From: Candidatus Acidiferrales bacterium
GTDB lineage: Bacteria; Desulfobacterota; Binatia; UBA9968
Length of the DNA stretch: 64,000 nt
Assembly (NCBI GenBank): GCA_035559995.1
Contig: DATMAM010000040.1
Location: forward strand, 197,452 to 261,451
Direction: 5' to 3'
The notes beneath the pieces were generated by a model, which made no database searches, had not been told where the DNA came from, and saw only the letters and a list, made by a program, of their open reading frames with translations. Positions 1 to 64,000 of this stretch are shown here, one piece after another (within the stretch, counting starts at the first letter, position 1; every line of letters begins with the position of its first letter). The position numbers were made by a program, and so were the translations under genes.

Positions 1-724
1 AGAATCGTTGCGCCAATTTCAAGCCGATCCCCGCCAGTTGCTCGAGCACGTGTTCGCGACGACGGGACGGGCGGTCGGCTTCGCCAGGCTGGTGTTCGGC
101 GCGACCGCCTATACGGCGTTGGCGCTGGCGCTCGTGCTCCTCTATTTCTTTTTCTTCTGCTGGCACTTCAACAGCGGCATCGAAAGACTCAAGGCCTATG
201 TTCCGGCGAGTCAAAGGGAGCGGACCTTTGCGATCGTTGCGCGGATGGACCGCGCCGTCGGGCAGTTCTTTCGCGGCAGAGTGGTCATCGCGTTGCTGAT
301 GGGCGTTTTGCTGTCGATCGGCTGGCTTATCACCGGCGTCCCTTACTGGTTTTTTCTGGGCATGGCGACCGGCTTTCTCAACATCATCCCCTATCTCTCT
401 TTTGTGAGCTGGCCGATCGCCATTTTGCTCAAGTACGTCGATGCGCTTGCCCGCGGGCAAGAGATCGCCCTCGCGGCAATCTTTGTCTGGCCGAGCGCGG
501 TCTACCTCGCCGTCCAGTTTATCGACAACTGGCTGCTGACGCCGTGGATCCAAAGCGGCCAAACCAACTTGAACGCCGCGACTGTGCTGCTCGTCGTGAT
601 CATCGGCGGCGCAATCGGCGGCGTGCTTGGAATGCTGTTCGCGATCCCGCTCGCGGCATGCCTCAAGATACTGCTCGAGGAATTGGTCCTCACCCCGCTT
701 CGGCGCTGGGCCGCGACGCATTGA
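1..724 (+). CDS. AI-2E family transporter (PerM/YhhT-like), C-terminal part, 5' partial
   Basis: ORF 8..724 open from window edge; multi-TM protein with conserved AI-2E C-terminal motif (NIIPYLSFV...PIAILLK; glycine-rich C-term helix). Confidence 0.7.
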   Translation, partial: ESLRQFQADPRQLLEHVFATTGRAVGFARLVFGATAYTALALALVLLYFFFFCWHFNSGIERLKAYVPASQRERTFAIVARMDRAVGQFFRGRVVIALLMGVLLSIGWLITGVPYWFFLGMATGFLNIIPYLSFVSWPIAILLKYVDALARGQEIALAAIFVWPSAVYLAVQFIDNWLLTPWIQSGQTNLNAATVLLVVIIGGAIGGVLGMLFAIPLAACLKILLEELVLTPLRRWAATH

Positions 725-1012
725 AGCCGCCGCCCTGCTTGCCGGCCCCGGCGCCGCGCCGCGGTGGGAAAGCCGGCTGGCGCGCCGCGAAATCTCGCGC
801 AGCGGTCCGAGAAAAGGCGCGTGCGCTGATTACAAGCGACCGCTGCGCGGTTAAAGAGCGCGTTTTACCGCTTCGCGGGTCAAGCCGGAAATAAGCGCCG
901 GGCGCACCCTGCTCGCTTCTCAATGGCCGCAATTCGTTCGGGCTCGTCGCGCGCTATCGTGGCCGTCTCCGCCAAGGCGGCCGAAGCGTTAGCCCGCCTC
1001 GGCCCGGCTGAC

Positions 1013-1164
1013 TCATATCCGGCCCATCAGAGCCATGACGATAGCGATGATCAGGATCAGACCGAGAAGTCCGCTCGGGTAGTATCCCCATCCTGAGCTG
1101 TAGGGCCACGTGGGAAGCGCGCCGATGAGGAGCAGGATCAAGATGATCAGGAGAATGGTCGACA
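1013..1164 (-). CDS. DUF3309-family small membrane protein (~50 aa)
   Basis: Unlisted small ORF (GTG start): VSTILLIILILLLIGALPTWPYSSGWGYYPSGLLGLILIIAIVMALMGRI matches DUF3309 signature LPxWPYS..GWGY.PSG; purine-rich AAGGGGG upstream. Confidence 0.55.
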
Positions 1165-1375
1165 CAAGGATTCACCCCCTTTCTGCAGTCCGCTTAACAG
1201 AGGGCAAAAGCCGTACCCGGCCGCGCGTCGGCGGCCAGCGCCGTTCACCAGAAAAAGCGTCCCAGAAGCGGTAACAACGCACGCTTTGTTCTCGGAAAAG
1301 GGACGCCGGGCGACCGCGTGCCCGGCCAGGCTACCCGGTTCGAGCGGCGTCCTTTTTGCTCATTGAGCCCGATCG

Positions 1376-2062
1376 ATGAAAGAGAAACCGAGGCGCAAAG
1401 CGTTGATCTCCGTTGCCGCAGTGCTCGTTGTCCTGGGACTGCTCGCGGCGGTATGGCGCTGGACGTCGTTGTCGGAATGGCTTGACTTTCGCGTGCTCGC
1501 GCGCTCGCTGAACGCGCTCCGCGCGAATCCTCTGGGGCCGTACCTCGTGATCTTCGCGTTCCTGATCGGTAGCCAGGTCATGTTTCCGATCACGGTTTTG
1601 ATCCTCGCGACGGCCTACGCGTTTGGCCCCTGGCTGGGATTTGTCTACGCGATGGTGGGAAGCCTTCTGGGAGGCGTCGTCACCTATGCGCTCGGCTATT
1701 TCATGGGCCACGAGACGTTCAGGCATCTCGCCGGGCGCCACTACGAGTCGCTCGCCCAGGCGTTCAAGGAGAACGGCTTGATGGCCGTGATCACGACTCA
1801 CTTGTTGCCGGTGGGCCCTTTCACCATCGTCAATCTCGGCGCGGGCGCCGTGCGCGTGCGGCTGCGCGATTTCGTCGTCGGCTCCGCGCTCGGCATGCTT
1901 CCGGGAATGGCGCTGATCACAATCTTTGCCCACCAGCTACAGAGGACGTTGCGCCAGCCTGGATGGCAAACGGCAATCGCGCTGGCAACTTTCACCGCCG
2001 CGCTGATCGCCTGGGCTCTGTGGACGAGACGCCAGGCGAGAAGAAAATCCCCGCCTTCGTAA
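1376..2062 (+). CDS. TVP38/TMEM64 (DedA-related) family membrane protein
   Basis: 228 aa multi-TM ORF with conserved core (GxxxMFPITVLILATAYAFGP...GxxxGGVVTYALGYFMG). Confidence 0.7.
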   Translation: MKEKPRRKALISVAAVLVVLGLLAAVWRWTSLSEWLDFRVLARSLNALRANPLGPYLVIFAFLIGSQVMFPITVLILATAYAFGPWLGFVYAMVGSLLGGVVTYALGYFMGHETFRHLAGRHYESLAQAFKENGLMAVITTHLLPVGPFTIVNLGAGAVRVRLRDFVVGSALGMLPGMALITIFAHQLQRTLRQPGWQTAIALATFTAALIAWALWTRRQARRKSPPS

Positions 2063-2066
2063 AAGG

Positions 2067-2585
2067 CTAGCCCGGCGCCTTTCCGTTCAAGTAGACCACC
2101 ACCGTGTTGGTAAACAGGGTGGCGTTGGGCAGAAGAATCTTTTTGTCTTCGGCATACAGCGTCGTGTAGCGGAGATCCACGCCGCGAACGACGCCCTGCA
2201 GGCCGCCCACCTCGATGCGATCGCCGTGCCGAAACGGCCGGTAAGACAAAATCAAAATCCCGGCCAGGACGTTCGACAGCGCATCGCGCAGCGCGAAACC
2301 CATCGCAAAACCGGTGAGTCCAAGGCCCGCGACCAGTCCGGACACATCGATACCGACGGTCCCTAAAGCCGTAATGAGACCGATCACGACGAGAACGACT
2401 TTCGCCGTCCGCGCCAGTAGCGCAATGACCTCGGGAGAGCCCGCGGCGCGGCTGCCCAAGCGGTTGATAACCCGTTCCGCGAAAAGTCCGGCGCCCCACA
2501 GAACGAAAAAGACCAGGATGCTCGCGCCGACACGCGGCAGCGCCAAGAGAACGGCTTCGATGACTTTCTCAAAGGTCGTATCCAT
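2067..2585 (-). CDS. mechanosensitive ion channel, MscS family (small variant)
   Basis: TM helices followed by MscS beta-domain motifs (DVSGLVAGLGLTGFAMGFALRDALSNVLAGILIL, PFRHGDRIEVGG); start chosen at internal ATG (MDTTF) preceded by GAGGGGA RBS. Confidence 0.75.
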   Translation of the reverse strand: MDTTFEKVIEAVLLALPRVGASILVFFVLWGAGLFAERVINRLGSRAAGSPEVIALLARTAKVVLVVIGLITALGTVGIDVSGLVAGLGLTGFAMGFALRDALSNVLAGILILSYRPFRHGDRIEVGGLQGVVRGVDLRYTTLYAEDKKILLPNATLFTNTVVVYLNGKAPG

Positions 2586-2768
2586 AGGTCCCCTCAGCTC
2601 CATTTTTTTGTTCCAGATTATCACAAACGCCACCTGGCTCTCGCCAGCGCAGTGTCATTTGTGCGACAGTCTCTAACCGTGGGGACCGTATGGACATGCG
2701 GCGAGTGTGTGCTAATGTTCTGGCCTAACGCTTGCTTTCTATTCACGGCCGACCAAAGGAGGATTCTT

Positions 2769-3824
2769 ATGCGCGCGAACGGTAGGCCAAGCTTTTCCTT
2801 GTCGACGAAGCTTCTTTTGGCCGGCGCGGCCGCCGCCGGGATTGCCTACGCTGTGCGCGAGCGCCGCCGGATGGATTTTCAAGGCAAGACGGTGGTGATC
2901 TCGGGAGGATCGCGCGGCCTCGGGCTGGAGCTGGCGCGCGCGTTCGTGCGCGAGGGAGCCAACGTGGTTCTTCTTGCGCGCAATCAAGACCAACTCGCGG
3001 GCGCGGCGCGCGAGTTCGAGCGCACGCGGGCGCGCGTGAGCGCGCTAGCGTGCGACGTCTGCAAAGAAGACGAGGTGCGCAGCAGCGTCGCCTCCATCAT
3101 CGGCGAGTTTGGCGCGATCGATGTCCTGATCAACAACGCGGGCATGATCCAGGTAGGTCCCGCCGAGCACATGAACGCCGAGGATTTTGCGGCTGCGATG
3201 GACGTTCACTTTTGGGGACCGCTTTACCTCATGCGCGCGGTCATTCCGCACATGAAGCGCCGCGGCCACGGGCGCATCGTCAACGTCGCCTCGATCGGCG
3301 GCAAGGTCGCGGTGCCGCATTTGCTCCCTTACGTTGCGAGCAAATTCGCCCTCGTCGGCCTCTCGGAAGGGATGCGCACCGAGCTGGCAAAGGACGGCAT
3401 CTACGTCACGACGGTCTGTCCGGGGCTCATGCGCACGGGCTCGCACGTCAACGCGTTCTTCAAGGGGCAGCACGAGAAGGAATTCGCGCTTTTCAGCCTG
3501 ATCGCCGCCTCCCCTCTGTTCTCCACCGACTCCGCGTCGGCCGCGCGCCGCATCGTCGACGCCTGCCGTTACGGCGCAAGCGAAATCGTGATCACGCCGC
3601 AGGCGCGCTTGCTGCGCCTGGTCGCGGGCCTGTTTCCCAACCTGGTGGCCGAAGCGATGAGCGTCCTCGGGCGCGCCCTGCCCGGCCCGGCGGATGGCGC
3701 AGGGGATCGCCTGAAGCGCGGCTGGCAGAGCTACTCGAAAGTTGCGCCTTCGTTCCTTACGCGCCCGGCCGACCGCGCTTCCGGGCGCAATCGCGAGGCG
3801 CGCCAGCCGGCTTCGGCGCCGTGA
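2769..3824 (+). CDS. SDR family oxidoreductase (short-chain dehydrogenase/reductase)
   Basis: TGGSRGLG Rossmann motif, NNAG, catalytic YxxxK (YVASKFAL); start set at ATG 2769 with AGGAGG RBS; N-terminal TM segment. Confidence 0.85.
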   Translation: MRANGRPSFSLSTKLLLAGAAAAGIAYAVRERRRMDFQGKTVVISGGSRGLGLELARAFVREGANVVLLARNQDQLAGAAREFERTRARVSALACDVCKEDEVRSSVASIIGEFGAIDVLINNAGMIQVGPAEHMNAEDFAAAMDVHFWGPLYLMRAVIPHMKRRGHGRIVNVASIGGKVAVPHLLPYVASKFALVGLSEGMRTELAKDGIYVTTVCPGLMRTGSHVNAFFKGQHEKEFALFSLIAASPLFSTDSASAARRIVDACRYGASEIVITPQARLLRLVAGLFPNLVAEAMSVLGRALPGPADGAGDRLKRGWQSYSKVAPSFLTRPADRASGRNREARQPASAP

Positions 3825-3944
3825 AGAAGTTGGCGCGAGATGCGATCGCGAAGCCTGTCCTGAAAATCGTCGCAGGGCTCGCGCGCAACGACGGTTGCGC
3901 GGTCGTTGCGCGCAAAGCGAAAAATCTTTTGCGCCCGCGAACGA

Positions 3945-4307
3945 CTATTTTTCATCGATGCCCGGCTTTGCTCCGACGGGCACGGCCTCCACGACGATGC
4001 CGCCGGGATCACGGTACTTGACGGCTTTGCCGGGTTCGCTCACGACGGCTCCGCCGTACTTGCCGATCTCCGCGGTACACCGGTCCACGTTTTCGACCTC
4101 GATCCCGAAGTGATCGATCGCCGGCCCGGCGTCTTCGGCGCCGCGCGCTTGATTGAGCGCGATGTGAACCCTGCCGTCGGTAAGGTAGCGCGCCGTCGTT
4201 CTCAATCCCGGCACGCGCACCTCCTTGAAGCCGAAGATTTTTGTGTAGAATTCGGTCGCCTTGTCGAGATCGTCCACCCTCATCGCCAAATGAACAATGC
4301 GCCCCAT
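3945..4307 (-). CDS. VOC-family protein (glyoxalase/bleomycin-resistance/dioxygenase fold)
   Basis: 120 aa; MGRIVHLAMRVDDLDKATEFYTKIFGF... typical VOC betaalphabetabetabeta module; GGAGG RBS. Confidence 0.7.
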   Translation of the reverse strand: MGRIVHLAMRVDDLDKATEFYTKIFGFKEVRVPGLRTTARYLTDGRVHIALNQARGAEDAGPAIDHFGIEVENVDRCTAEIGKYGGAVVSEPGKAVKYRDPGGIVVEAVPVGAKPGIDEK

Positions 4308-4343
4308 GTTGCTTTCCTCCGTGGCTAGCTTTTTTCTCCGCCG

Positions 4344-5531
4344 TTACAGTCCGAGGCCGTACACCTGATTGACGTTGTCGCGGCAGAGTTTTCGTTTGAT
4401 CCGATCCCCCGCCCCCTGAAACAGCCGATCGACGATCCGGTGCGAGTAAGGCCACGTGCAGGCGGCGTGCGGGTAATCGCTCGCCCACATAAAGTTGTCC
4501 TCGCCGTAAATCGGCGTCGTCAGCACGGCGGCGCGGTCGTCCATGAACGTAAACCAGAGATTGCGCCGAAAATATTCGCTGGGCGGCAATTTGAGCCGCA
4601 TGCTATCGTCTAGAGTGGTGCCATGGGCGGTCTTTTTCGGTCCGTACTGATAATCGACCTGTTGCACGATGACCCCCAGCCATCCTGCTTCAAACTCCGT
4701 GCAGATAACCTTCAATTTAGGGTGGCGGTCGAACAGGCCGGAGAAGATCATGTGCCCGATCACGGTCTTGATTACCGTCTGCCGGGAATGTTGGAAGAAG
4801 CCCGGCCATTCGTCGGCGCTGTTCAGCTTTGCGAACCAGCGCCGCGACTCGCCTCCTTGGAGCTGCCCCGAGTGGATCACGACCAGCATGTCAAGATCTT
4901 CGGCCGCGGCCCAGATCGGCTCATACATCGGGTCGTAATAGGCGCCGTCCTTGATGCCGGGCGGTATTTGCACTCCCTTGAAGCCTAGCTGCGCGTATTC
5001 CTGCATATCGAGAACCGCCTTTTCTATGTCCAGGATAGAAAGCAGCGGAATGCCGATCAGCCGCTTGGGGTCGTAGGTGCAAAAATCGTGAAGCCAGAAA
5101 TTGTAAGAGCGAAAGCAGCTGCGCTGGAAGGCCGCGTCTTTGAGCACGTAAAAGATCCGCGCCCAACTGGAAAAAAGAACCTCCGCCTCGACGCCGTCGC
5201 GCTCCTGCTCCTTGATTCGCGCCGCGGGGTCCCACGATCCGGGATGATCCTCGTAGCGGAACGTTTCGCGAAAGCGCGCTATCGTTTCGTCATCGACCTG
5301 GTCGACGTCCATGCCGGATACCCCTTCCGGCTTCGCCACCAAGAAGCCAACGGAGGGATTGCAGCAGGGCGACGGCTTGAGGCCGTCGGCCACGAGCCAG
5401 AGCCCCTTCCGATCCGGGAGATTGTCTACGACCCGCGGCGCTCGCTCGCCGTATTCTTTCTGCACCCTCTCCCAAGCCGCCGGAGGGTCGTTCAAGTGGC
5501 CGTCGGCCGAAATCAGTTTAAAATCCGCCAT
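4344..5531 (-). CDS. amidohydrolase-2 family protein (ACMSD-like metal-dependent hydrolase/decarboxylase)
   Basis: 395 aa; N-terminal MADFKLISADGHL and overall TIM-barrel amidohydrolase_2-like pattern; AAGGGGAGG RBS. Confidence 0.6.
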   Translation of the reverse strand: MADFKLISADGHLNDPPAAWERVQKEYGERAPRVVDNLPDRKGLWLVADGLKPSPCCNPSVGFLVAKPEGVSGMDVDQVDDETIARFRETFRYEDHPGSWDPAARIKEQERDGVEAEVLFSSWARIFYVLKDAAFQRSCFRSYNFWLHDFCTYDPKRLIGIPLLSILDIEKAVLDMQEYAQLGFKGVQIPPGIKDGAYYDPMYEPIWAAAEDLDMLVVIHSGQLQGGESRRWFAKLNSADEWPGFFQHSRQTVIKTVIGHMIFSGLFDRHPKLKVICTEFEAGWLGVIVQQVDYQYGPKKTAHGTTLDDSMRLKLPPSEYFRRNLWFTFMDDRAAVLTTPIYGEDNFMWASDYPHAACTWPYSHRIVDRLFQGAGDRIKRKLCRDNVNQVYGLGL

Positions 5532-5566
5532 CGGTCCTCCCCTTCGTCGAATTTGTTCCCTCGGCC

Positions 5567-6703
5567 TCAGCGCCTCTCCGCCACCGGGAAGCCGTACGCT
5601 TCAACGATTCTCTTGACCCACCGATCGAGGTTTTTCTGCAAATCCCAACTCAGGAACGAAAGCGTTCTTCCGCGGATCAGCTTGTGCTGCATGGAATCGG
5701 CGACATAGACCGAGCCGTCCGCCGGCCCGTACTTGTCGAGAATTTCCTGACCCTGAGGCGAAACCTGAAATTCCAACCACAGCAGTGCCGCGTGCGCGTG
5801 CGGGGCGGTGCCGAGAACCCCGTCGGCGCTGCCGAACCGGACCGGCACGGGATCGAGGAGCTGAAACTCGAGGCTTTGGCTCGGGTCTTTAGCCTTTGCC
5901 TCGATCACGCTCGAGAGATTCAAGCCCATGAAGATCGCGTACTCTCCCAGCGCCATATTCGACAGCGTTCGGCTTCCCCTCACCCAGATCGGCTTCTGCT
6001 CGCTTATCTTGCGCGCGAACTCAACCGTCTTCTCCAATCCCCACGCGGGCACGAGGTTGGCGACCGAAAGCGGCCGCACATCCACGACGACTTTTCTTCC
6101 CTGGAATTCGGGTTTAAGAAATCCCTCCCACGTGGTCGGCACTTTGTCCGGCGAAATGAGCTTTTTGTTGTAGGCGGCAACGGCGACCTGCGTGCCTTTC
6201 GAGACGATCGTGCGGTGGTTGGGATCGATAATCTGGGTCGGGATATTGAGGATCCCGTGCTCGGCCATTCCAAGAATGTCAAACTTTCTGAGATAGGGCG
6301 GGTATTCGTTGTAAACCTGGTTGGAGATGTGAACCGTGTCCCACCGCTTTACCCGCCCTGATTTCATCTCGAGAATAAACCGTTGGTACTCGTCAGTCCC
6401 CTGGATCGTCTCCGCGTAGACTTCCTTGATGAAAGGATATTTTCTCCGGAAGCCGTCGATCATCGCCTTTTTCGCGTCCGCCTCCAAAAAGGTGAGCGCC
6501 TCGAGCCTTCCTTCCTCCTTTGCCTTCGCCAGGATCTCCTCCTTGGCGGCGATGAACACGTAACCTTTGGCCTCAGCCTCGGCTTTCGCCTTCAAAACCG
6601 CCGGACGGACCGAAGCCGCAAAGCCAAGGGAAGTCGTCAGGCCCAGCACGACCACGATCGCCGCCACAGTCATGTCGGCAGAGATGAGCTTGAATTCAGG
6701 CAT
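5567..6703 (-). CDS. periplasmic solute-binding protein (ABC-type SBP family 1-like), orphan (no permease/ATPase adjacent)
   Basis: 378 aa; signal peptide (MTVAAIVVVLGLTTSLGFAAS) preceded by unusual 10-aa extension; SBP-like two-lobe sequence; AAGGAG RBS. Confidence 0.55.
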   Translation of the reverse strand: MPEFKLISADMTVAAIVVVLGLTTSLGFAASVRPAVLKAKAEAEAKGYVFIAAKEEILAKAKEEGRLEALTFLEADAKKAMIDGFRRKYPFIKEVYAETIQGTDEYQRFILEMKSGRVKRWDTVHISNQVYNEYPPYLRKFDILGMAEHGILNIPTQIIDPNHRTIVSKGTQVAVAAYNKKLISPDKVPTTWEGFLKPEFQGRKVVVDVRPLSVANLVPAWGLEKTVEFARKISEQKPIWVRGSRTLSNMALGEYAIFMGLNLSSVIEAKAKDPSQSLEFQLLDPVPVRFGSADGVLGTAPHAHAALLWLEFQVSPQGQEILDKYGPADGSVYVADSMQHKLIRGRTLSFLSWDLQKNLDRWVKRIVEAYGFPVAERR

Positions 6704-6740
6704 CGATTTCTCCTTGAAATCGTCGCGCGCCCGCGAAGCT

Positions 6741-7136
6741 TTATGCCGATCTCTCCGCGCCCTTTTCGTACCTTCCCAGCGGCACGATCTCGGCGATCGC
6801 CCCTCCCGGCGCGCGGAACTTGACGGGCGGCTTTGTCGGATCGCTCAGGATCTCGCAGCCGAACTCCCTCACCTTCGCGACGTACTCGGCCATGTCCTCC
6901 ACCTCGATCGCGAAGTGATGAATGCAGGGTCCCTGGCCCGCGGCCTGCGCCATCGCGGCATCCTCGCTGTCGTATTTGAGAAACGTCAAGTCGATCGCGC
7001 CGTCGCTCACCATCCGCCGCGAGCGATCTTCCGAGCGCGACTTCCCGACGGGGGCCAGACCGAAGATCTTCTCGTAAAAATCGGCTGCCCTGTCGAGGTC
7101 TTCGACCTTGATTGCGATATGGGCGATGCGTGCCAT
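6741..7136 (-). CDS. VOC-family protein, paralog of 3945..4307
   Basis: 131 aa; MARIAHIAIKVEDLDRAADFYEKIFGL... same VOC pattern; AAGGAG RBS. Confidence 0.7.
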   Translation of the reverse strand: MARIAHIAIKVEDLDRAADFYEKIFGLAPVGKSRSEDRSRRMVSDGAIDLTFLKYDSEDAAMAQAAGQGPCIHHFAIEVEDMAEYVAKVREFGCEILSDPTKPPVKFRAPGGAIAEIVPLGRYEKGAERSA

Positions 7137-7240
7137 TGCTTTTTCTCCTTCCCTGGGGTGTGGGATCGTTTAGCCGGCATCCTACTACACTTTGCGCAAG
7201 ACATATACCGCCCGGGGCGTGTCAAGAATTTTCAAAGGGA

Positions 7241-8932
7241 TCACAGCGCGCCGTCTCCCTCGCGAGAAACACGCGCCTTCGCCGCGACCTCCGTTCGCCT
7301 CGTCACCGGCCGAAGCACGGCGGCGATCGCGTCATCCAACTCCGCGATCGCGAGAATTCGGCAGCCGAAGTAAAAAACCAGCGCCGCCGCGGCCATGCCG
7401 CCCGCCACCTGAACGAGATAGCGCGCCGTCCCTTCGACCGCGACTCGAGATCCCAACTCCGCGCTCACGAGCCAGACGGCCGCGGCCATCGCGCCCGAGA
7501 CCAGGCATACCCTCAAGAAGCCGGACGCGAGCTTTCTTCCTTCGAGCCCGCCAAGGCGCCGGCGCATCAAGAGCGTCAGCAGCACCCAATTGACGAGCGC
7601 GACGGTCGAGGTCGAAAGCGCCAGGCCGACGTGCCCGAGGGGACCCACCAGCAGGCTGTTCATGAGGTAGTTGACCACGATGGAGCCGAGGCTGATCGCC
7701 ATCGGCGTGCGCGCGTCGTCGAGCGCGTAAAACGCCGGCGCGAGCACTTTGACGGCCGCGTACCCGGCCAGGCCGATCGAGTACGCCGCCAGAGCGTTTG
7801 CGGTCTGGGCCGTGTCGGCGGCAGTGAATCTCCCGTGCTCGAGAATGAGCCCGACGATCGGCCCGCCGAGGACCGACAGCCCCGCGGCGGACGGAATGCA
7901 CAGGAGAAACACCAGGCTCAGCGCGTGCGCCAGCGTCTGGCGAAACTCGGCCATGTTTTTCCGCGCGACGCTGCCCGACAGAGCCGGCAGGCTGACCGTG
8001 GCGATGGCGACGCCGAACACGCCGATCGGCAGCTGCATGAAACGAAAGGCGTAAAACAGCCACGACATCGGGCCGTTCGCGACCGTGCCCGTCGCGGGAT
8101 CGGGAATCGCCGAGGCAAAGTTACTGTTGATGAACACGTTCACCTGCACGGCCGCCGTGCCGATGATCGCCGGACCCATCAGCCGCAAAATCTGGCGCAC
8201 CCCCGGATCGCGAAAACTGATCATCGGCCGGTAGCCAAAGCCCGTGCGGCGCAAACTCGGCCACTGAACGGCAAATTGCAGAAACCCGCCGATCAACGTT
8301 CCGTAAGCCATCCCTTCGATCGGACTGACGCCGGCCCACGGCCCCAGGACGAATCCGAGAAGCACGCCCCCCGCAATCGAGCCGACGTTGAAAAAAGACG
8401 GCGCCAGCGCGGGAATGCCGAAACGGTGCTGCGCGTTCAGTATCCCCATCGCCTGGGCCGCGAGCGCGACCAAAAGCAAAAACGGCATCATGATGCGCGT
8501 GAGCGCGATCGTCAGCTCCGCTTTCCCCGGAACCTCGAAAAACCCCGGGGCGAGCAGCCGGACCACGGCGGGAGCCGCAAGCCACCCCGCGACGCAGATC
8601 GATCCGACCACCAAGATCATCGCCGTGGCGACACGGTTGGAAAGGCGCGCGGCTTCCTCGCGCCCCTTTGTCGCCAGCACCTGAGCGAACGTCGGCACGA
8701 ACGCCGCCGAGAGCGCCCCCTCGGCGAAAAGATCGCGCAGCAGGTTGGGAATGCGAAACGCGGTGACAAAGGCATCGTTGTGAAACCCGGCGCCGAAGAG
8801 CGCCGCAAAGACCTGATCGCGCACAAGCCCGAGCACCCGGCTGGCCATCACGCCGATGCTGACGACGCCCGCGCGCTCGGCCAGCGCTTTGGGCTTGCGG
8901 CGCGGCGAGCTTTGTTCTCCTGACGATGTCAT
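7241..8932 (-). CDS. murJ: murein biosynthesis integral membrane protein MurJ (lipid II flippase)
   Basis: N-terminus SIGVMASRVLGLVRDQVFAALFGAGFHNDAFVTAFRIPNLLRDLFAEGALSAAFVPTF is the canonical MurJ/MviN signature; 14 TM protein; start set at internal ATG (MTSSGEQ). Confidence 0.85.
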   Translation of the reverse strand: MTSSGEQSSPRRKPKALAERAGVVSIGVMASRVLGLVRDQVFAALFGAGFHNDAFVTAFRIPNLLRDLFAEGALSAAFVPTFAQVLATKGREEAARLSNRVATAMILVVGSICVAGWLAAPAVVRLLAPGFFEVPGKAELTIALTRIMMPFLLLVALAAQAMGILNAQHRFGIPALAPSFFNVGSIAGGVLLGFVLGPWAGVSPIEGMAYGTLIGGFLQFAVQWPSLRRTGFGYRPMISFRDPGVRQILRLMGPAIIGTAAVQVNVFINSNFASAIPDPATGTVANGPMSWLFYAFRFMQLPIGVFGVAIATVSLPALSGSVARKNMAEFRQTLAHALSLVFLLCIPSAAGLSVLGGPIVGLILEHGRFTAADTAQTANALAAYSIGLAGYAAVKVLAPAFYALDDARTPMAISLGSIVVNYLMNSLLVGPLGHVGLALSTSTVALVNWVLLTLLMRRRLGGLEGRKLASGFLRVCLVSGAMAAAVWLVSAELGSRVAVEGTARYLVQVAGGMAAAALVFYFGCRILAIAELDDAIAAVLRPVTRRTEVAAKARVSREGDGAL

Positions 8933-9255
8933 CGTTGACGCGCGCGAGCCGATGCAACAGGTCGCGCGGCCGGCTGGAGATTTCTCCCCGGCCATTCATA
9001 GCACGGCGCGCGGGCGGCTTTCATCTCGTTCGCAGGCCGCCCGGCCGTCTGCGCCACAGGAAACAATATCGACGCGATCGTGGAGGCTAAAAGAGGCGGA
9101 TCAAGGCCCGGAATTCGCCCGCGCGCGATCCGATCGAGGAGAGCACCCCGGCGCCGTGCGCAGGCTTGTTGACGGAAATTTCACGCTCGGCCCGCAGCGG
9201 GCCCGCTCCGCAGCTCACAAGCGCCGCAAGCGCCGGTCGGATTCGTGCGACCGCC

Positions 9256-9468
9256 CTACGATTTCGCGATCAAGATGTGCGGCGCCAAAACGGCGCCCGC
9301 GGCGCGCTCGGTCTTCGAGCCGACCGAGTTACCGCAGCCTTGGCAGAGATAGTCGTACAGCTCGCCGTCGGGAAGCACCAGCAGCAGCCGCTCGCGCACC
9401 GGCATCGCGCGCTTGCACGTGTTGCAGTAAAGCAGGCTGGCGTTGAACTGATCGAAGCTTTTCGCCAT
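9256..9468 (-). CDS. small zinc-ribbon protein (CxxC...CxxC), function unknown
   Basis: 70 aa ORF immediately downstream of EF-G paralog; Cys pairs CNTC...CQGC. Confidence 0.4.
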   Translation of the reverse strand: MAKSFDQFNASLLYCNTCKRAMPVRERLLLVLPDGELYDYLCQGCGNSVGSKTERAAGAVLAPHILIAKS

Positions 9469-9485
9469 CGGTTGGGCGCTCGCCG

Positions 9486-11570
9486 CTACTTCTCATCCGC
9501 CGCTTCCGGCTTTTTTGCTTCCTTGATGATCTTTTCCGCCAGATGCGCCGGCACCTCCTCGTAGTGCGAGAACTCCATCGTAAACTCACCGCGGCCGCTT
9601 GTCATCGAGCGCAAATCGGGGGCGTACTTGAGAATCTCGGCCATCGGCACCAGCGCCTTGATGATCTGATTGTGCCCTTTGCTGTCGACGCCGGAAACCT
9701 TTCCCCGCCGGCTGTTGAGGTCGCCGATCACGTCGCCCACGCACTCCTCGGGAACCGTCACTTCCATCGACATGATCGGCTCGAGGATCACCGGTTTCGC
9801 TTTTTCGATCGCGTTCTTGAAACCCATCGAGCCGGCGATCTTGAACGCCATATCCGACGAATCGACCTCGTGATAAGAGCCGTCGTAAAGCGTCACGCGC
9901 ACGTCGACGATGGGATGCCCCGAGAGATAACCCGCCGCCATCGCCTCGCGCACGCCTTTTTCCACCGCGGGAATGTAATTTTTGGGAATGGCGCCGCCGA
10001 CGATCTTGTCCACGAACTCGAACCCCTTGCCGCGCGGCAGCGGCTCGATCTTCAGCCACGTATCGCCGTACTGGCCTCTGCCGCCCGACTGCCGCTTGTA
10101 TTTGCCCTGAGCGCTGGCCGCGGCTTTGATCGTCTCCTTGTACGGCACCTTGGGCGCCTTGAGGTCGACTTCACAGCCGTACTTGCGCTTGAGCCGATCG
10201 ACGATGACCTCGATGTGGAGCTGACCCATCCCGGACAGAATAAATTCCCGCGTCTGCGGGTCGCGGTGGGTTTCCACCGTCGGATCCTCTTCCGCGGTGC
10301 GCTGGAGCGCTTGCGCAACCTTGTCCTCGTCGGCCCTCGTCTTGGGCTCCAAAGCGAACGAGATCAGCGGCGAAAATTGCGCCAGTCCCTCGAATTGAAT
10401 CGGCGCTCTCTCGTCGCACAACGTGTCGCCCGAAGAGACATCCTTGAGCTTCGCCGCGGCGACGATCTCGCCCGCCGCGGCCTCTTTCACCAGCTCCTGC
10501 TTTTTGCCTTCCAGGCGAAACATCTGGCCGATTTTTTCCCGCGCCTGTTTGTTGGGGTTGTAGACCGTCTGATCGGTCGCGATCTTGCCGGAAAAAACCC
10601 GCAAGACCGAGAGCTTTCCGGCAAAGGGATCGATCAGCGTCTTGAAGACGTACGCGGCGAGCGGGCCGTTGGCATCCGGCGCGCGACTTTCCGTCTCCCC
10701 CGTCACGGGATTTTTCCCCTCGACCTCGCCCTCTTCCAGCGGCGACGGGAGGTAGTCGACAATCGCGTCCAGGAGCGGCGCCACGCCGATCAGCCGCGTC
10801 GGCGCGCCGAACAGAATCGGAAACAGGCGCGCCTCGAGAACCGCCTTCTTGATCGCCGCTTTGAGCTCCCCCGTCGAAAGCTCCTCGCCGGCGAGATACT
10901 TTTCGAGCAACTCGTCGTCGGTCTCCGCGACGCTCTCGATCAGCTCGACGCGCATCTGTTGCGCCGCGCCCTTCAGATCCTCGGGCACATCGACGGTGGA
11001 AAACTTTCCCGCCTCGTCCTCGTACAGCTGCGCCTTCATCGTCACGAGATCGACCACGCCCTTGAAGTTTTCCTCGCTCCCGACCGGCATCTGCAAATAG
11101 ACGCCGCGCGCCTCGAGCCCGCGGAGAATGCTGTCGACGCCTTCTTTGAAATTTTCCTTCTCGCGGTCCATCTTGGTCACAAACAGAAGCCGGCTCAGCT
11201 TTCGCCGATGGGCGCGCTCCCAGAGCCGCTCCGACTCGACCCTCAGACCGACGGAAGGGTTGATGACGAACACGGCGCCTCCGAAAGCGCGCATGCAGTT
11301 GATCGTGTCGGCGAGAAACGGCGCGTAGCCGGGAGTGTCGAGGAGCGTCAAGACGGATTTTTTCCACGGCAGGGTGTGAAAAGCCGTCGAGATCGAGATC
11401 CGCCGCTTGATCTCTTCCGGCTCGAAGTCGAAGGTGGTCGTGCCGTCGTCGACGCGGCCGAGCCGCTGCGTGACCCCTGCGGCAAAGAGCATGGCTTCCC
11501 CGAGAGAAGTCTTGCCGGAGCCTCCCTGGCCGAGTATTCCAACGTTGCGCGCCCTATCGACGTCCACCAT
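9486..11570 (-). CDS. elongation factor G family protein (divergent EF-G paralog with altered GTPase motifs)
   Basis: 694 aa, collinear with EF-G over all five domains (RGITI->RRISI, DTPG, NKxD->TKMD, SGGRGQYG, HPIVDV); AGGGGG RBS; G1 is GQGGSGKTS and switch-II His is Tyr (DTPGY). Confidence 0.85.
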   Translation of the reverse strand: MVDVDRARNVGILGQGGSGKTSLGEAMLFAAGVTQRLGRVDDGTTTFDFEPEEIKRRISISTAFHTLPWKKSVLTLLDTPGYAPFLADTINCMRAFGGAVFVINPSVGLRVESERLWERAHRRKLSRLLFVTKMDREKENFKEGVDSILRGLEARGVYLQMPVGSEENFKGVVDLVTMKAQLYEDEAGKFSTVDVPEDLKGAAQQMRVELIESVAETDDELLEKYLAGEELSTGELKAAIKKAVLEARLFPILFGAPTRLIGVAPLLDAIVDYLPSPLEEGEVEGKNPVTGETESRAPDANGPLAAYVFKTLIDPFAGKLSVLRVFSGKIATDQTVYNPNKQAREKIGQMFRLEGKKQELVKEAAAGEIVAAAKLKDVSSGDTLCDERAPIQFEGLAQFSPLISFALEPKTRADEDKVAQALQRTAEEDPTVETHRDPQTREFILSGMGQLHIEVIVDRLKRKYGCEVDLKAPKVPYKETIKAAASAQGKYKRQSGGRGQYGDTWLKIEPLPRGKGFEFVDKIVGGAIPKNYIPAVEKGVREAMAAGYLSGHPIVDVRVTLYDGSYHEVDSSDMAFKIAGSMGFKNAIEKAKPVILEPIMSMEVTVPEECVGDVIGDLNSRRGKVSGVDSKGHNQIIKALVPMAEILKYAPDLRSMTSGRGEFTMEFSHYEEVPAHLAEKIIKEAKKPEAADEK

Positions 11571-11584
11571 GGTGCGTTTGCCCC

Positions 11585-12382
11585 CTATCCTTCGCGTGCC
11601 TTTCTCTTGAGCTCCGAAGCCGTGTTTCTCTCGTGAATAATCCTGAGCCCCTCCAACGTCAAGAACTCATCGACCTCTTCGATCGTCGAGGACGCCTGCG
11701 CGATCAGCGGCGCCAGCCCTCCGGTCGCGATGACGCGCGGCCGCGCGCGCCTTTCTTTCTGGATCTCGCGCACGATGCCGTCGACCAGTCCGACATAGCC
11801 GTAAAAAATTCCCGCCTGCATCGACTGCACGGTGCTTTTACCCACCACCTCCTTCGGCTTGACGATTTCCACCCGCGGCAGCTTGGAGGCGCGCTGAAAA
11901 AGCGCCTCGAGCGAAATCATGAGGCCGGGCGCGATGCACCCGCCGAGGTATTCGCCTTTTTCGGAAACAAAGTCGAACGTCGTCGCGGTGCCGAAATCGA
12001 CGACGATGCACGACTGGTGATACTTTTCGTAGGCCGCCACGCCGTTGCAGATCCGATCCGTGCCGACGTCTTTGGGGCTGTCGTAGAGCACGGGCATGCC
12101 CGTCTTGACGCCGGGGCCGATGGTGAGCGGCGTCACGCCGAAAAATTTTTCTCCCAGCTCTTGCATGACGCTCACCATCGGCGGCACGACCGACGAAACG
12201 ACGATCGCGTCCACCTCGCTGCGGCGAATCGCGCTCACCTCCGCAAGCTGGGTGAGCAGAACGCCGTACTCATCGGCGGTGCGCTCGGGCTGCGTGAGCA
12301 GGCGCCAGTGGGTCTTGAGCCTTTTGCCCTCGAAAAGGCCGAGCACGATGTTGGTGTTGCCGACGTCGATCGCTAGGAGCAT
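11585..12382 (-). CDS. coaX: type III pantothenate kinase
   Basis: [17 protein letters not shown]... ASKHA-fold CoaX signature; adjacent to birA as is common. Confidence 0.85.
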
Positions 12383-13191
12383 CGGTCCGCACTCGCGGGG
12401 AAAACGTCGCCGGCGAGCACTCGTCGGAGCGTACCGCTTCGCTCGCGCACGAGCAAAGCGCCGTCGGCGTCGATACCGGCGGCGACGCCGCGCAGGACCT
12501 CGTCCGTCATCCGCACCTCGACGCGCCGGTCTTTGAGCGCGAAGTAGCGCTCCCAGCGCGCCGCCATCTCACCGAAGCCTCTTTGAGTAAGTTCCTTGTA
12601 GCAACGGTCAAGCCCCTGAATCAATAGCGCCGCGAGCTTGTTCCGATCCCAGGGGACGCCGCTCAGCTCGCGCAGCGAGGTGGCGCGCGCGCGCAGCGGC
12701 TCCGGCAAAGCGCCGGGCGTCAGGTTCACGTTGATGCCGATTCCCAGGATCGCGAATTTGATCCTGTCCGCGGCGCACGCGGACTCGGTCAAAATTCCGG
12801 CGAGCTTCTTCCCGCGGACCACAATATCGTTCGGCCATTTGATTTCGGGCGCGTCGCCGAGAAGCGGATGCAACGTCTCCGCCAGAGCGACCGCGGCCAT
12901 GAGCGTGATCTGCGGCGCGCGGCCGGCCGGAAACGGGGGCCTCAAGAGAACCGAGAAATAGAGGTTCGCGTGGGGCGGCGAGAACCACGTTCTTCCCAGC
13001 CGGCCCCTTCCCTGGGTCTGCTCTTCGGCCAGAACGACGACCCCTTCGGGGCCTTCTTCTTCCGCCAGCCGCCGCGCGTAGAGGTTCGTCGAATCGACCC
13101 GCTCCAGGCAGCGAATGACCCTTCCGAGAGTGCCGGCCGCAACGCCCGCGCGAATCGCCGCTTCCGAGAGGATGTCCAGGTCCGCAGGCAC
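12373..13191 (-). CDS. birA: biotin--[acetyl-CoA-carboxylase] ligase
   Basis: [13 protein letters not shown] motif of BPL family; overlaps coaX start. Confidence 0.8.
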
Positions 13192-13205
13192 GGGTTACGC
13201 GCCGA

Positions 13206-14063
13206 TCAACGGTTGTTTTCGCCCGCGGTGATCTTCATGTTGAAGTCCTGAGCGGGCGCGGAATGGGTGAGCGCGCCGACGGAAATAAAATCGACGCCGG
13301 TGGCGGCGACGGCGCGCACGGACTCCAGGGTGATTCCTCCCGACGCCTCGATCACCGCGCGCTTGGCGACCACCTTGACCGCCTGCGCCATCTCTTCGAT
13401 CTTCATGTTGTCGAGCATGATCCAGCCGACCTTGGCCGCGAGCGCCTCGCGCACTTGATCGAGCGACGCGCACTCGATTTCGATCGGCGCCATGAACGGC
13501 GCGTGTCGTCTGACGGTTTCCACCGCCTTGGCGATCGAACCGGCCGCGGTGATGTGGTTGTCCTTGATGAGCGCGGCGTCATACAGGCCGAGCCGATGAT
13601 TCGAGCCCCCGCCCATCCGCACCGCGTATTTTTCCAACACGCGAAAGCCGGGCGTCGTCTTGCGCGTGTCGAGAATCTTGCACGAAAAGCCGCGCACCGC
13701 GTCCACGTACTGGCGCGTCAGGGTCGCCGTGCCCGAGAGCCGCTGCAGGAAGTTGAGCGCGGTCCGTTCTCCCATGAGGAGGGCGCGCGCCGGGCCGACC
13801 GCTTCCGCGACCACCGTTCCTTCGCGCACCCGGTCGCCGTCCCGCGCGCGGCACGACACCCGGACGCGAGCATCCAGTGCCGCAAAGATGCGCTCGAGGA
13901 GAAAAAGGCCCGCGACCACGCCCTCGCGTTTGGCGCGGAAAACGCCCGTCCCCTGCAGGTCCGCCGGCACCGTGCTCAAGGTCGTGAGATCCCCGGCTCC
14001 GATGTCCTCGTCGAGAGCCATCCGGATCAGCTGATCGATTTGCGGCGTGATGACGACGTCCAT
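13206..14063 (-). CDS. nadC: nicotinate-nucleotide diphosphorylase (carboxylating) / quinolinate phosphoribosyltransferase
   Basis: 285 aa; ERTALNFLQRLSGTAT, KILDTRKTTPG, IMLDNM motifs. Confidence 0.9.
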   Translation of the reverse strand: MDVVITPQIDQLIRMALDEDIGAGDLTTLSTVPADLQGTGVFRAKREGVVAGLFLLERIFAALDARVRVSCRARDGDRVREGTVVAEAVGPARALLMGERTALNFLQRLSGTATLTRQYVDAVRGFSCKILDTRKTTPGFRVLEKYAVRMGGGSNHRLGLYDAALIKDNHITAAGSIAKAVETVRRHAPFMAPIEIECASLDQVREALAAKVGWIMLDNMKIEEMAQAVKVVAKRAVIEASGGITLESVRAVAATGVDFISVGALTHSAPAQDFNMKITAGENNR

Positions 14064-14072
14064 GGAAACTCC

Positions 14073-16850
14073 TTACACCGGCGCCTGGAGTTCCCGGATC
14101 TTCTCCAGGCTGCGATGGAGCGCGGTGAGCTTCTCTTCCAGCTCCTGCGATTTTTCCTGCTCCTTGGCGACCACTTGCGGTTTGGCCTTCGCGAGAAATT
14201 CCCGATTGGAAAGCTTCCGGCGAACGCGCTCCAGCTCTGCGGCTATTTTATCGACTTCCCTGGCGAGCCGCGCCGCCTCACCGTCGAGATCGACCGTCCC
14301 CGCAAGCGGCAGATAGATCTCCGTCGAGCCGACCACCGCGGTGAGCGCGCTTTTGGGCGGCTCGCCCCCGTACTCGACCGCGCTCAGGCGCGCGAGCGCG
14401 CCGAGATAGGGCTCTTGCTCCCGCAGCAAGCCGAGCTCTTCGTCGCTTCCCGACAGAACGACCTTCACCTCCGCGGCGGGCGGCAAGCCGATCTCGCTCC
14501 TGAGATTTCGGATCGCGCGCACCACCTCGCTCATGAAGCCGATCTTCGCTTCCGCCTCCTCGTCGATCCAGCCGGGGTCTTCCTCGGGATAGGGCTGGAC
14601 CATGACGCTCGCTTTTGCCGACGGCGCGTCTTTGATCTCCGCGCCTTCTCCCCGCAGCGCCTGCCAGATCTCTTCGGTGACGAAGGGCGCGATCGGGTGA
14701 AGAAGGAGAACGATCTCCCGCAACACCGCGCGCAGAACCCGCGCCGTTTTCGCCGCGCTGTCCCCGAGAGCGCCGCTCAACGAAAGCTTGCTCATCTCGA
14801 TGTACCAGTCACAGTACTCGTGCCACGTGAACTGGTAAAGCTCGTGCGCCATGTCGTTGAACCGGTAGCTGTCGAGCGCGCCGCGCGTCGCCCGGACCGC
14901 GCGCGCCAGCCGCGAAAGGATCCAGCGGTCGGCAAGATTGAGCTTCTCGGCGCGCAGCGAAGACAACGAATCGTCTCCGAGCCGCTCGACGTTCCCAGAA
15001 TTCATCAACACGAAGCGCGTCGCGTTCCACAGCTTGTTGATGAAGCTCTGGTAGCCCGCGATCCTGTCCTCGGCGAGCTTGATGTCGCGGCCGAGCGCCG
15101 CCATCGCCGCGAGCGTGAAGCGAAAGGCGTCGGTCCCGTAGCGCGCCATGACCGCGAGCGGATCGATGACGTTGCCCTTCGACTTCGACATCTTTTGCCC
15201 TTCCTGGTCGCGCACGAGCGCGTGGATGTAAACCGTCCGAAACGGCACGTCGCCCATGAACTTGAGGCCCATCATGATCATGCGCGCGACCCAGAAAAAG
15301 AGGATGTCGAAGCCGGTCACCAGAACCGAAGTGGGATAGAACGTCGCGAGATCGGCGCTCTTCTCGGGCCAGCCCAGAGTCGAGAAGGGCCAGAGCGCGG
15401 ACGAAAACCAGGTGTCGAGCACGTCGGGATCCTGGACGAACTCAGCGCCGCCGCACTCGGGACAGCGCGCGGGCGGCTCGTGCCGCACCACGGGTTTGGC
15501 TTTCGCGGGAATAAAGGCGCCGTGGGCGTCCCCCGCGAGGCACGCCGCGTTGCAGCCCCTGCAGTACCAGGCCGGGATCTGATGCCCCCACCAGATCTGG
15601 CGCGAGACGCACCAGTCTTTGATGTCGCCCATCCAGGCGAAGTAGGAATTCGCCCAACCTTCGGGAACGATCCGGATCCTTCCGTCGCGCACCGCTTCGA
15701 TCGCCGGCCCCGCCAGCGGCTTGACGCGCACGAACCACTGCGGCGTCAGGTAGGGCTCGACCACGGTCTGACAGCGGTAGCAACGCCCGAGAGCGTGGCG
15801 ATGCGGCGTGACCTTCTCCAGCAGCCCCGCCGCGGCGAGCTCTTGCACCACCAGCTCGCGCGCCGCGAAGCGATCTTTCGCCGCGTAGCGCCGAAGCCAG
15901 TCCGACTCCCCGCCTTCGCCCTTGAAGCCCTCCGGCGCGATGCGCGCCTCGTCGTCGAAGATGCTGATTTTTTTCAGGCCGTGCTTCTCGCCGATGTCGA
16001 AATCGTTGAAGTCGTGCCCCGGAGTGATCTTGAGCGCGCCCGTGCCGAACGCACGGTCCACGAAAGGATCGGCGATGATCGGAATCCTGCGCCCGACGAT
16101 CGGCAGCCGGACCTCTTTCCCGACGAGCCGCTGGTAGCGCTCGTCCTGCGGATGGACCGCGACGGCCGTGTCGCCGAGCATCGTCTCGGGCCGGGTCGTC
16201 GCGACGACCACGCCGGCTTGCGGATCGTCCCACAGCGGATATCTCAGGTGCCAGAGATGCCCGTCCACCTCCTCGTGAACGACCTCGATATCCGCGAGCG
16301 CCGTCTTGCACCGCGGGCACCAGTTGATCAGGCGCTGCGCCCGATACAAAAGGCCGTCGTTCCAGAGCGTGACGAACGCTTCGCGCACCGCGCGCGAAAG
16401 CTTCTCGTCCATCGTGAAGCGCTCGCGACTCCAATCGCAGGAAACGCCGAGCGCGCGCAGCTGGTGCAGGATCGCGCTTCCCGCCTCGGCGCGCCACGCC
16501 CAGACCTGTTCGATGAATCGCTCGCGCCCGAGCTGGGCGCGCGTGAGCCCGCGCTGCGCCAGTTGCCGCTCGACGACATTCTGGGTGGCGATGCCGGCGT
16601 GATCGGTCCCGGGAACCCACAGCACGTTGTAGCCGTCCATGCGCTTGTAGCGGCAGAGGATGTCCTGCAGGGTGTTGTTGAGCGCGTGGCCCATGTGCAG
16701 GGAGCCGGTCACGTTCGGCGGCGGGATCACCATGGAAAACGGCTCCGCCTCGGGCCTGAACGGCTGGAAGTAGCCCGCCTCGCTCCACACGCGATACCAC
16801 TTCTGCTCGACGTCGGCATGGGCGTAGACTTTCGCTAGCTCGGCCTTCAC
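14073..16850 (-). CDS. valS: valine--tRNA ligase
   Basis: 925 aa; PPPNVTGSLHMGHALN (HIGH), KMSKSKGN, C-terminal coiled coil. Confidence 0.95.
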   Translation of the reverse strand: MKAELAKVYAHADVEQKWYRVWSEAGYFQPFRPEAEPFSMVIPPPNVTGSLHMGHALNNTLQDILCRYKRMDGYNVLWVPGTDHAGIATQNVVERQLAQRGLTRAQLGRERFIEQVWAWRAEAGSAILHQLRALGVSCDWSRERFTMDEKLSRAVREAFVTLWNDGLLYRAQRLINWCPRCKTALADIEVVHEEVDGHLWHLRYPLWDDPQAGVVVATTRPETMLGDTAVAVHPQDERYQRLVGKEVRLPIVGRRIPIIADPFVDRAFGTGALKITPGHDFNDFDIGEKHGLKKISIFDDEARIAPEGFKGEGGESDWLRRYAAKDRFAARELVVQELAAAGLLEKVTPHRHALGRCYRCQTVVEPYLTPQWFVRVKPLAGPAIEAVRDGRIRIVPEGWANSYFAWMGDIKDWCVSRQIWWGHQIPAWYCRGCNAACLAGDAHGAFIPAKAKPVVRHEPPARCPECGGAEFVQDPDVLDTWFSSALWPFSTLGWPEKSADLATFYPTSVLVTGFDILFFWVARMIMMGLKFMGDVPFRTVYIHALVRDQEGQKMSKSKGNVIDPLAVMARYGTDAFRFTLAAMAALGRDIKLAEDRIAGYQSFINKLWNATRFVLMNSGNVERLGDDSLSSLRAEKLNLADRWILSRLARAVRATRGALDSYRFNDMAHELYQFTWHEYCDWYIEMSKLSLSGALGDSAAKTARVLRAVLREIVLLLHPIAPFVTEEIWQALRGEGAEIKDAPSAKASVMVQPYPEEDPGWIDEEAEAKIGFMSEVVRAIRNLRSEIGLPPAAEVKVVLSGSDEELGLLREQEPYLGALARLSAVEYGGEPPKSALTAVVGSTEIYLPLAGTVDLDGEAARLAREVDKIAAELERVRRKLSNREFLAKAKPQVVAKEQEKSQELEEKLTALHRSLEKIRELQAPV

Positions 16851-17365
16851 GGTCGCTCCTTGTGCGGCGCGTTCTCGGCGCTCGTCGACTCCTCGGCGAC
16901 GACATCGACCAGCTCGATCGGATCGGCGGCGTGCGCCGGCGCGCCGCGTTGCTCCCCGGCTGAGGCCCCGCCCTCCGCCGCCGCGGCCTCTTCCCCTTCG
17001 GCTTCGCGGTGCGCCCGCCCTGCGGCCGTCAGGAGGCTACCGATCGCATCCTTGAGCGCTTTGGGTTCGAGCGGCAGCCTGACGACCTTGAGCTTTTCCC
17101 TCTCCGGCGGCTCAAGCGCGCCTTCGCTCGCGAGCCACACGACCGGCGTCGCCACGCTCCGGAGCGCCTCGACGAGGTCGGCGCCGAGCAGGTTTTTTTC
17201 CGCGAGAGCGGCGGCGTCAAGCACCAAAAGATCGCAATCCCTCAGCTCCGTCAACGCACGCGCCGCGATCGCCTCGCGCAGCTCGAGCACGTGCTCTTGC
17301 GTCAGGCTCAAAGAGATCGCTTGCTGCAGGATTCTGTACGGTTCGACGACCAGAACGTTAGCCAT
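16847..17365 (-). CDS. receiver (REC)-like / pseudo-receiver domain protein
   Basis: Start set at ATG 17365 (MANVLVVEPYRILQQ...DLLVLD...); listed ORF extends to 17536 only by reading antisense through tRNA-Leu (GGIEPP artefact); stop overlaps valS start. Confidence 0.4.
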   Translation of the reverse strand: MANVLVVEPYRILQQAISLSLTQEHVLELREAIAARALTELRDCDLLVLDAAALAEKNLLGADLVEALRSVATPVVWLASEGALEPPEREKLKVVRLPLEPKALKDAIGSLLTAAGRAHREAEGEEAAAAEGGASAGEQRGAPAHAADPIELVDVVAEESTSAENAPHKERP

Positions 17366-17387
17366 CGCTTCTTTTGAAGGGTTTCCC

Positions 17388-17420
17388 TTGACAAGCTCGA
17401 AACCGCGCGCAACACTATCA
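17388..17420 (+). promoter_or_regulatory. candidate sigma70-type promoter for tRNA-Leu (TTGACA -35, weak -10)
   Basis: TTGACA at 17388-17393, AACACT/CACTAT about 17-19 nt downstream, ~30 nt before tRNA 5' end. Confidence 0.3.
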
Positions 17421-17447
17421 GCGGTGCGCAGGTTTCCGGTTAGCGGT

Positions 17448-17535
17448 GCGAAAGTGGCGGAACTTGGTAGACGCGCAGGATTCAGGATCCTGTGGGATAA
17501 AACCCGTGGGGGTTCGATTCCCCCCTTTCGCACCA
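17448..17535 (+). tRNA. tRNA-Leu (anticodon CAG), type II with long variable arm
   Basis: GCGAAAG acceptor pairs CTTTCGC, then A and encoded CCA; anticodon stem CAGGA/TCCTG with loop TTCAGGA; T-arm GGGGG-TTCGATT-CCCCC; near-identical architecture to E. coli tRNA-Leu(CAG). Confidence 0.85.
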
Positions 17536-17660
17536 TCCATCGAAGAAACTTACCACACTCGTCCGATTTTCTCTAATCACCGGATTCATTTCCTAAGGAT
17601 CGGTTGAGCGGCGAGAGGATTCAGGGAGGGGCGCCGCGCGGCGTCCCGACGGCCGTAGAG

Positions 17661-18014
17661 ATGCGCGCAACGAACGTTTCTCGTTTCGCCTGCCTGGTCG
17701 CGGCGCTCCTGCTAAGCGGTTGCGGCGAGCGGGACAAGGCGGCCGATACTCCGGAGGCACGCGGCCGGCGCGCTTACATGACCTACTGCGTGGTCTGCCA
17801 CAACGCCGACCCGACCAAAGACGGCACCACCGGGCCGGCTCTTGCCGGGTCTTCGCGCGAGCTTCTCGAGGCGAGGGTCCTCAGCCAAAACTATCCGCCC
17901 GGCTACAAGCCCAAGAGAACGACGCACACCATGCCGGCCTACCCGCAGGTCAAGAGCCGGATCGCCGACCTTGCGGCATTTCTAAACGCCGACGCCCAGC
18001 GCGCTAAAAGATGA
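17661..18014 (+). CDS. c-type cytochrome lipoprotein (single CxxCH heme site)
   Basis: Lipoprotein signal MRATNVSRFACLVAALLLSGC, heme motif CVVCH; start at ATG 17661 preferred over upstream TTG. Confidence 0.65.
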   Translation: MRATNVSRFACLVAALLLSGCGERDKAADTPEARGRRAYMTYCVVCHNADPTKDGTTGPALAGSSRELLEARVLSQNYPPGYKPKRTTHTMPAYPQVKSRIADLAAFLNADAQRAKR

Positions 18015-18705
18015 TGCCGTAAAGGAGCCAGAAGTAGAGCGCGAGGATGAACCCCGCCCACAGCGTTCCTTGCACCGTGTCGAGGGGTTTTTTGGTTGCC
18101 CCTTGAGTCCCGACAAGCGCGTTGATTTCCACCAGCGCAAGGGCGCCCCAGCCGAACACGATCCACGCGGCCAGCGCGCCGGCGGTCGGCTCGGCCGGAA
18201 CGATGGAAGGATAGTGGCTCGCCGCGCCCATAAAAAAGAGCATCGGAATGGAGAAGACGACGTTGGTCCGAGAGGTGAGCGCCGCCCGTCTTGCCGCGGT
18301 TGCGGCCTCGGGCAGGGCTTGCCCGCCCTGAGCGACCTGGGTGGTCGACTGGATGACGATTTTCTGATTGGGCCAAATGACCAGCCAGACGTTGAGAAAC
18401 ATGACCGTTCCGAGCAGACCGCCCAGCGTGATCGCCAAGCCGTAAGGCCCGTAAAAGAAAGCCGAACCCTGCTCGCCCCACTTGATCACATAGATGAGAA
18501 TCCCGGCCAAAAACGTGACCATCGCGCCCCAGCGAAACCACCACAGGGCGCGCGGCACGAGCTTTTGAATGGCGCCGCTTCTAACCGCGGGCTCGGTCTC
18601 GGCAAAGAATGGCGTTTGCACGAAATTGAAATAGTACAGAAGCCCAATCCACGTAATGCCGGCGAGAAAATGAATCCATCTCAGCAAAAAAAGTGTCACT
18701 TCCAT
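18004..18705 (-). CDS. integral membrane protein of the HemJ/CopD/PuuD-membrane-domain superfamily
   Basis: 233 aa, ~6 TM; N-terminus RWIHFLAGITWIGLLYYFNF resembles HemJ-like W..H....W.G motif. Confidence 0.45.
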   Translation of the reverse strand: MEVTLFLLRWIHFLAGITWIGLLYYFNFVQTPFFAETEPAVRSGAIQKLVPRALWWFRWGAMVTFLAGILIYVIKWGEQGSAFFYGPYGLAITLGGLLGTVMFLNVWLVIWPNQKIVIQSTTQVAQGGQALPEAATAARRAALTSRTNVVFSIPMLFFMGAASHYPSIVPAEPTAGALAAWIVFGWGALALVEINALVGTQGATKKPLDTVQGTLWAGFILALYFWLLYGIIF

Positions 18706-19127
18706 GATGCTCCCCTCCGTCTAGACGAACCGACCCCTGCGCGCGCGCACAGATAGGCTGACTTTTTTTATAAGTGTGGTCTTATACGAACGAAGCGAAA
18801 TGTTTGTCAAGGGGAAATCCGCGCAAACGGGGCCTCGCGCCGCTCGCCGCGGCCGCGCTCGGCCCGCGGGCCGGCGCGCGCCCGCGGCCGCGAATCGGAG
18901 CGTTTCATCTTGACCCGTCTCACGATCTGTGCCATTTTGCGGTGCTAACTTCGGCATCAGGCGGCACTCTTCTGCTACAGACCAACAAAAAAAAAGCTAA
19001 ACTGCCGGCGTTCATCTCGCGGCTTCGATCGCCTTCGGCTCTTTGCGTCGATCCCTTCCGCTGCGTCGCTTCAGAACTCGACCTCGTCGAGCAGAACCTG
19101 GCGCGCTCGATTCGCTCCGAAGAGCAG

Positions 19128-19996
<869 letters not shown>

Positions 19997-20000
<4 letters not shown>

Positions 20001-20737
20001 ATCAGCGCGAGCTTTTTGTTCAAAAAACCTTCGACCGCATCGCCCAGCGCTACGATCTCCTGAACCGCGTCATCAGCTTTCACCTCGACACTGCGTGGAG
20101 AAACAGGGCGCTCGCGGAGCTTGGGGTCGCCGGCTCCGCGGCCCGTATCCTCGACCTCGGAACCGGCACGGGGGACCTCGCGCTCGCCGCCGCGAAAACG
20201 GGAGCAAAGATCGTCGGTTTGGACCTGTCGAAGGAAATGGTCCGGCGCGCGCGGGCCAAGACGGCGCGCGCCGGCCTGGAAGAGAAAATTTCCTACGTAA
20301 TCGCCAATGCCCTTGTTCCGCCGTTCAAGAGCGAGAGTTTCGACGGCATTATCACCGCGTTTGTTTTGCGCAACGTGAGCGATCTAGAGCTGTTTTTCGC
20401 CAGCGCGCACGCCTTGTTGAAACCCGAAGCGCGCTTTGTCTCCCTCGAGATGTTCCCGCCCAGGACCTATCTGTTTTCGTTTTTCTACTCGCTTTATTTC
20501 TACCGCCTTGTCCCCTGGATCGGCGCCGGCCTGGCGCGCAACCACGAGGCCTACCGCTATCTCGCGGACTCGGTCAGGGGGTTCTGCTCGCCGGCGGCCG
20601 TAAGCGAGGCGCTCGAGCGCGCCGGGTTCGTCGGCGTGCGCCTGCAGAGATACCTTTGCGGCGCGGTGTGCTTGCACAGCGCCGTAAAGCCGGCAACCCG
20701 ATCGGAAGTCGCCAGAGATGCGGCCCTTCGCGCATAG
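19997..20737 (+). CDS. class I SAM-dependent methyltransferase, UbiE/MenG (demethylmenaquinone/ubiquinone C-methyltransferase)
   Basis: KTFDRIAQRYDLLNRVISFHLDTAWR and LDLGTGTGD motifs; overlaps prenyl synthase stop by 4 nt. Confidence 0.8.
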
Positions 20738-21542
20738 CTTTCTCGTGCTCCTGCAGCAAGTCGCCGTGGGCGGGCTTTTTGCGCTTGCCGCCGCCCCGTT
20801 TCACGAGCTGGAGAGAGGCTTTTTTAAATCGACCGCCGCGGTTCTTTTCCTTTTCGGACTTTTGAGCGTGTGGGGCCAGATCGAAATCTACGGCGCGGCG
20901 CTTTGGAAAGCGCCGGACGGGCTGCTCGAGCTCGCCGTGCAGGCGGCGTTTCTCGTTTGCTTTGGTTTGTACCTGTTTTCGCTCTGGGGCGAGCGCGTCT
21001 ATTTTCGCGCCCGCGTCTTCTCCCTTGCGCTTTTTGCCGGCCTGGGCAGCCTGGTTCTCAACTCGCTCAACTTCCACCGGGCCCCGCTCTGGTCCATCGA
21101 AAGCTTGCTTTACCCGCTGAGCTTTTTTGTGTCGGCCCTGCTTTTGGGCGCTGTCACGGTCGGCATGCTTATCGGCCACTGGTACCTTATCGATGCCGGC
21201 CAGAGCCTTGCGCCGCTGATCCGCATGTTTCGCTTTTTCGTCGCTTCGCTGGTGCTCCAGACGGCTTTTCTCCTTGTATTCCCGCCGCTGCTTTATTTTT
21301 TGGGGAGCCCGGCAAGCCTTGAGAGCATGACCCGGCTCCTGAGCGAGCATCCGATTTTGCTTGCCGCGCGCCTTACGGTGGCGCAGGGCGCGCCCCTGGT
21401 TATCTCCTACATGATATGGCGCACCCTCAAGATACCCCACACGATGGCGGCCACGGGGCTGTTTTACGTCGCGATGCTCGGGGTCTTTGTGGGTGAGATT
21501 CTGGGGAGACAGATTCTGGCGCTAACCGCCCTCCCCTTTTAG
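20718..21542 (+). CDS. hypothetical polytopic membrane protein
   Basis: 274 aa, ~8 hydrophobic helices, overlaps ubiE-like gene end; no recognisable motif. Confidence 0.45.
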   Translation: MRPFAHSFLVLLQQVAVGGLFALAAAPFHELERGFFKSTAAVLFLFGLLSVWGQIEIYGAALWKAPDGLLELAVQAAFLVCFGLYLFSLWGERVYFRARVFSLALFAGLGSLVLNSLNFHRAPLWSIESLLYPLSFFVSALLLGAVTVGMLIGHWYLIDAGQSLAPLIRMFRFFVASLVLQTAFLLVFPPLLYFLGSPASLESMTRLLSEHPILLAARLTVAQGAPLVISYMIWRTLKIPHTMAATGLFYVAMLGVFVGEILGRQILALTALPF

Positions 21543-21829
21543 TCGTAGGTCTTGATTTTGGTCACGCGCAAGCCGCTCGCAGTCCAGCCCAGATCGTAGC
21601 CGACCTCCTGGCCCTCGCGCAGCTCCGTCGGTTTTTTCGTGACGCCCGAGAGGATAACGAACTGATAGGAAAACGGCACCTCCCGGCCGCTTTCCGTTCG
21701 TACCAGACCCATGTTGTTGCTGTGGAAAAGTTTGCTGATGGTGCCGCGATGAAACAGGTCGGGTTTGTCGCCCGCCGGCTCGTCAGGACCCCTCATGGCC
21801 TGCACCGTAGCGCATGTAAGAACGCTCAC
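21539..21829 (-). CDS. hypothetical protein with cold-shock-domain-like (OB-fold) pattern
   Basis: GTISKLFH..GLVRTESGREVPFSYQFV...EGQEVGYDL loosely parallels CspA KWFN..GFGFI...VFVH...EGQ.V.F; start uncertain (GTG). Confidence 0.3.
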   Translation of the reverse strand: MSVLTCATVQAMRGPDEPAGDKPDLFHRGTISKLFHSNNMGLVRTESGREVPFSYQFVILSGVTKKPTELREGQEVGYDLGWTASGLRVTKIKTYD

Positions 21830-21863
21830 AAACCAAGCCGCAGCGGATTAATTCAGGGAACCG

Positions 21864-22385
21864 CTAACCGCTGCCGCCGAACAGGGGCTGCTTTTGGCGC
21901 GCGATTTTCGCTTGCAGCTCCATAAGCCCGTCGAGCACGGCCTCTGGACGAGGAGGGCACCCCGGCACGTAAACGTCAACCGGGATCACGCGATCGATCC
22001 CCTGCACGGTCGCGTAGTTATCGTAAAAGCCGCCGCTCGCGGCGCATGCGCCGAAAGCCATCACCCACTTGGGCTCGCCCATCTGCTCGTAAACCCTTTT
22101 GAGAACCGGCGCCAGCTTGTGGTTTACCGTCCCGATGACCATCAGGAGGTCGGCCTGCCGCGGGCTAAACCTCGGCAGCAAAGCGCCGAAACGGTCGATG
22201 TCATAGGGCGACATCGACAGCGCCATGTATTCCATGGCGCAGCACGCGGTAGCAAAGGGATAGGGAAAGATGGAGTATTTGCGGGCCCAGCCGATGGCTT
22301 TATCTACCCGAGTCAGGACCACCGATTCGGCGAGAAGTCTTTCCTCGCCAAATTCCTTCTCCTTTCGCGTTAATCCGCTCCGCAC
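21864..22385 (-). CDS. NADH-quinone oxidoreductase subunit B family protein (NuoB/20 kDa, orphan)
   Basis: All four N2 cluster Cys present (ATACCAMEYMA, GACAASGG, GCPP); no other nuo genes nearby. Confidence 0.75.
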   Translation of the reverse strand: MRSGLTRKEKEFGEERLLAESVVLTRVDKAIGWARKYSIFPYPFATACCAMEYMALSMSPYDIDRFGALLPRFSPRQADLLMVIGTVNHKLAPVLKRVYEQMGEPKWVMAFGACAASGGFYDNYATVQGIDRVIPVDVYVPGCPPRPEAVLDGLMELQAKIARQKQPLFGGSG

Positions 22386-22421
22386 GAAATTAAGCTATAA
22401 AGCTTAGCTCGCGAAATCAAG

Positions 22422-22625
22422 CTAAAGCTTAACGACGTTTATCGCCTGCGGCCCTTTTTCGCCCTGCGAAATATCGAACTGGACGGCTTGCCCTTCTTTT
22501 AGGCTTTTAAAGCCGTCCCCCTGAATAGCGGAATAATGCACGAAGATGTCCGCGCCACCCTCTTCCTGTTCAATGAAACCGTAGCCCTTTGTGTTGTTGA
22601 ACCATTTGACCCTGCCTATAGGCAT
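22422..22625 (-). CDS. cspA: cold-shock protein CspA family
   Basis: 67 aa; [14 protein letters not shown] and [12 protein letters not shown] motifs; long 5' UTR typical of csp genes. Confidence 0.9.
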
Positions 22626-22909
22626 TTCTCGTCTCCTCCTGAGCCGGTATGTGATGGAAAACAGGCCGCTTTTATTTTGCGGCGCAGATTAAATAAAGGA
22701 ACGGTTTTTTGTCAAGAAGATTCTGCGCGTCTATTGGAAGCGCCAAACCGGGCAGGCGGCGGCCTCACCTCCAGCTACATCCTAAAGGTTTACCAACGGA
22801 AACGTGATTTTACATTGACTTCAGGAGACTTTTTTAATATAAAAAGACGTCCCATTCGCTGCGCCTGGCCAGTAAAGCAACCGCCGCGAGCCTAAAAGGA
22901 TCAGTTTCG

Positions 22910-23932
22910 ATGGCAACCTATACGTCTTTGACAAAAAAGGAATGTTCGCGCATTGCCGAAGAATTCGGCCTAGGCGATCTGATCGACTTTAGGGGCATAC
23001 GCGACGGCTCGGTGAATACGCACTATCTCCTGGAGACAAAGAAGGGAAAATTCTTTCTTAAAATCGATGAGATAAAAAGTGAAATTGAGGTTAAGCAGGA
23101 GATCGAGCTGCTGCTTTATCTAAGGCGCCAAGGCTTCCCGTGCCTGCAGCTGCTCAAGGACAAAAACAACCGCTATTACAATGAGTTACACGGAAAATTT
23201 TACTCGTTGAGCAAGTATATCGACGGGGTTGAGCTGCCGCTTGAAGCGCTCTCTCACCCGCACCTGGAGCAGCTCGGCCACGCCCTCGCCAAGCTTCACC
23301 TCATCGGCAGGGGATTCAAGAAAGGGGTTGAGAACCGTTTCGGGTTTACCCGGATTGCCTCTCTGTATCGAGACATCAGGAGGCAAATCCCGGCGCACCT
23401 AAAGAACATCGTCAGGGTGCTGGACGACGAGGTTTCGTATCTGGAAAACTACCTCGACAGCAACCTCCCGAAAGGGATCATCCATGGCGACCTGTTTCCC
23501 GATAACTTTAAGTTCAAAGGGAACAGGCTTGTAGGCATTATGGATTTTGAGGCCGCGTGCCGCGGCAAGTTCATCTATGACCTGGCCACCGCCGTCAACG
23601 CGCTCTGTTTTGTGGACGGACGCTACCGAATCGAGCGCTTCGAGCCGTTGATTGCCGGCTACGAGTCGCTCAGGCCGCTGTCCCTGCCCGAATGGGATTC
23701 TTTCCCCAACGAGCTGCGCTTCTCGGCGCTGCGCTTTACGCTGACGCGGATAAAGGACTTTTATCTGCGCAAGGTCGATGAGACGAGAAGGAACTACAAA
23801 GACTTTAAGGAATTCTTCGATCGCCTGCTGATACTGCGGCGCGAAAAAGAAGGCGGCATGGAAGAGCTACTGCTCGCGATGGCGACCGGCTACGACTACC
23901 GCAAGTACCAGAAGTCCAAACCGTCCAAATAG
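22910..23932 (+). CDS. aminoglycoside-phosphotransferase-fold kinase (homoserine kinase type II / CotS-like)
   Basis: 340 aa; catalytic IIHGDLFPDNF and DFE motifs; lower GC than neighbours. Confidence 0.65.
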   Translation: MATYTSLTKKECSRIAEEFGLGDLIDFRGIRDGSVNTHYLLETKKGKFFLKIDEIKSEIEVKQEIELLLYLRRQGFPCLQLLKDKNNRYYNELHGKFYSLSKYIDGVELPLEALSHPHLEQLGHALAKLHLIGRGFKKGVENRFGFTRIASLYRDIRRQIPAHLKNIVRVLDDEVSYLENYLDSNLPKGIIHGDLFPDNFKFKGNRLVGIMDFEAACRGKFIYDLATAVNALCFVDGRYRIERFEPLIAGYESLRPLSLPEWDSFPNELRFSALRFTLTRIKDFYLRKVDETRRNYKDFKEFFDRLLILRREKEGGMEELLLAMATGYDYRKYQKSKPSK

Positions 23933-23945
23933 GCCGCCTCCGGGT

Positions 23946-24347
23946 TCAGCCCCCTTCCCCCACCGGACCGCTTTCGAGCCGCCGGAGCTTCGTTAAACCT
24001 TCGCGGCGGATCACTCTTAAAAGCCCGCCCGCGCCGACGACCAAGCCCGCGAAAAACAGCAACTGCCCGCCCACCAGCACGACGTGGAAGAACTCCAGTT
24101 TTACCCGCGCCGCGTTGTATTTTTCGCGGTCTTCCGTGATGCGGCGCAGCACTTCTTCATTTTTTTGCTGGTCGAGCTGCCGAAAAATGCTGTATTTCGT
24201 CTCGAGCCCGGTCTGCGCGGCGCGTTGCACGAGACCTTCGAAGCGCGCGCTTTCCAGCGCGCCGACAGTCCAGTTCCCGATCCCGAGAAACAACAAAAAA
24301 AGCCCGGTGATGAAAACGCGGTCGGAGTAGAGGTCACGCAGCTTCAT
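23946..24347 (-). CDS. hypothetical membrane protein (2 TM)
   Basis: 133 aa ORF with N- and C-terminal hydrophobic helices. Confidence 0.35.
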   Translation of the reverse strand: MKLRDLYSDRVFITGLFLLFLGIGNWTVGALESARFEGLVQRAAQTGLETKYSIFRQLDQQKNEEVLRRITEDREKYNAARVKLEFFHVVLVGGQLLFFAGLVVGAGGLLRVIRREGLTKLRRLESGPVGEGG

Positions 24348-24461
24348 GGCTTGTGGACCGAATTAGCAGACGCAAAGAAAAAGATCAAACATGTTTTTTT
24401 GCGCTGTCGCAGGCGCAGGACGCTGCTTGAACCGCCATTCGCGGTAGCATAGGATACGCCT

Positions 24462-25190
24462 ATGAAATGCTACGTCATCGGCGATATTCACGGCTGCGCC
24501 GACGAGCTGAAATGGATGGTTGAAAGCCTTCCCCTCGCGCCGAACGACCGCATCGTTTTCCTCGGGGACTATATCGATCGCGGCCCCGATTCCAAGGCGG
24601 TGGTGGCTTATCTTCTCAGTCTAAAGGAACAAGCCTCGCAGGAGGTGATTTTCCTCAAGGGCAATCACGAGGATATGTTTCTTTCGTACCTTGGGTTTCG
24701 CGGAAATTACGGCGACATGTTTCTCTACAACGGCGGCGAAGCGACGCTGGCCAGTTACGGTCTATCGTCGAGAAGAGACTCGCCGGAAAAGATCATGGCG
24801 GTCTTTCCCGACGATCATCTCGAGTTTTTTCGCCGGCTCAGGCCGTATCACGTGACCGGCGATTTTCTTTGCGTCCACGCGGGCATTAACCCGCTCAAGC
24901 CCCTCGCCGAGCAAACCGAGGAGGAGCTGTTCTGGATCCGCGACGCGTTTATTCTGCGGCCGCATCCGCTGCCTTACACCGTGCTTTTCGGCCACACGCC
25001 GCACCGCGAAGTGCTTTGCGATCTACCCTACAAAATCGGTCTCGACACCGGGCTTGTCTACGGCAACAAGCTGAGCTGCCTGGAGATTTCCCAGCGCGTG
25101 GTGTTTCAGATCGCGCGAGGCGGCCGAAAAGTCTCCAGCGCCCCGCTCCGGGGCTCGTGGGAGCGCGTCCCGCCGGCCACCACGGCTTGA
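24462..25190 (+). CDS. PPP-family metallophosphoesterase (Ser/Thr protein phosphatase / ApaH-like)
   Basis: GDIHGC, GDYIDRGP, GNHE motifs at N-terminus. Confidence 0.8.
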   Translation: MKCYVIGDIHGCADELKWMVESLPLAPNDRIVFLGDYIDRGPDSKAVVAYLLSLKEQASQEVIFLKGNHEDMFLSYLGFRGNYGDMFLYNGGEATLASYGLSSRRDSPEKIMAVFPDDHLEFFRRLRPYHVTGDFLCVHAGINPLKPLAEQTEEELFWIRDAFILRPHPLPYTVLFGHTPHREVLCDLPYKIGLDTGLVYGNKLSCLEISQRVVFQIARGGRKVSSAPLRGSWERVPPATTA

Positions 25191-25228
25191 CTTCCGCCGC
25201 GGCGGCCGTTAATCAGCGATAGCCACAT

Positions 25229-25302
25229 GGCGGTGTAGCTCAGTTGGTCAGAGCACGCGGCTCATATCCGCGGAGTCGACAGTTCGAGTCTGTCCACCGC
25301 CA
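25229..25302 (+). tRNA. tRNA-Met (anticodon CAT; elongator or Ile2-lysidine type)
   Basis: GGCGGTG...CACCGCC acceptor, anticodon loop CTCATAT, T-loop TTCGAGT; no encoded CCA; not initiator (1:72 paired, no GGG/CCC anticodon stem). Confidence 0.85.
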
Positions 25303-26444
25303 TCAATTTTTTCCTTTGATTCTCGCTCACTTACGCTGATCCCCCGCGCGAGATCCGCCAACGCTATCATGTCGTTTTTCGTCAGCCGCTGGGAGGATTC
25401 GGCGTCCGATTGGTATCCAAAATTGGCATCCACGCCTCCGAGATTCTGGACCGCCGAGCGCATTCGTTCCCACACGACGCGGGTGTACTTAGTCGTTGTC
25501 GCGAGGCTCTTGTGCCTGAGCAGGTGCATCATGGCGACCGGATCCCTGACCGACCTGGCCACCTCGTTGCAGAAATAGTCCCGGAGATCCTTCGGCACGA
25601 GCTTGATTCCGGTGAGTTTCTGGATCCGCTTGAACATCCAGCTTCGCCGGTACTGCTTCTTCCCTGTCTTGGGGTTCGGGAAAAGATACTCACTTTCCGG
25701 GAATCGCTTCATCTGCTCAGCGATGATCGGCCTTAGCACGGGCGCGATCGGCAAGAGATTGTAACTATCTTCCGTTTTCGTGCCACGTACGACGAGCCAA
25801 TTCCCCTTGGGGTCGATATCGATCTTGAGCACGCGGTTGGTTTCGTCCTTTCGAAGGCCGGTAAACCGCAGGAAGTCAAAGTACGCGCGATCATTGCCGT
25901 CCAGCGAAGCAGACGCCCGCTCGACGTCGTCCGGATCAAGCGGTGGCTTCACGACCTTTCGGTTCTTGATGAGAGAGAGATCCGCCCGCTCTACGGGATT
26001 CTCGCTCACCAGCCCTTCGCCCTTCGCCCAGTTGAACATCGACCTCAAATCGGTGACATAGTGCCAGATCGTCTGGTTGGTGACCTTGCGATCCTTGCGC
26101 TCCTTCTGCTTACGAATGAACCGCTCAACGTCTTTGTGCGTGATCGAATCAGCCAGGCTCTGCGCGCCGAAGAACGGGATCATGAAACGTTGAAAATTCC
26201 ACCTAAGAGCGTCCACCCTCCATTCCGATCTTCCTCGGAGCGCGCTCTCCACCAGGTACTGCGCGACCACCCGCTCGAATGCGTTCGGCGGAATCTTGGG
26301 CTTTGAGTCGAGCTCGTCGCAGAACTTCCTGTACGCCTTCTCAGCCTCGTCCCGTGTCTCCCAGGCGAAGCGCGCGTAGCGCTTCCCGGCTCGGTAAACC
26401 CGAAATCCCCACTTGCCCCGATTGCATCGATATTCGACTCCCAC
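25248..26444 (-). CDS. int: tyrosine-type site-specific integrase
   Basis: N-terminal AP2-like arm-binding domain (GKWGFRVYRAGKRYARFAWETRDEAEKAY), catalytic R..HLLRH..Y (HLLRHKSLATTTKYTRV); 3' end runs into tRNA-Met (att overlap). Confidence 0.9.
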   Translation of the reverse strand: MGVEYRCNRGKWGFRVYRAGKRYARFAWETRDEAEKAYRKFCDELDSKPKIPPNAFERVVAQYLVESALRGRSEWRVDALRWNFQRFMIPFFGAQSLADSITHKDVERFIRKQKERKDRKVTNQTIWHYVTDLRSMFNWAKGEGLVSENPVERADLSLIKNRKVVKPPLDPDDVERASASLDGNDRAYFDFLRFTGLRKDETNRVLKIDIDPKGNWLVVRGTKTEDSYNLLPIAPVLRPIIAEQMKRFPESEYLFPNPKTGKKQYRRSWMFKRIQKLTGIKLVPKDLRDYFCNEVARSVRDPVAMMHLLRHKSLATTTKYTRVVWERMRSAVQNLGGVDANFGYQSDAESSQRLTKNDMIALADLARGISVSERESKEKIDGGGQTRTVDSADMSRVL

Positions 26445-26634
26445 GGCCTGCCTCCTTTGTGCGGTTGTCGGCGTACTCTATCCGCGACGCTATGAAGGAG
26501 TCAACGTCTTCTTGGCGGTAACGGTATTTTCCTTTGCCGCGGCCGAGCCGAACCGCCGGGATCCGGAGCCTGAGAACGGTCCGGCGGCTGAGCTTTAACT
26601 GGCGAGCGACATCATCGACGGTGAGAAGCTGCAC
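26341..26634 (-). CDS. xis: excisionase / AlpA-type HTH DNA-binding protein
   Basis: LLTVDDVARQLKLSRRTVLRLRIPAVRLGRG HTH_17-like; directly upstream of int; boundaries approximate (overlaps int N-terminus in another frame). Confidence 0.5.
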   Translation of the reverse strand: MQLLTVDDVARQLKLSRRTVLRLRIPAVRLGRGKGKYRYRQEDVDSFIASRIEYADNRTKEAGRGSRISMQSGQVGISGLPSREALRALRLGDTGRG

Positions 26635-26995
26635 GCACCACCTCGATCTTGATCCCATAGCAGGCTTCGACGAGTTTCCGCTTCAGCATAAACACGGGCG
26701 TCCTCACGCCTTTGGTATCCTCCACCCTGACGCGCCCGCCGGCGTCGATGTAACCGAAGTCGGCGTAGTAGCGGCAGATTTTATGCCCGCCGATCTCGAT
26801 ATCATAGAAGGGCTTTAGCACCAGGTCCTTGATCGCCCCGGCCTTCGCGAGGACCTTGAGCTGCTTGTAACGGTCCGCCTCGAGCACGGAGTCGAACGTG
26901 TGACCGTCGAGCTGTATCTGTCGCGCGCCGAACTTGTGCGGCCGATCCGTGATCACCACGCGGCCGCCTTTGATTTTTCCGTAGAGTCTGGTCAT
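26612..26995 (-). CDS. phage protein, DUF1064-like
   Basis: 127 aa; G..VVITDRPHKFGARQIQLDGHTFDS..EADRY..L..AGAIKDL resembles DUF1064 phage family. Confidence 0.45.
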   Translation of the reverse strand: MTRLYGKIKGGRVVITDRPHKFGARQIQLDGHTFDSVLEADRYKQLKVLAKAGAIKDLVLKPFYDIEIGGHKICRYYADFGYIDAGGRVRVEDTKGVRTPVFMLKRKLVEACYGIKIEVVRAASHRR

Positions 26996-27477
26996 TCACT
27001 CAACCCCGGCAAGAGCGCCGGGACCTTCCCGGTGGCGTAGGCCTGCTCGATCGCTGGCATCGCGTGCTCTGCAAATGTCTTTCCGTCTGGCATCACGAAA
27101 TGAGCCATGAACTCGTGCTCGAAGGTCGTTATCCCAGACTCCACCGCCTCGAGCTTGGCCTTGATTACGAGAGCTAAAGCTCGCCAGCGCCGGCGTACCT
27201 CTTGCTCGTAAGCCTCTTTTGCAGCGGAGGGCGAGCGGGGAATCCATGACGTGAAGCTCCTTCCACGCTTGAAGTGCGTGAATCGTTTCTCGTCGGCCTT
27301 CGGCAATGGCAGAATGAATTTGCAGTAGCGGTTCTTAATTCGAAACCCGATCGCTGCCGCTTGGTCCTTCCATCCGGAGTAGAATTGATCCGCTCCGTAT
27401 TTCCGCAGAAGTTTTTCGATCTCGGCGCGTGAACGCTCCACCGGCACGCTGGTTTCTTTCGCATACACACCGCTCAT
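26992..27477 (-). CDS. hypothetical phage protein
   Basis: Start at ATG 27477 (MSGVYAKE) with GAGG RBS; coupled to downstream gene. Confidence 0.4.
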   Translation of the reverse strand: MSGVYAKETSVPVERSRAEIEKLLRKYGADQFYSGWKDQAAAIGFRIKNRYCKFILPLPKADEKRFTHFKRGRSFTSWIPRSPSAAKEAYEQEVRRRWRALALVIKAKLEAVESGITTFEHEFMAHFVMPDGKTFAEHAMPAIEQAYATGKVPALLPGLSE

Positions 27478-27670
27478 TTGAGACCTCGAAACATTTGCTT
27501 GATCCGGTCGATCATCGTTCCCATCTCGCGGATCGCCTTGGGCATGCACTCAGAGCACATTTCCTGGCCGTTCACCTTGCCGAAATCTCCAACGGGCTTT
27601 AGCTGGAGGCATCTGGTGCAGTGCTTGCTGATCTGGAGAATCCGGGGAACACTCGGCGGCTATCCCATCA

Positions 27671-27889
27671 TCACATCCAAACGGGCAGCAGCCGTTCGAC
27701 GGCATCTGCCGAGGGCTTGTAACCCCGGGCCGCGCCGCGCCGCAGCACGTCAGCGCAGCGCTCCACGTTGACTTCGGGCCCGCCCGTGATCAGTCCGTAC
27801 TTGCGCGCGTCGATCAACATAAGAACGCTCGCCATATCGAGTGCCTCCTGCCACTCCTCGCGCGTCTGTGGATCCTTGTGTTCACTCAT
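27671..27889 (-). CDS. hypothetical small phage protein
   Basis: 72 aa, overlaps next gene by 4 nt. Confidence 0.35.
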   Translation of the reverse strand: MSEHKDPQTREEWQEALDMASVLMLIDARKYGLITGGPEVNVERCADVLRRGAARGYKPSADAVERLLPVWM

Positions 27890-28101
27890 TCCACGATTCC
27901 TTTCTGCCTCGCCAAGTCTTCGGAAATCTTGAGCACCCCGCGGTCGCCCTTTTTCTTAACCTCGCTCGTGACGTCGATCACTGACTTGGGAATCCACATC
28001 ACGAGCCCGACGTGCTTCACGCAGAGCGAGTCGCGGGTCTCAGTCATCGCTTCTGCGCCGAGCTTCACCACGGAATCGAAGGCGCGAAACCCATCCTTCA
28101 T
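27886..28101 (-). CDS. hypothetical small phage protein
   Basis: 71 aa, ATGA-coupled to neighbours. Confidence 0.35.
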   Translation of the reverse strand: MKDGFRAFDSVVKLGAEAMTETRDSLCVKHVGLVMWIPKSVIDVTSEVKKKGDRGVLKISEDLARQKGIVE

Positions 28102-28313
28102 GCGTGGCCAATCCTCCCCACACCCAAGACGCTGACCTTGTGGCCGGCCTGGGAGAGAAGCTGGGCGACGTCTGCAGGATCGCAGTTCGTGATCAGATCT
28201 ATGTGGATCTCCACCGGCTCATTTTCGTTATGCCTGCCCACCAATACGACGTAAGCGGCGCCTGGGATGATCTTTCGGATCTCGGCCGCGATCCGCTCAA
28301 GAGGGTCGGACAT
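28098..28313 (-). CDS. hypothetical small phage protein
   Basis: Start at ATG 28313 (MSDPLERIAAE) with GGAGG RBS; N-terminal extension of listed ORF is low-complexity. Confidence 0.35.
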   Translation of the reverse strand: MSDPLERIAAEIRKIIPGAAYVVLVGRHNENEPVEIHIDLITNCDPADVAQLLSQAGHKVSVLGVGRIGHA

Positions 28314-28606
28314 CCGGCCGTTCCTCCTTTGGGTCCACAAGCGGGAGCTCGAGCTGGCGGCCAACCGCTTCGCCGAAGTGTTTCAGGGCGTCGTTCCATA
28401 GCCCGTGCCGCTCAACGATGTTAGCGAACTCTTCGATGTCGTGTCCCTGCAGGATCCATCGCCTGCCTTTATCGCTGTGCTCGACAGAGCAGTGGCAGAG
28501 CTCGTGATCGAGCAGCGCGCGCCTTTTAGCCGTCGCGGCCTTTTCCCAGAAAGCGTTTGAGACGATTATTATGAAATCCGCTCGCGAGTAGTACCTGAGA
28601 AGCCCA
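28297..28606 (-). pseudogene. SprT-like zinc-metallopeptidase domain remnant (HELCH motif), no in-frame canonical start
   Basis: Unlisted frame: ...RRALLDHELCHCSVEH..GHDIEEF... matches SprT-like HExxH...GH..F; upstream in-frame TAG and only an out-of-frame ATG at ~28640. Confidence 0.35.
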
Positions 28607-28843
28607 GACGCCTTTGCCAGGCATCGAGGTACTTCTGCGTGTCAATAATTTTTCCCATAAATTCCCATCCGTGTTAAAACTGCGCGATGCGCTGCGAGAG
28701 CTGCGAACTGGGGGCAGAACTTTCCGTCACCATCGAAGTTAAGCCGATGAAACGATCGATCAACATTTGCCGGCTCTGCGCCTTGAAGCTCTTTGAGGGT
28801 TACGACACCATGGCGGGTTTTATCCGGGCCTACTTCGCGCATT

Positions 28844-29011
28844 CTAACGACCCCCAATCGCCTTCAAGCATTTCGGGCAAAGGCCGTTCGGCTTAAACAC
28901 GCAAATCGCCTGCGTCTCTTTCTTCGGCCGCTTGTGAATCTTCCCGCACCTCCACACGCCGCCGCAGACTTTGCATTCATGAGCGTCGGGTTCGTCGATC
29001 ATTGCCGTCAT
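28844..29011 (-). CDS. small zinc-ribbon phage protein (55 aa)
   Basis: Unlisted ORF MTAMIDEPDAHECKVCGG...CPKCLKAIGGR with GAAGGAG RBS; start overlaps stop of upstream gene (ATGA). Confidence 0.45.
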   Translation of the reverse strand: MTAMIDEPDAHECKVCGGVWRCGKIHKRPKKETQAICVFKPNGLCPKCLKAIGGR

Positions 29012-29544
29012 ACGCGCTGCTCCTTCTGGATCAGCCGTGCGGCCTGCTCGCGTAATTTCGCCCGCCTCTCTTCGAGATCCTTTGGCTTTTCGAGCTGTTC
29101 GATTCTCGCCCGTTGGATCTCGATCACTGTTTTGAGCTGGCGGTTTTCCTCCTCGAGTAATTTTTGGTTTTGGTCGGGCTCTTGGGTTGCTGGCTCCGGC
29201 GGGCCAATCGCGTTTCGTTCCTGCGCGGCCACCCGACCGCGGCGCCGCTCGAGCTCCTGGATGATGTCTTCCGTCCTAAGCTCGCGCCTTCCGTTCGCCT
29301 TTACGATCCCGTGGAGATCCTCCGTAGCCCACTGAGCGAGGAGTCCTATGGGAGGCAAAAAGCCTGGGCGCTCCCAGCGTAAAAGAGCTCGGTCGATCCC
29401 AGCCTGGAAGCACGAGTCTGGAATAACCTTTAGCTTCCGCCAGTAGACCATCAGCGTCGGATCTGTCCCATCGCCTTTGGCCATCTCGACGCGGAAGGCC
29501 GCGGCTAGCTCCATCATTCCCCTGCGAAATGTGGCCTGCTTCAT
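29008..29544 (-). CDS. hypothetical phage protein with C-terminal coiled coil
   Basis: 178 aa ORF downstream of replication gene. Confidence 0.4.
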   Translation of the reverse strand: MKQATFRRGMMELAAAFRVEMAKGDGTDPTLMVYWRKLKVIPDSCFQAGIDRALLRWERPGFLPPIGLLAQWATEDLHGIVKANGRRELRTEDIIQELERRRGRVAAQERNAIGPPEPATQEPDQNQKLLEEENRQLKTVIEIQRARIEQLEKPKDLEERRAKLREQAARLIQKEQRV

Positions 29545-29548
29545 ACCG

Positions 29549-30352
29549 TTACTCCAGCTTGGCTGTCGCTATCCTGAGCAGCGACCGCTTGACCTTATCG
29601 TCGGCTCCACGAGCGCGCTGCGCGGTCATGGAATTCCAATGCCGGCGAAGCCCCTCCATCGACAGCGTGTTGCCTGCCCAAAAGTCGTGGCCCATGGCCC
29701 AGTCGATCATCTCGGCGATAAGCTCGTAGCTGTGGCCATCGCGGCGGTGCATCAGCTCACAGACATGCGCCCATTTTGTTAGCTGCGCGGCCGTTGGCGG
29801 CGACCAGTCCGGCAGCCTCGCCTGAATCCGATCCACGAGCTTCTGCGTCAACTCGATCGCGCGCGGATCGGAGTCTTTTGTTGGTTGGTGACTGTTGGTT
29901 GGTGACTGTTGGTTGGTTGGTTGGTAGGCAGAATTTCGCCGCCGTTTGGCGGACAATTTCCGCCGTCGAGCGGACGCTCTATCTATGCGTTTTTTAATCA
30001 GATCTCCGCAGAAGTCTTGCCAGTCGTGTATCCACAGTCCCTGTTGATTGTCATTTTCCGCCAACCACGTTCCATCCACGTTCCTGCCACGAGCAGTTTT
30101 TTCGGTGTCCAGAAACCGCGCTTCAATGAGCGCGTTGATTAGCTGCTCCGGATCCGCGCCCCAACCGATGGCGCGCGCGATCTGGAGCTTTGAGAAGTTG
30201 GAGAGGTCTCCGTCTTGGGCGTAATCAATCGCCCACCACCACAGCATGTGAAGATAGCCGATCGCTTCGGGTCGGCTCATTTTGGTCAGTTCCATTAGCT
30301 TGTAGAGCTTTGGATGCTCTTTGAGCGATTGGTGCGATTCGATCCAGGCCAT
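29549..30352 (-). CDS. phage replisome-organizer / replication-initiator-like protein
   Basis: N-terminal WIESHQSLKEHPKLYKLMEL...AIGYLHMLWWWAIDYA...IARAIGW resembles phage replisome organizer N-terminal domain; contains iterons; start ATG 30352 or TTG 30367. Confidence 0.5.
   Translation of the reverse strand: MAWIESHQSLKEHPKLYKLMELTKMSRPEAIGYLHMLWWWAIDYAQDGDLSNFSKLQIARAIGWGADPEQLINALIEARFLDTEKTARGRNVDGTWLAENDNQQGLWIHDWQDFCGDLIKKRIDRASARRRKLSAKRRRNSAYQPTNQQSPTNSHQPTKDSDPRAIELTQKLVDRIQARLPDWSPPTAAQLTKWAHVCELMHRRDGHSYELIAEMIDWAMGHDFWAGNTLSMEGLRRHWNSMTAQRARGADDKVKRSLLRIATAKLE
29881..29924. repeat. iteron-like tandem direct repeats inside replication gene (TTGGTTGGTGACTG x2 + TTGGTTGGTTGGTTGG)
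   Basis: Perfect 14-bp duplication followed by (TTGG)4; encodes QPTNQQSPTNSHQPT linker. Confidence 0.6.
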
Positions 30353-30361
30353 AGCTTTCAG

Positions 30362-30395
30362 GTTCAAAAAGGGGGGGCCGCCAGTGGCCCCCCCT
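30362..30395 (-). terminator. rho-independent terminator-like hairpin (GGGGGGGCC-loop-GGCCCCCCC + TTTTTG) between ATPase and replisome-organizer genes
   Basis: Perfect 9-bp GC stem, 6-nt loop, T-run on minus strand. Confidence 0.55.
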
Positions 30396-30420
30396 GCTCC
30401 AGGGGATAAGGAGACGAATC

Positions 30421-31941
30421 CTAGAGACTTAACTGAGCGGCCTTCCCCTTGCCGTTCTTGCCTTTTCCCTTTGCCGGCTCGGGCTGTTTTTCCACAAGCT
30501 CGGACGAGCGCTTCTCGAAGGCGTCCTCGATGCGCTTCCGGTGTTGCGGCTTCATGGTCTTGAGCAGATCGCCCAGCGTCGATCGCACGGCGTGTAGCTC
30601 ATCGATCGTCTGCGCTTTGGTTACATCCTCTTCGATGAGCTTGAGCATGGTCTGCTCTGACTTAACCTGCTCAGGTTTGTCCTGGTCGGCAGGCATCCAA
30701 TCCTTCGGGATGTCATCATCCTCGATTTCCCTCGCCTTCTCCATAGCGGCCTGGTCCACCCGCTGCTTCTCCTCGAGCACGAAGGCGTTGATCTGCTCGT
30801 ACTGGCCGTCCTTGTGCATCTTCTCCAGGAGATCGAAATTTTTCGCGACGTACTTGGCCAGGTGCTCGACCACGTCTTTCCCGTCGCGGAGGTCGTCTGG
30901 ATGCAGCTCCGCAAGCGCGGACTTGGATCGGGTGTTGAACTGGGCATTGAAGATGATCGAGCGGAGCTGCTTCTCCAGCCCGCCGGATCCCGGCATCCAC
31001 TGGTTGTAGATCCCGTCGATCTCCTCGATCAAAATCTCCACTTGCCGGCGCCGGGCCCAGTAGGCTTCCGCGTTTCCGGTCTGAAAGAGCGGGCCCATCG
31101 GGGTATCGGTGGGACGTTTTTGGTCTTGGGATCCGCTGGCGAGGAATTTATAAACAGGCTTAAAGGTATCCCAGACGCGGTTCTCGCCCGCCTCCCAGGT
31201 GTCCATCGGATCGAATCGGAATTGCTTTCCGTCCAGGACTCGAGAGCGGTCCTTCATCACGGTCGCCATGCGGAAGACATTCACGCCATCCCTCTTCACT
31301 TCCTGCTCCCGCTCCATTAGCACCAACAAGTCAGGCTCGAAGGCCGTTTCGTTGTCGCCCCGCATCTTGACGCCGGTTGGGTTGAATTCCTTCTTCCCCT
31401 GTTCGTTCACCTCCATCGTGTACTCCCAGGCAGCGCGGCCGGTGAACAGAATGTGGCAGTTCCGCGCGTTGACGAACGGCGTCGAAAACTTCTCCTTCCA
31501 CAGGGGCTTCAGAATCATCGCGTCGCCGGGGTATTTGATCGGCCGGTTCTCCTTGATCGAAAACTGCCGCAGCATCTCTTCGTACAAATGCGTCACCGTG
31601 TCGATCATGAGGATCGCGCGGTGCTTCTCGGCAAGATCGAGGATCTTCCCGAAATCCACCAGGCTCCGGGACGCGGTGATGAACAGGTTCTGGCCTTCGA
31701 TCAGGCCATGCTCGCGGTAGAACGGCACGACGAACTTCGCCGATTGCTCGGTGTCTTGGAGGAGCACGGTTTTTGTTTTGCCCTCCTCCTCCCAGATCCC
31801 AAGCGCCATCAAGTACATCGTGAGGGACTTGCCGGCCCCGGCGAAGCCCTCAAAGCTCATCTTGAACGGTGTCCAGACGTCGGCGGTGTTCACAAACAGA
31901 CCGCTGGCGGCGAATGGATTTTGATTTTGATTAGATTCCAT
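30421..31941 (-). CDS. phage RecA-fold P-loop ATPase (AAA_24/Sak4-like N-terminal domain) with long C-terminal extension
   Basis: Walker A GFAGAGKS, Walker B-like hhhhD (ILMIDT); AAAGGAGA RBS; 506 aa. Confidence 0.5.
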   Translation of the reverse strand: MESNQNQNPFAASGLFVNTADVWTPFKMSFEGFAGAGKSLTMYLMALGIWEEEGKTKTVLLQDTEQSAKFVVPFYREHGLIEGQNLFITASRSLVDFGKILDLAEKHRAILMIDTVTHLYEEMLRQFSIKENRPIKYPGDAMILKPLWKEKFSTPFVNARNCHILFTGRAAWEYTMEVNEQGKKEFNPTGVKMRGDNETAFEPDLLVLMEREQEVKRDGVNVFRMATVMKDRSRVLDGKQFRFDPMDTWEAGENRVWDTFKPVYKFLASGSQDQKRPTDTPMGPLFQTGNAEAYWARRRQVEILIEEIDGIYNQWMPGSGGLEKQLRSIIFNAQFNTRSKSALAELHPDDLRDGKDVVEHLAKYVAKNFDLLEKMHKDGQYEQINAFVLEEKQRVDQAAMEKAREIEDDDIPKDWMPADQDKPEQVKSEQTMLKLIEEDVTKAQTIDELHAVRSTLGDLLKTMKPQHRKRIEDAFEKRSSELVEKQPEPAKGKGKNGKGKAAQLSL

Positions 31942-32038
31942 AACGTCTCCTTTTGCGTTTTTGATCCTTCGTTTTTGTCAGTAGGCCCACTCATCTGAGT
32001 GAGCGGGCGGTCCGCGCGGTTGCATGCCTTCACCTCCT

Positions 32039-32404
32039 TTATTCCTTGGCCGGTTTTTCCGCCTCGTAGACTCCGGCACGGACATCAAGATCCATGTCGC
32101 GGCAGTAGCCCTCGATCACGCCTTGAGCCTTACTTACGCGCTCGCGCGTCTTCTCGTCGGTGTGGCCGACTCCCATGATGTCGCCGCAGAAATGCTCGAG
32201 CCTCACAATGCTGTCGCGGGCCGGAGTTTCACCCTCGATCAGCGCCGTGGCTAGCACCGACACATACATGATCGGCAAGGTTTTGGACTGCGTGTAGAGC
32301 GTTGTGAGGCGCACGATCTTTCGGTGAATACGCTCCTTGTCTTGTGCGATCTCGCGCAGGAATTCCTGCGGATCGTTGAATCTAACAACTCTAGCGTGAG
32401 CCAC
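32039..32404 (-). CDS. hypothetical phage protein
   Basis: 121 aa ORF in early-left operon. Confidence 0.35.
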   Translation of the reverse strand: MAHARVVRFNDPQEFLREIAQDKERIHRKIVRLTTLYTQSKTLPIMYVSVLATALIEGETPARDSIVRLEHFCGDIMGVGHTDEKTRERVSKAQGVIEGYCRDMDLDVRAGVYEAEKPAKE

Positions 32405-32606
32405 CTGTCACCTCCTTTTTGAAATGTTTATAGTCCGGCTGCGCGGGCTCGATCCCAAAACTGACCAACAAGCCATCATCGGCGATCGCGTCGACATCCA
32501 GGGCGTCCACTAGATAACGCTCGCTTGCGGTGTCGCCCTGCTCGCGGCAATAGGCGAGCGCATCGAAGTAGTCGCGCCAGGAAACAAATAAGGCGTCTTT
32601 CATCAC
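32391..32606 (-). CDS. hypothetical small phage protein
   Basis: 71 aa, start overlaps upstream gene stop. Confidence 0.3.
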   Translation of the reverse strand: MMKDALFVSWRDYFDALAYCREQGDTASERYLVDALDVDAIADDGLLVSFGIEPAQPDYKHFKKEVTGGSR

Positions 32607-32965
32607 GAGCCGGTTTTGTTCGGTTGTCCTTGGTCCTCAGCGAGCTGGAGTATTTTTCTGATGGAGTTCATCTGCTCGTCGTTGATGAACACCCCGCCCA
32701 GCTCGCGCGCCAGCCAGTTGATCGTTTCGAGGGCCAAGTGCCCCTGGCCCTCCGTCACCATGATGTGAAGTAAATCCGCGGTCCGGTCGATCGGGTTTTC
32801 GCGGCCGGAAGGTTCAAACGGCAGATCCTCGTCGCGGCCGCTCCGCTCGCCCCACTTGTAGATGGTCGGCGGGGATAGGCGCATTCGGCCGGCAATCGCC
32901 TTGACGCCAATGGCTCTGATCAAGTCGGCGATGATCTCACTCGAGGGTCGGCGGATACGAGGCAT
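32603..32965 (-). CDS. phage HTH-type transcriptional regulator
   Basis: 120 aa; LSPPTIYKWGER HTH-like segment near N-terminus. Confidence 0.4.
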   Translation of the reverse strand: MPRIRRPSSEIIADLIRAIGVKAIAGRMRLSPPTIYKWGERSGRDEDLPFEPSGRENPIDRTADLLHIMVTEGQGHLALETINWLARELGGVFINDEQMNSIRKILQLAEDQGQPNKTGS

Positions 32966-33009
32966 ATTTTATACTGGGGTCTGTATAACGCCCGATTTTT
33001 TTATCCTGG

Positions 33010-33225
33010 TCAGGCCGATTGGCGACTGGCAGAATCGGATTTCCCGCGTAGCTCGTTGAGGGTCACGCCCAGAGCCCGGGCTAATCGTTTCTCCAGCCGC
33101 TCGCTCGTGAGCCGTCGATTCACGAGCAGCGAAATGGTCACCTTCGGCTTTTTCCACCTCCTCACCAGGTCGCCCTGGGTGATGTTTCGCTCCTTCATTT
33201 TTTGCTTGATTTCTTCGGCGGTCAT
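33010..33225 (-). CDS. XRE-family HTH repressor-like protein (Cro/CI-type, 71 aa)
   Basis: ERNITQGDLVRRW...ISLLVN Cro/C1-type HTH. Confidence 0.55.
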   Translation of the reverse strand: MTAEEIKQKMKERNITQGDLVRRWKKPKVTISLLVNRRLTSERLEKRLARALGVTLNELRGKSDSASRQSA

Positions 33226-33240
33226 GGTTACCCCCTGTTC

Positions 33241-33286
33241 ACTGAACGGTTCAGTAAACGTAAATAGTGCATTCTAATACTAGAAT
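33241..33286. promoter_or_regulatory. genetic-switch operator region: palindromes ACTGAAC-G-GTTCAGT and ATTCTA-ATAC-TAGAAT between divergent HTH genes
   Basis: Perfect 7-1-7 and 6-4-6 inverted repeats in the 90-bp divergent intergenic region; TAGAAT/TAATAC -10-like hexamers. Confidence 0.5.
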
Positions 33287-33315
33287 ATACAAAGCCTGTC
33301 AAGCCTTTTTTTGCC

Positions 33316-33603
33316 GTGAAGAAGAAACCGGGACGAAAACCCAAGCCCACGCACGACCCGATTGCTCAAAGATTTCGCGAGCTTGCGGCGGGAAGATCAC
33401 GCAGGGTCATGGCGGGCCTGATCGGGTGCACCGAGCAGGAATGGGGAGCTTATGAGAACGGGCAGAAGCGCCCAGGATGGCATCGGATCGAGATTATCTG
33501 CACCCTCCTCGATATCTCGCCAAGCTGGCTCATGTTTGGGATCGGCCCCCCAAGGCTGAGCGCGCTCGCCGGAATCCCGAATGGCATTAAAAAAATATAC
33601 TGA
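33316..33603 (+). CDS. XRE-family HTH protein (Cro-like)
   Basis: RRVMAGLIGCTEQEWGAYENGQKRP HTH_3-like. Confidence 0.5.
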   Translation: MKKKPGRKPKPTHDPIAQRFRELAAGRSRRVMAGLIGCTEQEWGAYENGQKRPGWHRIEIICTLLDISPSWLMFGIGPPRLSALAGIPNGIKKIY

Positions 33604-33958
33604 TAGGAAAGTAGGAGAGAGGATCCGCGATGTGCGCGCTGGCCTGGGACTCACGCAGGAGGAGTTCGGGAGGCGCTTTGGCTATTCGCAGGACGCGGTA
33701 GCCAAGTGGGAAGGGGGTCAGGTGCCCCATGCGCTCGTGCTCCGTGAGATCGCCGCGACCGCGGCTAGGCCAACCACCGTAGATTGGCTGGTGGCGGCGC
33801 GGGCAAAGGATTCCGAGGCATTGACGCCCGACGAGCGTTTCCTCTTGAAATGCTTTCGCGACCTCGATAAAAGACGGCCGGAACTGGCAAGGGACCTTCT
33901 CAGCCTCTTCTCGGATCTGGCGGAGGAAAGAAAATCGAGACGCTACCAGAAAAGATAA
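33581..33958 (+). CDS. XRE-family HTH transcriptional regulator
   Basis: IRDVRAGLGLTQEEFGRRFGYSQDAVAKWEGGQ canonical HTH_3. Confidence 0.6.
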   Translation: MALKKYTDRKVGERIRDVRAGLGLTQEEFGRRFGYSQDAVAKWEGGQVPHALVLREIAATAARPTTVDWLVAARAKDSEALTPDERFLLKCFRDLDKRRPELARDLLSLFSDLAEERKSRRYQKR

Positions 33959-34032
33959 AGCCGCTCGCGGTCCGGGACCTAAACAGTTACCATGCGCTGT
34001 TTCTACCCGCGAACTGGAACCGCGCGCTCGAA

Positions 34033-34458
34033 TTGATCTACCGTACCCGCTCTTATGAGGCGGGGCTTGACGGTGCCCGGCATCTCACGTCGCTGACTGA
34101 GGATCTCAGGGCGGAGCTTGGCCGGCACTATGTAAGACGCCGGATCCGCCTCGGGCTTCTCACGCTCACCTGCCTGGACCGGCTCGACCGCCTCGCCGAG
34201 TATCTTGATGAGTGGGACAGGCTCAGGCAGTTGGATCTCGGAATCCGCTTCAAGAAACGGCCCCGGGTAGGCGGTTTCATCTTGAACGACGATCCGCTCA
34301 CCGTTCACTTCTTGTACTTGCAGCGCCACCGGAAGAACGTGATCGAAAAGAAGATCGCGCGATGGGTGATGACAGGCCGGATCTCAGCCAAACACGCCTC
34401 ACGGGACGAGCTCGGCCACGAGGAATTGGAGCGACGCTGCCGGGAAGTTGTGGGATGA
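34033..34458 (+). CDS. hypothetical phage protein
   Basis: 141 aa ORF, last rightward gene before convergent leftward operon. Confidence 0.3.
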   Translation: MIYRTRSYEAGLDGARHLTSLTEDLRAELGRHYVRRRIRLGLLTLTCLDRLDRLAEYLDEWDRLRQLDLGIRFKKRPRVGGFILNDDPLTVHFLYLQRHRKNVIEKKIARWVMTGRISAKHASRDELGHEELERRCREVVG

Positions 34459-34504
34459 TTTTTTTGAGGGGAAAGAAAAAGGCTGCTGATTGGAGTCAGG
34501 CGGG

Positions 34505-34768
34505 CTACTGGCTCTTGGCGAACAGTCCCTCTTTCAACTGCCGCGCCTTCTGCCGCGCCTTCTTCGAGTCGTAGTAGTATTCAGCGGTTTCCACCGTGCA
34601 ATCGTTCCCTCCGCGCTCGAGGTCGTAGACACACGCCTTGAGATCGTCCAAGCCGGGAAAAACGTGTCTCGTCACAAACGCATGATCTTTCCCGATCGCT
34701 TCGGGATCATCGACCAGGTGGAATCGCTTCTTGGCTTTCTCAAAAGCGACCCATACTTCCATGCTCAT
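34505..34768 (-). CDS. hypothetical phage protein
   Basis: 87 aa. Confidence 0.3.
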   Translation of the reverse strand: MSMEVWVAFEKAKKRFHLVDDPEAIGKDHAFVTRHVFPGLDDLKACVYDLERGGNDCTVETAEYYYDSKKARQKARQLKEGLFAKSQ

Positions 34769-34783
34769 ATTGTACTCCTTCGT

Positions 34784-35257
34784 TTAAGTTTCGCTACTGT
34801 AGTCCGGGTCTAAGTTCGTCACGAATCGGACCTTCTTGCCCTGCGCCTTTTCCTGCTCTGCGCGAAAATCGAGATCGTAAAACACGTACTCAAGCCGGCG
34901 TTGATTGAAGCGATGAATGACAAAATGCTGTTTCCCGGCCTTATCTTTCTCGCTCGCGATCTCGAAGACCACTTCCTCCGGCGAGCTGGGCGTCAATTCG
35001 CGCTTGAGTGAGGCGGGCCGGCAGGTGCACATGCACACGCCCGCATCCCCGAGCCTTCCGGTGCATAGATCGTGTTTTTCTTCCCAGCAAAGAAAGCAGA
35101 TGCAATTTTCCAGCCGCAGGCGCTCACTTCGGAGTTTCTGATAGGCTTCGTAAGCGGAGTCCGCCCACACCTTGAGCCACCTCGGGGGGTTTGGTTGGGC
35201 GTCTTCCGTTACCGGCTGCGCGAGTTTGTCTCGCATATCGACGATCCACCAGGTCAT
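34784..35257 (-). CDS. hypothetical Cys-cluster (zinc-binding) phage protein
   Basis: CICFLCWEEKHDLCTGRLGDAGVCMCTC cysteine cluster. Confidence 0.4.
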   Translation of the reverse strand: MTWWIVDMRDKLAQPVTEDAQPNPPRWLKVWADSAYEAYQKLRSERLRLENCICFLCWEEKHDLCTGRLGDAGVCMCTCRPASLKRELTPSSPEEVVFEIASEKDKAGKQHFVIHRFNQRRLEYVFYDLDFRAEQEKAQGKKVRFVTNLDPDYSSET

Positions 35258-35595
35258 GACTCACCTCCTTCGGAGCTCTCGCGCGCATTGGTGTGGCGCG
35301 CACGCTCGGCCACGGTCTCCAGAATGGTAGCGAGAGCAGCCATATTTCTGTTCGCTTCGATCTGCTGGAGAACTTGCCGGCAGAGATCCTCCAGCGCCTC
35401 GGTTCCTTCGAAATGGAACCCGCCCCGGATGGCGAGGCCGCGTTTCCCGACTCCTTCAATCCAGGTGTGCATCGGACCAGTCCACACGGCGATCGCGGTA
35501 ATTTCGAAGGTGCCATTCCGTCCTTGAAGGTATCCGCGCACGGGAATTTTGACGTCAATATCCAACAGCCCCTGTTTTTTCGTGAAATCCTTCAT
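35254..35595 (-). CDS. hypothetical phage protein
   Basis: 113 aa, overlaps neighbours. Confidence 0.35.
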   Translation of the reverse strand: MKDFTKKQGLLDIDVKIPVRGYLQGRNGTFEITAIAVWTGPMHTWIEGVGKRGLAIRGGFHFEGTEALEDLCRQVLQQIEANRNMAALATILETVAERARHTNARESSEGGES

Positions 35596-35628
35596 GTGTT
35601 TCTTCTCCTTCGTTTTGGTTGATCGGCC

Positions 35629-35877
35629 TTACGCGATTTGCTTCACTTTGGCCTTACCGTCAATCGACGCGATCTCCTCGATCGCGCTGTTCAGGATATC
35701 CATCACGCGCTGCAGCACGTTTGCCGCCGCGTTGGCGCCGTCGATAACTTGCAAGAGTCCAGGATCCGCCTGTTGCTCCAGACAGCGCGTACGGATCTTC
35801 CCGAGCTCCTGGAGAGAGTCGTCGACCCGGCCGGCCAGCTCAGACAGCTCCTCTTTGATCATTTCGCAGTCCAGCAT
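35629..35877 (-). CDS. hypothetical acidic helical phage protein
   Basis: 82 aa. Confidence 0.3.
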   Translation of the reverse strand: MLDCEMIKEELSELAGRVDDSLQELGKIRTRCLEQQADPGLLQVIDGANAAANVLQRVMDILNSAIEEIASIDGKAKVKQIA

Positions 35878-35971
35878 CGGTTATCACCTCCCTTCCGTTT
35901 GGATTTTGAACGCACGAATGCGACCGCGCGAATTGCTCGCGCGCGTCTTAGAATTTTTTGGGGGGTAGTCT

Positions 35972-36358
35972 TTAGAAGCGCCTGAAGAGAGCAGTGATAC
36001 GCTTCAGCGCGCTATCGAGGCTCACGTTTCGGATGGTCAGAGTACGCGATCGTTGATAATCCATCGCGCCCTTTTTTCCCGGCCGCCGCCAGTGCTGCAG
36101 GATGACGGACACTGTCTCCTGCGGCCGCTCGTACACGCCGGCATCGCTCAGCTCGTTGCGGAATTCTGCGGCGATCTGCTGGTACACTGAGTCGAGATCG
36201 AACCCGCGGATGGTCAGGGTCTTAGAGCCGGCGTATACGAGAGTCTCCTTGCGGCGCTTCCGGTACTGAAATTGAATAGAGACGCTCTGGACGGGGCCTT
36301 CGTTCACATGGCCGTCATATAGGAAACCTATGGCATTGTCAAAGCCCAAAATGCTCAC
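35972..36358 (-). CDS. hypothetical phage protein with internal tandem duplication
   Basis: TLTIRGFDLDSVYQQIAAEF / TLTIRNVSLDSALKRITALF repeated halves. Confidence 0.35.
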   Translation of the reverse strand: MSILGFDNAIGFLYDGHVNEGPVQSVSIQFQYRKRRKETLVYAGSKTLTIRGFDLDSVYQQIAAEFRNELSDAGVYERPQETVSVILQHWRRPGKKGAMDYQRSRTLTIRNVSLDSALKRITALFRRF

Positions 36359-36452
36359 CTCCTTCAGTTGTCGATTCGAAAAGCGGAGCCGATCCGGTTA
36401 TCGATGAAGGCGCCGTGAAACTCCCGGAGAACTCGGCGCAAAAAGCCCATAA

Positions 36453-36611
36453 TCACGTTGGCGTCCTGAACGTCCGCACCGGATACTGCCACGAGGCGGG
36501 CCCGCTGCAGAAGTCGCAGACCTTCTTCAGAGCGGCGTCACACGACTCGCAGAGAATGCCGGCGTAGGTGGCAAAGCGCGCGCCGGCCGCGCCGCATTTC
36601 TGGCAGTTCAT
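36453..36611 (-). CDS. small zinc-ribbon phage protein
   Basis: MNCQKCGAAG...CESC...CDFC; AAAGGAGA RBS; start overlaps upstream stop. Confidence 0.4.
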   Translation of the reverse strand: MNCQKCGAAGARFATYAGILCESCDAALKKVCDFCSGPASWQYPVRTFRTPT

Positions 36612-36925
36612 TGACCGTCTCCTTTCTTCTTGATAGGCGTTCCGTCGTTGTAGATCGTTTCTTTCACCGGCTGTTTTCGGCCTCGGTGTTCGTACATTCC
36701 GATCAGATGACATTCAGGGCACTCGACCATAACCCGCGTGCCGACCTGGACCTTCCGGCGACGCTGCACGGCAACAGCGCCGTACAGCGTCGCCAGCGAC
36801 ATTTCTTCCGTGATTGGTTCGGTCTGCACGCGCAGTAGAGAAATCTCATGCCCGCGCGGACATCGAACATGCCAGTTGGCGTTCATACTCCCTCCTTCTG
36901 TTTTTGTTCGATCACCAGTTGGCAC
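36608..36925 (-). CDS. zinc-ribbon phage protein
   Basis: HVRCPRGHE...VECPECH motif pairs. Confidence 0.4.
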   Translation of the reverse strand: MPTGDRTKTEGGSMNANWHVRCPRGHEISLLRVQTEPITEEMSLATLYGAVAVQRRRKVQVGTRVMVECPECHLIGMYEHRGRKQPVKETIYNDGTPIKKKGDGQ

Positions 36926-37305
36926 CTTGGGCAGATAACGGGCGTGTCGGCCGGCACGTCCTCCCCGAGCTCAGCGATCGCCTTCCAGAAAAGCCCCGTC
37001 ACGCTGCGCTGCCACCCTGGCGCACACTCGCAGCGCTGGGGTTTGAGCAGCACCTCCGGGAGCGCAAGCCCTTCCGGGTCGGTCACTTCGGTCCACCAGT
37101 CGTGACCGTTGCGGCAGACAAGGTTGACACGCCCCTGCTCGTCCGTCTTGGTCCACTGCTCGTCCCACCACATATCGGTGCCGCCCATGTACTCGTAGCC
37201 GCCGCACTCATCGGCCTGCTGGATTAGAGCGCAGCCAGGCACTGTTTCTACCGTTCCGCGCGGCTCCTCGCAACACTCGGGGCATTTGTCGATTGCGAAT
37301 TTCAT
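36883..37305 (-). CDS. Cys-rich phage protein (multiple CxxC)
   Basis: CPECC, C..C, CEC, CPRC motifs across 140 aa. Confidence 0.4.
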   Translation of the reverse strand: MKFAIDKCPECCEEPRGTVETVPGCALIQQADECGGYEYMGGTDMWWDEQWTKTDEQGRVNLVCRNGHDWWTEVTDPEGLALPEVLLKPQRCECAPGWQRSVTGLFWKAIAELGEDVPADTPVICPRCQLVIEQKQKEGV

Positions 37306-37919
37306 TTAACACCTCCTTGCGTTTTGATGGCCATGAGCGCAGAGATCGCGGCCCTTGCTTCCATGAGACTCGAGGCGCTCATGGTGATCTTGATGCTGGT
37401 TGCGCTGGTGACGATCGCCTGAACGCCACCGTAGTTTCCGAGTTGGGGCTGTGCGTCGCGCCGCAGGTAATCCGGCCGACAATTCTCGCCCAGGAGCTCA
37501 CAGATTTCCTTGACGGCCTGCTCTTTCTCGGCGGCCCAGTTTTCCTCCGCGTTCACGCGCTTGACCGCCTCGGCGTAGAGTGTGCGGTATCCGGGGAGGA
37601 GACGTCGGCGTATTTCGGCAGCCTGCGAGCGAGGATCCCGGTTCGGATCGGTAGTAATGGAGTCCACGTTGGCCTTCTTGATCTCCTCCCACTGCGAATA
37701 ATAGAAAACACGGCCGTCGCTGTAGCGAGGATAGAGGCCGTGAATCACTAGCCGCCCTTTCGTGTGCGCGAAGGACAATTCCATCCCGCCCTTTTCCTTG
37801 ATGTAGAAATGGCCGGCCCAGTGCGTGTTCTCCTGAAACGTCCATGTCTCGTTGACATCAACGTAGATCGTGAGCTCGCGCGCGATTTCGCGGCAGAGTT
37901 GGGTCAGATCGCAATTCAT
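37302..37919 (-). CDS. hypothetical phage protein
   Basis: 205 aa, GGAGG RBS overlapping upstream small gene. Confidence 0.45.
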   Translation of the reverse strand: MNCDLTQLCREIARELTIYVDVNETWTFQENTHWAGHFYIKEKGGMELSFAHTKGRLVIHGLYPRYSDGRVFYYSQWEEIKKANVDSITTDPNRDPRSQAAEIRRRLLPGYRTLYAEAVKRVNAEENWAAEKEQAVKEICELLGENCRPDYLRRDAQPQLGNYGGVQAIVTSATSIKITMSASSLMEARAAISALMAIKTQGGVK

Positions 37920-38102
37920 GGCTCACCTCCAATCCCGCGCGCTTCGGCGTAGCTCTCGCTCGCGCACGCGGCCGGTGCTTGCCATGCCGATCAGGCTAAG
38001 CACAATGGCGAACACCCAGACCGCGCCGGCTATCCAGATCGCCCACTCGACCAGGTCGCCGACGCGGACCAAACAGTCGTAGAAATTATTCAGCTCTCTC
38101 AT
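37920..38102 (-). CDS. small single-TM phage protein (59 aa)
   Basis: Unlisted ORF MRELNNFYDCLVRVGDLVEWAIWIAGAVWVFAIVLSLIGM...; stop overlaps RBS/start of 37302..37919. Confidence 0.35.
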
Positions 38103-38104
38103 GG

Positions 38105-38299
38105 TCAGCTCCCCTTTCCGTCGACGACGTTGACACTCACCTCGATCTTCGCCGGCGCCTTGCCGCCAAACGCCGCCTTTTTCACGTACAGCGTGCCGAT
38201 GACTTCCTCACCCTCGGGGGCGACTTCCTTGAACCGATAGGTCCGCTTCGTGTCCCGCTCGAATTCCATCTTGAGATTGATTTTGCCGTTGGTTTTCAT
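38105..38299 (-). CDS. hypothetical small phage protein
   Basis: 64 aa. Confidence 0.3.
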   Translation of the reverse strand: MKTNGKINLKMEFERDTKRTYRFKEVAPEGEEVIGTLYVKKAAFGGKAPAKIEVSVNVVDGKGS

Positions 38300-38399
38300 G
38301 TTTTCGTTCCTCCGTTTTTTGTGGCTCTAAAAACACGAAGGGCGCCGGTAGCCTCGAGCCACCGACGCCCTTCCATTAGCCGGTCATTCGACCGACCGC

Positions 38400-38903
38400 C
38401 TATTGCATGCCTTCCGCGTCCGCGGCGATCGGCTGATTGATGGCCACCACACCGGCTTTGCGGTCACAGGGTTCCACTTTCTCGATCGGCCGCTTCAAGT
38501 ATGCGCCGGTCTGCATCATCACCATGGCCACCAGGTTGTCCCCTTCCAGGCTGTCGAATTTTTCTTTCACCCGCGCCTCGGCCAACAGCTTGCACGCCTC
38601 CACCTTGTCCTTCGCGACCACCAGGTGAACATGCTTGCCGTACTCGCCGCTCAGTCCATCAACGTGAGCGCTCGGAATGCGGAAGAGGAAATTCTCTCCA
38701 GCCTTCCCGTTCGCGGGCTTCGCCGCCTTCGCAGCAGCTTGTTTGGATTTGCCTTCGATCGCATCGAGCACTGGGTTGATCAGAGCCAACCCTTGCTTGG
38801 TCGTAGGCTTCTTGCCGCCGAGCAGTATCTGCTTGTTCTTGGCCACCTTTGCGGCAAAAACTTTCACCTTCTTGGTATTGATCACTTCTTTTTTTGCGCT
38901 CAT
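38400..38903 (-). CDS. Lys/Ala-rich (histone-H1-like) putative DNA-binding phage protein
   Basis: N-terminal KK/AK-rich low-complexity region, globular C-terminal half; AAAGGAGA RBS at ATG 38903. Confidence 0.45.
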   Translation of the reverse strand: MSAKKEVINTKKVKVFAAKVAKNKQILLGGKKPTTKQGLALINPVLDAIEGKSKQAAAKAAKPANGKAGENFLFRIPSAHVDGLSGEYGKHVHLVVAKDKVEACKLLAEARVKEKFDSLEGDNLVAMVMMQTGAYLKRPIEKVEPCDRKAGVVAINQPIAADAEGMQ

Positions 38904-38981
38904 GGTTTTGTCTCCTTTGTTTCCCTTCGTTTTTGTCAGACGCCTGGTTCCTTGCCGCTCTGCCTCCAACCTTCATCGCCA

Positions 38982-39182
38982 TCAGTCTTGACGCTTGATC
39001 ACCTCCCTTCTGTCAAGGTCATTGACTGGACCCACCCCGACCTGGGCGACGGTCTTGCAAATCCAGCAGATATAGAAGGCCGGCCAGCGCGCTACGTGCG
39101 CCATCAACAAGCTCGTGGAGGATCCGCACGCCGGGCATTTACTTGCGTGCGCGACTGATATCTCAAAGCGCGATCTCCTCAT
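38982..39182 (-). CDS. small zinc-ribbon phage protein
   Basis: CPACG...CWIC. Confidence 0.35.
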   Translation of the reverse strand: MRRSRFEISVAHASKCPACGSSTSLLMAHVARWPAFYICWICKTVAQVGVGPVNDLDRREVIKRQD

Positions 39183-39805
39183 CTGCCTCCTCCTTGTTTC
39201 TGCTCGCCCGCTTCGGGGTGGCGCGCGCTTGTCATGCGCCGCACATAATCTTCCTGCGTGCGGCTCTCGATTGCCTTCTTGCAGTACCCGCTCCTGATTG
39301 CCTTGATGGCCTTCCCGCCGTGGATATCCAGGGCAACGGTCATGAGAGAGCCGACGGCGGTGCCGGTCCGGCCATGGCCGCCGATGCAGAAAAAGACCAC
39401 GTTCTTGTACCCGTTCTGTTTCAAGAGCTGAAAGAAATCCGCCCAGAACTGCCGGCCCGCGTTGATCACTCCCATGTCCGGCCAGTCGATGATGATCTCC
39501 TCCACGCGGTCCTGCTCGAAATGCCTCTGCAGGGAAGCCCAGCGGCGACCGGCCTTGAGGATCTTGTTCCGGCTGTAAACGCTGTATCCGGTGAGATTCA
39601 CCAAGAGATCGGCCTTCACGCGCGCGAGCTCTTCATAGCTGACCTTCGACTTCGAGGCGCCGTAAATTTGCACGCCTTCCAGGCTGCAGATGAGAGTCGG
39701 CGCGTGCCGGCACTGAACCCACCCGCCATCGTGCTTGCCGTTCTTTTCCTTCTTCTTAAACTCTCCGAGTTCTCCGAAATAATCTTCGATTGCCATGACA
39801 CTCAC
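39179..39805 (-). CDS. protein-tyrosine/dual-specificity phosphatase-fold protein (CX5R P-loop)
   Basis: P-loop VVFFCIGGHGRTGT (HCx5R-type) and upstream IDWPDMG (WPD-loop-like general acid). Confidence 0.6.
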   Translation of the reverse strand: MSVMAIEDYFGELGEFKKKEKNGKHDGGWVQCRHAPTLICSLEGVQIYGASKSKVSYEELARVKADLLVNLTGYSVYSRNKILKAGRRWASLQRHFEQDRVEEIIIDWPDMGVINAGRQFWADFFQLLKQNGYKNVVFFCIGGHGRTGTAVGSLMTVALDIHGGKAIKAIRSGYCKKAIESRTQEDYVRRMTSARHPEAGEQKQGGGR

Positions 39806-39987
39806 TGCTTTCGCTTTTTAATTTCTTCGTGCATCCACTGAAGCACGACATTCTTTGGGAACTGGCTCGATTGCGGCGTATCCTTGAAGAAGAGCCGCCA
39901 CGTTTCGATCTCGCCGAGTTTTTTCACGCGGCGAATGTGCCAGTCATTCCGGTCGCCCTCGACAACTTCTGTCAGGTCCAACTTCAT
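39802..39987 (-). CDS. hypothetical small phage protein
   Basis: 61 aa, coupled. Confidence 0.3.
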   Translation of the reverse strand: MKLDLTEVVEGDRNDWHIRRVKKLGEIETWRLFFKDTPQSSQFPKNVVLQWMHEEIKKRKQ

Positions 39988-40002
39988 CGTCGCTCCTCTT
40001 TC

Positions 40003-42093
40003 TCATGTGAGATAGTTTTTAAGCGGCACCACTTTGTGCTCGCCCAGATACACGCCGTCTTTCTGGACTTCCAAGGCAGCATAGACATCGCCGCTGCCTG
40101 AGAAACTGGGAATCGGCTTCGCTTTCGCGATCGCTTCCTGTAGTTCCTTCGTGACGGGGACGTTCATGGTCTGATAGTGAACCCCGCCTTCCGTCTTGAT
40201 CTGCACGTGGAGCATGTTGCTCTTGATCGTTGCGGCCGCGGCGGTCACCTTTTCCTTGCCGAGCGTTGTGGTGTCCAGGTCGGGAATGATCCACGTGTCT
40301 CCCTTCACGCCCTTGCCTGGCTTGCCGAGCTCGCTCTGCAGATGCTTGAACACTTCCGTTCTGGCTTCGTCGGTCACCTCCTTTTTCATGATTTCCAAGT
40401 ACAGCTTGGCGACACCCCATAGCCCCGCGCAGCGCCGTTGGCTGCCGTCGGGGAAGGTCACGAACCAAGGCTTGCCGGAAGGCATGTAAACAATCTTGAA
40501 CGGCCCGTACTCGCGCGGAGTGTCTTTGCTTGGGAGTTGGTCGGTCGACGCGCGCCCACGCTTCGTTTTGGCGCTCTCACTCGCCTTTTCGACTTCGGCC
40601 ATGAGCCCGTTGAACTCCGCCGGCGCCGTGCTGATCTGATAGACGTGGTGCATGATCGCGATCAGCGGCGAGGCGGGAGATTGCGCGGCGATATCGAACC
40701 AACCGGCGTAGATGAATTTGTTAAACCACCACCCGTTGTTGTGCGCGCAGTTGATCATCACGTTCAAAGCCTCGTTCACGTTCTTTAGGGCTTCCGGAGT
40801 TTTCTCGCGCACGAACCTCACGGTCGCGTTCCACAAATCGGCGGTGGCATCAGAGCACTTGCCCCAGGCCTTCCCGCCGTACCCCGGCCGCCACCCCTTC
40901 TCGTAAAATTTCTTGCGGATCTCGTTGAACTTCTGCACGCTCTCCCTGAGATTCGCCCATGCCTTGTCGTACACCTGATGCCGTGCGAGACCGTGTTTCT
41001 GCTTGTGACGGGCCTCACCGAAGCACGCCGCAAAGCCGAGTTTCAAGGCGAGCATCACGGCGACACCATAGAGGCGGCTTTCCTGCTTGCCGAAGTACGC
41101 TGAGTTGTGGAGAGCGCCGAGCACCAGCATCGCGGCCTCGCGGTAGCCAATCTGGTAGGTCACGCCGTAGGCGATTCCTTTGAGCACTTCCTCCACATCC
41201 TTTTGCGGGATTTCGACGGGAATCTTTTTCAGAGTCTCGCCGACCTTGACCTTGGAGCACATCGCCGGCGTCGTGACATAGGGAATGCCGTTATCCACGC
41301 AGTGCACGCCCCAGTGGGATGAGAGCGCGCCGCCAGGATGGACGACGACCGTGCCGGCCTTGAACTTTGCGCAGATCTCTTTCCACTCGAGCAGATCGCC
41401 GCGCGGCTTTTCGATCTTCGTCACCGTGACCGTCTTAGGAACGAAATCCGGACCCAACCCACTCACCTTCGGGCCGGAGCGAAGCTGGACGAGATAGATC
41501 GCGTCGCGCTTTTCGTTCTGGACGAATTCAAGATACGGCGCGTCGCCTTCCTTCACGCCCGCTTCGGTGAGAATCGCACGCTCGACCTTCTCGTCGTGAG
41601 CAAGAGGCGATTTGTCCGTGGTGCGGATGCTCGCAGCGGCCTTGCCACCCGTCGCGCCGTCATTGCCTTGGCCGACGGTGAGGACACCCGTTGTCCAGAT
41701 CGCGTTATGGCTGGACTTGATGTAGGGCATGAGCAGCATCTCCGCTTTGGGATCCGCCTTGCGCGCTTCCTTCCAGACCTTGAGCGCTTCCGCCTTGTTG
41801 TTGACCGGCCTGGAGTCCACAAACCCGTGCGCCGGCTTGACCGGGCACGGTCGCGCCATCGTGTTCGGTCCGATGGTCAGATAGGGATCCTCAAAATCGC
41901 TTTCCTCGCTCACCAGGCGGAACTGGAGAGTCCGGACCGCGTCCTCCAGGAATTTGAAATTTGCCTTATACTTCTGCAGGGCAACCAAGCCCTTTGCCTT
42001 TTGCGTTCGGGGTTCCACTGTCACGTCTCCTTTCTTCTGTTCGATTCCCAGTTCTTCGAAGGCATCCTGTACGTTCAGCACCATGAATTGCAT
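40003..42093 (-). CDS. large phage protein with PEP-utilising-enzyme-like phosphohistidine (mobile) domain motif
   Basis: VVVHPGGALSSHWGVHCVDNGIPYVTT parallels PEP-utiliser signature GG.TSH..I.ARE.GIPAVVG with identical SH-x8-GIP spacing; ~270 aa N-terminal and ~370 aa C-terminal regions, size like PEP synthase/rifampin-phosphotransferase-type enzymes. Confidence 0.45.
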   Translation of the reverse strand: MQFMVLNVQDAFEELGIEQKKGDVTVEPRTQKAKGLVALQKYKANFKFLEDAVRTLQFRLVSEESDFEDPYLTIGPNTMARPCPVKPAHGFVDSRPVNNKAEALKVWKEARKADPKAEMLLMPYIKSSHNAIWTTGVLTVGQGNDGATGGKAAASIRTTDKSPLAHDEKVERAILTEAGVKEGDAPYLEFVQNEKRDAIYLVQLRSGPKVSGLGPDFVPKTVTVTKIEKPRGDLLEWKEICAKFKAGTVVVHPGGALSSHWGVHCVDNGIPYVTTPAMCSKVKVGETLKKIPVEIPQKDVEEVLKGIAYGVTYQIGYREAAMLVLGALHNSAYFGKQESRLYGVAVMLALKLGFAACFGEARHKQKHGLARHQVYDKAWANLRESVQKFNEIRKKFYEKGWRPGYGGKAWGKCSDATADLWNATVRFVREKTPEALKNVNEALNVMINCAHNNGWWFNKFIYAGWFDIAAQSPASPLIAIMHHVYQISTAPAEFNGLMAEVEKASESAKTKRGRASTDQLPSKDTPREYGPFKIVYMPSGKPWFVTFPDGSQRRCAGLWGVAKLYLEIMKKEVTDEARTEVFKHLQSELGKPGKGVKGDTWIIPDLDTTTLGKEKVTAAAATIKSNMLHVQIKTEGGVHYQTMNVPVTKELQEAIAKAKPIPSFSGSGDVYAALEVQKDGVYLGEHKVVPLKNYLT

Positions 42094-42123
42094 CGCTCAC
42101 CTCCGGTGCAGACGTCTGCAAAC

Positions 42124-42318
42124 CTAACAATCAAGCCGCCATCGCTTGCCGGCCGCGCGCTCGAGGAGCTCGCGCCGTTTGCTACGGTCCAGAGATCGGA
42201 GCCGGCGCGCAACGCGATCGCGGTAGTAGGTGGTGGTGTTGCCGTGCCGATTATTGATGCCAGCGACCCACGTTTTCGCATTGAGGACGCGGAAGGCGTC
42301 GCGGATTTTAGTTTTCAT
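42124..42318 (-). CDS. hypothetical small basic phage protein
   Basis: 64 aa. Confidence 0.3.
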   Translation of the reverse strand: MKTKIRDAFRVLNAKTWVAGINNRHGNTTTYYRDRVARRLRSLDRSKRRELLERAAGKRWRLDC

Positions 42319-42340
42319 TTTTGTGTCTCCTTTTGGTTGG

Positions 42341-42661
42341 TCACGCTGCCTTGCGCAGCTTCTCGATGTGCTTGCACTCTTCGTGGCGAAAGACGTAGGA
42401 CGGGCAACTGCAGACCCAAACCTTGCCGCGAACGCTGACCCGGTAAGTTTTGTCGGGATCGCTGAAGGACCGCACGGTGAACTGCCGGTCCCATTTCGTT
42501 TTTGGCTTGGCCTGCGGGACCGGCGCCTTGCTGCCGGAGCAAACCTTGCACGAGGGGACGTGAAGGTTCTTAAACCACTCGATCGTTTCCGGGCTCAGTT
42601 TTTCCTGTGCCTGCTGTGTCTTTAGCTTCTCAGCGGTTTTGCATCCTGATTTGAACTTCAT
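42341..42661 (-). CDS. SWIM zinc-finger protein
   Basis: C-terminal CxCx(n)CxH (VWVCSCPSYVFRHEECKHI); start at ATG 42661 with GAAGGAGA RBS. Confidence 0.5.
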   Translation of the reverse strand: MKFKSGCKTAEKLKTQQAQEKLSPETIEWFKNLHVPSCKVCSGSKAPVPQAKPKTKWDRQFTVRSFSDPDKTYRVSVRGKVWVCSCPSYVFRHEECKHIEKLRKAA

Positions 42662-43278
42662 TTGTTTCCGTCTCCTTCGTTTGTTCTGGAGCTGCGCGCG
42701 CGCTCGCCCGTTTCGGCCTGACGCGCACGCGCTCGCCCATTCCTTTTGCTTCGTGCCGTAGATGATCATTCAATCGTTTGCCGTTATCGCAGGTGATTGC
42801 CGACCTAGTGATTGTTCACCACCCAGCCACCTCCTCGGTGGACCTGCCCGCGACTGCGCGAGCCGGATCTGCGTCTTTGTTTTTGCCGGCGCATGGTCCG
42901 TAGGCTTATCAGGCAGTACAGACCAGCGGCGCCGACGTTTTCATTTCGCAGGGTGACTTGGTTCCATTTCCCTGCGCCCCGTTGGTAAGCGGAAAAGGTT
43001 TTGAAGGGAAAACTAAGGTGCGGATTCTAAAATAAGGTGCGTGCTTTACGTGCGGGGTTTACTTGGCGTGGGTTAGATTCAAGTGTTCGAGGATGCGTCC
43101 GTCAAAAAACCTTGCTCTTTTTTTTCCTTTTTCCTAATGCCTTCCGTGGCTTATCAGGCAAATGGAAGGCGACCTAGTGTTGACGGTCAATCTATTCAGG
43201 CCTACTGGCCAAGAATGCTAGAAGAGGAAAAAGGCCTTGAATCTGTCAGGAATTGCCTATGTCAAAGAACCAATAAGA

Positions 43279-43308
43279 ATCCTATGGGATTCCTATGGAA
43301 TTGTCAAG
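43279..43308 (-). promoter_or_regulatory. consensus sigma70 promoter (TTGACA-18-TAGGAT) driving leftward early/middle operon
   Basis: Minus-strand TTGACAattccataggaatcccaTAGGAT; ~600-nt leader precedes first gene (SWIM protein). Confidence 0.5.
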
Positions 43309-43395
43309 GGGCAAAGACGTTTTTTTGGACCGAAAAAGCCTGAAAAGATAAGGATTTTTTGGGATTTTAGGCGAGGGCCTTGGAGCAAGTCGGTT

Positions 43396-44049
43396 TTACA
43401 GTAGGCTTTCGTCTTTGGCTGGAGCGTTGGCGGCGCCGGGCGTTTCCTGGGCGTGTTTTTTCTTGGCGCGTTTGCTGTCGACAGATCCGGCCTTGGCGCG
43501 CTCGACGTGTTGGTAGGTGAGGCGCAGTTCGTCCGCGCGGGCCTTGTAAATGTCCTTGAACTGATCGGTCTTGTTTTCGATGTGGGAGGAGACCTTGTTG
43601 AAATGGTCCCAACCCCGGCCTTGCTGTTTTCCTTTGAGCGTGTGCTTGTCCAGGGCGTAGTCCGGCACCTCGAGCTTCAGATTCTTCTGGATCCGCTCCT
43701 GGTGGACGACGGTCAAGAAATTATCGGCGAGGCGGCTCTTCTCGGACCGGCACATGGCGAGGATGGCATTCGATAAACAGAGCAGCTCGCTGGCTTGGCC
43801 CGGCCGCGCGACCATTTCGAAGTACATCTCCTTCAGGCTGTGAACTAGCACGATGAGCTGGGGATTGGCCGGGCCGATGTCTTCGCAGGCAATCACTTGG
43901 AGGCGGTGCCACAGGTATTGCGGATAGACTTCTTCGAGCTCCAGGGCCCAGAACATCGCTTCCTCTTCCATGCCCCGGCGGATCGATTTCTGCAGGGCTG
44001 ACATGGCTTCACTCAGATGATAGCCGTTTCGTTTGGTCCGTAGGTCCAT
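43396..44049 (-). CDS. hypothetical 217-aa helical protein, moron-like (own promoter)
   Basis: Good RBS AAGGAA; preceded by consensus promoter in AT-rich spacer; no recognisable domain. Confidence 0.5.
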   Translation of the reverse strand: MDLRTKRNGYHLSEAMSALQKSIRRGMEEEAMFWALELEEVYPQYLWHRLQVIACEDIGPANPQLIVLVHSLKEMYFEMVARPGQASELLCLSNAILAMCRSEKSRLADNFLTVVHQERIQKNLKLEVPDYALDKHTLKGKQQGRGWDHFNKVSSHIENKTDQFKDIYKARADELRLTYQHVERAKAGSVDSKRAKKKHAQETPGAANAPAKDESLL

Positions 44050-44087
44050 AAAAAGAAGTTCCTTTCCGGTGCGGAAATTTTAAGGTT

Positions 44088-44116
44088 ATCCTATAACTTT
44101 TTTATATAACGGTCAA
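44088..44116 (-). promoter_or_regulatory. consensus sigma70 promoter TTGACC-17-TAGGAT upstream of 217-aa gene
   Basis: Minus-strand TTGACCgttatataaaaaagttaTAGGAT in 95-bp AT-rich spacer. Confidence 0.55.
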
Positions 44117-44145
44117 GGAAAAAAGCTGGCAGGCGACGGGCTGAC

Positions 44146-45105
44146 TTAGGTGGCGTGGCCTTTGCCTTGCTGGCGTAGCAGGTCCTGGGCGTATGAGGCG
44201 ATCCCTGCGTTGGGATGGATCTTCGGCACCCAGCCGAGCAGGTACTTGGCGAGCGTGTGGTCGGCGAAGCAGTGGCGGATATCTCCGGGGCGCTTCTCGC
44301 CCGTATAGCGCGGGGTGATCTTCCCGTCGACCAGGTGCATCGAGAGCATGTTGGCGACAGCCTGCACGGGTAAGGGGATCCCGGTCCCGATGTTGATTGC
44401 GGCTTTGGGCCGGAAGAAGAGGGCGGCCTCGATGGCGGCCGCGACGTCTGAGACGTGGATGAAATCGCGGATCTGAAGACCGTCCTCGTAGATGACCGGC
44501 TGCTCGCCGGCCAGGAGCCTCGAGGCAAAGATCGCAACGACTCCCGTTTCGGCATTGGTGAGAGACTGTCCAGGTCCGTAGGTGTTGAACAGGCGAAGCG
44601 CCGTGACCGGGATGCCGTAGATCTCCCCGTTGATCCGGCAGAGCTGCTCGGTGTCGTACTTGGTCATGCCGTAAACCGAGGCCGGCCGGCACGCGTGCTC
44701 TTCCCTGACGCCGCGCGTTTCAAACCCTTCCCCGTAGACCGACATACTCGAAGCAACAATGATGTGCTGCACGCCGCCGGCGGCAACGATCGCCTGCATC
44801 AAAACGGCCGTTGCATAGCTGTTGGCCAGGACGAAGCGCGCGGGATCCTTTGCACTTTCCGAGACGCTCACACCGGCGGCCAGGTGGATGACGACGTCGC
44901 AGCCGCGGCAACACTCGAGTGTGGCTTCGTAGTTTTCAATCCGGTTAAGGAACACCAACCTAGCCCCGTCGACCATGGTATCCGGAGCTGGACCGTGCAC
45001 AACGGGCTCGAAGCAGTCCTGCACGACCACCTCGTGCTTTTTACCAAGCAGCCGCACAACGTGGCGCCCGATGAATCCGGCGCCTCCCGTAACGAGAATT
45101 CTCAT
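44146..45105 (-). CDS. NAD-dependent epimerase/dehydratase family protein (sugar-nucleotide epimerase-like)
   Basis: MRILVTGGAGFIG Rossmann start, SSMSVYG and catalytic YxxxK-type region; start ATG 45105 with GGGGGA RBS, overlaps upstream stop (ATGA). Confidence 0.8.
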   Translation of the reverse strand: MRILVTGGAGFIGRHVVRLLGKKHEVVVQDCFEPVVHGPAPDTMVDGARLVFLNRIENYEATLECCRGCDVVIHLAAGVSVSESAKDPARFVLANSYATAVLMQAIVAAGGVQHIIVASSMSVYGEGFETRGVREEHACRPASVYGMTKYDTEQLCRINGEIYGIPVTALRLFNTYGPGQSLTNAETGVVAIFASRLLAGEQPVIYEDGLQIRDFIHVSDVAAAIEAALFFRPKAAINIGTGIPLPVQAVANMLSMHLVDGKITPRYTGEKRPGDIRHCFADHTLAKYLLGWVPKIHPNAGIASYAQDLLRQQGKGHAT

Positions 45106-45851
45106 AGATCCCCCAATTCCAGTTTTTGCCGGCGGGCGACGTCCTTCACAACCATGCGCGTCACGCCTCCGGAGACCTGCTCCTGGAGGTAAGCTCCCCA
45201 CTTCCGCTTCAGGTAGTGGCGGTCCGCGCTCCAGCTCCCAGCCGAGATCGCGTGGCGGTTCCCGCCGGCGTTGGTCATGATCTGGTGCTCGAACATGAAG
45301 CGCGTATCCTGCCAGACGATACGGTCCTTGAGAAGTGCCTGCAGGGTGAGGTCGGCATCGGTGTTGTGGCTTAGCGCGGTGTCGGGGAGGAGCCGCCTGC
45401 CGACGAATCCCAAGCAGGGACCGTTTGCCTTGAGGAACCCGAAAGGGTCATAAGGAAAGAAATTGAGAATGTTCGGCGTGATCGCAAAGGAGAAGAGGCT
45501 CACGCCGATCCCCTCCGCGATCGAGGCAGCGTTGAAGATAATCCGGTAAACGGCGACCGGATCCGTGATCACACGCGCCTTGCGCCCGACCAGGCAGATC
45601 ACCCTCGAGACATCATCGTCGAAGATGACAACGCACTTCTCTTTCCGGTGCTCGAGGATCCAGCGCCGGACGCGCGAGACGCCGGCGACATCGTCCGGGT
45701 GGGTGGTAAGCGCGGCGCGAAACTCGCGGTAATCTTCCGCTTCGCTTTCGGCAACGCAGACCTCGGCCGATGGGACCAGGCGAAACGCGCGCCGGCACGA
45801 CTCCACGCGCTTTCGGCTGGGAATGACGATCCGGAGATCCTTCTCCGTCAC
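45102..45851 (-). CDS. putative GT-A-fold glycosyltransferase, paralog 1
   Basis: RIVIPSRKRVESC...VIFDDDV (DxD-like)...; 40-50% identical to adjacent paralog; GTG start overlapping paralog-2 stop (GTGA). Confidence 0.4.
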   Translation of the reverse strand: MTEKDLRIVIPSRKRVESCRRAFRLVPSAEVCVAESEAEDYREFRAALTTHPDDVAGVSRVRRWILEHRKEKCVVIFDDDVSRVICLVGRKARVITDPVAVYRIIFNAASIAEGIGVSLFSFAITPNILNFFPYDPFGFLKANGPCLGFVGRRLLPDTALSHNTDADLTLQALLKDRIVWQDTRFMFEHQIMTNAGGNRHAISAGSWSADRHYLKRKWGAYLQEQVSGGVTRMVVKDVARRQKLELGDL

Positions 45852-46591
45852 AACTCCAGATCCTGCTGGCGGGAAACACGTACTTTGAGGGACACCACCC
45901 GTTTCTGGTACCCGATCCCGATGTACTGTCCCCACTTCTGCTTTAGGTGCTTGAACTCGCGCTGGGTGTTCTCGACGCTTCTCGAGACCGTGTTGCCGCC
46001 GGCTTTGGTGATGAAGTTATGCTCGGCGGCGAAGCGAGAGTCCTGCCACACGATCCGCTCCTTGAGGAGCGCCTGCAAAGAGAGATCCACATCATCGAAT
46101 TGGGTCACCTCGGGATCATAGCGGATTTTTCGATCGAGAATCCCAAGAAGCGCCCCCTCGAGTCGGGTGAGTTGAAACGGCTTGTGCGGGCGGAACTTCC
46201 GCACATCGTCCTGGAAGGGATTGAAGGAGAAGCAACTGATGCCGAGCTCCTCGCAGATGTTCGCTGAGTTGAGGAGGATCCGCTCGATCGCGTGCGGATC
46301 CACGATCCGGCGGGGTCGGAAGCCGACCACGCAGTACAGGCTCCTCACGTCATCGTTGCACTGCACAATCACGCGCTCGTTGAAGTGATCGAGAATCCAC
46401 TGGCGAAGCCGCCCAAGACCGAAAATATCGTTGGGATGGGGAACGATCTTCGCCCCGATGTCCTTGTAATCCCCGAGCTCTTCTTCCGCGACGCACACCA
46501 CGGGATTTTTGAACAGCTTGACCGTCTGCGCGCAGCTCTCCACGCGCCGGCGGCTCGGTATCACGACGAGCATGTCTTTGGCCTCGATCAC
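45848..46591 (-). CDS. putative GT-A-fold glycosyltransferase, paralog 2
   Basis: MLVVIPSRRRVESC...VIVQCNDDV...; start overlaps ParB-like gene stop. Confidence 0.4.
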   Translation of the reverse strand: MIEAKDMLVVIPSRRRVESCAQTVKLFKNPVVCVAEEELGDYKDIGAKIVPHPNDIFGLGRLRQWILDHFNERVIVQCNDDVRSLYCVVGFRPRRIVDPHAIERILLNSANICEELGISCFSFNPFQDDVRKFRPHKPFQLTRLEGALLGILDRKIRYDPEVTQFDDVDLSLQALLKERIVWQDSRFAAEHNFITKAGGNTVSRSVENTQREFKHLKQKWGQYIGIGYQKRVVSLKVRVSRQQDLEL

Positions 46592-47325
46592 GCAGCGGCA
46601 CCTTTCTTGGCCGGCGTTTTTGCGGCCTGAGCGCGGGCCTCGAGCTCCTTTACCCGCTGCATGTACTTGGACCCGTTGATGACCCGCCCGACACCGATGG
46701 TTTTCTTTCCCACGTATCCCGGGACCTTCACTTTCTGCAGACCGAAATGATCCATCGCGGAAAGAAAGTCCCGGCTGTCCTTAAAAAAGACAACGATGTA
46801 ATCGTAATGCTCGTATGGGAGGAGGTCCATTTCTGGCGGGCCGGGGAGCTCGTCCTCGGGCTCCTCGAATCCGGATAGATGCGAACCATTTTCATCCATT
46901 CCGCCGCGCATCTGAAGATCAGCCTCTTGGCGAAGCGGGGCCATATTCAAGCTGTCGTAGAGGTCGGGCATCTGGCTTTCGAGTTCCTTGAGCAGGTTGC
47001 CCAGGAGCTGCTCGTCCCAGTCGCCCCCGACATTGGGGTTATTCAGCGTGATATTGAGCGCCTTCTCCTTCTCGATCGGAAGGTCCACAACCGAACATGG
47101 CACGGTTTTTTCGCCGCGCGCCTTCAGGATCTTGAAACGCTGGTGGCCGGAAACAAGGTTGCCGGTCCGCTTGTTCCACACGAGCGGCTCCACCAGGTCA
47201 AACTCGGCCAGGGATTGCTCGATGGTTTCGTACTCGTGCTCCCCGGGCTGGAGCTCGCGCCTGGGGTTGTACGGGGCCGGGTTGATCTTGCTCACCGGGA
47301 TATCCTGAAGGTTGATCTTTGCCAT
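46588..47325 (-). CDS. ParB/Srx-fold (ParB-like nuclease domain) protein
   Basis: INPAPYNPRREL...LVSGHQRFKI ParB N-terminal domain signature; acidic C-terminal region. Confidence 0.65.
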   Translation of the reverse strand: MAKINLQDIPVSKINPAPYNPRRELQPGEHEYETIEQSLAEFDLVEPLVWNKRTGNLVSGHQRFKILKARGEKTVPCSVVDLPIEKEKALNITLNNPNVGGDWDEQLLGNLLKELESQMPDLYDSLNMAPLRQEADLQMRGGMDENGSHLSGFEEPEDELPGPPEMDLLPYEHYDYIVVFFKDSRDFLSAMDHFGLQKVKVPGYVGKKTIGVGRVINGSKYMQRVKELEARAQAAKTPAKKGAAA

Positions 47326-47478
47326 GTACCCCCCTACGATTCAGAGTCGTTCAATTCCGCCATAACGGCGTCCACGCCTGGCCCCAGGACAACGATCGCG
47401 GCCTGGTTTGATACGCAGCAACCCCCATGGGGAGATCGTGCCTTAAAAAGCCGCTAATGCGTTTTCTCAGTTTTGGAA

Positions 47479-47823
47479 TCACCGCGCGTGTCGCCCGATC
47501 GCGACGGCAATCTCTGCGGCAAATTGGCCGCAGTTCTGGGTGACGAGCTGCTCGCTTTCCGCGCGGATCCGGTTGACCAGGATCGCTCGATAGGCAGCGG
47601 CGATCAGTCCGCCGGAACGATCCTCGAGGAGCGCGGTCAGCTTTTGCCACCGCTCGGAAAGAATCCTGGCGCAGGCTTGATCCCCTGGCGTTCCCTCTTG
47701 ATCCGCCAACTTCCGAAAGGCGACCAAGTCATCCCCGAGCCTCTGCCCAACAAAGGAGCAGCCGGTGATCCAGACCAAGAATGCGATAATCAAACCAATG
47801 ATGATCCAGTCCCGCATAGTCAC
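47479..47823 (-). CDS. phage lipoprotein, o-spanin-like/lysis-associated
   Basis: Signal peptide with lipobox ITGC; overlaps upstream gene by 4 nt as in spanin pairs. Confidence 0.4.
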   Translation of the reverse strand: MTMRDWIIIGLIIAFLVWITGCSFVGQRLGDDLVAFRKLADQEGTPGDQACARILSERWQKLTALLEDRSGGLIAAAYRAILVNRIRAESEQLVTQNCGQFAAEIAVAIGRHAR

Positions 47824-48041
47824 CTCTGGACAAACTCATCGAACCGATCTTTGAGCTTGTTGTGCTCGGCCCAAAGCCGCTCGATATCCTTGCGAAGATA
47901 CGCTACCTCACCCCCGTTGCCGGCCAATTTCTGCCGGTCGCGGTGAAAGTATTCATTCACGATCTTGAGCACGACGGCGAGGACGCTCGAGATCAGAGCG
48001 ATCACGACCGAAACGTCCTGCCATGTGAGATTCTCAATCAC
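47820..48041 (-). CDS. single-TM coiled-coil lysis protein (i-spanin or holin-like)
   Basis: N-terminal TM VSVVIALISSVLAVVLKIV then charged coiled coil. Confidence 0.4.
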   Translation of the reverse strand: MIENLTWQDVSVVIALISSVLAVVLKIVNEYFHRDRQKLAGNGGEVAYLRKDIERLWAEHNKLKDRFDEFVQR

Positions 48042-48256
48042 TTGGTAAATGCACGCTTGACTTCGTGCATCGCGATGTTCACTTCGGAGCGCGGGACAGC
48101 GCCTTCCTTGAAGATCGCGTACACGTGGGGCCCGGGCTCCTTTGTCGCGACCATGTGCTCGCGCATGTCCTGGAGGTTCTGAAGATGCACGCTGAGCTCG
48201 TTGGTGTCTCGGAAGACCAAAAAGATTCCTTCCTCTCGCGATACGATCTGCATCAC
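48038..48256 (-). CDS. hypothetical phage protein
   Basis: 72 aa. Confidence 0.3.
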   Translation of the reverse strand: MMQIVSREEGIFLVFRDTNELSVHLQNLQDMREHMVATKEPGPHVYAIFKEGAVPRSEVNIAMHEVKRAFTK

Positions 48257-48258
48257 TC

Positions 48259-48735
48259 CTACTGGTAGTATTTCACCAGCACGGGCCGGTTGTGCAGCTC
48301 ATCGACTTTCTCTTTCACCAAGACGCGCTCGCCACAGAAAAAGCGGATCTCGGTGGTCTCCCGGCCGGGCGCCGCGAAGAGCATCATTCCGAGATTCACT
48401 TCGATCGTGTCGCCGTTCTTGTCGGTCAGATAAACACAGCTCGAGGGCACCTGGGCGATCAGCCGCCGCTCACGCTTGTTTTCCTCGGGGCACTGCTCGT
48501 AGTCGGCGCAGAATTCTTCGTGGGATTTAACCCAGGCGTTTATCTCAGCGCCGTGGTCATTCAACCGCCGCACGATCCAATGGCCGTCGGGGAGCTCGAG
48601 GTTTCCCTTTGACGTTCGTGCATAAAACTTCGTGACACCATCGCTCTCAAGGCCGTACACGCCGGCCGGATAGGGAGGCCCGAGCAGCCGCTCAGCCTCA
48701 ACCTTGAACCCGGAATGTTTATGGAAAAATTTCAT
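48259..48735 (-). CDS. hypothetical phage protein
   Basis: 158 aa. Confidence 0.35.
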   Translation of the reverse strand: MKFFHKHSGFKVEAERLLGPPYPAGVYGLESDGVTKFYARTSKGNLELPDGHWIVRRLNDHGAEINAWVKSHEEFCADYEQCPEENKRERRLIAQVPSSCVYLTDKNGDTIEVNLGMMLFAAPGRETTEIRFFCGERVLVKEKVDELHNRPVLVKYYQ

Positions 48736-48779
48736 GCAGGACTTTTACCACAGTTCAGCGCCGTTCGATTCGGGAATTT

Positions 48780-49256
48780 TTAGTTGTCGGCCGCAGCGTA
48801 CTTCAAATTCTGAGCGATCCGGCGCGCCCAGCCGCGCGCATTGTGACCCCAGTTAGAAAGCCGCGTCATGAAATCCAGCCGCTCGGCGAGAAAACGGAGC
48901 AGCGCATCGTTCGGGTCCATCCGATCGTAAGCCACTTGGCTAACCGGACCCCAGTAGCCGTCATCAGCAACTCCGACCGCTCGCTGGAGCATCCGGATCG
49001 CGTTTCCGATCCCGTGGTGAACAGCGGCGTCAAACAGTTGGTAGACAAGCGCATCGTCGAGCTTTGAGGCAACGGGAGCCCAAAAATCGCGCTGGTAGAT
49101 GACCTTTGCCCCGTCGCGCGTGAGATTCTTAATGTCGACGTCAGGATAGGAGCGCTTCGAAATCCCCCAGTTCGTCTCCCCGCCGGGGTCCTCGGGGTCG
49201 TTTGTGTAGCCCCCCTCGTGCCCGAGCGTGCGGTCAAAAGCCGTATCGAAGTCCAT
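48780..49256 (-). CDS. endolysin, glycoside hydrolase family 108 lysozyme-like
   Basis: HEGGYTNDPEDPGGETNWGI GH108 catalytic motif. Confidence 0.8.
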   Translation of the reverse strand: MDFDTAFDRTLGHEGGYTNDPEDPGGETNWGISKRSYPDVDIKNLTRDGAKVIYQRDFWAPVASKLDDALVYQLFDAAVHHGIGNAIRMLQRAVGVADDGYWGPVSQVAYDRMDPNDALLRFLAERLDFMTRLSNWGHNARGWARRIAQNLKYAAADN

Positions 49257-49627
49257 CAGCGTTTTCTCCGATCGAAATCAGGGCGGATCGCCGAAATCGT
49301 CTTGGCGGTGCGATCATCCGAATAATTTTCCTCGAACCGCGCAAGCCCGCACTCACCGGCGCGCAGATAAGCCTCGATCGAGAGAGCCAAAACCTGCCAC
49401 CTGTACTCGAGCATGGCCTGCCAGCCGGAGTAGTGGCGGAACTCCTCGCGTTTGAGGATCGGCATCAAGCATTTGACCAGGCGGTGATCGACCCGGAATC
49501 CGACAGTAATCTTCTCCCCGTTCGACCGCATCACGACGTCATCGCAGCCGTAATCTTTTAAGATTTGCCGGATCTGCTCCTTCGACTTCTTTATCGTCCA
49601 AGGGTTCTCAAATTCTCGCCTGCCCAT
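49256..49627 (-). CDS. hypothetical phage protein
   Basis: 123 aa. Confidence 0.35.
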   Translation of the reverse strand: MGRREFENPWTIKKSKEQIRQILKDYGCDDVVMRSNGEKITVGFRVDHRLVKCLMPILKREEFRHYSGWQAMLEYRWQVLALSIEAYLRAGECGLARFEENYSDDRTAKTISAIRPDFDRRKR

Positions 49628-49628
49628 A

Positions 49629-50000
49629 TCACGATAGGCCGATCACGTTGGTTCCATCACAGTAGACGAGCTTCACCTGGCCGGGCGTGAGCGTCACTCC
49701 GGTGCCGGCGGCAGTCTTCACCGTGATATTAAATCCGCCACCGCTCCCGTGCTCCACGAGGTAGAGCTTCTTGTTGGTTGGGACGATCAAGTTTCTATTG
49801 GCGGTGAGCGTTCCGGAAGTTTTGATGTGCATGTTCTCGAGCGCCTGCGCCGATGTGAGCGTCACGTCAGCCGTACTGATCGGGATGTTCTCGCTATCGC
49901 AGAGCGCTTTGTCGAGCTTGTCGATCGCCTCATTCGCGGTCACGTGTGGATTGTTCTGATTACCGACGAGATGCGTGATGCTCAAATTGGGTGACGGCAT
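49629..50000 (-). CDS. phage tail-fiber-associated small protein
   Basis: 123 aa, Thr/Gly/Asn-rich beta-type composition typical of fiber tips. Confidence 0.35.
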   Translation of the reverse strand: MPSPNLSITHLVGNQNNPHVTANEAIDKLDKALCDSENIPISTADVTLTSAQALENMHIKTSGTLTANRNLIVPTNKKLYLVEHGSGGGFNITVKTAAGTGVTLTPGQVKLVYCDGTNVIGLS

Positions 50001-50038
50001 TTTTCCTCCGGCATAACTAAGCCATAATTATGTCATAG

Positions 50039-51667
50039 TTAGACCACCGCCTGGCCGACGAAGCCACGTCCGACAGCAGCGCTGATCTGATACCAGCGAA
50101 CGCCGACTGGATCGCCGGGCGTGAAGCCATCCGTTGTTTGATCGGCAGCGCTGTAGGTTGCGCTGCTCGTGGTGGGATTCGGCGAGAGCTGGCGCTTCAG
50201 AGTGGCGAAATCGGTGGTCCAAATCTCCACATGGTAGAGCTCGCTGGTTTCCCCGAGCGGCGGGTTTGTAACCAGGTTCCACGTGCCGCGGATCCGGCTC
50301 CGTCGCTCGCACGTGAGCGTCAGATTATTCGATCCGTCCCGCGTCCCTCGTATCAGCGTCACCGGGTACGGCTTCTGCGACACCCCGGTGTTCGTGACTT
50401 TAAGAACAGGACTCGGGCCAGCAAGGCCGCCGATCGACTCCGCGACGTAGTGCCGGACCGTGTTCAATGGCGCGATCACGCGCTGAATCGCGCCGAGCTC
50501 GAGCTTGATGACAGCCTCGCCGGCCACGTGCGTTCCTGTCGCCCAGTCCGTGCCCTGGCAGCCGCGGATGATGTTTTTTACCGTGTACCGATTCGGGTTT
50601 GAGCCGATCTGGGTGACGCTCTGAATGATGACCACTTCCTTTCCCCACAGAAACGCATTGAGCTCGTTCAGGGCATCGAGTTCGGTCACGCTCGAGAGAG
50701 AGCCATCACCGATCATCCGGAGATTCACCGAGCTGGTACGGTCCCACAAACTTCCCTCATGATTCGGGAGCGCGCTCTCAGCGATCCCGACCACAGCCGG
50801 CGTGTCTAGCATCGTAAGCTCTGCCCACTCCTGGCCGTCATCCGACACGAACACAACAGCGCCCTTCCACGCGGCGGGATCGCCGGTCATCGGCACGCCG
50901 CAGATGTAGAGCGCCGGCTGCATCTGATCGTCGATGTCTCGGAACAGGGGCGAATCGAGCACGAAAAGGCCCGTGATGCCGATCGCGGGAATGGTGTCCG
51001 TCGGGAAGCCCTGGCCGGCGACGCCCGGATTGACGGCAGCATAGAGCCTGGGATTCTCGCGCACAGCGCGAGCTCGTAGGATTCCGGGATCGCCCCAATC
51101 GGCTTGATCGATTCTCATGACGTGGCGTGTGACTCGGATGAACCGCCCTTGCACGGTGGGATCCAACGCCCCCAGGCCGAAGCTCGCAAAAGCTGGGGTG
51201 ATGATCCAGCCGTGGTACGTCGTGGGATCCACAGCACCGAGCGCGAACTCGGCAGCATTGGGCGTGACGGAGGTACTGGAGAGAAAGACAACCGGATCGC
51301 CGGTGTCGAACGACATGCTGGCGATAAGAGCGATCGCAACGGCCGGATCCACAGCACCGAGAGCGAACGATGCGGCATCGGGCGTGATGGAGACGGACGG
51401 GGAAAACTCTTGATACAGGACCTGAAGCGGAACGTGAGTAATGCGCGCTTCCCGGAACGGATCGTACAAGACCTGCGGAGGGACCTGCGTGATCCGCGCT
51501 TCCCGGAACGGATCGTACAAGACCTGCGGAGGGACCTGCGTGATCCGCGCGCTCGGGGTAGCAGGTTCATAGAGTACCTGATCCGGAGTTTGCGTAACGC
51601 GAGCGCTGGGGGCAGCAGGCTCGTAAGCAACTTGCTCCGGGTTTTGGGTGATTCTCGCATCGCCCAC
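50039..51667 (-). CDS. tail fiber-like protein with N-terminal 17-aa tandem repeats
   Basis: ARITQVPPQVLYDPFRE x2 exact plus 3 degenerate copies; long beta-rich C-terminal domain. Confidence 0.5.
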   Translation of the reverse strand: MGDARITQNPEQVAYEPAAPSARVTQTPDQVLYEPATPSARITQVPPQVLYDPFREARITQVPPQVLYDPFREARITHVPLQVLYQEFSPSVSITPDAASFALGAVDPAVAIALIASMSFDTGDPVVFLSSTSVTPNAAEFALGAVDPTTYHGWIITPAFASFGLGALDPTVQGRFIRVTRHVMRIDQADWGDPGILRARAVRENPRLYAAVNPGVAGQGFPTDTIPAIGITGLFVLDSPLFRDIDDQMQPALYICGVPMTGDPAAWKGAVVFVSDDGQEWAELTMLDTPAVVGIAESALPNHEGSLWDRTSSVNLRMIGDGSLSSVTELDALNELNAFLWGKEVVIIQSVTQIGSNPNRYTVKNIIRGCQGTDWATGTHVAGEAVIKLELGAIQRVIAPLNTVRHYVAESIGGLAGPSPVLKVTNTGVSQKPYPVTLIRGTRDGSNNLTLTCERRSRIRGTWNLVTNPPLGETSELYHVEIWTTDFATLKRQLSPNPTTSSATYSAADQTTDGFTPGDPVGVRWYQISAAVGRGFVGQAVV

Positions 51668-52677
51668 TAGGCTGTTACCTCATACCCCGTTTGCAGCGCA
51701 TTGACGTCGGCCTCCGTCCACCCGCCGGCAGTGACCGGATTCGTGTTGTAAAGCTGGAGCGGTGAATAGGTGTGACTCTCCGTGAGCACGTAGGCATCGC
51801 CCTGGACGTCCGTGGTGCCGTGACGGAGAGACGTCGCAACACTGCGGGCCCCGGCATCGGTCTTCTTTCCGCGAAAACGCAGCCCAACCGCTTTTGGAAT
51901 TGCCCCCGTGGGGAGGTTCTGCATGGTGAATAGATCCTTGTGGCCGACCGTCGCCGATGAGTTGTAGTCGGTGTCATCATTTGGCGAGGCCTCATCGACG
52001 TTCTGAAAATTCGATCCTGCGCTCGGCGTGAATTGCGTGCTGTTGCCCGCGCCATCTGGAAAGAAGCAGCCGACCCGAAGGTCGCCGCCGAAATCATCAG
52101 CGATATAAACATCGTCCAAGTCCACCGTCTCGGCACCGTTGCCGCCACCGCTCGGAAACCCCAGCACGATTCTATCGACAGTCGTCGTGGAGCCGTTTTT
52201 GGTATCGACGTTCGTGAGATTCAACACCTCAACGTCATTGATCTTGACGACCACCGATCCGGTTGTGTCATGGATCACCACCTTGGCCTGAATGTGGTAG
52301 TAGGTGTTAATGAGCATCGTGACGCCGCTCGTTGTCCCGAGCAGAACGTTATCGCCTCGGAAGACCTCGATATCCCCTGAAGACTTAAGATGCAGATAGA
52401 CATGGTTCGTGCCGCTATTCTGGAACAAACAGAAGTTCGGCAAATTGCCTGACAGTGTTGTAAATTTGAAGGCGAAACCGACGCAGACAGTGCCGACTGC
52501 AGTTATGGTTTTCACGACGTTCGGACCATTGTCGGTACACCGGATCGAATTGCTGCCGCCACGACCGCTGCCTGATGAAACAGAAAACGGGGCAGTGACG
52601 GACGTCCAAATTCCCTGCGCCATGTGCGACGATCCGTAATAGTCGCCGCACGAATCGAACCAGTAAAAAGTCGGCAT
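51667..52677 (-). CDS. tail fiber / receptor-binding protein
   Basis: Gly/Thr/Asn-rich, start at MPTFYWFD overlapping upstream stop. Confidence 0.45.
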   Translation of the reverse strand: MPTFYWFDSCGDYYGSSHMAQGIWTSVTAPFSVSSGSGRGGSNSIRCTDNGPNVVKTITAVGTVCVGFAFKFTTLSGNLPNFCLFQNSGTNHVYLHLKSSGDIEVFRGDNVLLGTTSGVTMLINTYYHIQAKVVIHDTTGSVVVKINDVEVLNLTNVDTKNGSTTTVDRIVLGFPSGGGNGAETVDLDDVYIADDFGGDLRVGCFFPDGAGNSTQFTPSAGSNFQNVDEASPNDDTDYNSSATVGHKDLFTMQNLPTGAIPKAVGLRFRGKKTDAGARSVATSLRHGTTDVQGDAYVLTESHTYSPLQLYNTNPVTAGGWTEADVNALQTGYEVTA

Positions 52678-53069
52678 TAGATCAGCCTCCAGTTTCCCTT
52701 GCGGACAATATGGATCCCGATCGCCCGGCCGTTTGCCCGCCTGAGAAGCGCGGTGAATACGAGACGCGCGCACTCAAGCACGTGATAGCGCTCGAGCGCG
52801 CGGCCGCCGACCCGGCCGGCCGGGAGCTTGGCGATGTCGAATGTATCTGCCGGCAGATTGTGGAGCTTGATCTTGGTAATCTCGTTGAGGATCTCCGGAT
52901 CCGCCGTTTGCTCCTCGCCGGAGTGAAGCGCCCTCAGATAGTCGAGAGCAGCCGGGTACATCGCGTCGGGGTCGACGTCATACCAGTCCATCCCAGGGTA
53001 CTCGGGCCGCTCGTATTTCGCGTAACCGCCAACCACCATGTGGTGAATGATTTCGTGGATCATCATGGG
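52677..53069 (-). CDS. small HExxH zinc-metallopeptidase-like protein in tail region
   Basis: MMIHEIIHHMVVGGYAKYE: HEIIH motif at N-terminus; start overlaps upstream stop. Confidence 0.4.
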   Translation of the reverse strand, partial: PMMIHEIIHHMVVGGYAKYERPEYPGMDWYDVDPDAMYPAALDYLRALHSGEEQTADPEILNEITKIKLHNLPADTFDIAKLPAGRVGGRALERYHVLECARLVFTALLRRANGRAIGIHIVRKGNWRLI

Positions 53070-53527
53070 ACTTCGTTCCCCCTGATCTCGCAGTTCAAGA
53101 GCGAAATTGATTGGCCGTCGCTCACGATCCGATCCGACACCAGATTCCAATAGGTGATGATCTCGCGGTTATTCAGCGTCGCGTTTCGATCCGTAAGCAC
53201 AGCCCAGCGAGCGCCGGATCCGGACGCCGGTAGCGTTCCACCGCTCGCGGTGAACACGATGTCCTTAAGCTGGGTGAGCGCGCGGTCGTTCACGTCGTCT
53301 TCGGTGAGCACGTCGAAGTCGACCGTGTCGCGGTTGATATCCTGTCCGCCGGCGCTGTAGCCATTGCCCGTCGCAATCTCGGTGAGATCCGTCTTTAGGT
53401 TAGTGTCCGGGGTGGGCGTCTGCGCGCTCGTCGCAAGAAACAGCGCGAAGCCGCCGCCGGGGATAGAGGCGTTTCGGAAATAGGTCCCGAGTATGTTGTA
53501 TTTGCCGCGGTTTGTGACTCCTGGCAT
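53063..53527 (-). CDS. hypothetical tail-associated protein
   Basis: 154 aa. Confidence 0.35.
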   Translation of the reverse strand: MPGVTNRGKYNILGTYFRNASIPGGGFALFLATSAQTPTPDTNLKTDLTEIATGNGYSAGGQDINRDTVDFDVLTEDDVNDRALTQLKDIVFTASGGTLPASGSGARWAVLTDRNATLNNREIITYWNLVSDRIVSDGQSISLLNCEIRGNEVP

Positions 53528-53537
53528 GGTTCCTCCA

Positions 53538-55856
53538 TTACACGATTTCCTCTACCTCGACTTCGATCACGTCAGTCGGATCCAGGTGAAAGTACATGAT
53601 GGAAAGCGCGAGCTCGCGCGTATCCAGATGCGTGTGGTACTCGTGCATGAGCACCTCGGCGATCTTCGCAGCGTGATCCTTCGTTGTTGCGATCGGAAGC
53701 TCGGCCGTGATCTCGCCCTTCGACGCGGTGAGCTCGCGGTTGAAACTCTCGGTATCCTGCTCGTAGTCCTTCTCGAGGTTCCAATAGCTCACGTGCGTTT
53801 TTTTCGGCGCCTCGGTCGCCTGGCCCTTGGTCTTCGCCAGAGGCTCGGGCATCTCAGCGCCGAGCTCGTGGGCAGCGAGATACTTTTGCGGGATCTTGAG
53901 CATTGGCGCCTTGCCCCGTTTGGGGAAGCGGATTTTCCCGTCGCCGCAGTAAGCATCGTAGAAGTACCCTGTGAGGAGCGGCTGGCTCCACGCGGCGGCG
54001 CTAGACTGGCGGCCCACAGCAAAGCCGGGAACGAGATCGTTCAGCTCGCTCACGTCGATGTCCTTGTTGCCGAGCTGGACATCACGATCGGCGATCAGGC
54101 CGGCATGGCGGCATAGATCCGCCTGAATCTTCCACAGGGGAACGCTATCGGTCGTTGCGCGGTCGAGATAGATGTGGTCGAACCCGAAGCCGGTGAGCCC
54201 TTTCTGCCAATCGGCGACCAATGAGTGACTGTCGGGCATGTAAACGGACGCCAGATACCCGAAACCAGGACCTTGCGCGTTGGGAATCGAAGTCCAGAGA
54301 TACGTTCGCTCGACCTGCAACGTGACGATGTTCACTTCGGCGAAATAGCTCTGCCCGAAGGCGGCGCCCACGGGGATCCACTGCTTCCCATTGACGGTAT
54401 CGAGACCCCGAGGCCAGATTGCGCCGTTGATCGTTAACTGCCCCACGATCGATTGGCTGTCTACCGACCATTTATGAATCGTATCGCCTGCAATGATCAG
54501 CACGCTGTTGCTGGCCTCGTCATAGAAAGCGTGAGGAACGATGAACGAAGGAGTAAACAGGCCGCTCAGATCATAGGCCGTCACCTGGCCAGAGGGTGTC
54601 ATTTTCACGAGCTGCGCGAGCGTTGTCATCGCCCAGGCGTTTCCATCCGAGTCGATCGATTCGACATCTTTCACCTCTCCATAGCCAAGCCCAACCGTGT
54701 TGATCTCAGCTAAAAGAGCCAGCGTGGCAGAATAAACGCGCACGATGTCATCACCGCAGTGAAGCGTAGCGGTATGGGCCGACCAGATATTTCCCTGACC
54801 GCTCACGCGGTCGACCTTTAGTTGCCGGCAACCTACGCCGCCAGTGGAACCAGAAAAACTTCCCCCGATCGGATCGGTAGTATTCTCGGCGATAATCTGG
54901 AGTGTTTGTGGATCGAGCAGGGCGACAAAAAGACCGTGCTGCGCCACGACGAGGCCATCGGTTGTGATATCCCATGCGCGGAGATGGTCGGGGCCGTTAT
55001 ACGTCTGCAGGATGAATTTGTTCTCGAGCAGATCGAATTTTCCGACCCGGTTGATCCCGCCATCTTGGATTAGCAACGCATAGGCTGTGTACCGTTCGCG
55101 ATCGACCAGGAGCACGTGCGCGTAACCGCTCAGCCCGCCGACACCGTTCTCGACGCGCTCCAGGAAATGGGTGCCAGTTGTCACGCGCGCCATGAGTCCG
55201 TGGAGCTCTGGGATCCGGTTGCCGAAATCCTCGAGCGGTAAATCTACGAGCACGGTCGAAGAGACACCGCGGCCAGCCGGCACCTCGCCAACGCCGAACT
55301 CCGCTTCCCAGATCGAATCCGGGAGCTGCGTCTCTGAGCCGGTCCGGTGGCGCACCTCCATTTTCTTGTACTTCTTGATTTGCTTAGCGCCCGGCCGGCG
55401 GTCGTAGATCAACTTCACGTCGCCCCAGATCGCGAGCAGGTCTGCTTCCGCCTCGCACCATGCGACCTCTACGGTCGCGAAGTAGGAATAAGAGACGATC
55501 GTTTGGCTCGTCCCGCCGCCGCCTTTGCCGAACAGACCGCCACCGCCAACCGACTGTTTTTTCTTGACTTCTTTGATGCCTTTCTTCGGCATCGCAATGA
55601 GGTTCCCAGCCTGGCGCCATTTGCCCCACCCGATCGGAATCATGGCGTTGTAGGTGCTCGCCATCACTTGGAGATCATTCAGCCGCGGCCCCCTAATCGT
55701 CGGACCATCGGGGCGAAACAGCATGTTTCCGAGCAGGCTCCCGAACTGCCAGCCGATGGACATCGCCGTAAAGATCCCAGTCGTGCTCGCGCCGAAAAAC
55801 GCCGCAGCGCCGCCAGCAGCGGCGGCACCAGCGGCGGCAAGCCCGATCGCAGCCAC
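53538..55856 (-). CDS. phage tail host-specificity protein (lambda gpJ / GTA g15-like)
   Basis: 772 aa, Ala/Gly-rich N-terminus, position after NlpC/P60 gene as in lambda/GTA tail tips. Confidence 0.55.
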   Translation of the reverse strand: MAAIGLAAAGAAAAGGAAAFFGASTTGIFTAMSIGWQFGSLLGNMLFRPDGPTIRGPRLNDLQVMASTYNAMIPIGWGKWRQAGNLIAMPKKGIKEVKKKQSVGGGGLFGKGGGGTSQTIVSYSYFATVEVAWCEAEADLLAIWGDVKLIYDRRPGAKQIKKYKKMEVRHRTGSETQLPDSIWEAEFGVGEVPAGRGVSSTVLVDLPLEDFGNRIPELHGLMARVTTGTHFLERVENGVGGLSGYAHVLLVDRERYTAYALLIQDGGINRVGKFDLLENKFILQTYNGPDHLRAWDITTDGLVVAQHGLFVALLDPQTLQIIAENTTDPIGGSFSGSTGGVGCRQLKVDRVSGQGNIWSAHTATLHCGDDIVRVYSATLALLAEINTVGLGYGEVKDVESIDSDGNAWAMTTLAQLVKMTPSGQVTAYDLSGLFTPSFIVPHAFYDEASNSVLIIAGDTIHKWSVDSQSIVGQLTINGAIWPRGLDTVNGKQWIPVGAAFGQSYFAEVNIVTLQVERTYLWTSIPNAQGPGFGYLASVYMPDSHSLVADWQKGLTGFGFDHIYLDRATTDSVPLWKIQADLCRHAGLIADRDVQLGNKDIDVSELNDLVPGFAVGRQSSAAAWSQPLLTGYFYDAYCGDGKIRFPKRGKAPMLKIPQKYLAAHELGAEMPEPLAKTKGQATEAPKKTHVSYWNLEKDYEQDTESFNRELTASKGEITAELPIATTKDHAAKIAEVLMHEYHTHLDTRELALSIMYFHLDPTDVIEVEVEEIV

Positions 55857-56290
55857 TACCAGACCCCCTTGAAGCGATAGATGCGGTCGATGCGGTCGAT
55901 CCAGTATTGATCGAACACGTTCTCGCAGACTTTACCGACGCGGCGGTAGCAGTGAATGATCGAGAGCGGATTTCCTCCGTCGGCGACGATCCCCAGGTGC
56001 ATTTGCTCCTCGACGAGGCCCGTATCCATCCAGAACACCGGGACGTCGGCGAGCCTAAGATCGTCCTTACTCTTCACGCGGATGCACGCTTCATCGAGCA
56101 TTTTGTAAAGGAGCCGCCAGTTTGGCGTGTAGCCGTAGGTCACATAGTCGCGGTCGGTCAGACGGAAATGGTGCGCGACGTTCACGGGAAGACCGAGGCA
56201 ATCCACGCCGTGCCGCGATCGCCCTTGATGAACCCAAGGGACCTCGAGCCAGGTCCGCGCCTCCGCTATGATTTCTTCAGGTCTGGGCAT
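55856..56290 (-). CDS. NlpC/P60-family tail-associated peptidase (lambda gpK-like)
   Basis: Catalytic Cys in HGVDCLGL and downstream His (HLGIV); listed ORF N-terminal extension is Arg-rich out-of-context read. Confidence 0.55.
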   Translation of the reverse strand: MPRPEEIIAEARTWLEVPWVHQGRSRHGVDCLGLPVNVAHHFRLTDRDYVTYGYTPNWRLLYKMLDEACIRVKSKDDLRLADVPVFWMDTGLVEEQMHLGIVADGGNPLSIIHCYRRVGKVCENVFDQYWIDRIDRIYRFKGVW

Positions 56291-56426
56291 TGGGCGGTGC
56301 CAACGATCACTTGTGGATGAATCGGCCGTTTGAACAGGCTTTCGCAGTCGTGACAATAAAAGAGGGCTTCTCCTTTCTCCTCTCCGAGCGGCTCGAGTTC
56401 TCTCTGCGTCGTCGCGCAAACGAGCT

Positions 56427-56807
56427 TCATCGACACGCCTCGCCCCTGATGACGCCATCCTGGCTCGAAAACGTCCACACGCCACTTCCTTCAGCGCAGC
56501 CAGCAAGAGCCTGGGCCGTGATCGTGAATGACGCCTGCGATCCTTCAACGTGCAGATCCACGTTGTCGCTCCTTCGGTAGCCGCCGAGCGCCAGCTCTTC
56601 GACGGATTGCGCGTAGCGGCTGCGCTGAGAAAAGACATCCTCTTGAGCCGTCGCAGCATACTTGAGATCGGCCCGGACGACGGCGTCGATCGCGCGCTTT
56701 CGATAAGAGACGTATTGAGGGATCGCGATGGCGGTGATGATCCCCATGATTGCGATTACGACCAAGAGCTCGACTAGCGTAAATCCTCTATGCACATCGC
56801 ACCTCAC
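56427..56807 (-). CDS. type IV pilin-like protein (prepilin with class III signal peptide) inside tail module
   Basis: ...HRG/FTLVELLVVIAIMGIITAIAIPQY prepilin peptidase site with Glu+5; C-terminal Cys pair (AGCAEG...GEAC). Confidence 0.65.
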   Translation of the reverse strand: MRCDVHRGFTLVELLVVIAIMGIITAIAIPQYVSYRKRAIDAVVRADLKYAATAQEDVFSQRSRYAQSVEELALGGYRRSDNVDLHVEGSQASFTITAQALAGCAEGSGVWTFSSQDGVIRGEACR

Positions 56808-58363
56808 GCTTTGGCATCCGGCGTTTGCAGCCGGCGGAAGACACCAGGAACAAACCGCTCGCCGCGGAAATTGTAGATGTTCCGAAATGTATCCCTGCAG
56901 GTTTCCGGCGTGCGGTCACACCCGACGATGATTTCGAACTGATCCCCAGGCTCGATGTTGTAGGGCGTGTCATCCATGAGCTCGATCTCGCGCACCGTGC
57001 GCGTGGCGAGCGTGCCGCCTGCCGTCGCGCTCGGAATCCCTTCTACCACTCTCACCTGCGTGCGCTGGGTGGTTGGATTGTAGTTAAGCGAGCTCACGGT
57101 ATAGGTCCCGTTATTGTTGGCGGATCCCTCCACGACGACCGTCGACCCGATAAGGAGAAGCTGGTTTCCGCCGACTTCGAACTGCTGATTGATCTGGCTC
57201 ACCGCGACGATCGGCCACTTGGCGAAGCTGTCGCTCTTGATCTCGCTCTCCATCCAAATGTTATCGCTCTCTGATCCCCAGAGGATCCGACCGAAGCGAT
57301 ACCAGCCGTCCGGCTCCGTCGAGAAAAGGGGATTGTTCACCCTGAATTTGAACTTGGGCTCGAGCACGGAATAGACAGCGCCGCGCTTGATGTACGCTTC
57401 GATCGCCTTCCAGGTGACGCCCCCATCGACCGTCGTGGCGCCAATCGTCGTATTCCACACGGGCTCCGTTGCACCGGATGTTCCCGCGACGGCGCATTCG
57501 AAGTAGCGGCCGTTGGCAGCGGTGGGTTTCACAATCGAGCCGACGCCAGCATCCCGGAGCGCCCGCGCGGTGTAGGGCGTGTTGGCTTGCCAGACGGGCG
57601 GATCCAGGCGGACCTTGCAGAAGTTCACGTCGTCAGTATCCTCCTCGTCCTGGCCGTCGTACCCGAGAATGGGGGCGCGGCAATGCTTGGAGTAGACGTG
57701 CCCGACGGTCTGCTGCATGTAGTGCTCAAAGCTCTTGAACTCGGCCTCGTAGGTCAGCCGGCCGGTCGCGACCTGGCCGATGTTGCCGCGGCCGCCGGGC
57801 ATCCAGATTTTCCCCATCGAGAGGTCCATGTAGTTCACGAAAAAAAATTCCATCTCGCAGTTCGAGTACAGGCCGCGCTCGATGTCGAAGTCGCTGATGA
57901 ACTGGGAATCCAGGATGCCGATGAAATTGAAATTGCTCACGGCAAAATTGGACGCATTCCTGAGCTCGGTCGGCACATACGCGCGCGTGGGGTTGTACTT
58001 CACGTTCTCGAAGGTGAGGCCCTTGAAATACGTGGTGAACCCGATCACCCGCCGCGCCACACCGCCGCGCTCGTAGGTCGCAAAGCCAGTTGAATTGACG
58101 GGAATCGAAAACGTCGTCGGCGTCAGCACGGTGATGGGATACTCGGCGCCGTTCACCTGGGTCATGCCGCGCACGCGCACGATCTTGACAACGTCGCCAG
58201 TCGAAAGCAGGTGCTCGAACTTGGTGGTCACGACAGCGGGATTTGCCTTTGAGATGTTTGCAATCTGAGGCTGATGCTTCTGCTCGATGATCTTCAAGCA
58301 CTTGGTCACCGTAACCCAGGGCTCCTTGAGATGGTTGAGGAGAGCCGCCGAAGCACCCTTCAT
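56804..58363 (-). CDS. phage tail hub protein (BR0599/DUF2163-like, GTA g13-like)
   Basis: C-terminal FEIIVGCDRTPETCRDTFRNIYNFRGE motif typical of BR0599 family. Confidence 0.55.
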   Translation of the reverse strand: MKGASAALLNHLKEPWVTVTKCLKIIEQKHQPQIANISKANPAVVTTKFEHLLSTGDVVKIVRVRGMTQVNGAEYPITVLTPTTFSIPVNSTGFATYERGGVARRVIGFTTYFKGLTFENVKYNPTRAYVPTELRNASNFAVSNFNFIGILDSQFISDFDIERGLYSNCEMEFFFVNYMDLSMGKIWMPGGRGNIGQVATGRLTYEAEFKSFEHYMQQTVGHVYSKHCRAPILGYDGQDEEDTDDVNFCKVRLDPPVWQANTPYTARALRDAGVGSIVKPTAANGRYFECAVAGTSGATEPVWNTTIGATTVDGGVTWKAIEAYIKRGAVYSVLEPKFKFRVNNPLFSTEPDGWYRFGRILWGSESDNIWMESEIKSDSFAKWPIVAVSQINQQFEVGGNQLLLIGSTVVVEGSANNNGTYTVSSLNYNPTTQRTQVRVVEGIPSATAGGTLATRTVREIELMDDTPYNIEPGDQFEIIVGCDRTPETCRDTFRNIYNFRGERFVPGVFRRLQTPDAKA

Positions 58364-58471
58364 CGCGCGACCTCGACAATCACGAGAGCGACGACTCCAA
58401 CAAATACAAGCACAATCAGCGGCGAGGCCAGGAGAAGGATCAGCGGGTAATGCCACCAGTCCTCCGGCAAA

Positions 58472-59353
58472 TTAAAGAATTTCTTCAACTCTGACCTCCT
58501 TGAGCGTGAGCTCCTGCTCGCCGGCCTCCCACGCGATCCACGAGGTCGGGAGCGCCTTCACCGTGCAGCGGACCGGGACGTCGAACTCAAAGCCGCCCTT
58601 CACGTTTCCTTCGCCGGCCTGCGGGTTTGTGTTGATGACGCCTCCCGAGGTGTACGCGCTGAAGGCAAGCGTCGTGATATTCACGGTGAACACTGTCGAT
58701 GACTGGACGCTCACCACGTTGCCTCTGAGCCCGTTGATCTGAGTCATTCCGGAAACGCCGCTAAAGTGGACGCTGTCGCCGACAGCAAGCGTGTGCCCGG
58801 TCGACGTCGTCACCTGCGCCTGGGCGGCCTGAGTGATGTTGGTGATCGAGCGCTGGACGTTGGCAGCGAGTGTGTAGAGGCCGGTGTTGTTGTTGATCGT
58901 GAATCGGCTCGAGGGAATCTCTGAATTCTGCACGCCGAGCTTCGCTGTGCCAGCGACGATTTTGTAGATGGTTCGCTCGGTGGTGATACCGGCGCCAATG
59001 TCGTAAGTCTTCTTCGCCTGGTAGGTGAGCGTTACGCCGTCGGCGATCCCGAGCACCTGGTCGAACGCGGTCACGTCAGCGCTCCGGTTTCCGCTCCGGT
59101 AATCGTTCCAGTCCTTGAACCGAAACCAGTGGAACATCCCTTTGATGACATGGAAGTAATCGCGCACGAGCTCGAGATCAGCTTCCTCGCGGATCCCATA
59201 ACCGACGTCGTACTCGTGCAGCGGCTCCGGCTGGTCGAGAATCGCCTGTGAGTGGCCCCCATAGAGCTCGGTCACCCCCACCTCGTACATTGCATAACCG
59301 ATGGATCGAAAATTGATGTTCGAGGGGAATCTTGGTGACTCGATCATCGCCAT
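58472..59353 (-). CDS. distal tail protein (DUF2460/GTA g12-like)
   Basis: 293 aa directly downstream of tape measure. Confidence 0.5.
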   Translation of the reverse strand: MAMIESPRFPSNINFRSIGYAMYEVGVTELYGGHSQAILDQPEPLHEYDVGYGIREEADLELVRDYFHVIKGMFHWFRFKDWNDYRSGNRSADVTAFDQVLGIADGVTLTYQAKKTYDIGAGITTERTIYKIVAGTAKLGVQNSEIPSSRFTINNNTGLYTLAANVQRSITNITQAAQAQVTTSTGHTLAVGDSVHFSGVSGMTQINGLRGNVVSVQSSTVFTVNITTLAFSAYTSGGVINTNPQAGEGNVKGGFEFDVPVRCTVKALPTSWIAWEAGEQELTLKEVRVEEIL

Positions 59354-59355
59354 CG

Positions 59356-62300
59356 TCAGTTCATCCCCAGACGGCTCGCCATCGTGCGGCCGGCCTTATA
59401 AAGATCGCCCGTGATCTGGCTTCGGTTTCGCCGGATGCTTTGCGCGTCGTTAGCGTGAATGTGGAGATGCTCGATTTTGAAGTCACGCACGCCGGAGTTG
59501 TTCGGCTGGATTCCCGTGGCGCCGCTCGACACTGGGATAATCTGCTCACCCTTCTCCAGAATCGCAGGCACCTCGTTCGCCATGAGGCCAACGCCGGCGC
59601 TTCCCGCGTGATAACGCTCCGCATGCTCGAAGACAGCGGGATCGATCAGGCGCTTGACCGGGAGCTCGCCGGCCTTCCCGCCCATGTGGCCGACGCCGAG
59701 CAGCGCGCCGAACTCCATGTCGAGGAAATCCATGGCGCTCGTTCCCGCTCCAGCGACATCGGTGAAAGCGTCGACCGGACCGCCGCCAAACAGACCGCCT
59801 ACCATGCCGAAAAGACCTCCGATTCCACCGGCGCCACCACCGCCACCGCCGAAGCTCGTGTTTGCAAGAGACAATAGCCAGCTCGAGAAAGAAGACGTGG
59901 ACTTCGACGCATCCTGGAGTCCGAGATCGAACTCCTTCACCGTACCCTGCAGCGCCTCCAGGCCAACGGTGCTCTGCGAGAGCATGGCACCGAATTCCTG
60001 ATCGAGAGCATCGAAGGTATCGAGAGTCTTCATGAGCACTTCGTCGGGCGTACCCCCGCGCGGGGCGAAGATGTCGCCCGGACCTGTGATCAGAGCGCCG
60101 AGCCCGCGCACGCTGTCGCTCAGGATTTCGGCGAGCTCAGCGCCGCAGCATTCAGTCTTTGGCATGGGAGCGAACATGCCCGAAAGGGCGCCTGCCCGCG
60201 TTGCACCGCCGGTCAGCCCTGCAACCTGAGCGCCCATCTCGCGATCGAGCTGCTCCCACACCTCGAAGGTCTTCTCCATCTCCGGCGTCGGTGAACCGCC
60301 TTTCGGCCCGAGCACATCGGTTTTTTGGCCAACGCCGAACAGCGCCGAGAAAAATCCGCCGATGCCGGTGCCTTCCGCGAGCGCCGAATTGATCGCCATC
60401 TCGATCTGGGCGTCGAGCCACTTCGAAACGATCCGGTCGATGACATCGAAAATCTTCTTTCCGAAGTCCTCCCAGCTCCGGATCTCGCCGCGGCGGAAAT
60501 CGTCCCAGATTGACTTAATTCCAGATGCCGCGTCCCGGAAGACATCTTCGATCCGGGCGGCTTCCTCGAGCTCGCGGAGCTCGGCAGCGAGATCCTCGAT
60601 CTTCTGCTGGCCTTCCGGAAAGCGATCGAACCCTTGGGCGATCAGATCCTGGATGGCCGTGCGGACAGAATCGATCTTCGCCCTGATGGAATCGAAACTC
60701 CCGCCGAACACCTTGGCCTGAGCGTCGATCTGTCGGAGTTCCTCCTCGAGCCGCACGAAAGGTTCGTTGAGTTTTTTTGAAGCCACGGCATCTACCATCT
60801 CGCGGCGCTTTGCCGCTTCGGCCTCGATGGCGGCGATCACCTGGTCGCGCGCTTCCCCCGTAGCAGCAGCCCGCGCCTGTTCCGCCTCGACCGCAGCAGC
60901 TCGCCAGTCTTCAATGACCTTCAGGCGCTCCTCGCGCTCGCGCCGGATCTCCTCAAGGATCCTGCCCGACTGCGACATGAGCTCGAGCTCAAGCTGCCTC
61001 GTTAAATCCGTGGCCGCCTTGCCCGTGTCCGTGCGAATTTTCTGCAGATCGAGCTGGCTTGCGAGGCTGACTGCCTCGGCCTGGGCCCGCTTGAGCTCCT
61101 CGGTGAAGCGCATCACGTGCGCCGTGAGCTTCCCGAGGTCCTTCTCGTTCAGCGCGTCGACATCGACGCCGAGCGATCGGAGGAGAGCGTCCGCCTGCTT
61201 CACTACGGGAACAAATTCGGACGGTATGGGGAGCTTCTTTGCGGCAATCTCGTTCTTCGCAGCCAAAATAGCCATGGCCTGAGAGGCCTCGAGAGCAGCC
61301 TCCTCGCCACGCTTGAGCTCGATTACCTGGAGCTGGAGATCACCGATATGGTCCTGTGCGGACTTCCGCAGGCCCTCGATGATCTGCCGCGCCTCCTCGA
61401 GCTTCTTTGGATCGGCAAGAGGAGTCCACGCCTTCTTTGCCGTCTCGCCGGTTTTGGCCACCTCCTGGCCGGCTTTGGTGAGCTCGTCCATTCGGTCCTT
61501 GGCTTCCGCCAGGTCGAACGCGATGGCTTGAATGTCCTTGCGGTTCCCGAGAGGCGTAGCGACAGGAATGTTTTGCAGATCGAGAAACCTTTTGCGGATC
61601 TCGGGCCCGGTCATCTTCTCAAGCTCAGCGCGCGCGATGCCGGTCCGCGACGCGAGCTGAGCCATCATGAGCCCTGCCTGACCGGAAATTTTTCCGAGCT
61701 CCTCGACTCGAGAGAGAGGAATCAGGCCGAGCAGTTTTCCGATGTCAGCAGCCCACTCACCGACCTTCGCCTTCGGCAGGAGATTGATGATTTCGGTCAG
61801 CCCCCGCGCGATCATCGCGAGGCCTTCGACGGCGACCTTGATGTACGGACCCCATGCGGCGGCAGCGGCAATTAACGTGTTCTTCGTCTCGGTCAAAGAA
61901 TCACCCATCTCGTCGAGCGATCGGGCGGCGTCGGCCCTGATCACGCGGCCGGCGGCTTCCGCTTCCATGCGGAGTTTCGCCATTCCCTTTTCGGCGACCT
62001 GTTCCAGCGTGGCGTTGAGCTCAGTCCCGGATCCGCGGAAGAGCGCCATCTGGATCTGCGTCTTGGCGGCCGCGTCATCGACATCGCCGAGCCTTTGCGC
62101 GATCAGCTCAAAGACCTGGTCGGTCTTGAGTCCCTTTAGCTGCTCAGCGTTCAGACCGATTTTGGCAAGCGCCGACGCGGCGCGCTGGCCCTCTTCGTCG
62201 GCGACGTTGGCGAGGTTTCGCTGGAGCTGAAGCAGGCCGGTGGAGAGCGTCTCGAACGACGCCTCGTTCGTCTCGGCGACGTTCTTTAGGACGGAGAGGT

Positions 62301-62514
62301 TCTCGACGGAGATTTGCGTTTTCCGGGAGACAGAAAGGAGTTGCTCGCCGGTGTCGGCGACCTCCTTCGCAAACCGCACGAGGGAGATCCCGGCGAACAC
62401 GCCGGCGGCGGCCTTGGCGACACCGCTCAGGACGGACTGAGTTTTGGTGGCCGCGCGCTCAACGCCCGTTGTGTCGCCGAGAAAGCGAAAGAGCACGTCA
62501 CCGACGTTGGCCAC
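59356..62514 (-). CDS. tail tape measure protein
   Basis: 1052 aa, long coiled-coil, Gly-rich segments (GGGGGAGGIGGLFGMVGGLFGG). Confidence 0.8.
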   Translation of the reverse strand: MANVGDVLFRFLGDTTGVERAATKTQSVLSGVAKAAAGVFAGISLVRFAKEVADTGEQLLSVSRKTQISVENLSVLKNVAETNEASFETLSTGLLQLQRNLANVADEEGQRAASALAKIGLNAEQLKGLKTDQVFELIAQRLGDVDDAAAKTQIQMALFRGSGTELNATLEQVAEKGMAKLRMEAEAAGRVIRADAARSLDEMGDSLTETKNTLIAAAAAWGPYIKVAVEGLAMIARGLTEIINLLPKAKVGEWAADIGKLLGLIPLSRVEELGKISGQAGLMMAQLASRTGIARAELEKMTGPEIRKRFLDLQNIPVATPLGNRKDIQAIAFDLAEAKDRMDELTKAGQEVAKTGETAKKAWTPLADPKKLEEARQIIEGLRKSAQDHIGDLQLQVIELKRGEEAALEASQAMAILAAKNEIAAKKLPIPSEFVPVVKQADALLRSLGVDVDALNEKDLGKLTAHVMRFTEELKRAQAEAVSLASQLDLQKIRTDTGKAATDLTRQLELELMSQSGRILEEIRREREERLKVIEDWRAAAVEAEQARAAATGEARDQVIAAIEAEAAKRREMVDAVASKKLNEPFVRLEEELRQIDAQAKVFGGSFDSIRAKIDSVRTAIQDLIAQGFDRFPEGQQKIEDLAAELRELEEAARIEDVFRDAASGIKSIWDDFRRGEIRSWEDFGKKIFDVIDRIVSKWLDAQIEMAINSALAEGTGIGGFFSALFGVGQKTDVLGPKGGSPTPEMEKTFEVWEQLDREMGAQVAGLTGGATRAGALSGMFAPMPKTECCGAELAEILSDSVRGLGALITGPGDIFAPRGGTPDEVLMKTLDTFDALDQEFGAMLSQSTVGLEALQGTVKEFDLGLQDASKSTSSFSSWLLSLANTSFGGGGGGAGGIGGLFGMVGGLFGGGPVDAFTDVAGAGTSAMDFLDMEFGALLGVGHMGGKAGELPVKRLIDPAVFEHAERYHAGSAGVGLMANEVPAILEKGEQIIPVSSGATGIQPNNSGVRDFKIEHLHIHANDAQSIRRNRSQITGDLYKAGRTMASRLGMN

Positions 62515-62791
62515 GTTTCCTCCTCACGACCTTGGCGCCGGCAGCTATGAACCCCTGGATTCGGGCGAGGTCGGCCTCAACGCTTCCCTGGAATTGATCG
62601 CGGTAGCGCGGGATGAAGTCTGCTTCGCTCTGGGCGGGATTCTTGCCGCGGTTTAGGTTGAACAGCTTAGCGCCGAGGATGGCTATCCGGTAATCCTCGT
62701 GCCTGGGCCCGAAGGGCTCCTCGCGCCAGTAGTCTTCCCAATCTGACAGCTCGCTCGAGGAGCAGCGTGAGAGCAGCTCATTGACCGTCAT
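62498..62791 (-). CDS. tail assembly chaperone, frameshift-extension ORF (gpT-like)
   Basis: Frame open upstream through A9 run in preceding gene; overlaps tape-measure start. Confidence 0.5.
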   Translation of the reverse strand: MTVNELLSRCSSSELSDWEDYWREEPFGPRHEDYRIAILGAKLFNLNRGKNPAQSEADFIPRYRDQFQGSVEADLARIQGFIAAGAKVVRRKRGQRR

Positions 62792-63221
62792 TCCCAGTTC
62801 CCGCGCCAGGCGGTGATAGAACTTGCGCTGCGGCGTTAGCTGACGGCGGCCCGTCAGATTTTTTTTTATCGCGGGGCCGCATCCCGGAAAGGTCCATCGC
62901 GACGTCCCAGATCCGGTCGAGCGCGGCGGCGCTTACGTTCCTCAGCGCCTCGAAGTCCGCCTCTTCGAAAAGCTGGTTTCCGTGCTCATCGATGCAGCAC
63001 ATGAACGCAATCCGCGCGCGCGCCTCGAGGATCGACGGATCGTTCCGCTGCTTTGACTCGACGATTAGCGTCTCGTACAGATCGCGCTCGTGCCCGGTGA
63101 GCTCGCGCACAATCACTTTGCCGCCAAGCTCGGGGATCTCCACAATCTCCTGCTTGAGCGCTTTGCCGGCTTTCAGAAAAGCATCGCGGCTGAGAAAGCC
63201 GCCGCTTCCGTTGACGCTCAT
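62778..63221 (-). CDS. tail assembly chaperone (gpG-like)
   Basis: 147 aa between major tail and tape measure genes; contains slippery A9. Confidence 0.55.
   Translation of the reverse strand: MSVNGSGGFLSRDAFLKAGKALKQEIVEIPELGGKVIVRELTGHERDLYETLIVESKQRNDPSILEARARIAFMCCIDEHGNQLFEEADFEALRNVSAAALDRIWDVAMDLSGMRPRDKKKSDGPPSANAAAQVLSPPGAGTGNDGQ
62859..62867 (-). other. A9 homopolymer slippery site (programmed frameshift / transcriptional slippage) in chaperone gene
   Basis: GAT AAA AAA AAA TCT in 0 frame; +1 frame continues into 62498..62791 ORF. Confidence 0.5.
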
Positions 63222-63228
63222 AAATCTC

Positions 63229-63648
63229 CTAGTAGACGATCGTTAGCTGACCGCTCGGCTTGATCGTGGTGTTGAACCCGAGCACGTTCGCGACCGGCTG
63301 CTGCCAGCCGATACCAAGGACAAAGCCATCGTAGATGAGCTCGGTCGCGCCGGCGTCGGTGAGCACGTGCTTGAAGCCGCGCTTGGCCTTCGCCTGTTTG
63401 TCGGCGACGAGCGACTGGTGCAGGGGCTCGGAGGGATCATAGACCAGAGGGAACGTGACTTGGCCGGACCTCTGGATGGTTGGGATCCCTTCCTCGTAGT
63501 CACCAGGCGAGCTGTGGTGGGTCGTGTCTACCCAGTCGGTAAGATCGTTCGGCCCATCGATGTCGCGCACTCCGGGGATCGTCTGGAACAGGAGCGTGAC
63601 GGGATTTTTCCGCTGGAGCTGGGTGCCTTTCGCCCAAATGGCTTGCAT
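63229..63648 (-). CDS. major tail (tube) protein
   Basis: 139 aa, position upstream of chaperone pair; TP901-1/GTA g9-like size. Confidence 0.5.
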   Translation of the reverse strand: MQAIWAKGTQLQRKNPVTLLFQTIPGVRDIDGPNDLTDWVDTTHHSSPGDYEEGIPTIQRSGQVTFPLVYDPSEPLHQSLVADKQAKAKRGFKHVLTDAGATELIYDGFVLGIGWQQPVANVLGFNTTIKPSGQLTIVY

Positions 63649-63697
63649 GGTTCACCTCCTCAAATTGCCGAATTACGGAATTCCGAAATCACGGGAA

Positions 63698-64000
63698 TCA
63701 GACCATCGACGGGAGCTTGAGCACGGCAACCTTAACGTCCGCGTGGCCAACGTCGATGTAGATCATCCCGTCGCTCTGCTGAAATCCGGCCAACGGTGGA
63801 GCGAAGACGGCAAACTCGTTGGCTCCGAGCGAATAGTTTCCCAGATCGCCAGTGCGGTTGAACGCATCGACGACGCTCACGATCTTCGCGTTCTGCGCCG
63901 CGGCGTTGATGTTGTTGAAGATCACGACCTCGCGCCCAGTCGCCTTGAACGCCATCCCGTTCACCGCATCGCCAACGGTGAAACTAAAATCGTGCGCGTT
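63698..64000 (-). CDS. phage structural protein, partial (continues beyond window)
   Basis: ORF 63698..63964 with frame open to window edge. Confidence 0.3.
   Translation of the reverse strand, partial: NAHDFSFTVGDAVNGMAFKATGREVVIFNNINAAAQNAKIVSVVDAFNRTGDLGNYSLGANEFAVFAPPLAGFQQSDGMIYIDVGHADVKVAVLKLPSMV

Follow-up and report, generated by a model that had tools for sequence, protein, structure and literature searches.

The window, a stretch of 64,000 nucleotides, carries a prophage of an uncultured, soil-type Acidobacterium, as indicated by an integrase gene beside a tRNA-Met and by replication, endolysin and tail genes. Its tail-tip operon runs along the minus strand and includes a gene for a homologue of type IVa major pilins, here called the phage pilin. 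In the direction of transcription, the genes and the translation signal relevant to this gene are:

59356-62514, minus strand: putative tape measure protein at the start of the tail-tip operon, named from its size (1052 aa) and its place after the tail chaperones
58472-59353, minus strand: DUF2460 distal tail protein, RcGTA g12-like, upstream of the hub gene (PF09343, 2e-39)
56804-58363, minus strand: tail hub gene, RcGTA g13/phiJL001 gp84-like, DUF2163 and BR0599 with an E1_FCCH insert (Pfam)
56427-56807, minus strand: type IVa major-pilin homologue ("P-PilA"), longest ORF of 126 aa (ORF list)
56802-56805, minus strand: GAGG Shine-Dalgarno-like motif overlapping the hub stop, 6 nt 5' of GTG 56795 (read from the sequence)
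56266-56430, minus strand: 54-codon orphan ORF with the motif YCHDC (ORF list, sequence)
55856-56290, minus strand: NlpC/P60-family tail peptidase gene, RcGTA g14-like (TIGR02219, PHROG 329, synteny)
53538-55856, minus strand: Phage-tail_3/gpJ-like host-specificity protein, RcGTA g15-like (PF13550, 8e-21; PHROG 4271, 4e-76)

An identical tail contig was recovered independently in Logan; on it, the tape measure gene is preceded by Phage_TAC_1 and Phage_tail_T genes and the 54-codon ORF is also called as a gene. The hub protein matches PF09931 (4.6e-24), PF09356 (2.9e-17) and PF16190 and is 100% identical to HWP59524.1 from Candidatus Acidoferrales. The tape measure ORF has no family match and no Pfam match on record, and for the 54-codon ORF there was no match in Pfam, PHROG, NCBIfam or PADLOC and no real homologue among 1.84 billion representatives. 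An earlier note on this DNA had labelled the gene at 55856-56290 as NlpC/P60; the label is based on a match to PHROG 329 (minor tail protein, 3e-12), on syntenic relatives that match PF00877 (NLPC_P60) and on the gene's own match to TIGR02219 (E=4e-8), which stays below the cut-off. A search of the whole window with Rfam returned nothing besides two tRNAs.

As had been proposed, a genuine pilin gene forms part of the tail-tip module, with tight coupling to the genes on either side. With the RcGTA-g13-like hub gene upstream and the 54-codon orphan ORF downstream, it lies amid late tail-tip genes at spacings of at most 8 nt, and its start and stop codons overlap or nearly overlap those of both neighbours (ORF coordinates, sequence). 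At its 3' end, the pilin stop is overlapped by the ATG of the 54-codon ORF (ATGA), the 3' end of which in turn overlaps the NlpC/P60 start; the pilin gene had been placed between the hub and NlpC/P60 genes, and this small ORF separates it from NlpC/P60. At its 5' end, the start of the longest ORF (GTG 56807-56805) overlaps the hub stop (TGA 56806-56804) within the sequence GTGA. A second in-frame GTG at 56795, with GAGG 6 nt upstream, agrees with the start of the NCBI/PGAP model (HWP59523.1, 122 aa); from there the leader reads MHRG and 8 nt separate the gene from the hub gene, so that the previously described GTGA overlap holds for the longest ORF but not for the NCBI start. The coupling is tight with either start. 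Flanking direct or inverted repeats marking a mobile cassette were not found beyond short chance-level repeats.

No sigma-70 promoter or terminator was detected flanking the pilin gene, even at relaxed thresholds, with a consensus that is based on E. coli and for a phylum, the Acidobacteriota, whose promoters are poorly known. Also with E. coli-based consensus sequences, a relaxed custom promoter scan returned no site in the 600 nt upstream of the gene, and a pattern search returned no sigma-54-like site within the tail module. Expression of the pilin in the lysogen is unsupported because no promoter or terminator was detected and because of the packing of the gene among late genes.

Signal, fold and family of the encoded pilin

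Three segments of the encoded protein define its type:

56784-56807, minus strand: class III (prepilin) leader MRCDVHRG, or MHRG from GTG 56795 (sequence, family alignment)
56718-56783, minus strand: mature N-terminal hydrophobic segment FTLVELLVVIAIMGIITAIAIP, alpha1-N, the polymerisation and membrane-anchor helix (sequence, alignment, AF2)
56433-56498, minus strand: C-terminal Cys104...Cys125 segment, the D-region with a putative disulfide loop (alignment, AF2 strands)

The N-terminus reads MRCDVHRG/FTLVELLVVIAIMGIITAIAIPQY, where the slash marks the predicted PilD cleavage after Gly8 (codon 56786-56784). The leader, ending in HRG and continuing into FTLVELLVVIAIMGIITAIAIP, thereby has the Gly-1, Phe+1, Glu+5 and hydrophobic stretch of a class III signal. 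Both features on which the earlier note had recognised a pilin, the class III N-terminus with Glu+5 and the C-terminal cysteine pair, were borne out. Pfam N_methyl matches with E=3.5e-9 (36.3 bits against a gathering score of 21.2) and the NCBIfam model TIGR02532 (IV_pilin_GFxxxE) with 35.5 bits against a cut-off of 16.3. In the family alignment (n=30), Gly8, Phe9 and Glu13 are invariant and Cys104 (56498-56496) and Cys125 (56435-56433) are invariant in 30/30 members, the phage pilin sharing all columns invariant across the 30 by construction of the alignment; the two cysteines probably form the disulfide.

The AF2 model (pLDDT 89.1) consists of a 52-residue alpha-1 helix (residues 11-62) and a four-strand sheet, with strands 110-114 and 119-123 falling into the Cys104...Cys125 segment, and it presents the lollipop fold of type IV pilins (AF2 model, Foldseek). 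The top Foldseek match is PilA4 of T. thermophilus (6xxd_A; TM 0.72, rmsd 2.4 A, 123 columns). PDB sequence matches that reach past the shared N-terminal helix are likewise major pilins, namely Geobacter PilA-N, Myxococcus PilA, Thermus PilA4 and PAK pilin, and the best equivalog-type NCBIfam match is PilA_Myxo, below its cut-off. According to these sequence matches and the structural model, the phage gene encodes a complete pilin, which belongs to the major (PilA) type. Identities as a type II secretion (T2SS) pseudopilin (GspG, 39.3 bits against a cut-off of 88.85; GspH, 29.1 against 80) or as a minor pilin of the ComP or FimU type (ComP_DUS, 24.8 bits against a gathering score of 27.3) were rejected because the scores are far below the cut-offs. 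No other pilin motif was found within the window.

Cellular relatives and divergence of the phage copy

In a database of 5.8 billion proteins, the phage pilin has 303 homologues, including full-length ones with E-values down to 5e-32; the best of them, apart from the protein itself, is about 50% identical over the full length. The cellular relatives come from MAGs of Acidobacteriota, Binatia and Deltaproteobacteria, and the homologues sit at the pilA position of cellular pilB-pilC-pilS/R-pilA(x1-2)-yfhO-PMT loci, downstream of the PilS/R sigma-54 activator. They resemble the phage protein in length (126-131 aa), are colinear with it and have the same signal, cysteines and fold, with PilA4 (6xxd) as the solved relative. 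Whereas the cellular major pilins are encoded in a pilus locus, the phage copy lies in a tail operon without a pilus locus, PilS/R or a sigma-54 signal, and it therefore represents a homologue of PilA and not the gene of the host's pilA locus. Its leader of four or eight residues also differs from the approximately 11 residues of cellular major pilins. PADLOC gave no match for the phage pilin.

Two of the relatives, HWP56504.1 and HWP56505.1, are encoded by tandem PilA genes adjoining pilC and pilS/R. They are 62% identical to each other, and the phage pilin is 50% identical to each of them. Both derive from the same sequencing run as the prophage (SRR7882662), and their accessions are about 3,000 away from those of the phage proteins HWP59523 and HWP59524. 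Based on the shared run, the accession proximity and the composition, these genes, which lie on another contig than the prophage, very probably belong to the same Candidatus Acidiferrales MAG as the prophage. Homologues of the phage pilin and pilus machinery are both present in the probable host.

Aligned with 29 cellular members (30 sequences in total), the phage pilin is a long-branch outlier that deviates at 12 of the 52 positions conserved to at least 90%, compared to zero to four deviations in each of the cellular proteins. The cleavage site, Glu+5, the Pro22-equivalent and both cysteines are kept. Identity in the alpha-1 region amounts to 0.63 for the phage pilin and 0.87 among the cellular members, and 10 near-invariant positions of the helix are substituted, mostly conservatively (I>V, I>M, L>I, F>Y). 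The exposed domain contains about half the Ser/Thr fraction of the relatives (0.17 versus 0.316 +/- 0.046) and about three times their charged fraction (0.21 versus 0.064 +/- 0.034). Judged from these sequence comparisons, the phage pilin is intact but apparently shifted in function, and its exposed surface is remodelled, a Ser/Thr-rich and probably glycosylated face having been exchanged for a charged one.

Occurrence in related tail modules and other phages

As a single query against viral contigs, the hub protein returned no match, and an alignment query was used afterwards. The comparison with related tail modules, suggested in the earlier note as a check, was run on 54 other loci with a hub homologue at 28-52% identity, which include some duplicate contigs and represent about 50 relatives. 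No pilin motif was found anywhere in these 54 loci, and among the approximately 50 sampled relatives the pilin is confined to this phage. Their slot between the hub and NlpC genes is empty or contains unrelated small ORFs, including small Cys-rich ORFs of other kinds. The phage pilin gene is an accessory insertion in the tail module and does not encode a structural tail protein.

The phage pilin had no match in cultured phages (tblastn, 50,697 phage records) and none among BFVD structures at E<=0.001. Its PHROG matches are "pilin/moron" or unknown families, among them PHROG 3433 ("pilin; moron/host takeover"), and none falls into the tail category. In IMG/VR, 159 contigs encode relatives of the phage pilin, and on one of them a pilin-like gene has a tail-chaperone-like gene on one side and the tape measure gene on the other. 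Pilin genes do recur in other phages.

Proposed receptor-subunit replacement and alternative explanations

A pilin gene inside a tail cluster has been described in F10-like siphophages of Pseudomonas aeruginosa, whose P-FimU joins the type IV pilus (T4P) and blocks adsorption (Sztanko et al., Cell Rep 2026; PMC12952977). According to the same report, P-FimU and P-PilA replace receptor subunits and thereby block pilus-dependent phages; expression of P-FimU in the lysogen is essential, and its gene has a conserved promoter of its own. P-PilA of Xylella prophages is described as sharing about 50% of its residues with host PilA and as having a predicted fold that superimposes on it, and the authors suggest that the strategy is widespread (PMC12952977). 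Literature searches beyond Sztanko et al. 2026 yielded nothing specific.

As P-FimU is presented in that report, the phage pilin resembles it in being a pilin-family gene of a temperate siphophage that lies within the tail cluster and is accessory rather than a virion gene, and in encoding a protein that is homologous to a host T4P subunit and has the same fold, for which the same receptor-replacement logic can be proposed. The two differ in that P-FimU is a mimic of a minor (tip) pilin, to which it is 28% identical, whereas the present protein is of the major-pilin type and 50% identical to the host copies. P-FimU is encoded between the tube and chaperone genes together with a promoter, whereas the present gene follows the hub gene and is itself followed by the small ORF ahead of NlpC/P60, and a promoter was not detected. 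Furthermore, P-FimU belongs to phages of Pseudomonadota and the present pilin to a phage of Acidobacteriota, where it is known from sequence alone. With P-PilA of Xylella fastidiosa and with the PilA-like proteins of some virulent phages, as the report characterises them, the phage pilin shares the homology to a major pilin and the same divergence of about 50% from host PilA. While Xylella P-PilA is a bioinformatic identification in Gammaproteobacteria, the present copy additionally shows the shift in surface and the excess change in alpha-1.

The phage pilin thus appears to belong with P-FimU and P-PilA to the pilus-subunit mimics, being phage-encoded and homologous to a host T4P subunit, the fold of which it conserves while its surface has diverged, although its assignment to the same genome as the host genes is only very probable. 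Tip of phage D3112 and Aqs1 of DMS3 are reportedly small cytoplasmic inhibitors of the PilB ATPase that are encoded as prophage accessory proteins. They likewise make cells refractory to pilus-dependent phages but, unlike the phage pilin, have neither pilin homology nor a class III signal. Classical late-operon morons such as lom and bor of lambda carry their own promoter and terminator. Like these, the phage pilin is a non-structural, host-surface-related gene among late or tail genes that is absent from related phages; unlike them, it has no detected promoter or terminator, and its codons overlap or nearly overlap those of both neighbours.

We therefore favour, with a probability of about one half, the interpretation that the gene is a phage-captured, diverged copy of a host major type IV pilin ("P-PilA") that acts by receptor-subunit replacement, and hence in superinfection exclusion. 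The product would most likely re-coat or block the host pili and keep other phages out. Of the three options that had been raised for this gene, superinfection exclusion is the only one that gained support, from the precedent of P-FimU and P-PilA and from the anatomy of the protein (full length, 50% identity to host PilA, remodelled surface); its function, however, as well as its processing, pilus incorporation, expression timing and anti-phage benefit, is what we infer. The pilin would insert into the inner membrane via its class III signal, and the host prepilin peptidase PilD would cut after Gly-1 and methylate Phe+1. It would then enter the T4aP assembly machine of the host (the pilB-pilC... 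locus) and co-polymerise with the two host PilA proteins or partly replace them. The surface of the pilus, and possibly its glycosylation, would be altered because the exposed domain of the phage copy is poor in Ser/Thr and highly charged. Phages using the pilus as receptor would lose adsorption, be they competitors or progeny of this phage itself that attach to infected or lysing cells.

If this is right, receptor-subunit replacement as a defence would extend to the major pilin, to the distant and uncultured phylum Acidobacteriota and to phages with an RcGTA-like tail tip, and the suggestion of Sztanko et al. that the strategy is widespread would be backed (PMC12952977). Whether a mimic of this kind can function when it is made from late transcripts or in low amounts is a question that the surface swap, together with the missing recognisable promoter, would also pose.

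Some observations run against receptor-subunit replacement, beginning with the unsupported expression in the lysogen, which is essential for P-FimU. Co-expression with the low-copy tail tip may under-supply a filament composed of thousands of major-pilin subunits. The divergence peaks in the polymerisation helix, a part that is conserved as a rule, and this could mean poor co-assembly. That this phage or its competitors use the pilus of this host as receptor is an assumption, and the identity of the host derives from the shared run, accession proximity and composition and not from a shared contig.

Possible, if on the unlikely side, is that the phage pilin is a dominant-negative "poison" subunit that joins the assembly pathway at low dose and, by way of the changes in its alpha-1 helix, stalls or caps the assembly or retraction of filaments; infected or lysogenic cells would therefore be non-piliated or non-retracting and resist pilus-dependent phages. 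The selective logic would be that of subunit replacement and only the mechanism would differ. The concentration of divergence in the polymerisation helix (0.63 versus 0.87; 10 near-invariant positions) is consistent with such a role, and a low-expression tail-tip operon without a promoter for the pilin suits a sub-stoichiometric inhibitor better than bulk replacement. Assembly inhibition is also one option that Sztanko et al. give for truncated phage PilA, but the Pseudomonas phage versions they describe retain only about 60 residues (PMC12952977). The present protein has kept the whole globular domain, the disulfide cysteines and all family-invariant residues, which an inhibitor would not need, the substitutions in its helix are mostly conservative, and Glu+5 is intact.

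We regard as unlikely that the gene serves lysogenic conversion to the benefit of the host, with a third, antigenically and chemically distinct pilin changing adhesion, aggregation, motility, DNA uptake or protection against threats other than phages, and phage exclusion not being selected. The one or two tandem pilA paralogues kept in the host family hint at an advantage of diverse pilins, the phage copy differs strongly in its surface chemistry, and PHROG places phage pilins in the category "moron, auxiliary metabolic gene and host takeover". However, a promoter for lysogenic expression was not detected, and while the cellular pilA genes lie downstream of a PilS/R sigma-54 activator, there is no sigma-54-like promoter near the phage copy. 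Moreover, anti-phage defence by a tail-module pilin has an experimental precedent, whereas host benefit has none.

It is still more doubtful that the gene is a functionless passenger, a host pilA acquired by illegitimate recombination and drifting towards loss. The long branch, the excess substitutions at conserved sites, the restriction to this phage among the sampled relatives and a GC3 slightly lower than that of the flanking tail genes (0.68 versus 0.73-0.80) would fit, but the ORF is intact at about 50% divergence with all family-invariant residues kept, the pilin fold is confidently predicted by AF2, and the boundaries are seamlessly fitted to the neighbours and include a Shine-Dalgarno motif, which would be unexpected for a recent accidental insert. 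We give marginally less credence again to translation from the late tail-tip transcript for a role in lytic growth rather than in lysogeny, either as an adaptor, anchored in the membrane or associated with the virion, by which the RcGTA-type tail tip would connect to the type IV pilus or secretin machinery so that the phage can adsorb or pass its DNA or, in a milder form, as a late receptor mask that spares the progeny from the pili of lysing cells.

Least probable by our estimate is that the pilin sits at the tail tip or otherwise travels with the particle, as a component of the virion or a device for entry that engages the pilus or secretin of the recipient for adsorption or DNA entry: the embedding in and tight coupling to the tail-tip operon, the lack of an independent promoter, the RcGTA type of the tail tip (DNA entry of RcGTA relies on competence-type import proteins) and the weak, sub-threshold similarity to ComP_DUS speak for it, but the pilin is absent from all of the approximately 50 related tail modules, has no similarity to a tail PHROG, a cultured-phage protein or a BFVD structure and still aligns colinearly with cellular filament subunits, at 50% identity. 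A class III signal with its hydrophobic helix sends pilins to the membrane, and the signal and 22-residue helix of the phage pilin would thus target it away from cytoplasmic tail assembly. P-FimU, which is also encoded in a tail cluster, is reported to act in the pilus (PMC12952977). The tail-tip appendage considered in the earlier note is disfavoured by this absence from related modules, the lack of virion-protein similarity and the membrane-targeting signal, and no support was found for its further option, a mimic that engages the pilus machinery for adsorption or DNA entry. Pilin annotations within phage tail modules should accordingly not be taken as virion components.

The pilin gene and its setting

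The window stems from an Acidobacteriota (Terriglobia) MAG. The product of the hub gene, the RcGTA g13-like tail gene upstream of the pilin gene, is 100% identical to HWP59524.1, encoded on a 307-kb contig of Candidatus Acidoferrales (Candidatus Acidiferrales in the NCBI taxonomy), and an independent assembly of run SRR7882662 yielded an identical contig of 14 kb. On the left, the prophage ends with an integrase adjoining tRNA-Met (25.2-26.4 kb); its right end lies beyond the window. The integrase gene (25248-26444, minus) overlaps the 3' part of the tRNA-Met gene (25228-25304, plus), which marks the attachment site, and GC content is about 0.63 on the chromosomal side and lower, about 0.59, within the prophage. 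The recognisable prophage genes include those of a minus-strand tail tip of RcGTA g12-g15 type:

29549-30367, replication initiator
48780-49256, GH108 endolysin
53538-55856, minus, Phage-tail_3 protein
55856-56290, minus, NlpC/P60 protein
56266-56430, minus, orf54
56427-56807, minus, pilin
56804-58363, minus, hub (DUF2163/BR0599)
58472-59353, minus, DUF2460 distal tail protein
59356-62514, minus, putative tape measure, assigned by size and position, without family match

The pilin ORF has 126 codons, and the class III N-terminus with Glu+5 that an earlier note had claimed is borne out: the product begins MRCDVHRG/FTLVELLVVIAIMGIITAIAIPQY... (Gly-1, Phe+1, Glu+5) and matches Pfam N_methyl with 36.3 bits (gathering score 21.2) as well as NCBIfam TIGR02532 above its cut-off. 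A search of 5.8 billion sequences returned 303 homologues with E-values down to 5e-32, the best non-self ones being about 50% identical over the full length. All 30 members of a family alignment have both cysteines of the proposed C-terminal pair, Cys104 and Cys125, the disulfide itself being putative. The note's other statements hold in part. The first GTG (56807) and the hub TGA do share bases, as GTGA; the NCBI start (HWP59523.1, 122 aa) is instead the second in-frame GTG at 56795, with a GAGG motif 6 nt upstream. The hub gene adjoins as described, and the NlpC/P60 gene is separated from the pilin gene by orf54, a 54-codon ORF whose ATG overlaps the pilin stop codon and for which a protein search found no homologues.

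Around the pilin gene there is no intergenic space for a promoter, no terminator was found, and no sigma-70-like site was detected even at a relaxed threshold with an E. coli-based consensus that may not be the host's; the tail module likewise contains no sigma-54-like site. With neither promoter, terminator nor intergenic room, the simplest reading would be that the gene belongs to the late tail-tip transcript. Repeats marking a cassette were not found around it. GC3 is 0.68 for the pilin gene and 0.62 for orf54, against 0.73-0.80 for the tail genes; these lower values, near those of the host pilA genes (0.69-0.72), are weak evidence, both genes being short.

Relation to cellular pilins

In a confident AlphaFold2 model based on the family alignment (pLDDT 89), the protein has the lollipop shape of pilins, with a helix at 11-62, a short helix and four strands, and its best PDB match is the Thermus thermophilus major pilin PilA4 (6xxd_A; TM 0.72, rmsd 2.4 Å, 31% identity). 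When PDB sequences were searched with a profile, the hits reaching past the common N-terminal helix were mainly major pilins (Geobacter PilA-N, Myxococcus PilA, PilA4, PAK pilin), and scores to the GspG, GspH, ComGC and ComP models were far under their cut-offs. All four homologues inspected in their contigs lie in canonical pilus loci of the order pilB-pilC-(pilS/pilR fusion)-pilA (one or two copies)-yfhO, then PMT and GT2 glycosyltransferases. Fold, PDB matches, family scores and pilus-locus homologues thus identify the phage pilin as a homologue of the major type IVa pilin.

A probable host pilus locus (L165) shares run SRR7882662 with the phage contig. It begins with pilC, whose product is 78% identical to PilC of a related locus, and carries the tandem pilins HWP56504.1 and HWP56505.1, with accession numbers about 3,000 from those of the phage genes; its tetranucleotide correlation with the chromosomal part of the window is 0.94, a value that alone is not discriminating. 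These two pilins, 62% identical to each other and each 50% identical to the phage pilin, are probably the host's own PilA copies. At L165 and three other cellular loci (L284, L286 and that of P0002), a fused PilS (6TM)-PilR (sigma-54 activator) protein is encoded upstream of the pilin genes; downstream of them there are always one or two genes of the YfhO family and, in many cases, genes for PMT-family and GT2 glycosyltransferases.

The phage copy keeps every residue that is invariant across the 30-member alignment, in which it is included, yet deviates at 12 of the 52 positions conserved in at least 90% of the 29 cellular members, which themselves deviate at 0-4. It is intact but shifted.

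Divergence and surface composition of the phage copy and cellular members
Mean identity to cellular members: phage copy 0.46; cellular 0.64
Alpha-1 region identity: phage copy 0.63; cellular 0.87
Globular region identity: phage copy 0.35; cellular 0.44
Ser/Thr fraction, exposed domain: phage copy 0.17; cellular 0.316 ± 0.046 (minimum 0.23)
Charged fraction, exposed domain: phage copy 0.21; cellular 0.064 ± 0.034 (maximum 0.17)

The likely host PilA HWP56505.1 has values of 0.35 (Ser/Thr) and 0.03 (charged). From this contrast, and because YfhO/PMT-type membrane glycosyltransferases consistently follow pilA, we infer O-glycosylation of the cellular pilins and, for the phage copy, a chemically different, less glycosylatable surface. 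An exposed domain with 32% Ser/Thr, together with this gene order, suggests pilin O-glycosylation in these Acidobacteriota- and Binatia-type pili.

Phage-borne pilins and related tail modules

In F10-like Pseudomonas siphophages, the tail gene cluster includes, between tube and chaperone genes, a gene for a FimU-like minor pilin (P-FimU); the prophage expresses this protein, which becomes part of the pilus tip and prevents pilus-tip phages from adsorbing (Sztanko et al., Cell Rep 2026; PMC12952977). According to the same study, Xylella prophages of three morphotypes carry PilA-like genes with about 50% identity to host PilA, and four groups of virulent phages have PilA-like genes as well. Our gene fits this kind, described since 2026: it is phage-borne, diverges to a similar extent from the host subunit of which it is a homologue, and is an accessory gene in a tail module with a remodelled surface. 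Unlike P-FimU, it is of the major-pilin type, lies in an RcGTA-like tail tip, lacks a detected promoter of its own and belongs to a phage with an Acidobacteriota host.

Pilin-like genes are common in IMG/VR, where 159 contigs match a narrow pilin pattern; their immediate neighbours include other pilins, a terminase, portal-type genes and tape measures, with no pilus-machinery genes among them. In an uncultured siphophage (UViG_3300010278_000047, locus L043), a pilin-like gene at 3937-4359 (N-terminus ...REGG/FTLAELLVVVAIIGVLVAISIP...) sits between a tail-chaperone-like gene and a tape measure gene (PhageMin_Tail, 2e-53), echoing the position of P-FimU. A 65-kb viral contig of 41% GC (UViG_3300023223_000769, locus L005) carries a three-gene cluster at 6197-8375, encoding PilX_N-like (359 aa), minor-pilin-like (120 aa) and PilA-like proteins, the last 45% identical to our pilin; its neighbours are RtcB, SNase and SbcCD-like genes, and it belongs to an early/replication region, not a tail module.

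The collections searched held no close relative of the phage, the nearest hub proteins being about 40-50% identical. The comparison covered 54 further loci, including some duplicate contigs, in which sequence downstream of a hub homologue was available. No pilin motif occurs anywhere in the fetched sequence of these loci, and the pilin matches no cultured phage and no BFVD entry; its PHROG hits are to 'pilin; moron/host takeover' or to families of unknown function, with no tail family among them, which speaks against the tail-tip appendage envisaged earlier. A protein with a class III signal and a hydrophobic helix of 22 residues is directed to the inner membrane, a destination hard to reconcile with cytoplasmic tail assembly. 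The pilin gene is an accessory gene inserted into the tail module and does not encode a part of the tail; a role in the virion or in entry is the least probable explanation, one we give very little weight.

At the hub-NlpC/P60 junction of the 54 loci, the genes abut or leave a gap of 130-590 bp with small unrelated ORFs. The junction is a variable slot, holding orf54 (with a YCHDC motif) here and, in relatives (L002, L166, L176, L192, L197, L246, L252), unrelated Cys-rich zinc-ribbon-like ORFs (74-120 aa), a conserved 77-83 aa ORF ('DPGFxNF...YEIFLNG...CITADEE') or nothing.

Proposed role and further features of the prophage

We put at about one in two the probability that the gene encodes a PilA mimic that excludes pilus-dependent phages. 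Host PilD would process the phage pilin, which would then enter the host pilus and alter its surface such that pilus-dependent phages, possibly including the phage's own progeny, could not adsorb. The shifted copy might instead act as a dominant-negative poison subunit, which we consider unlikely; lysogenic conversion to the benefit of the host appears less likely still, and that an intact gene should be a decaying passenger we regard as improbable to a yet greater degree. The finding adds phylogenetic reach and the Ser/Thr-to-charge surface switch to what is known of phage pilins, and poses the question of how a mimic of a major pilin could function when its operon is late and only weakly expressed.

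Elsewhere in the tail tip, E1_FCCH-like inserts (PF16190) were detected in the hub (E=3e-16) and the DUF2460 distal tail protein (E=3e-12), and a stretch of the hub also matches a PHROG labelled 'head decoration'; such elements may serve as surface-binding modules on the tail tip. Between 43396 and 47325 on the minus strand lies what looks like a phage DNA-hypermodification module, with no TET/JBP dioxygenase identified among the ORFs scanned:

43396-44049, minus, MgsA_C-like ATPase
44146-45201, minus, NAD-dependent sugar epimerase/dehydratase
45102-45935 and 45848-46591, minus, two TET-associated glycosyltransferases (PF20691)
46588-47325, minus, ParB_N / type II methyltransferase-like protein

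Two minus-strand ORFs, lying towards opposite prophage ends, match PHROG 17260, a family of unknown function: 26992-27549 (E=9e-60) and 49256-49627 (E=8e-8), the latter adjoining the endolysin gene.
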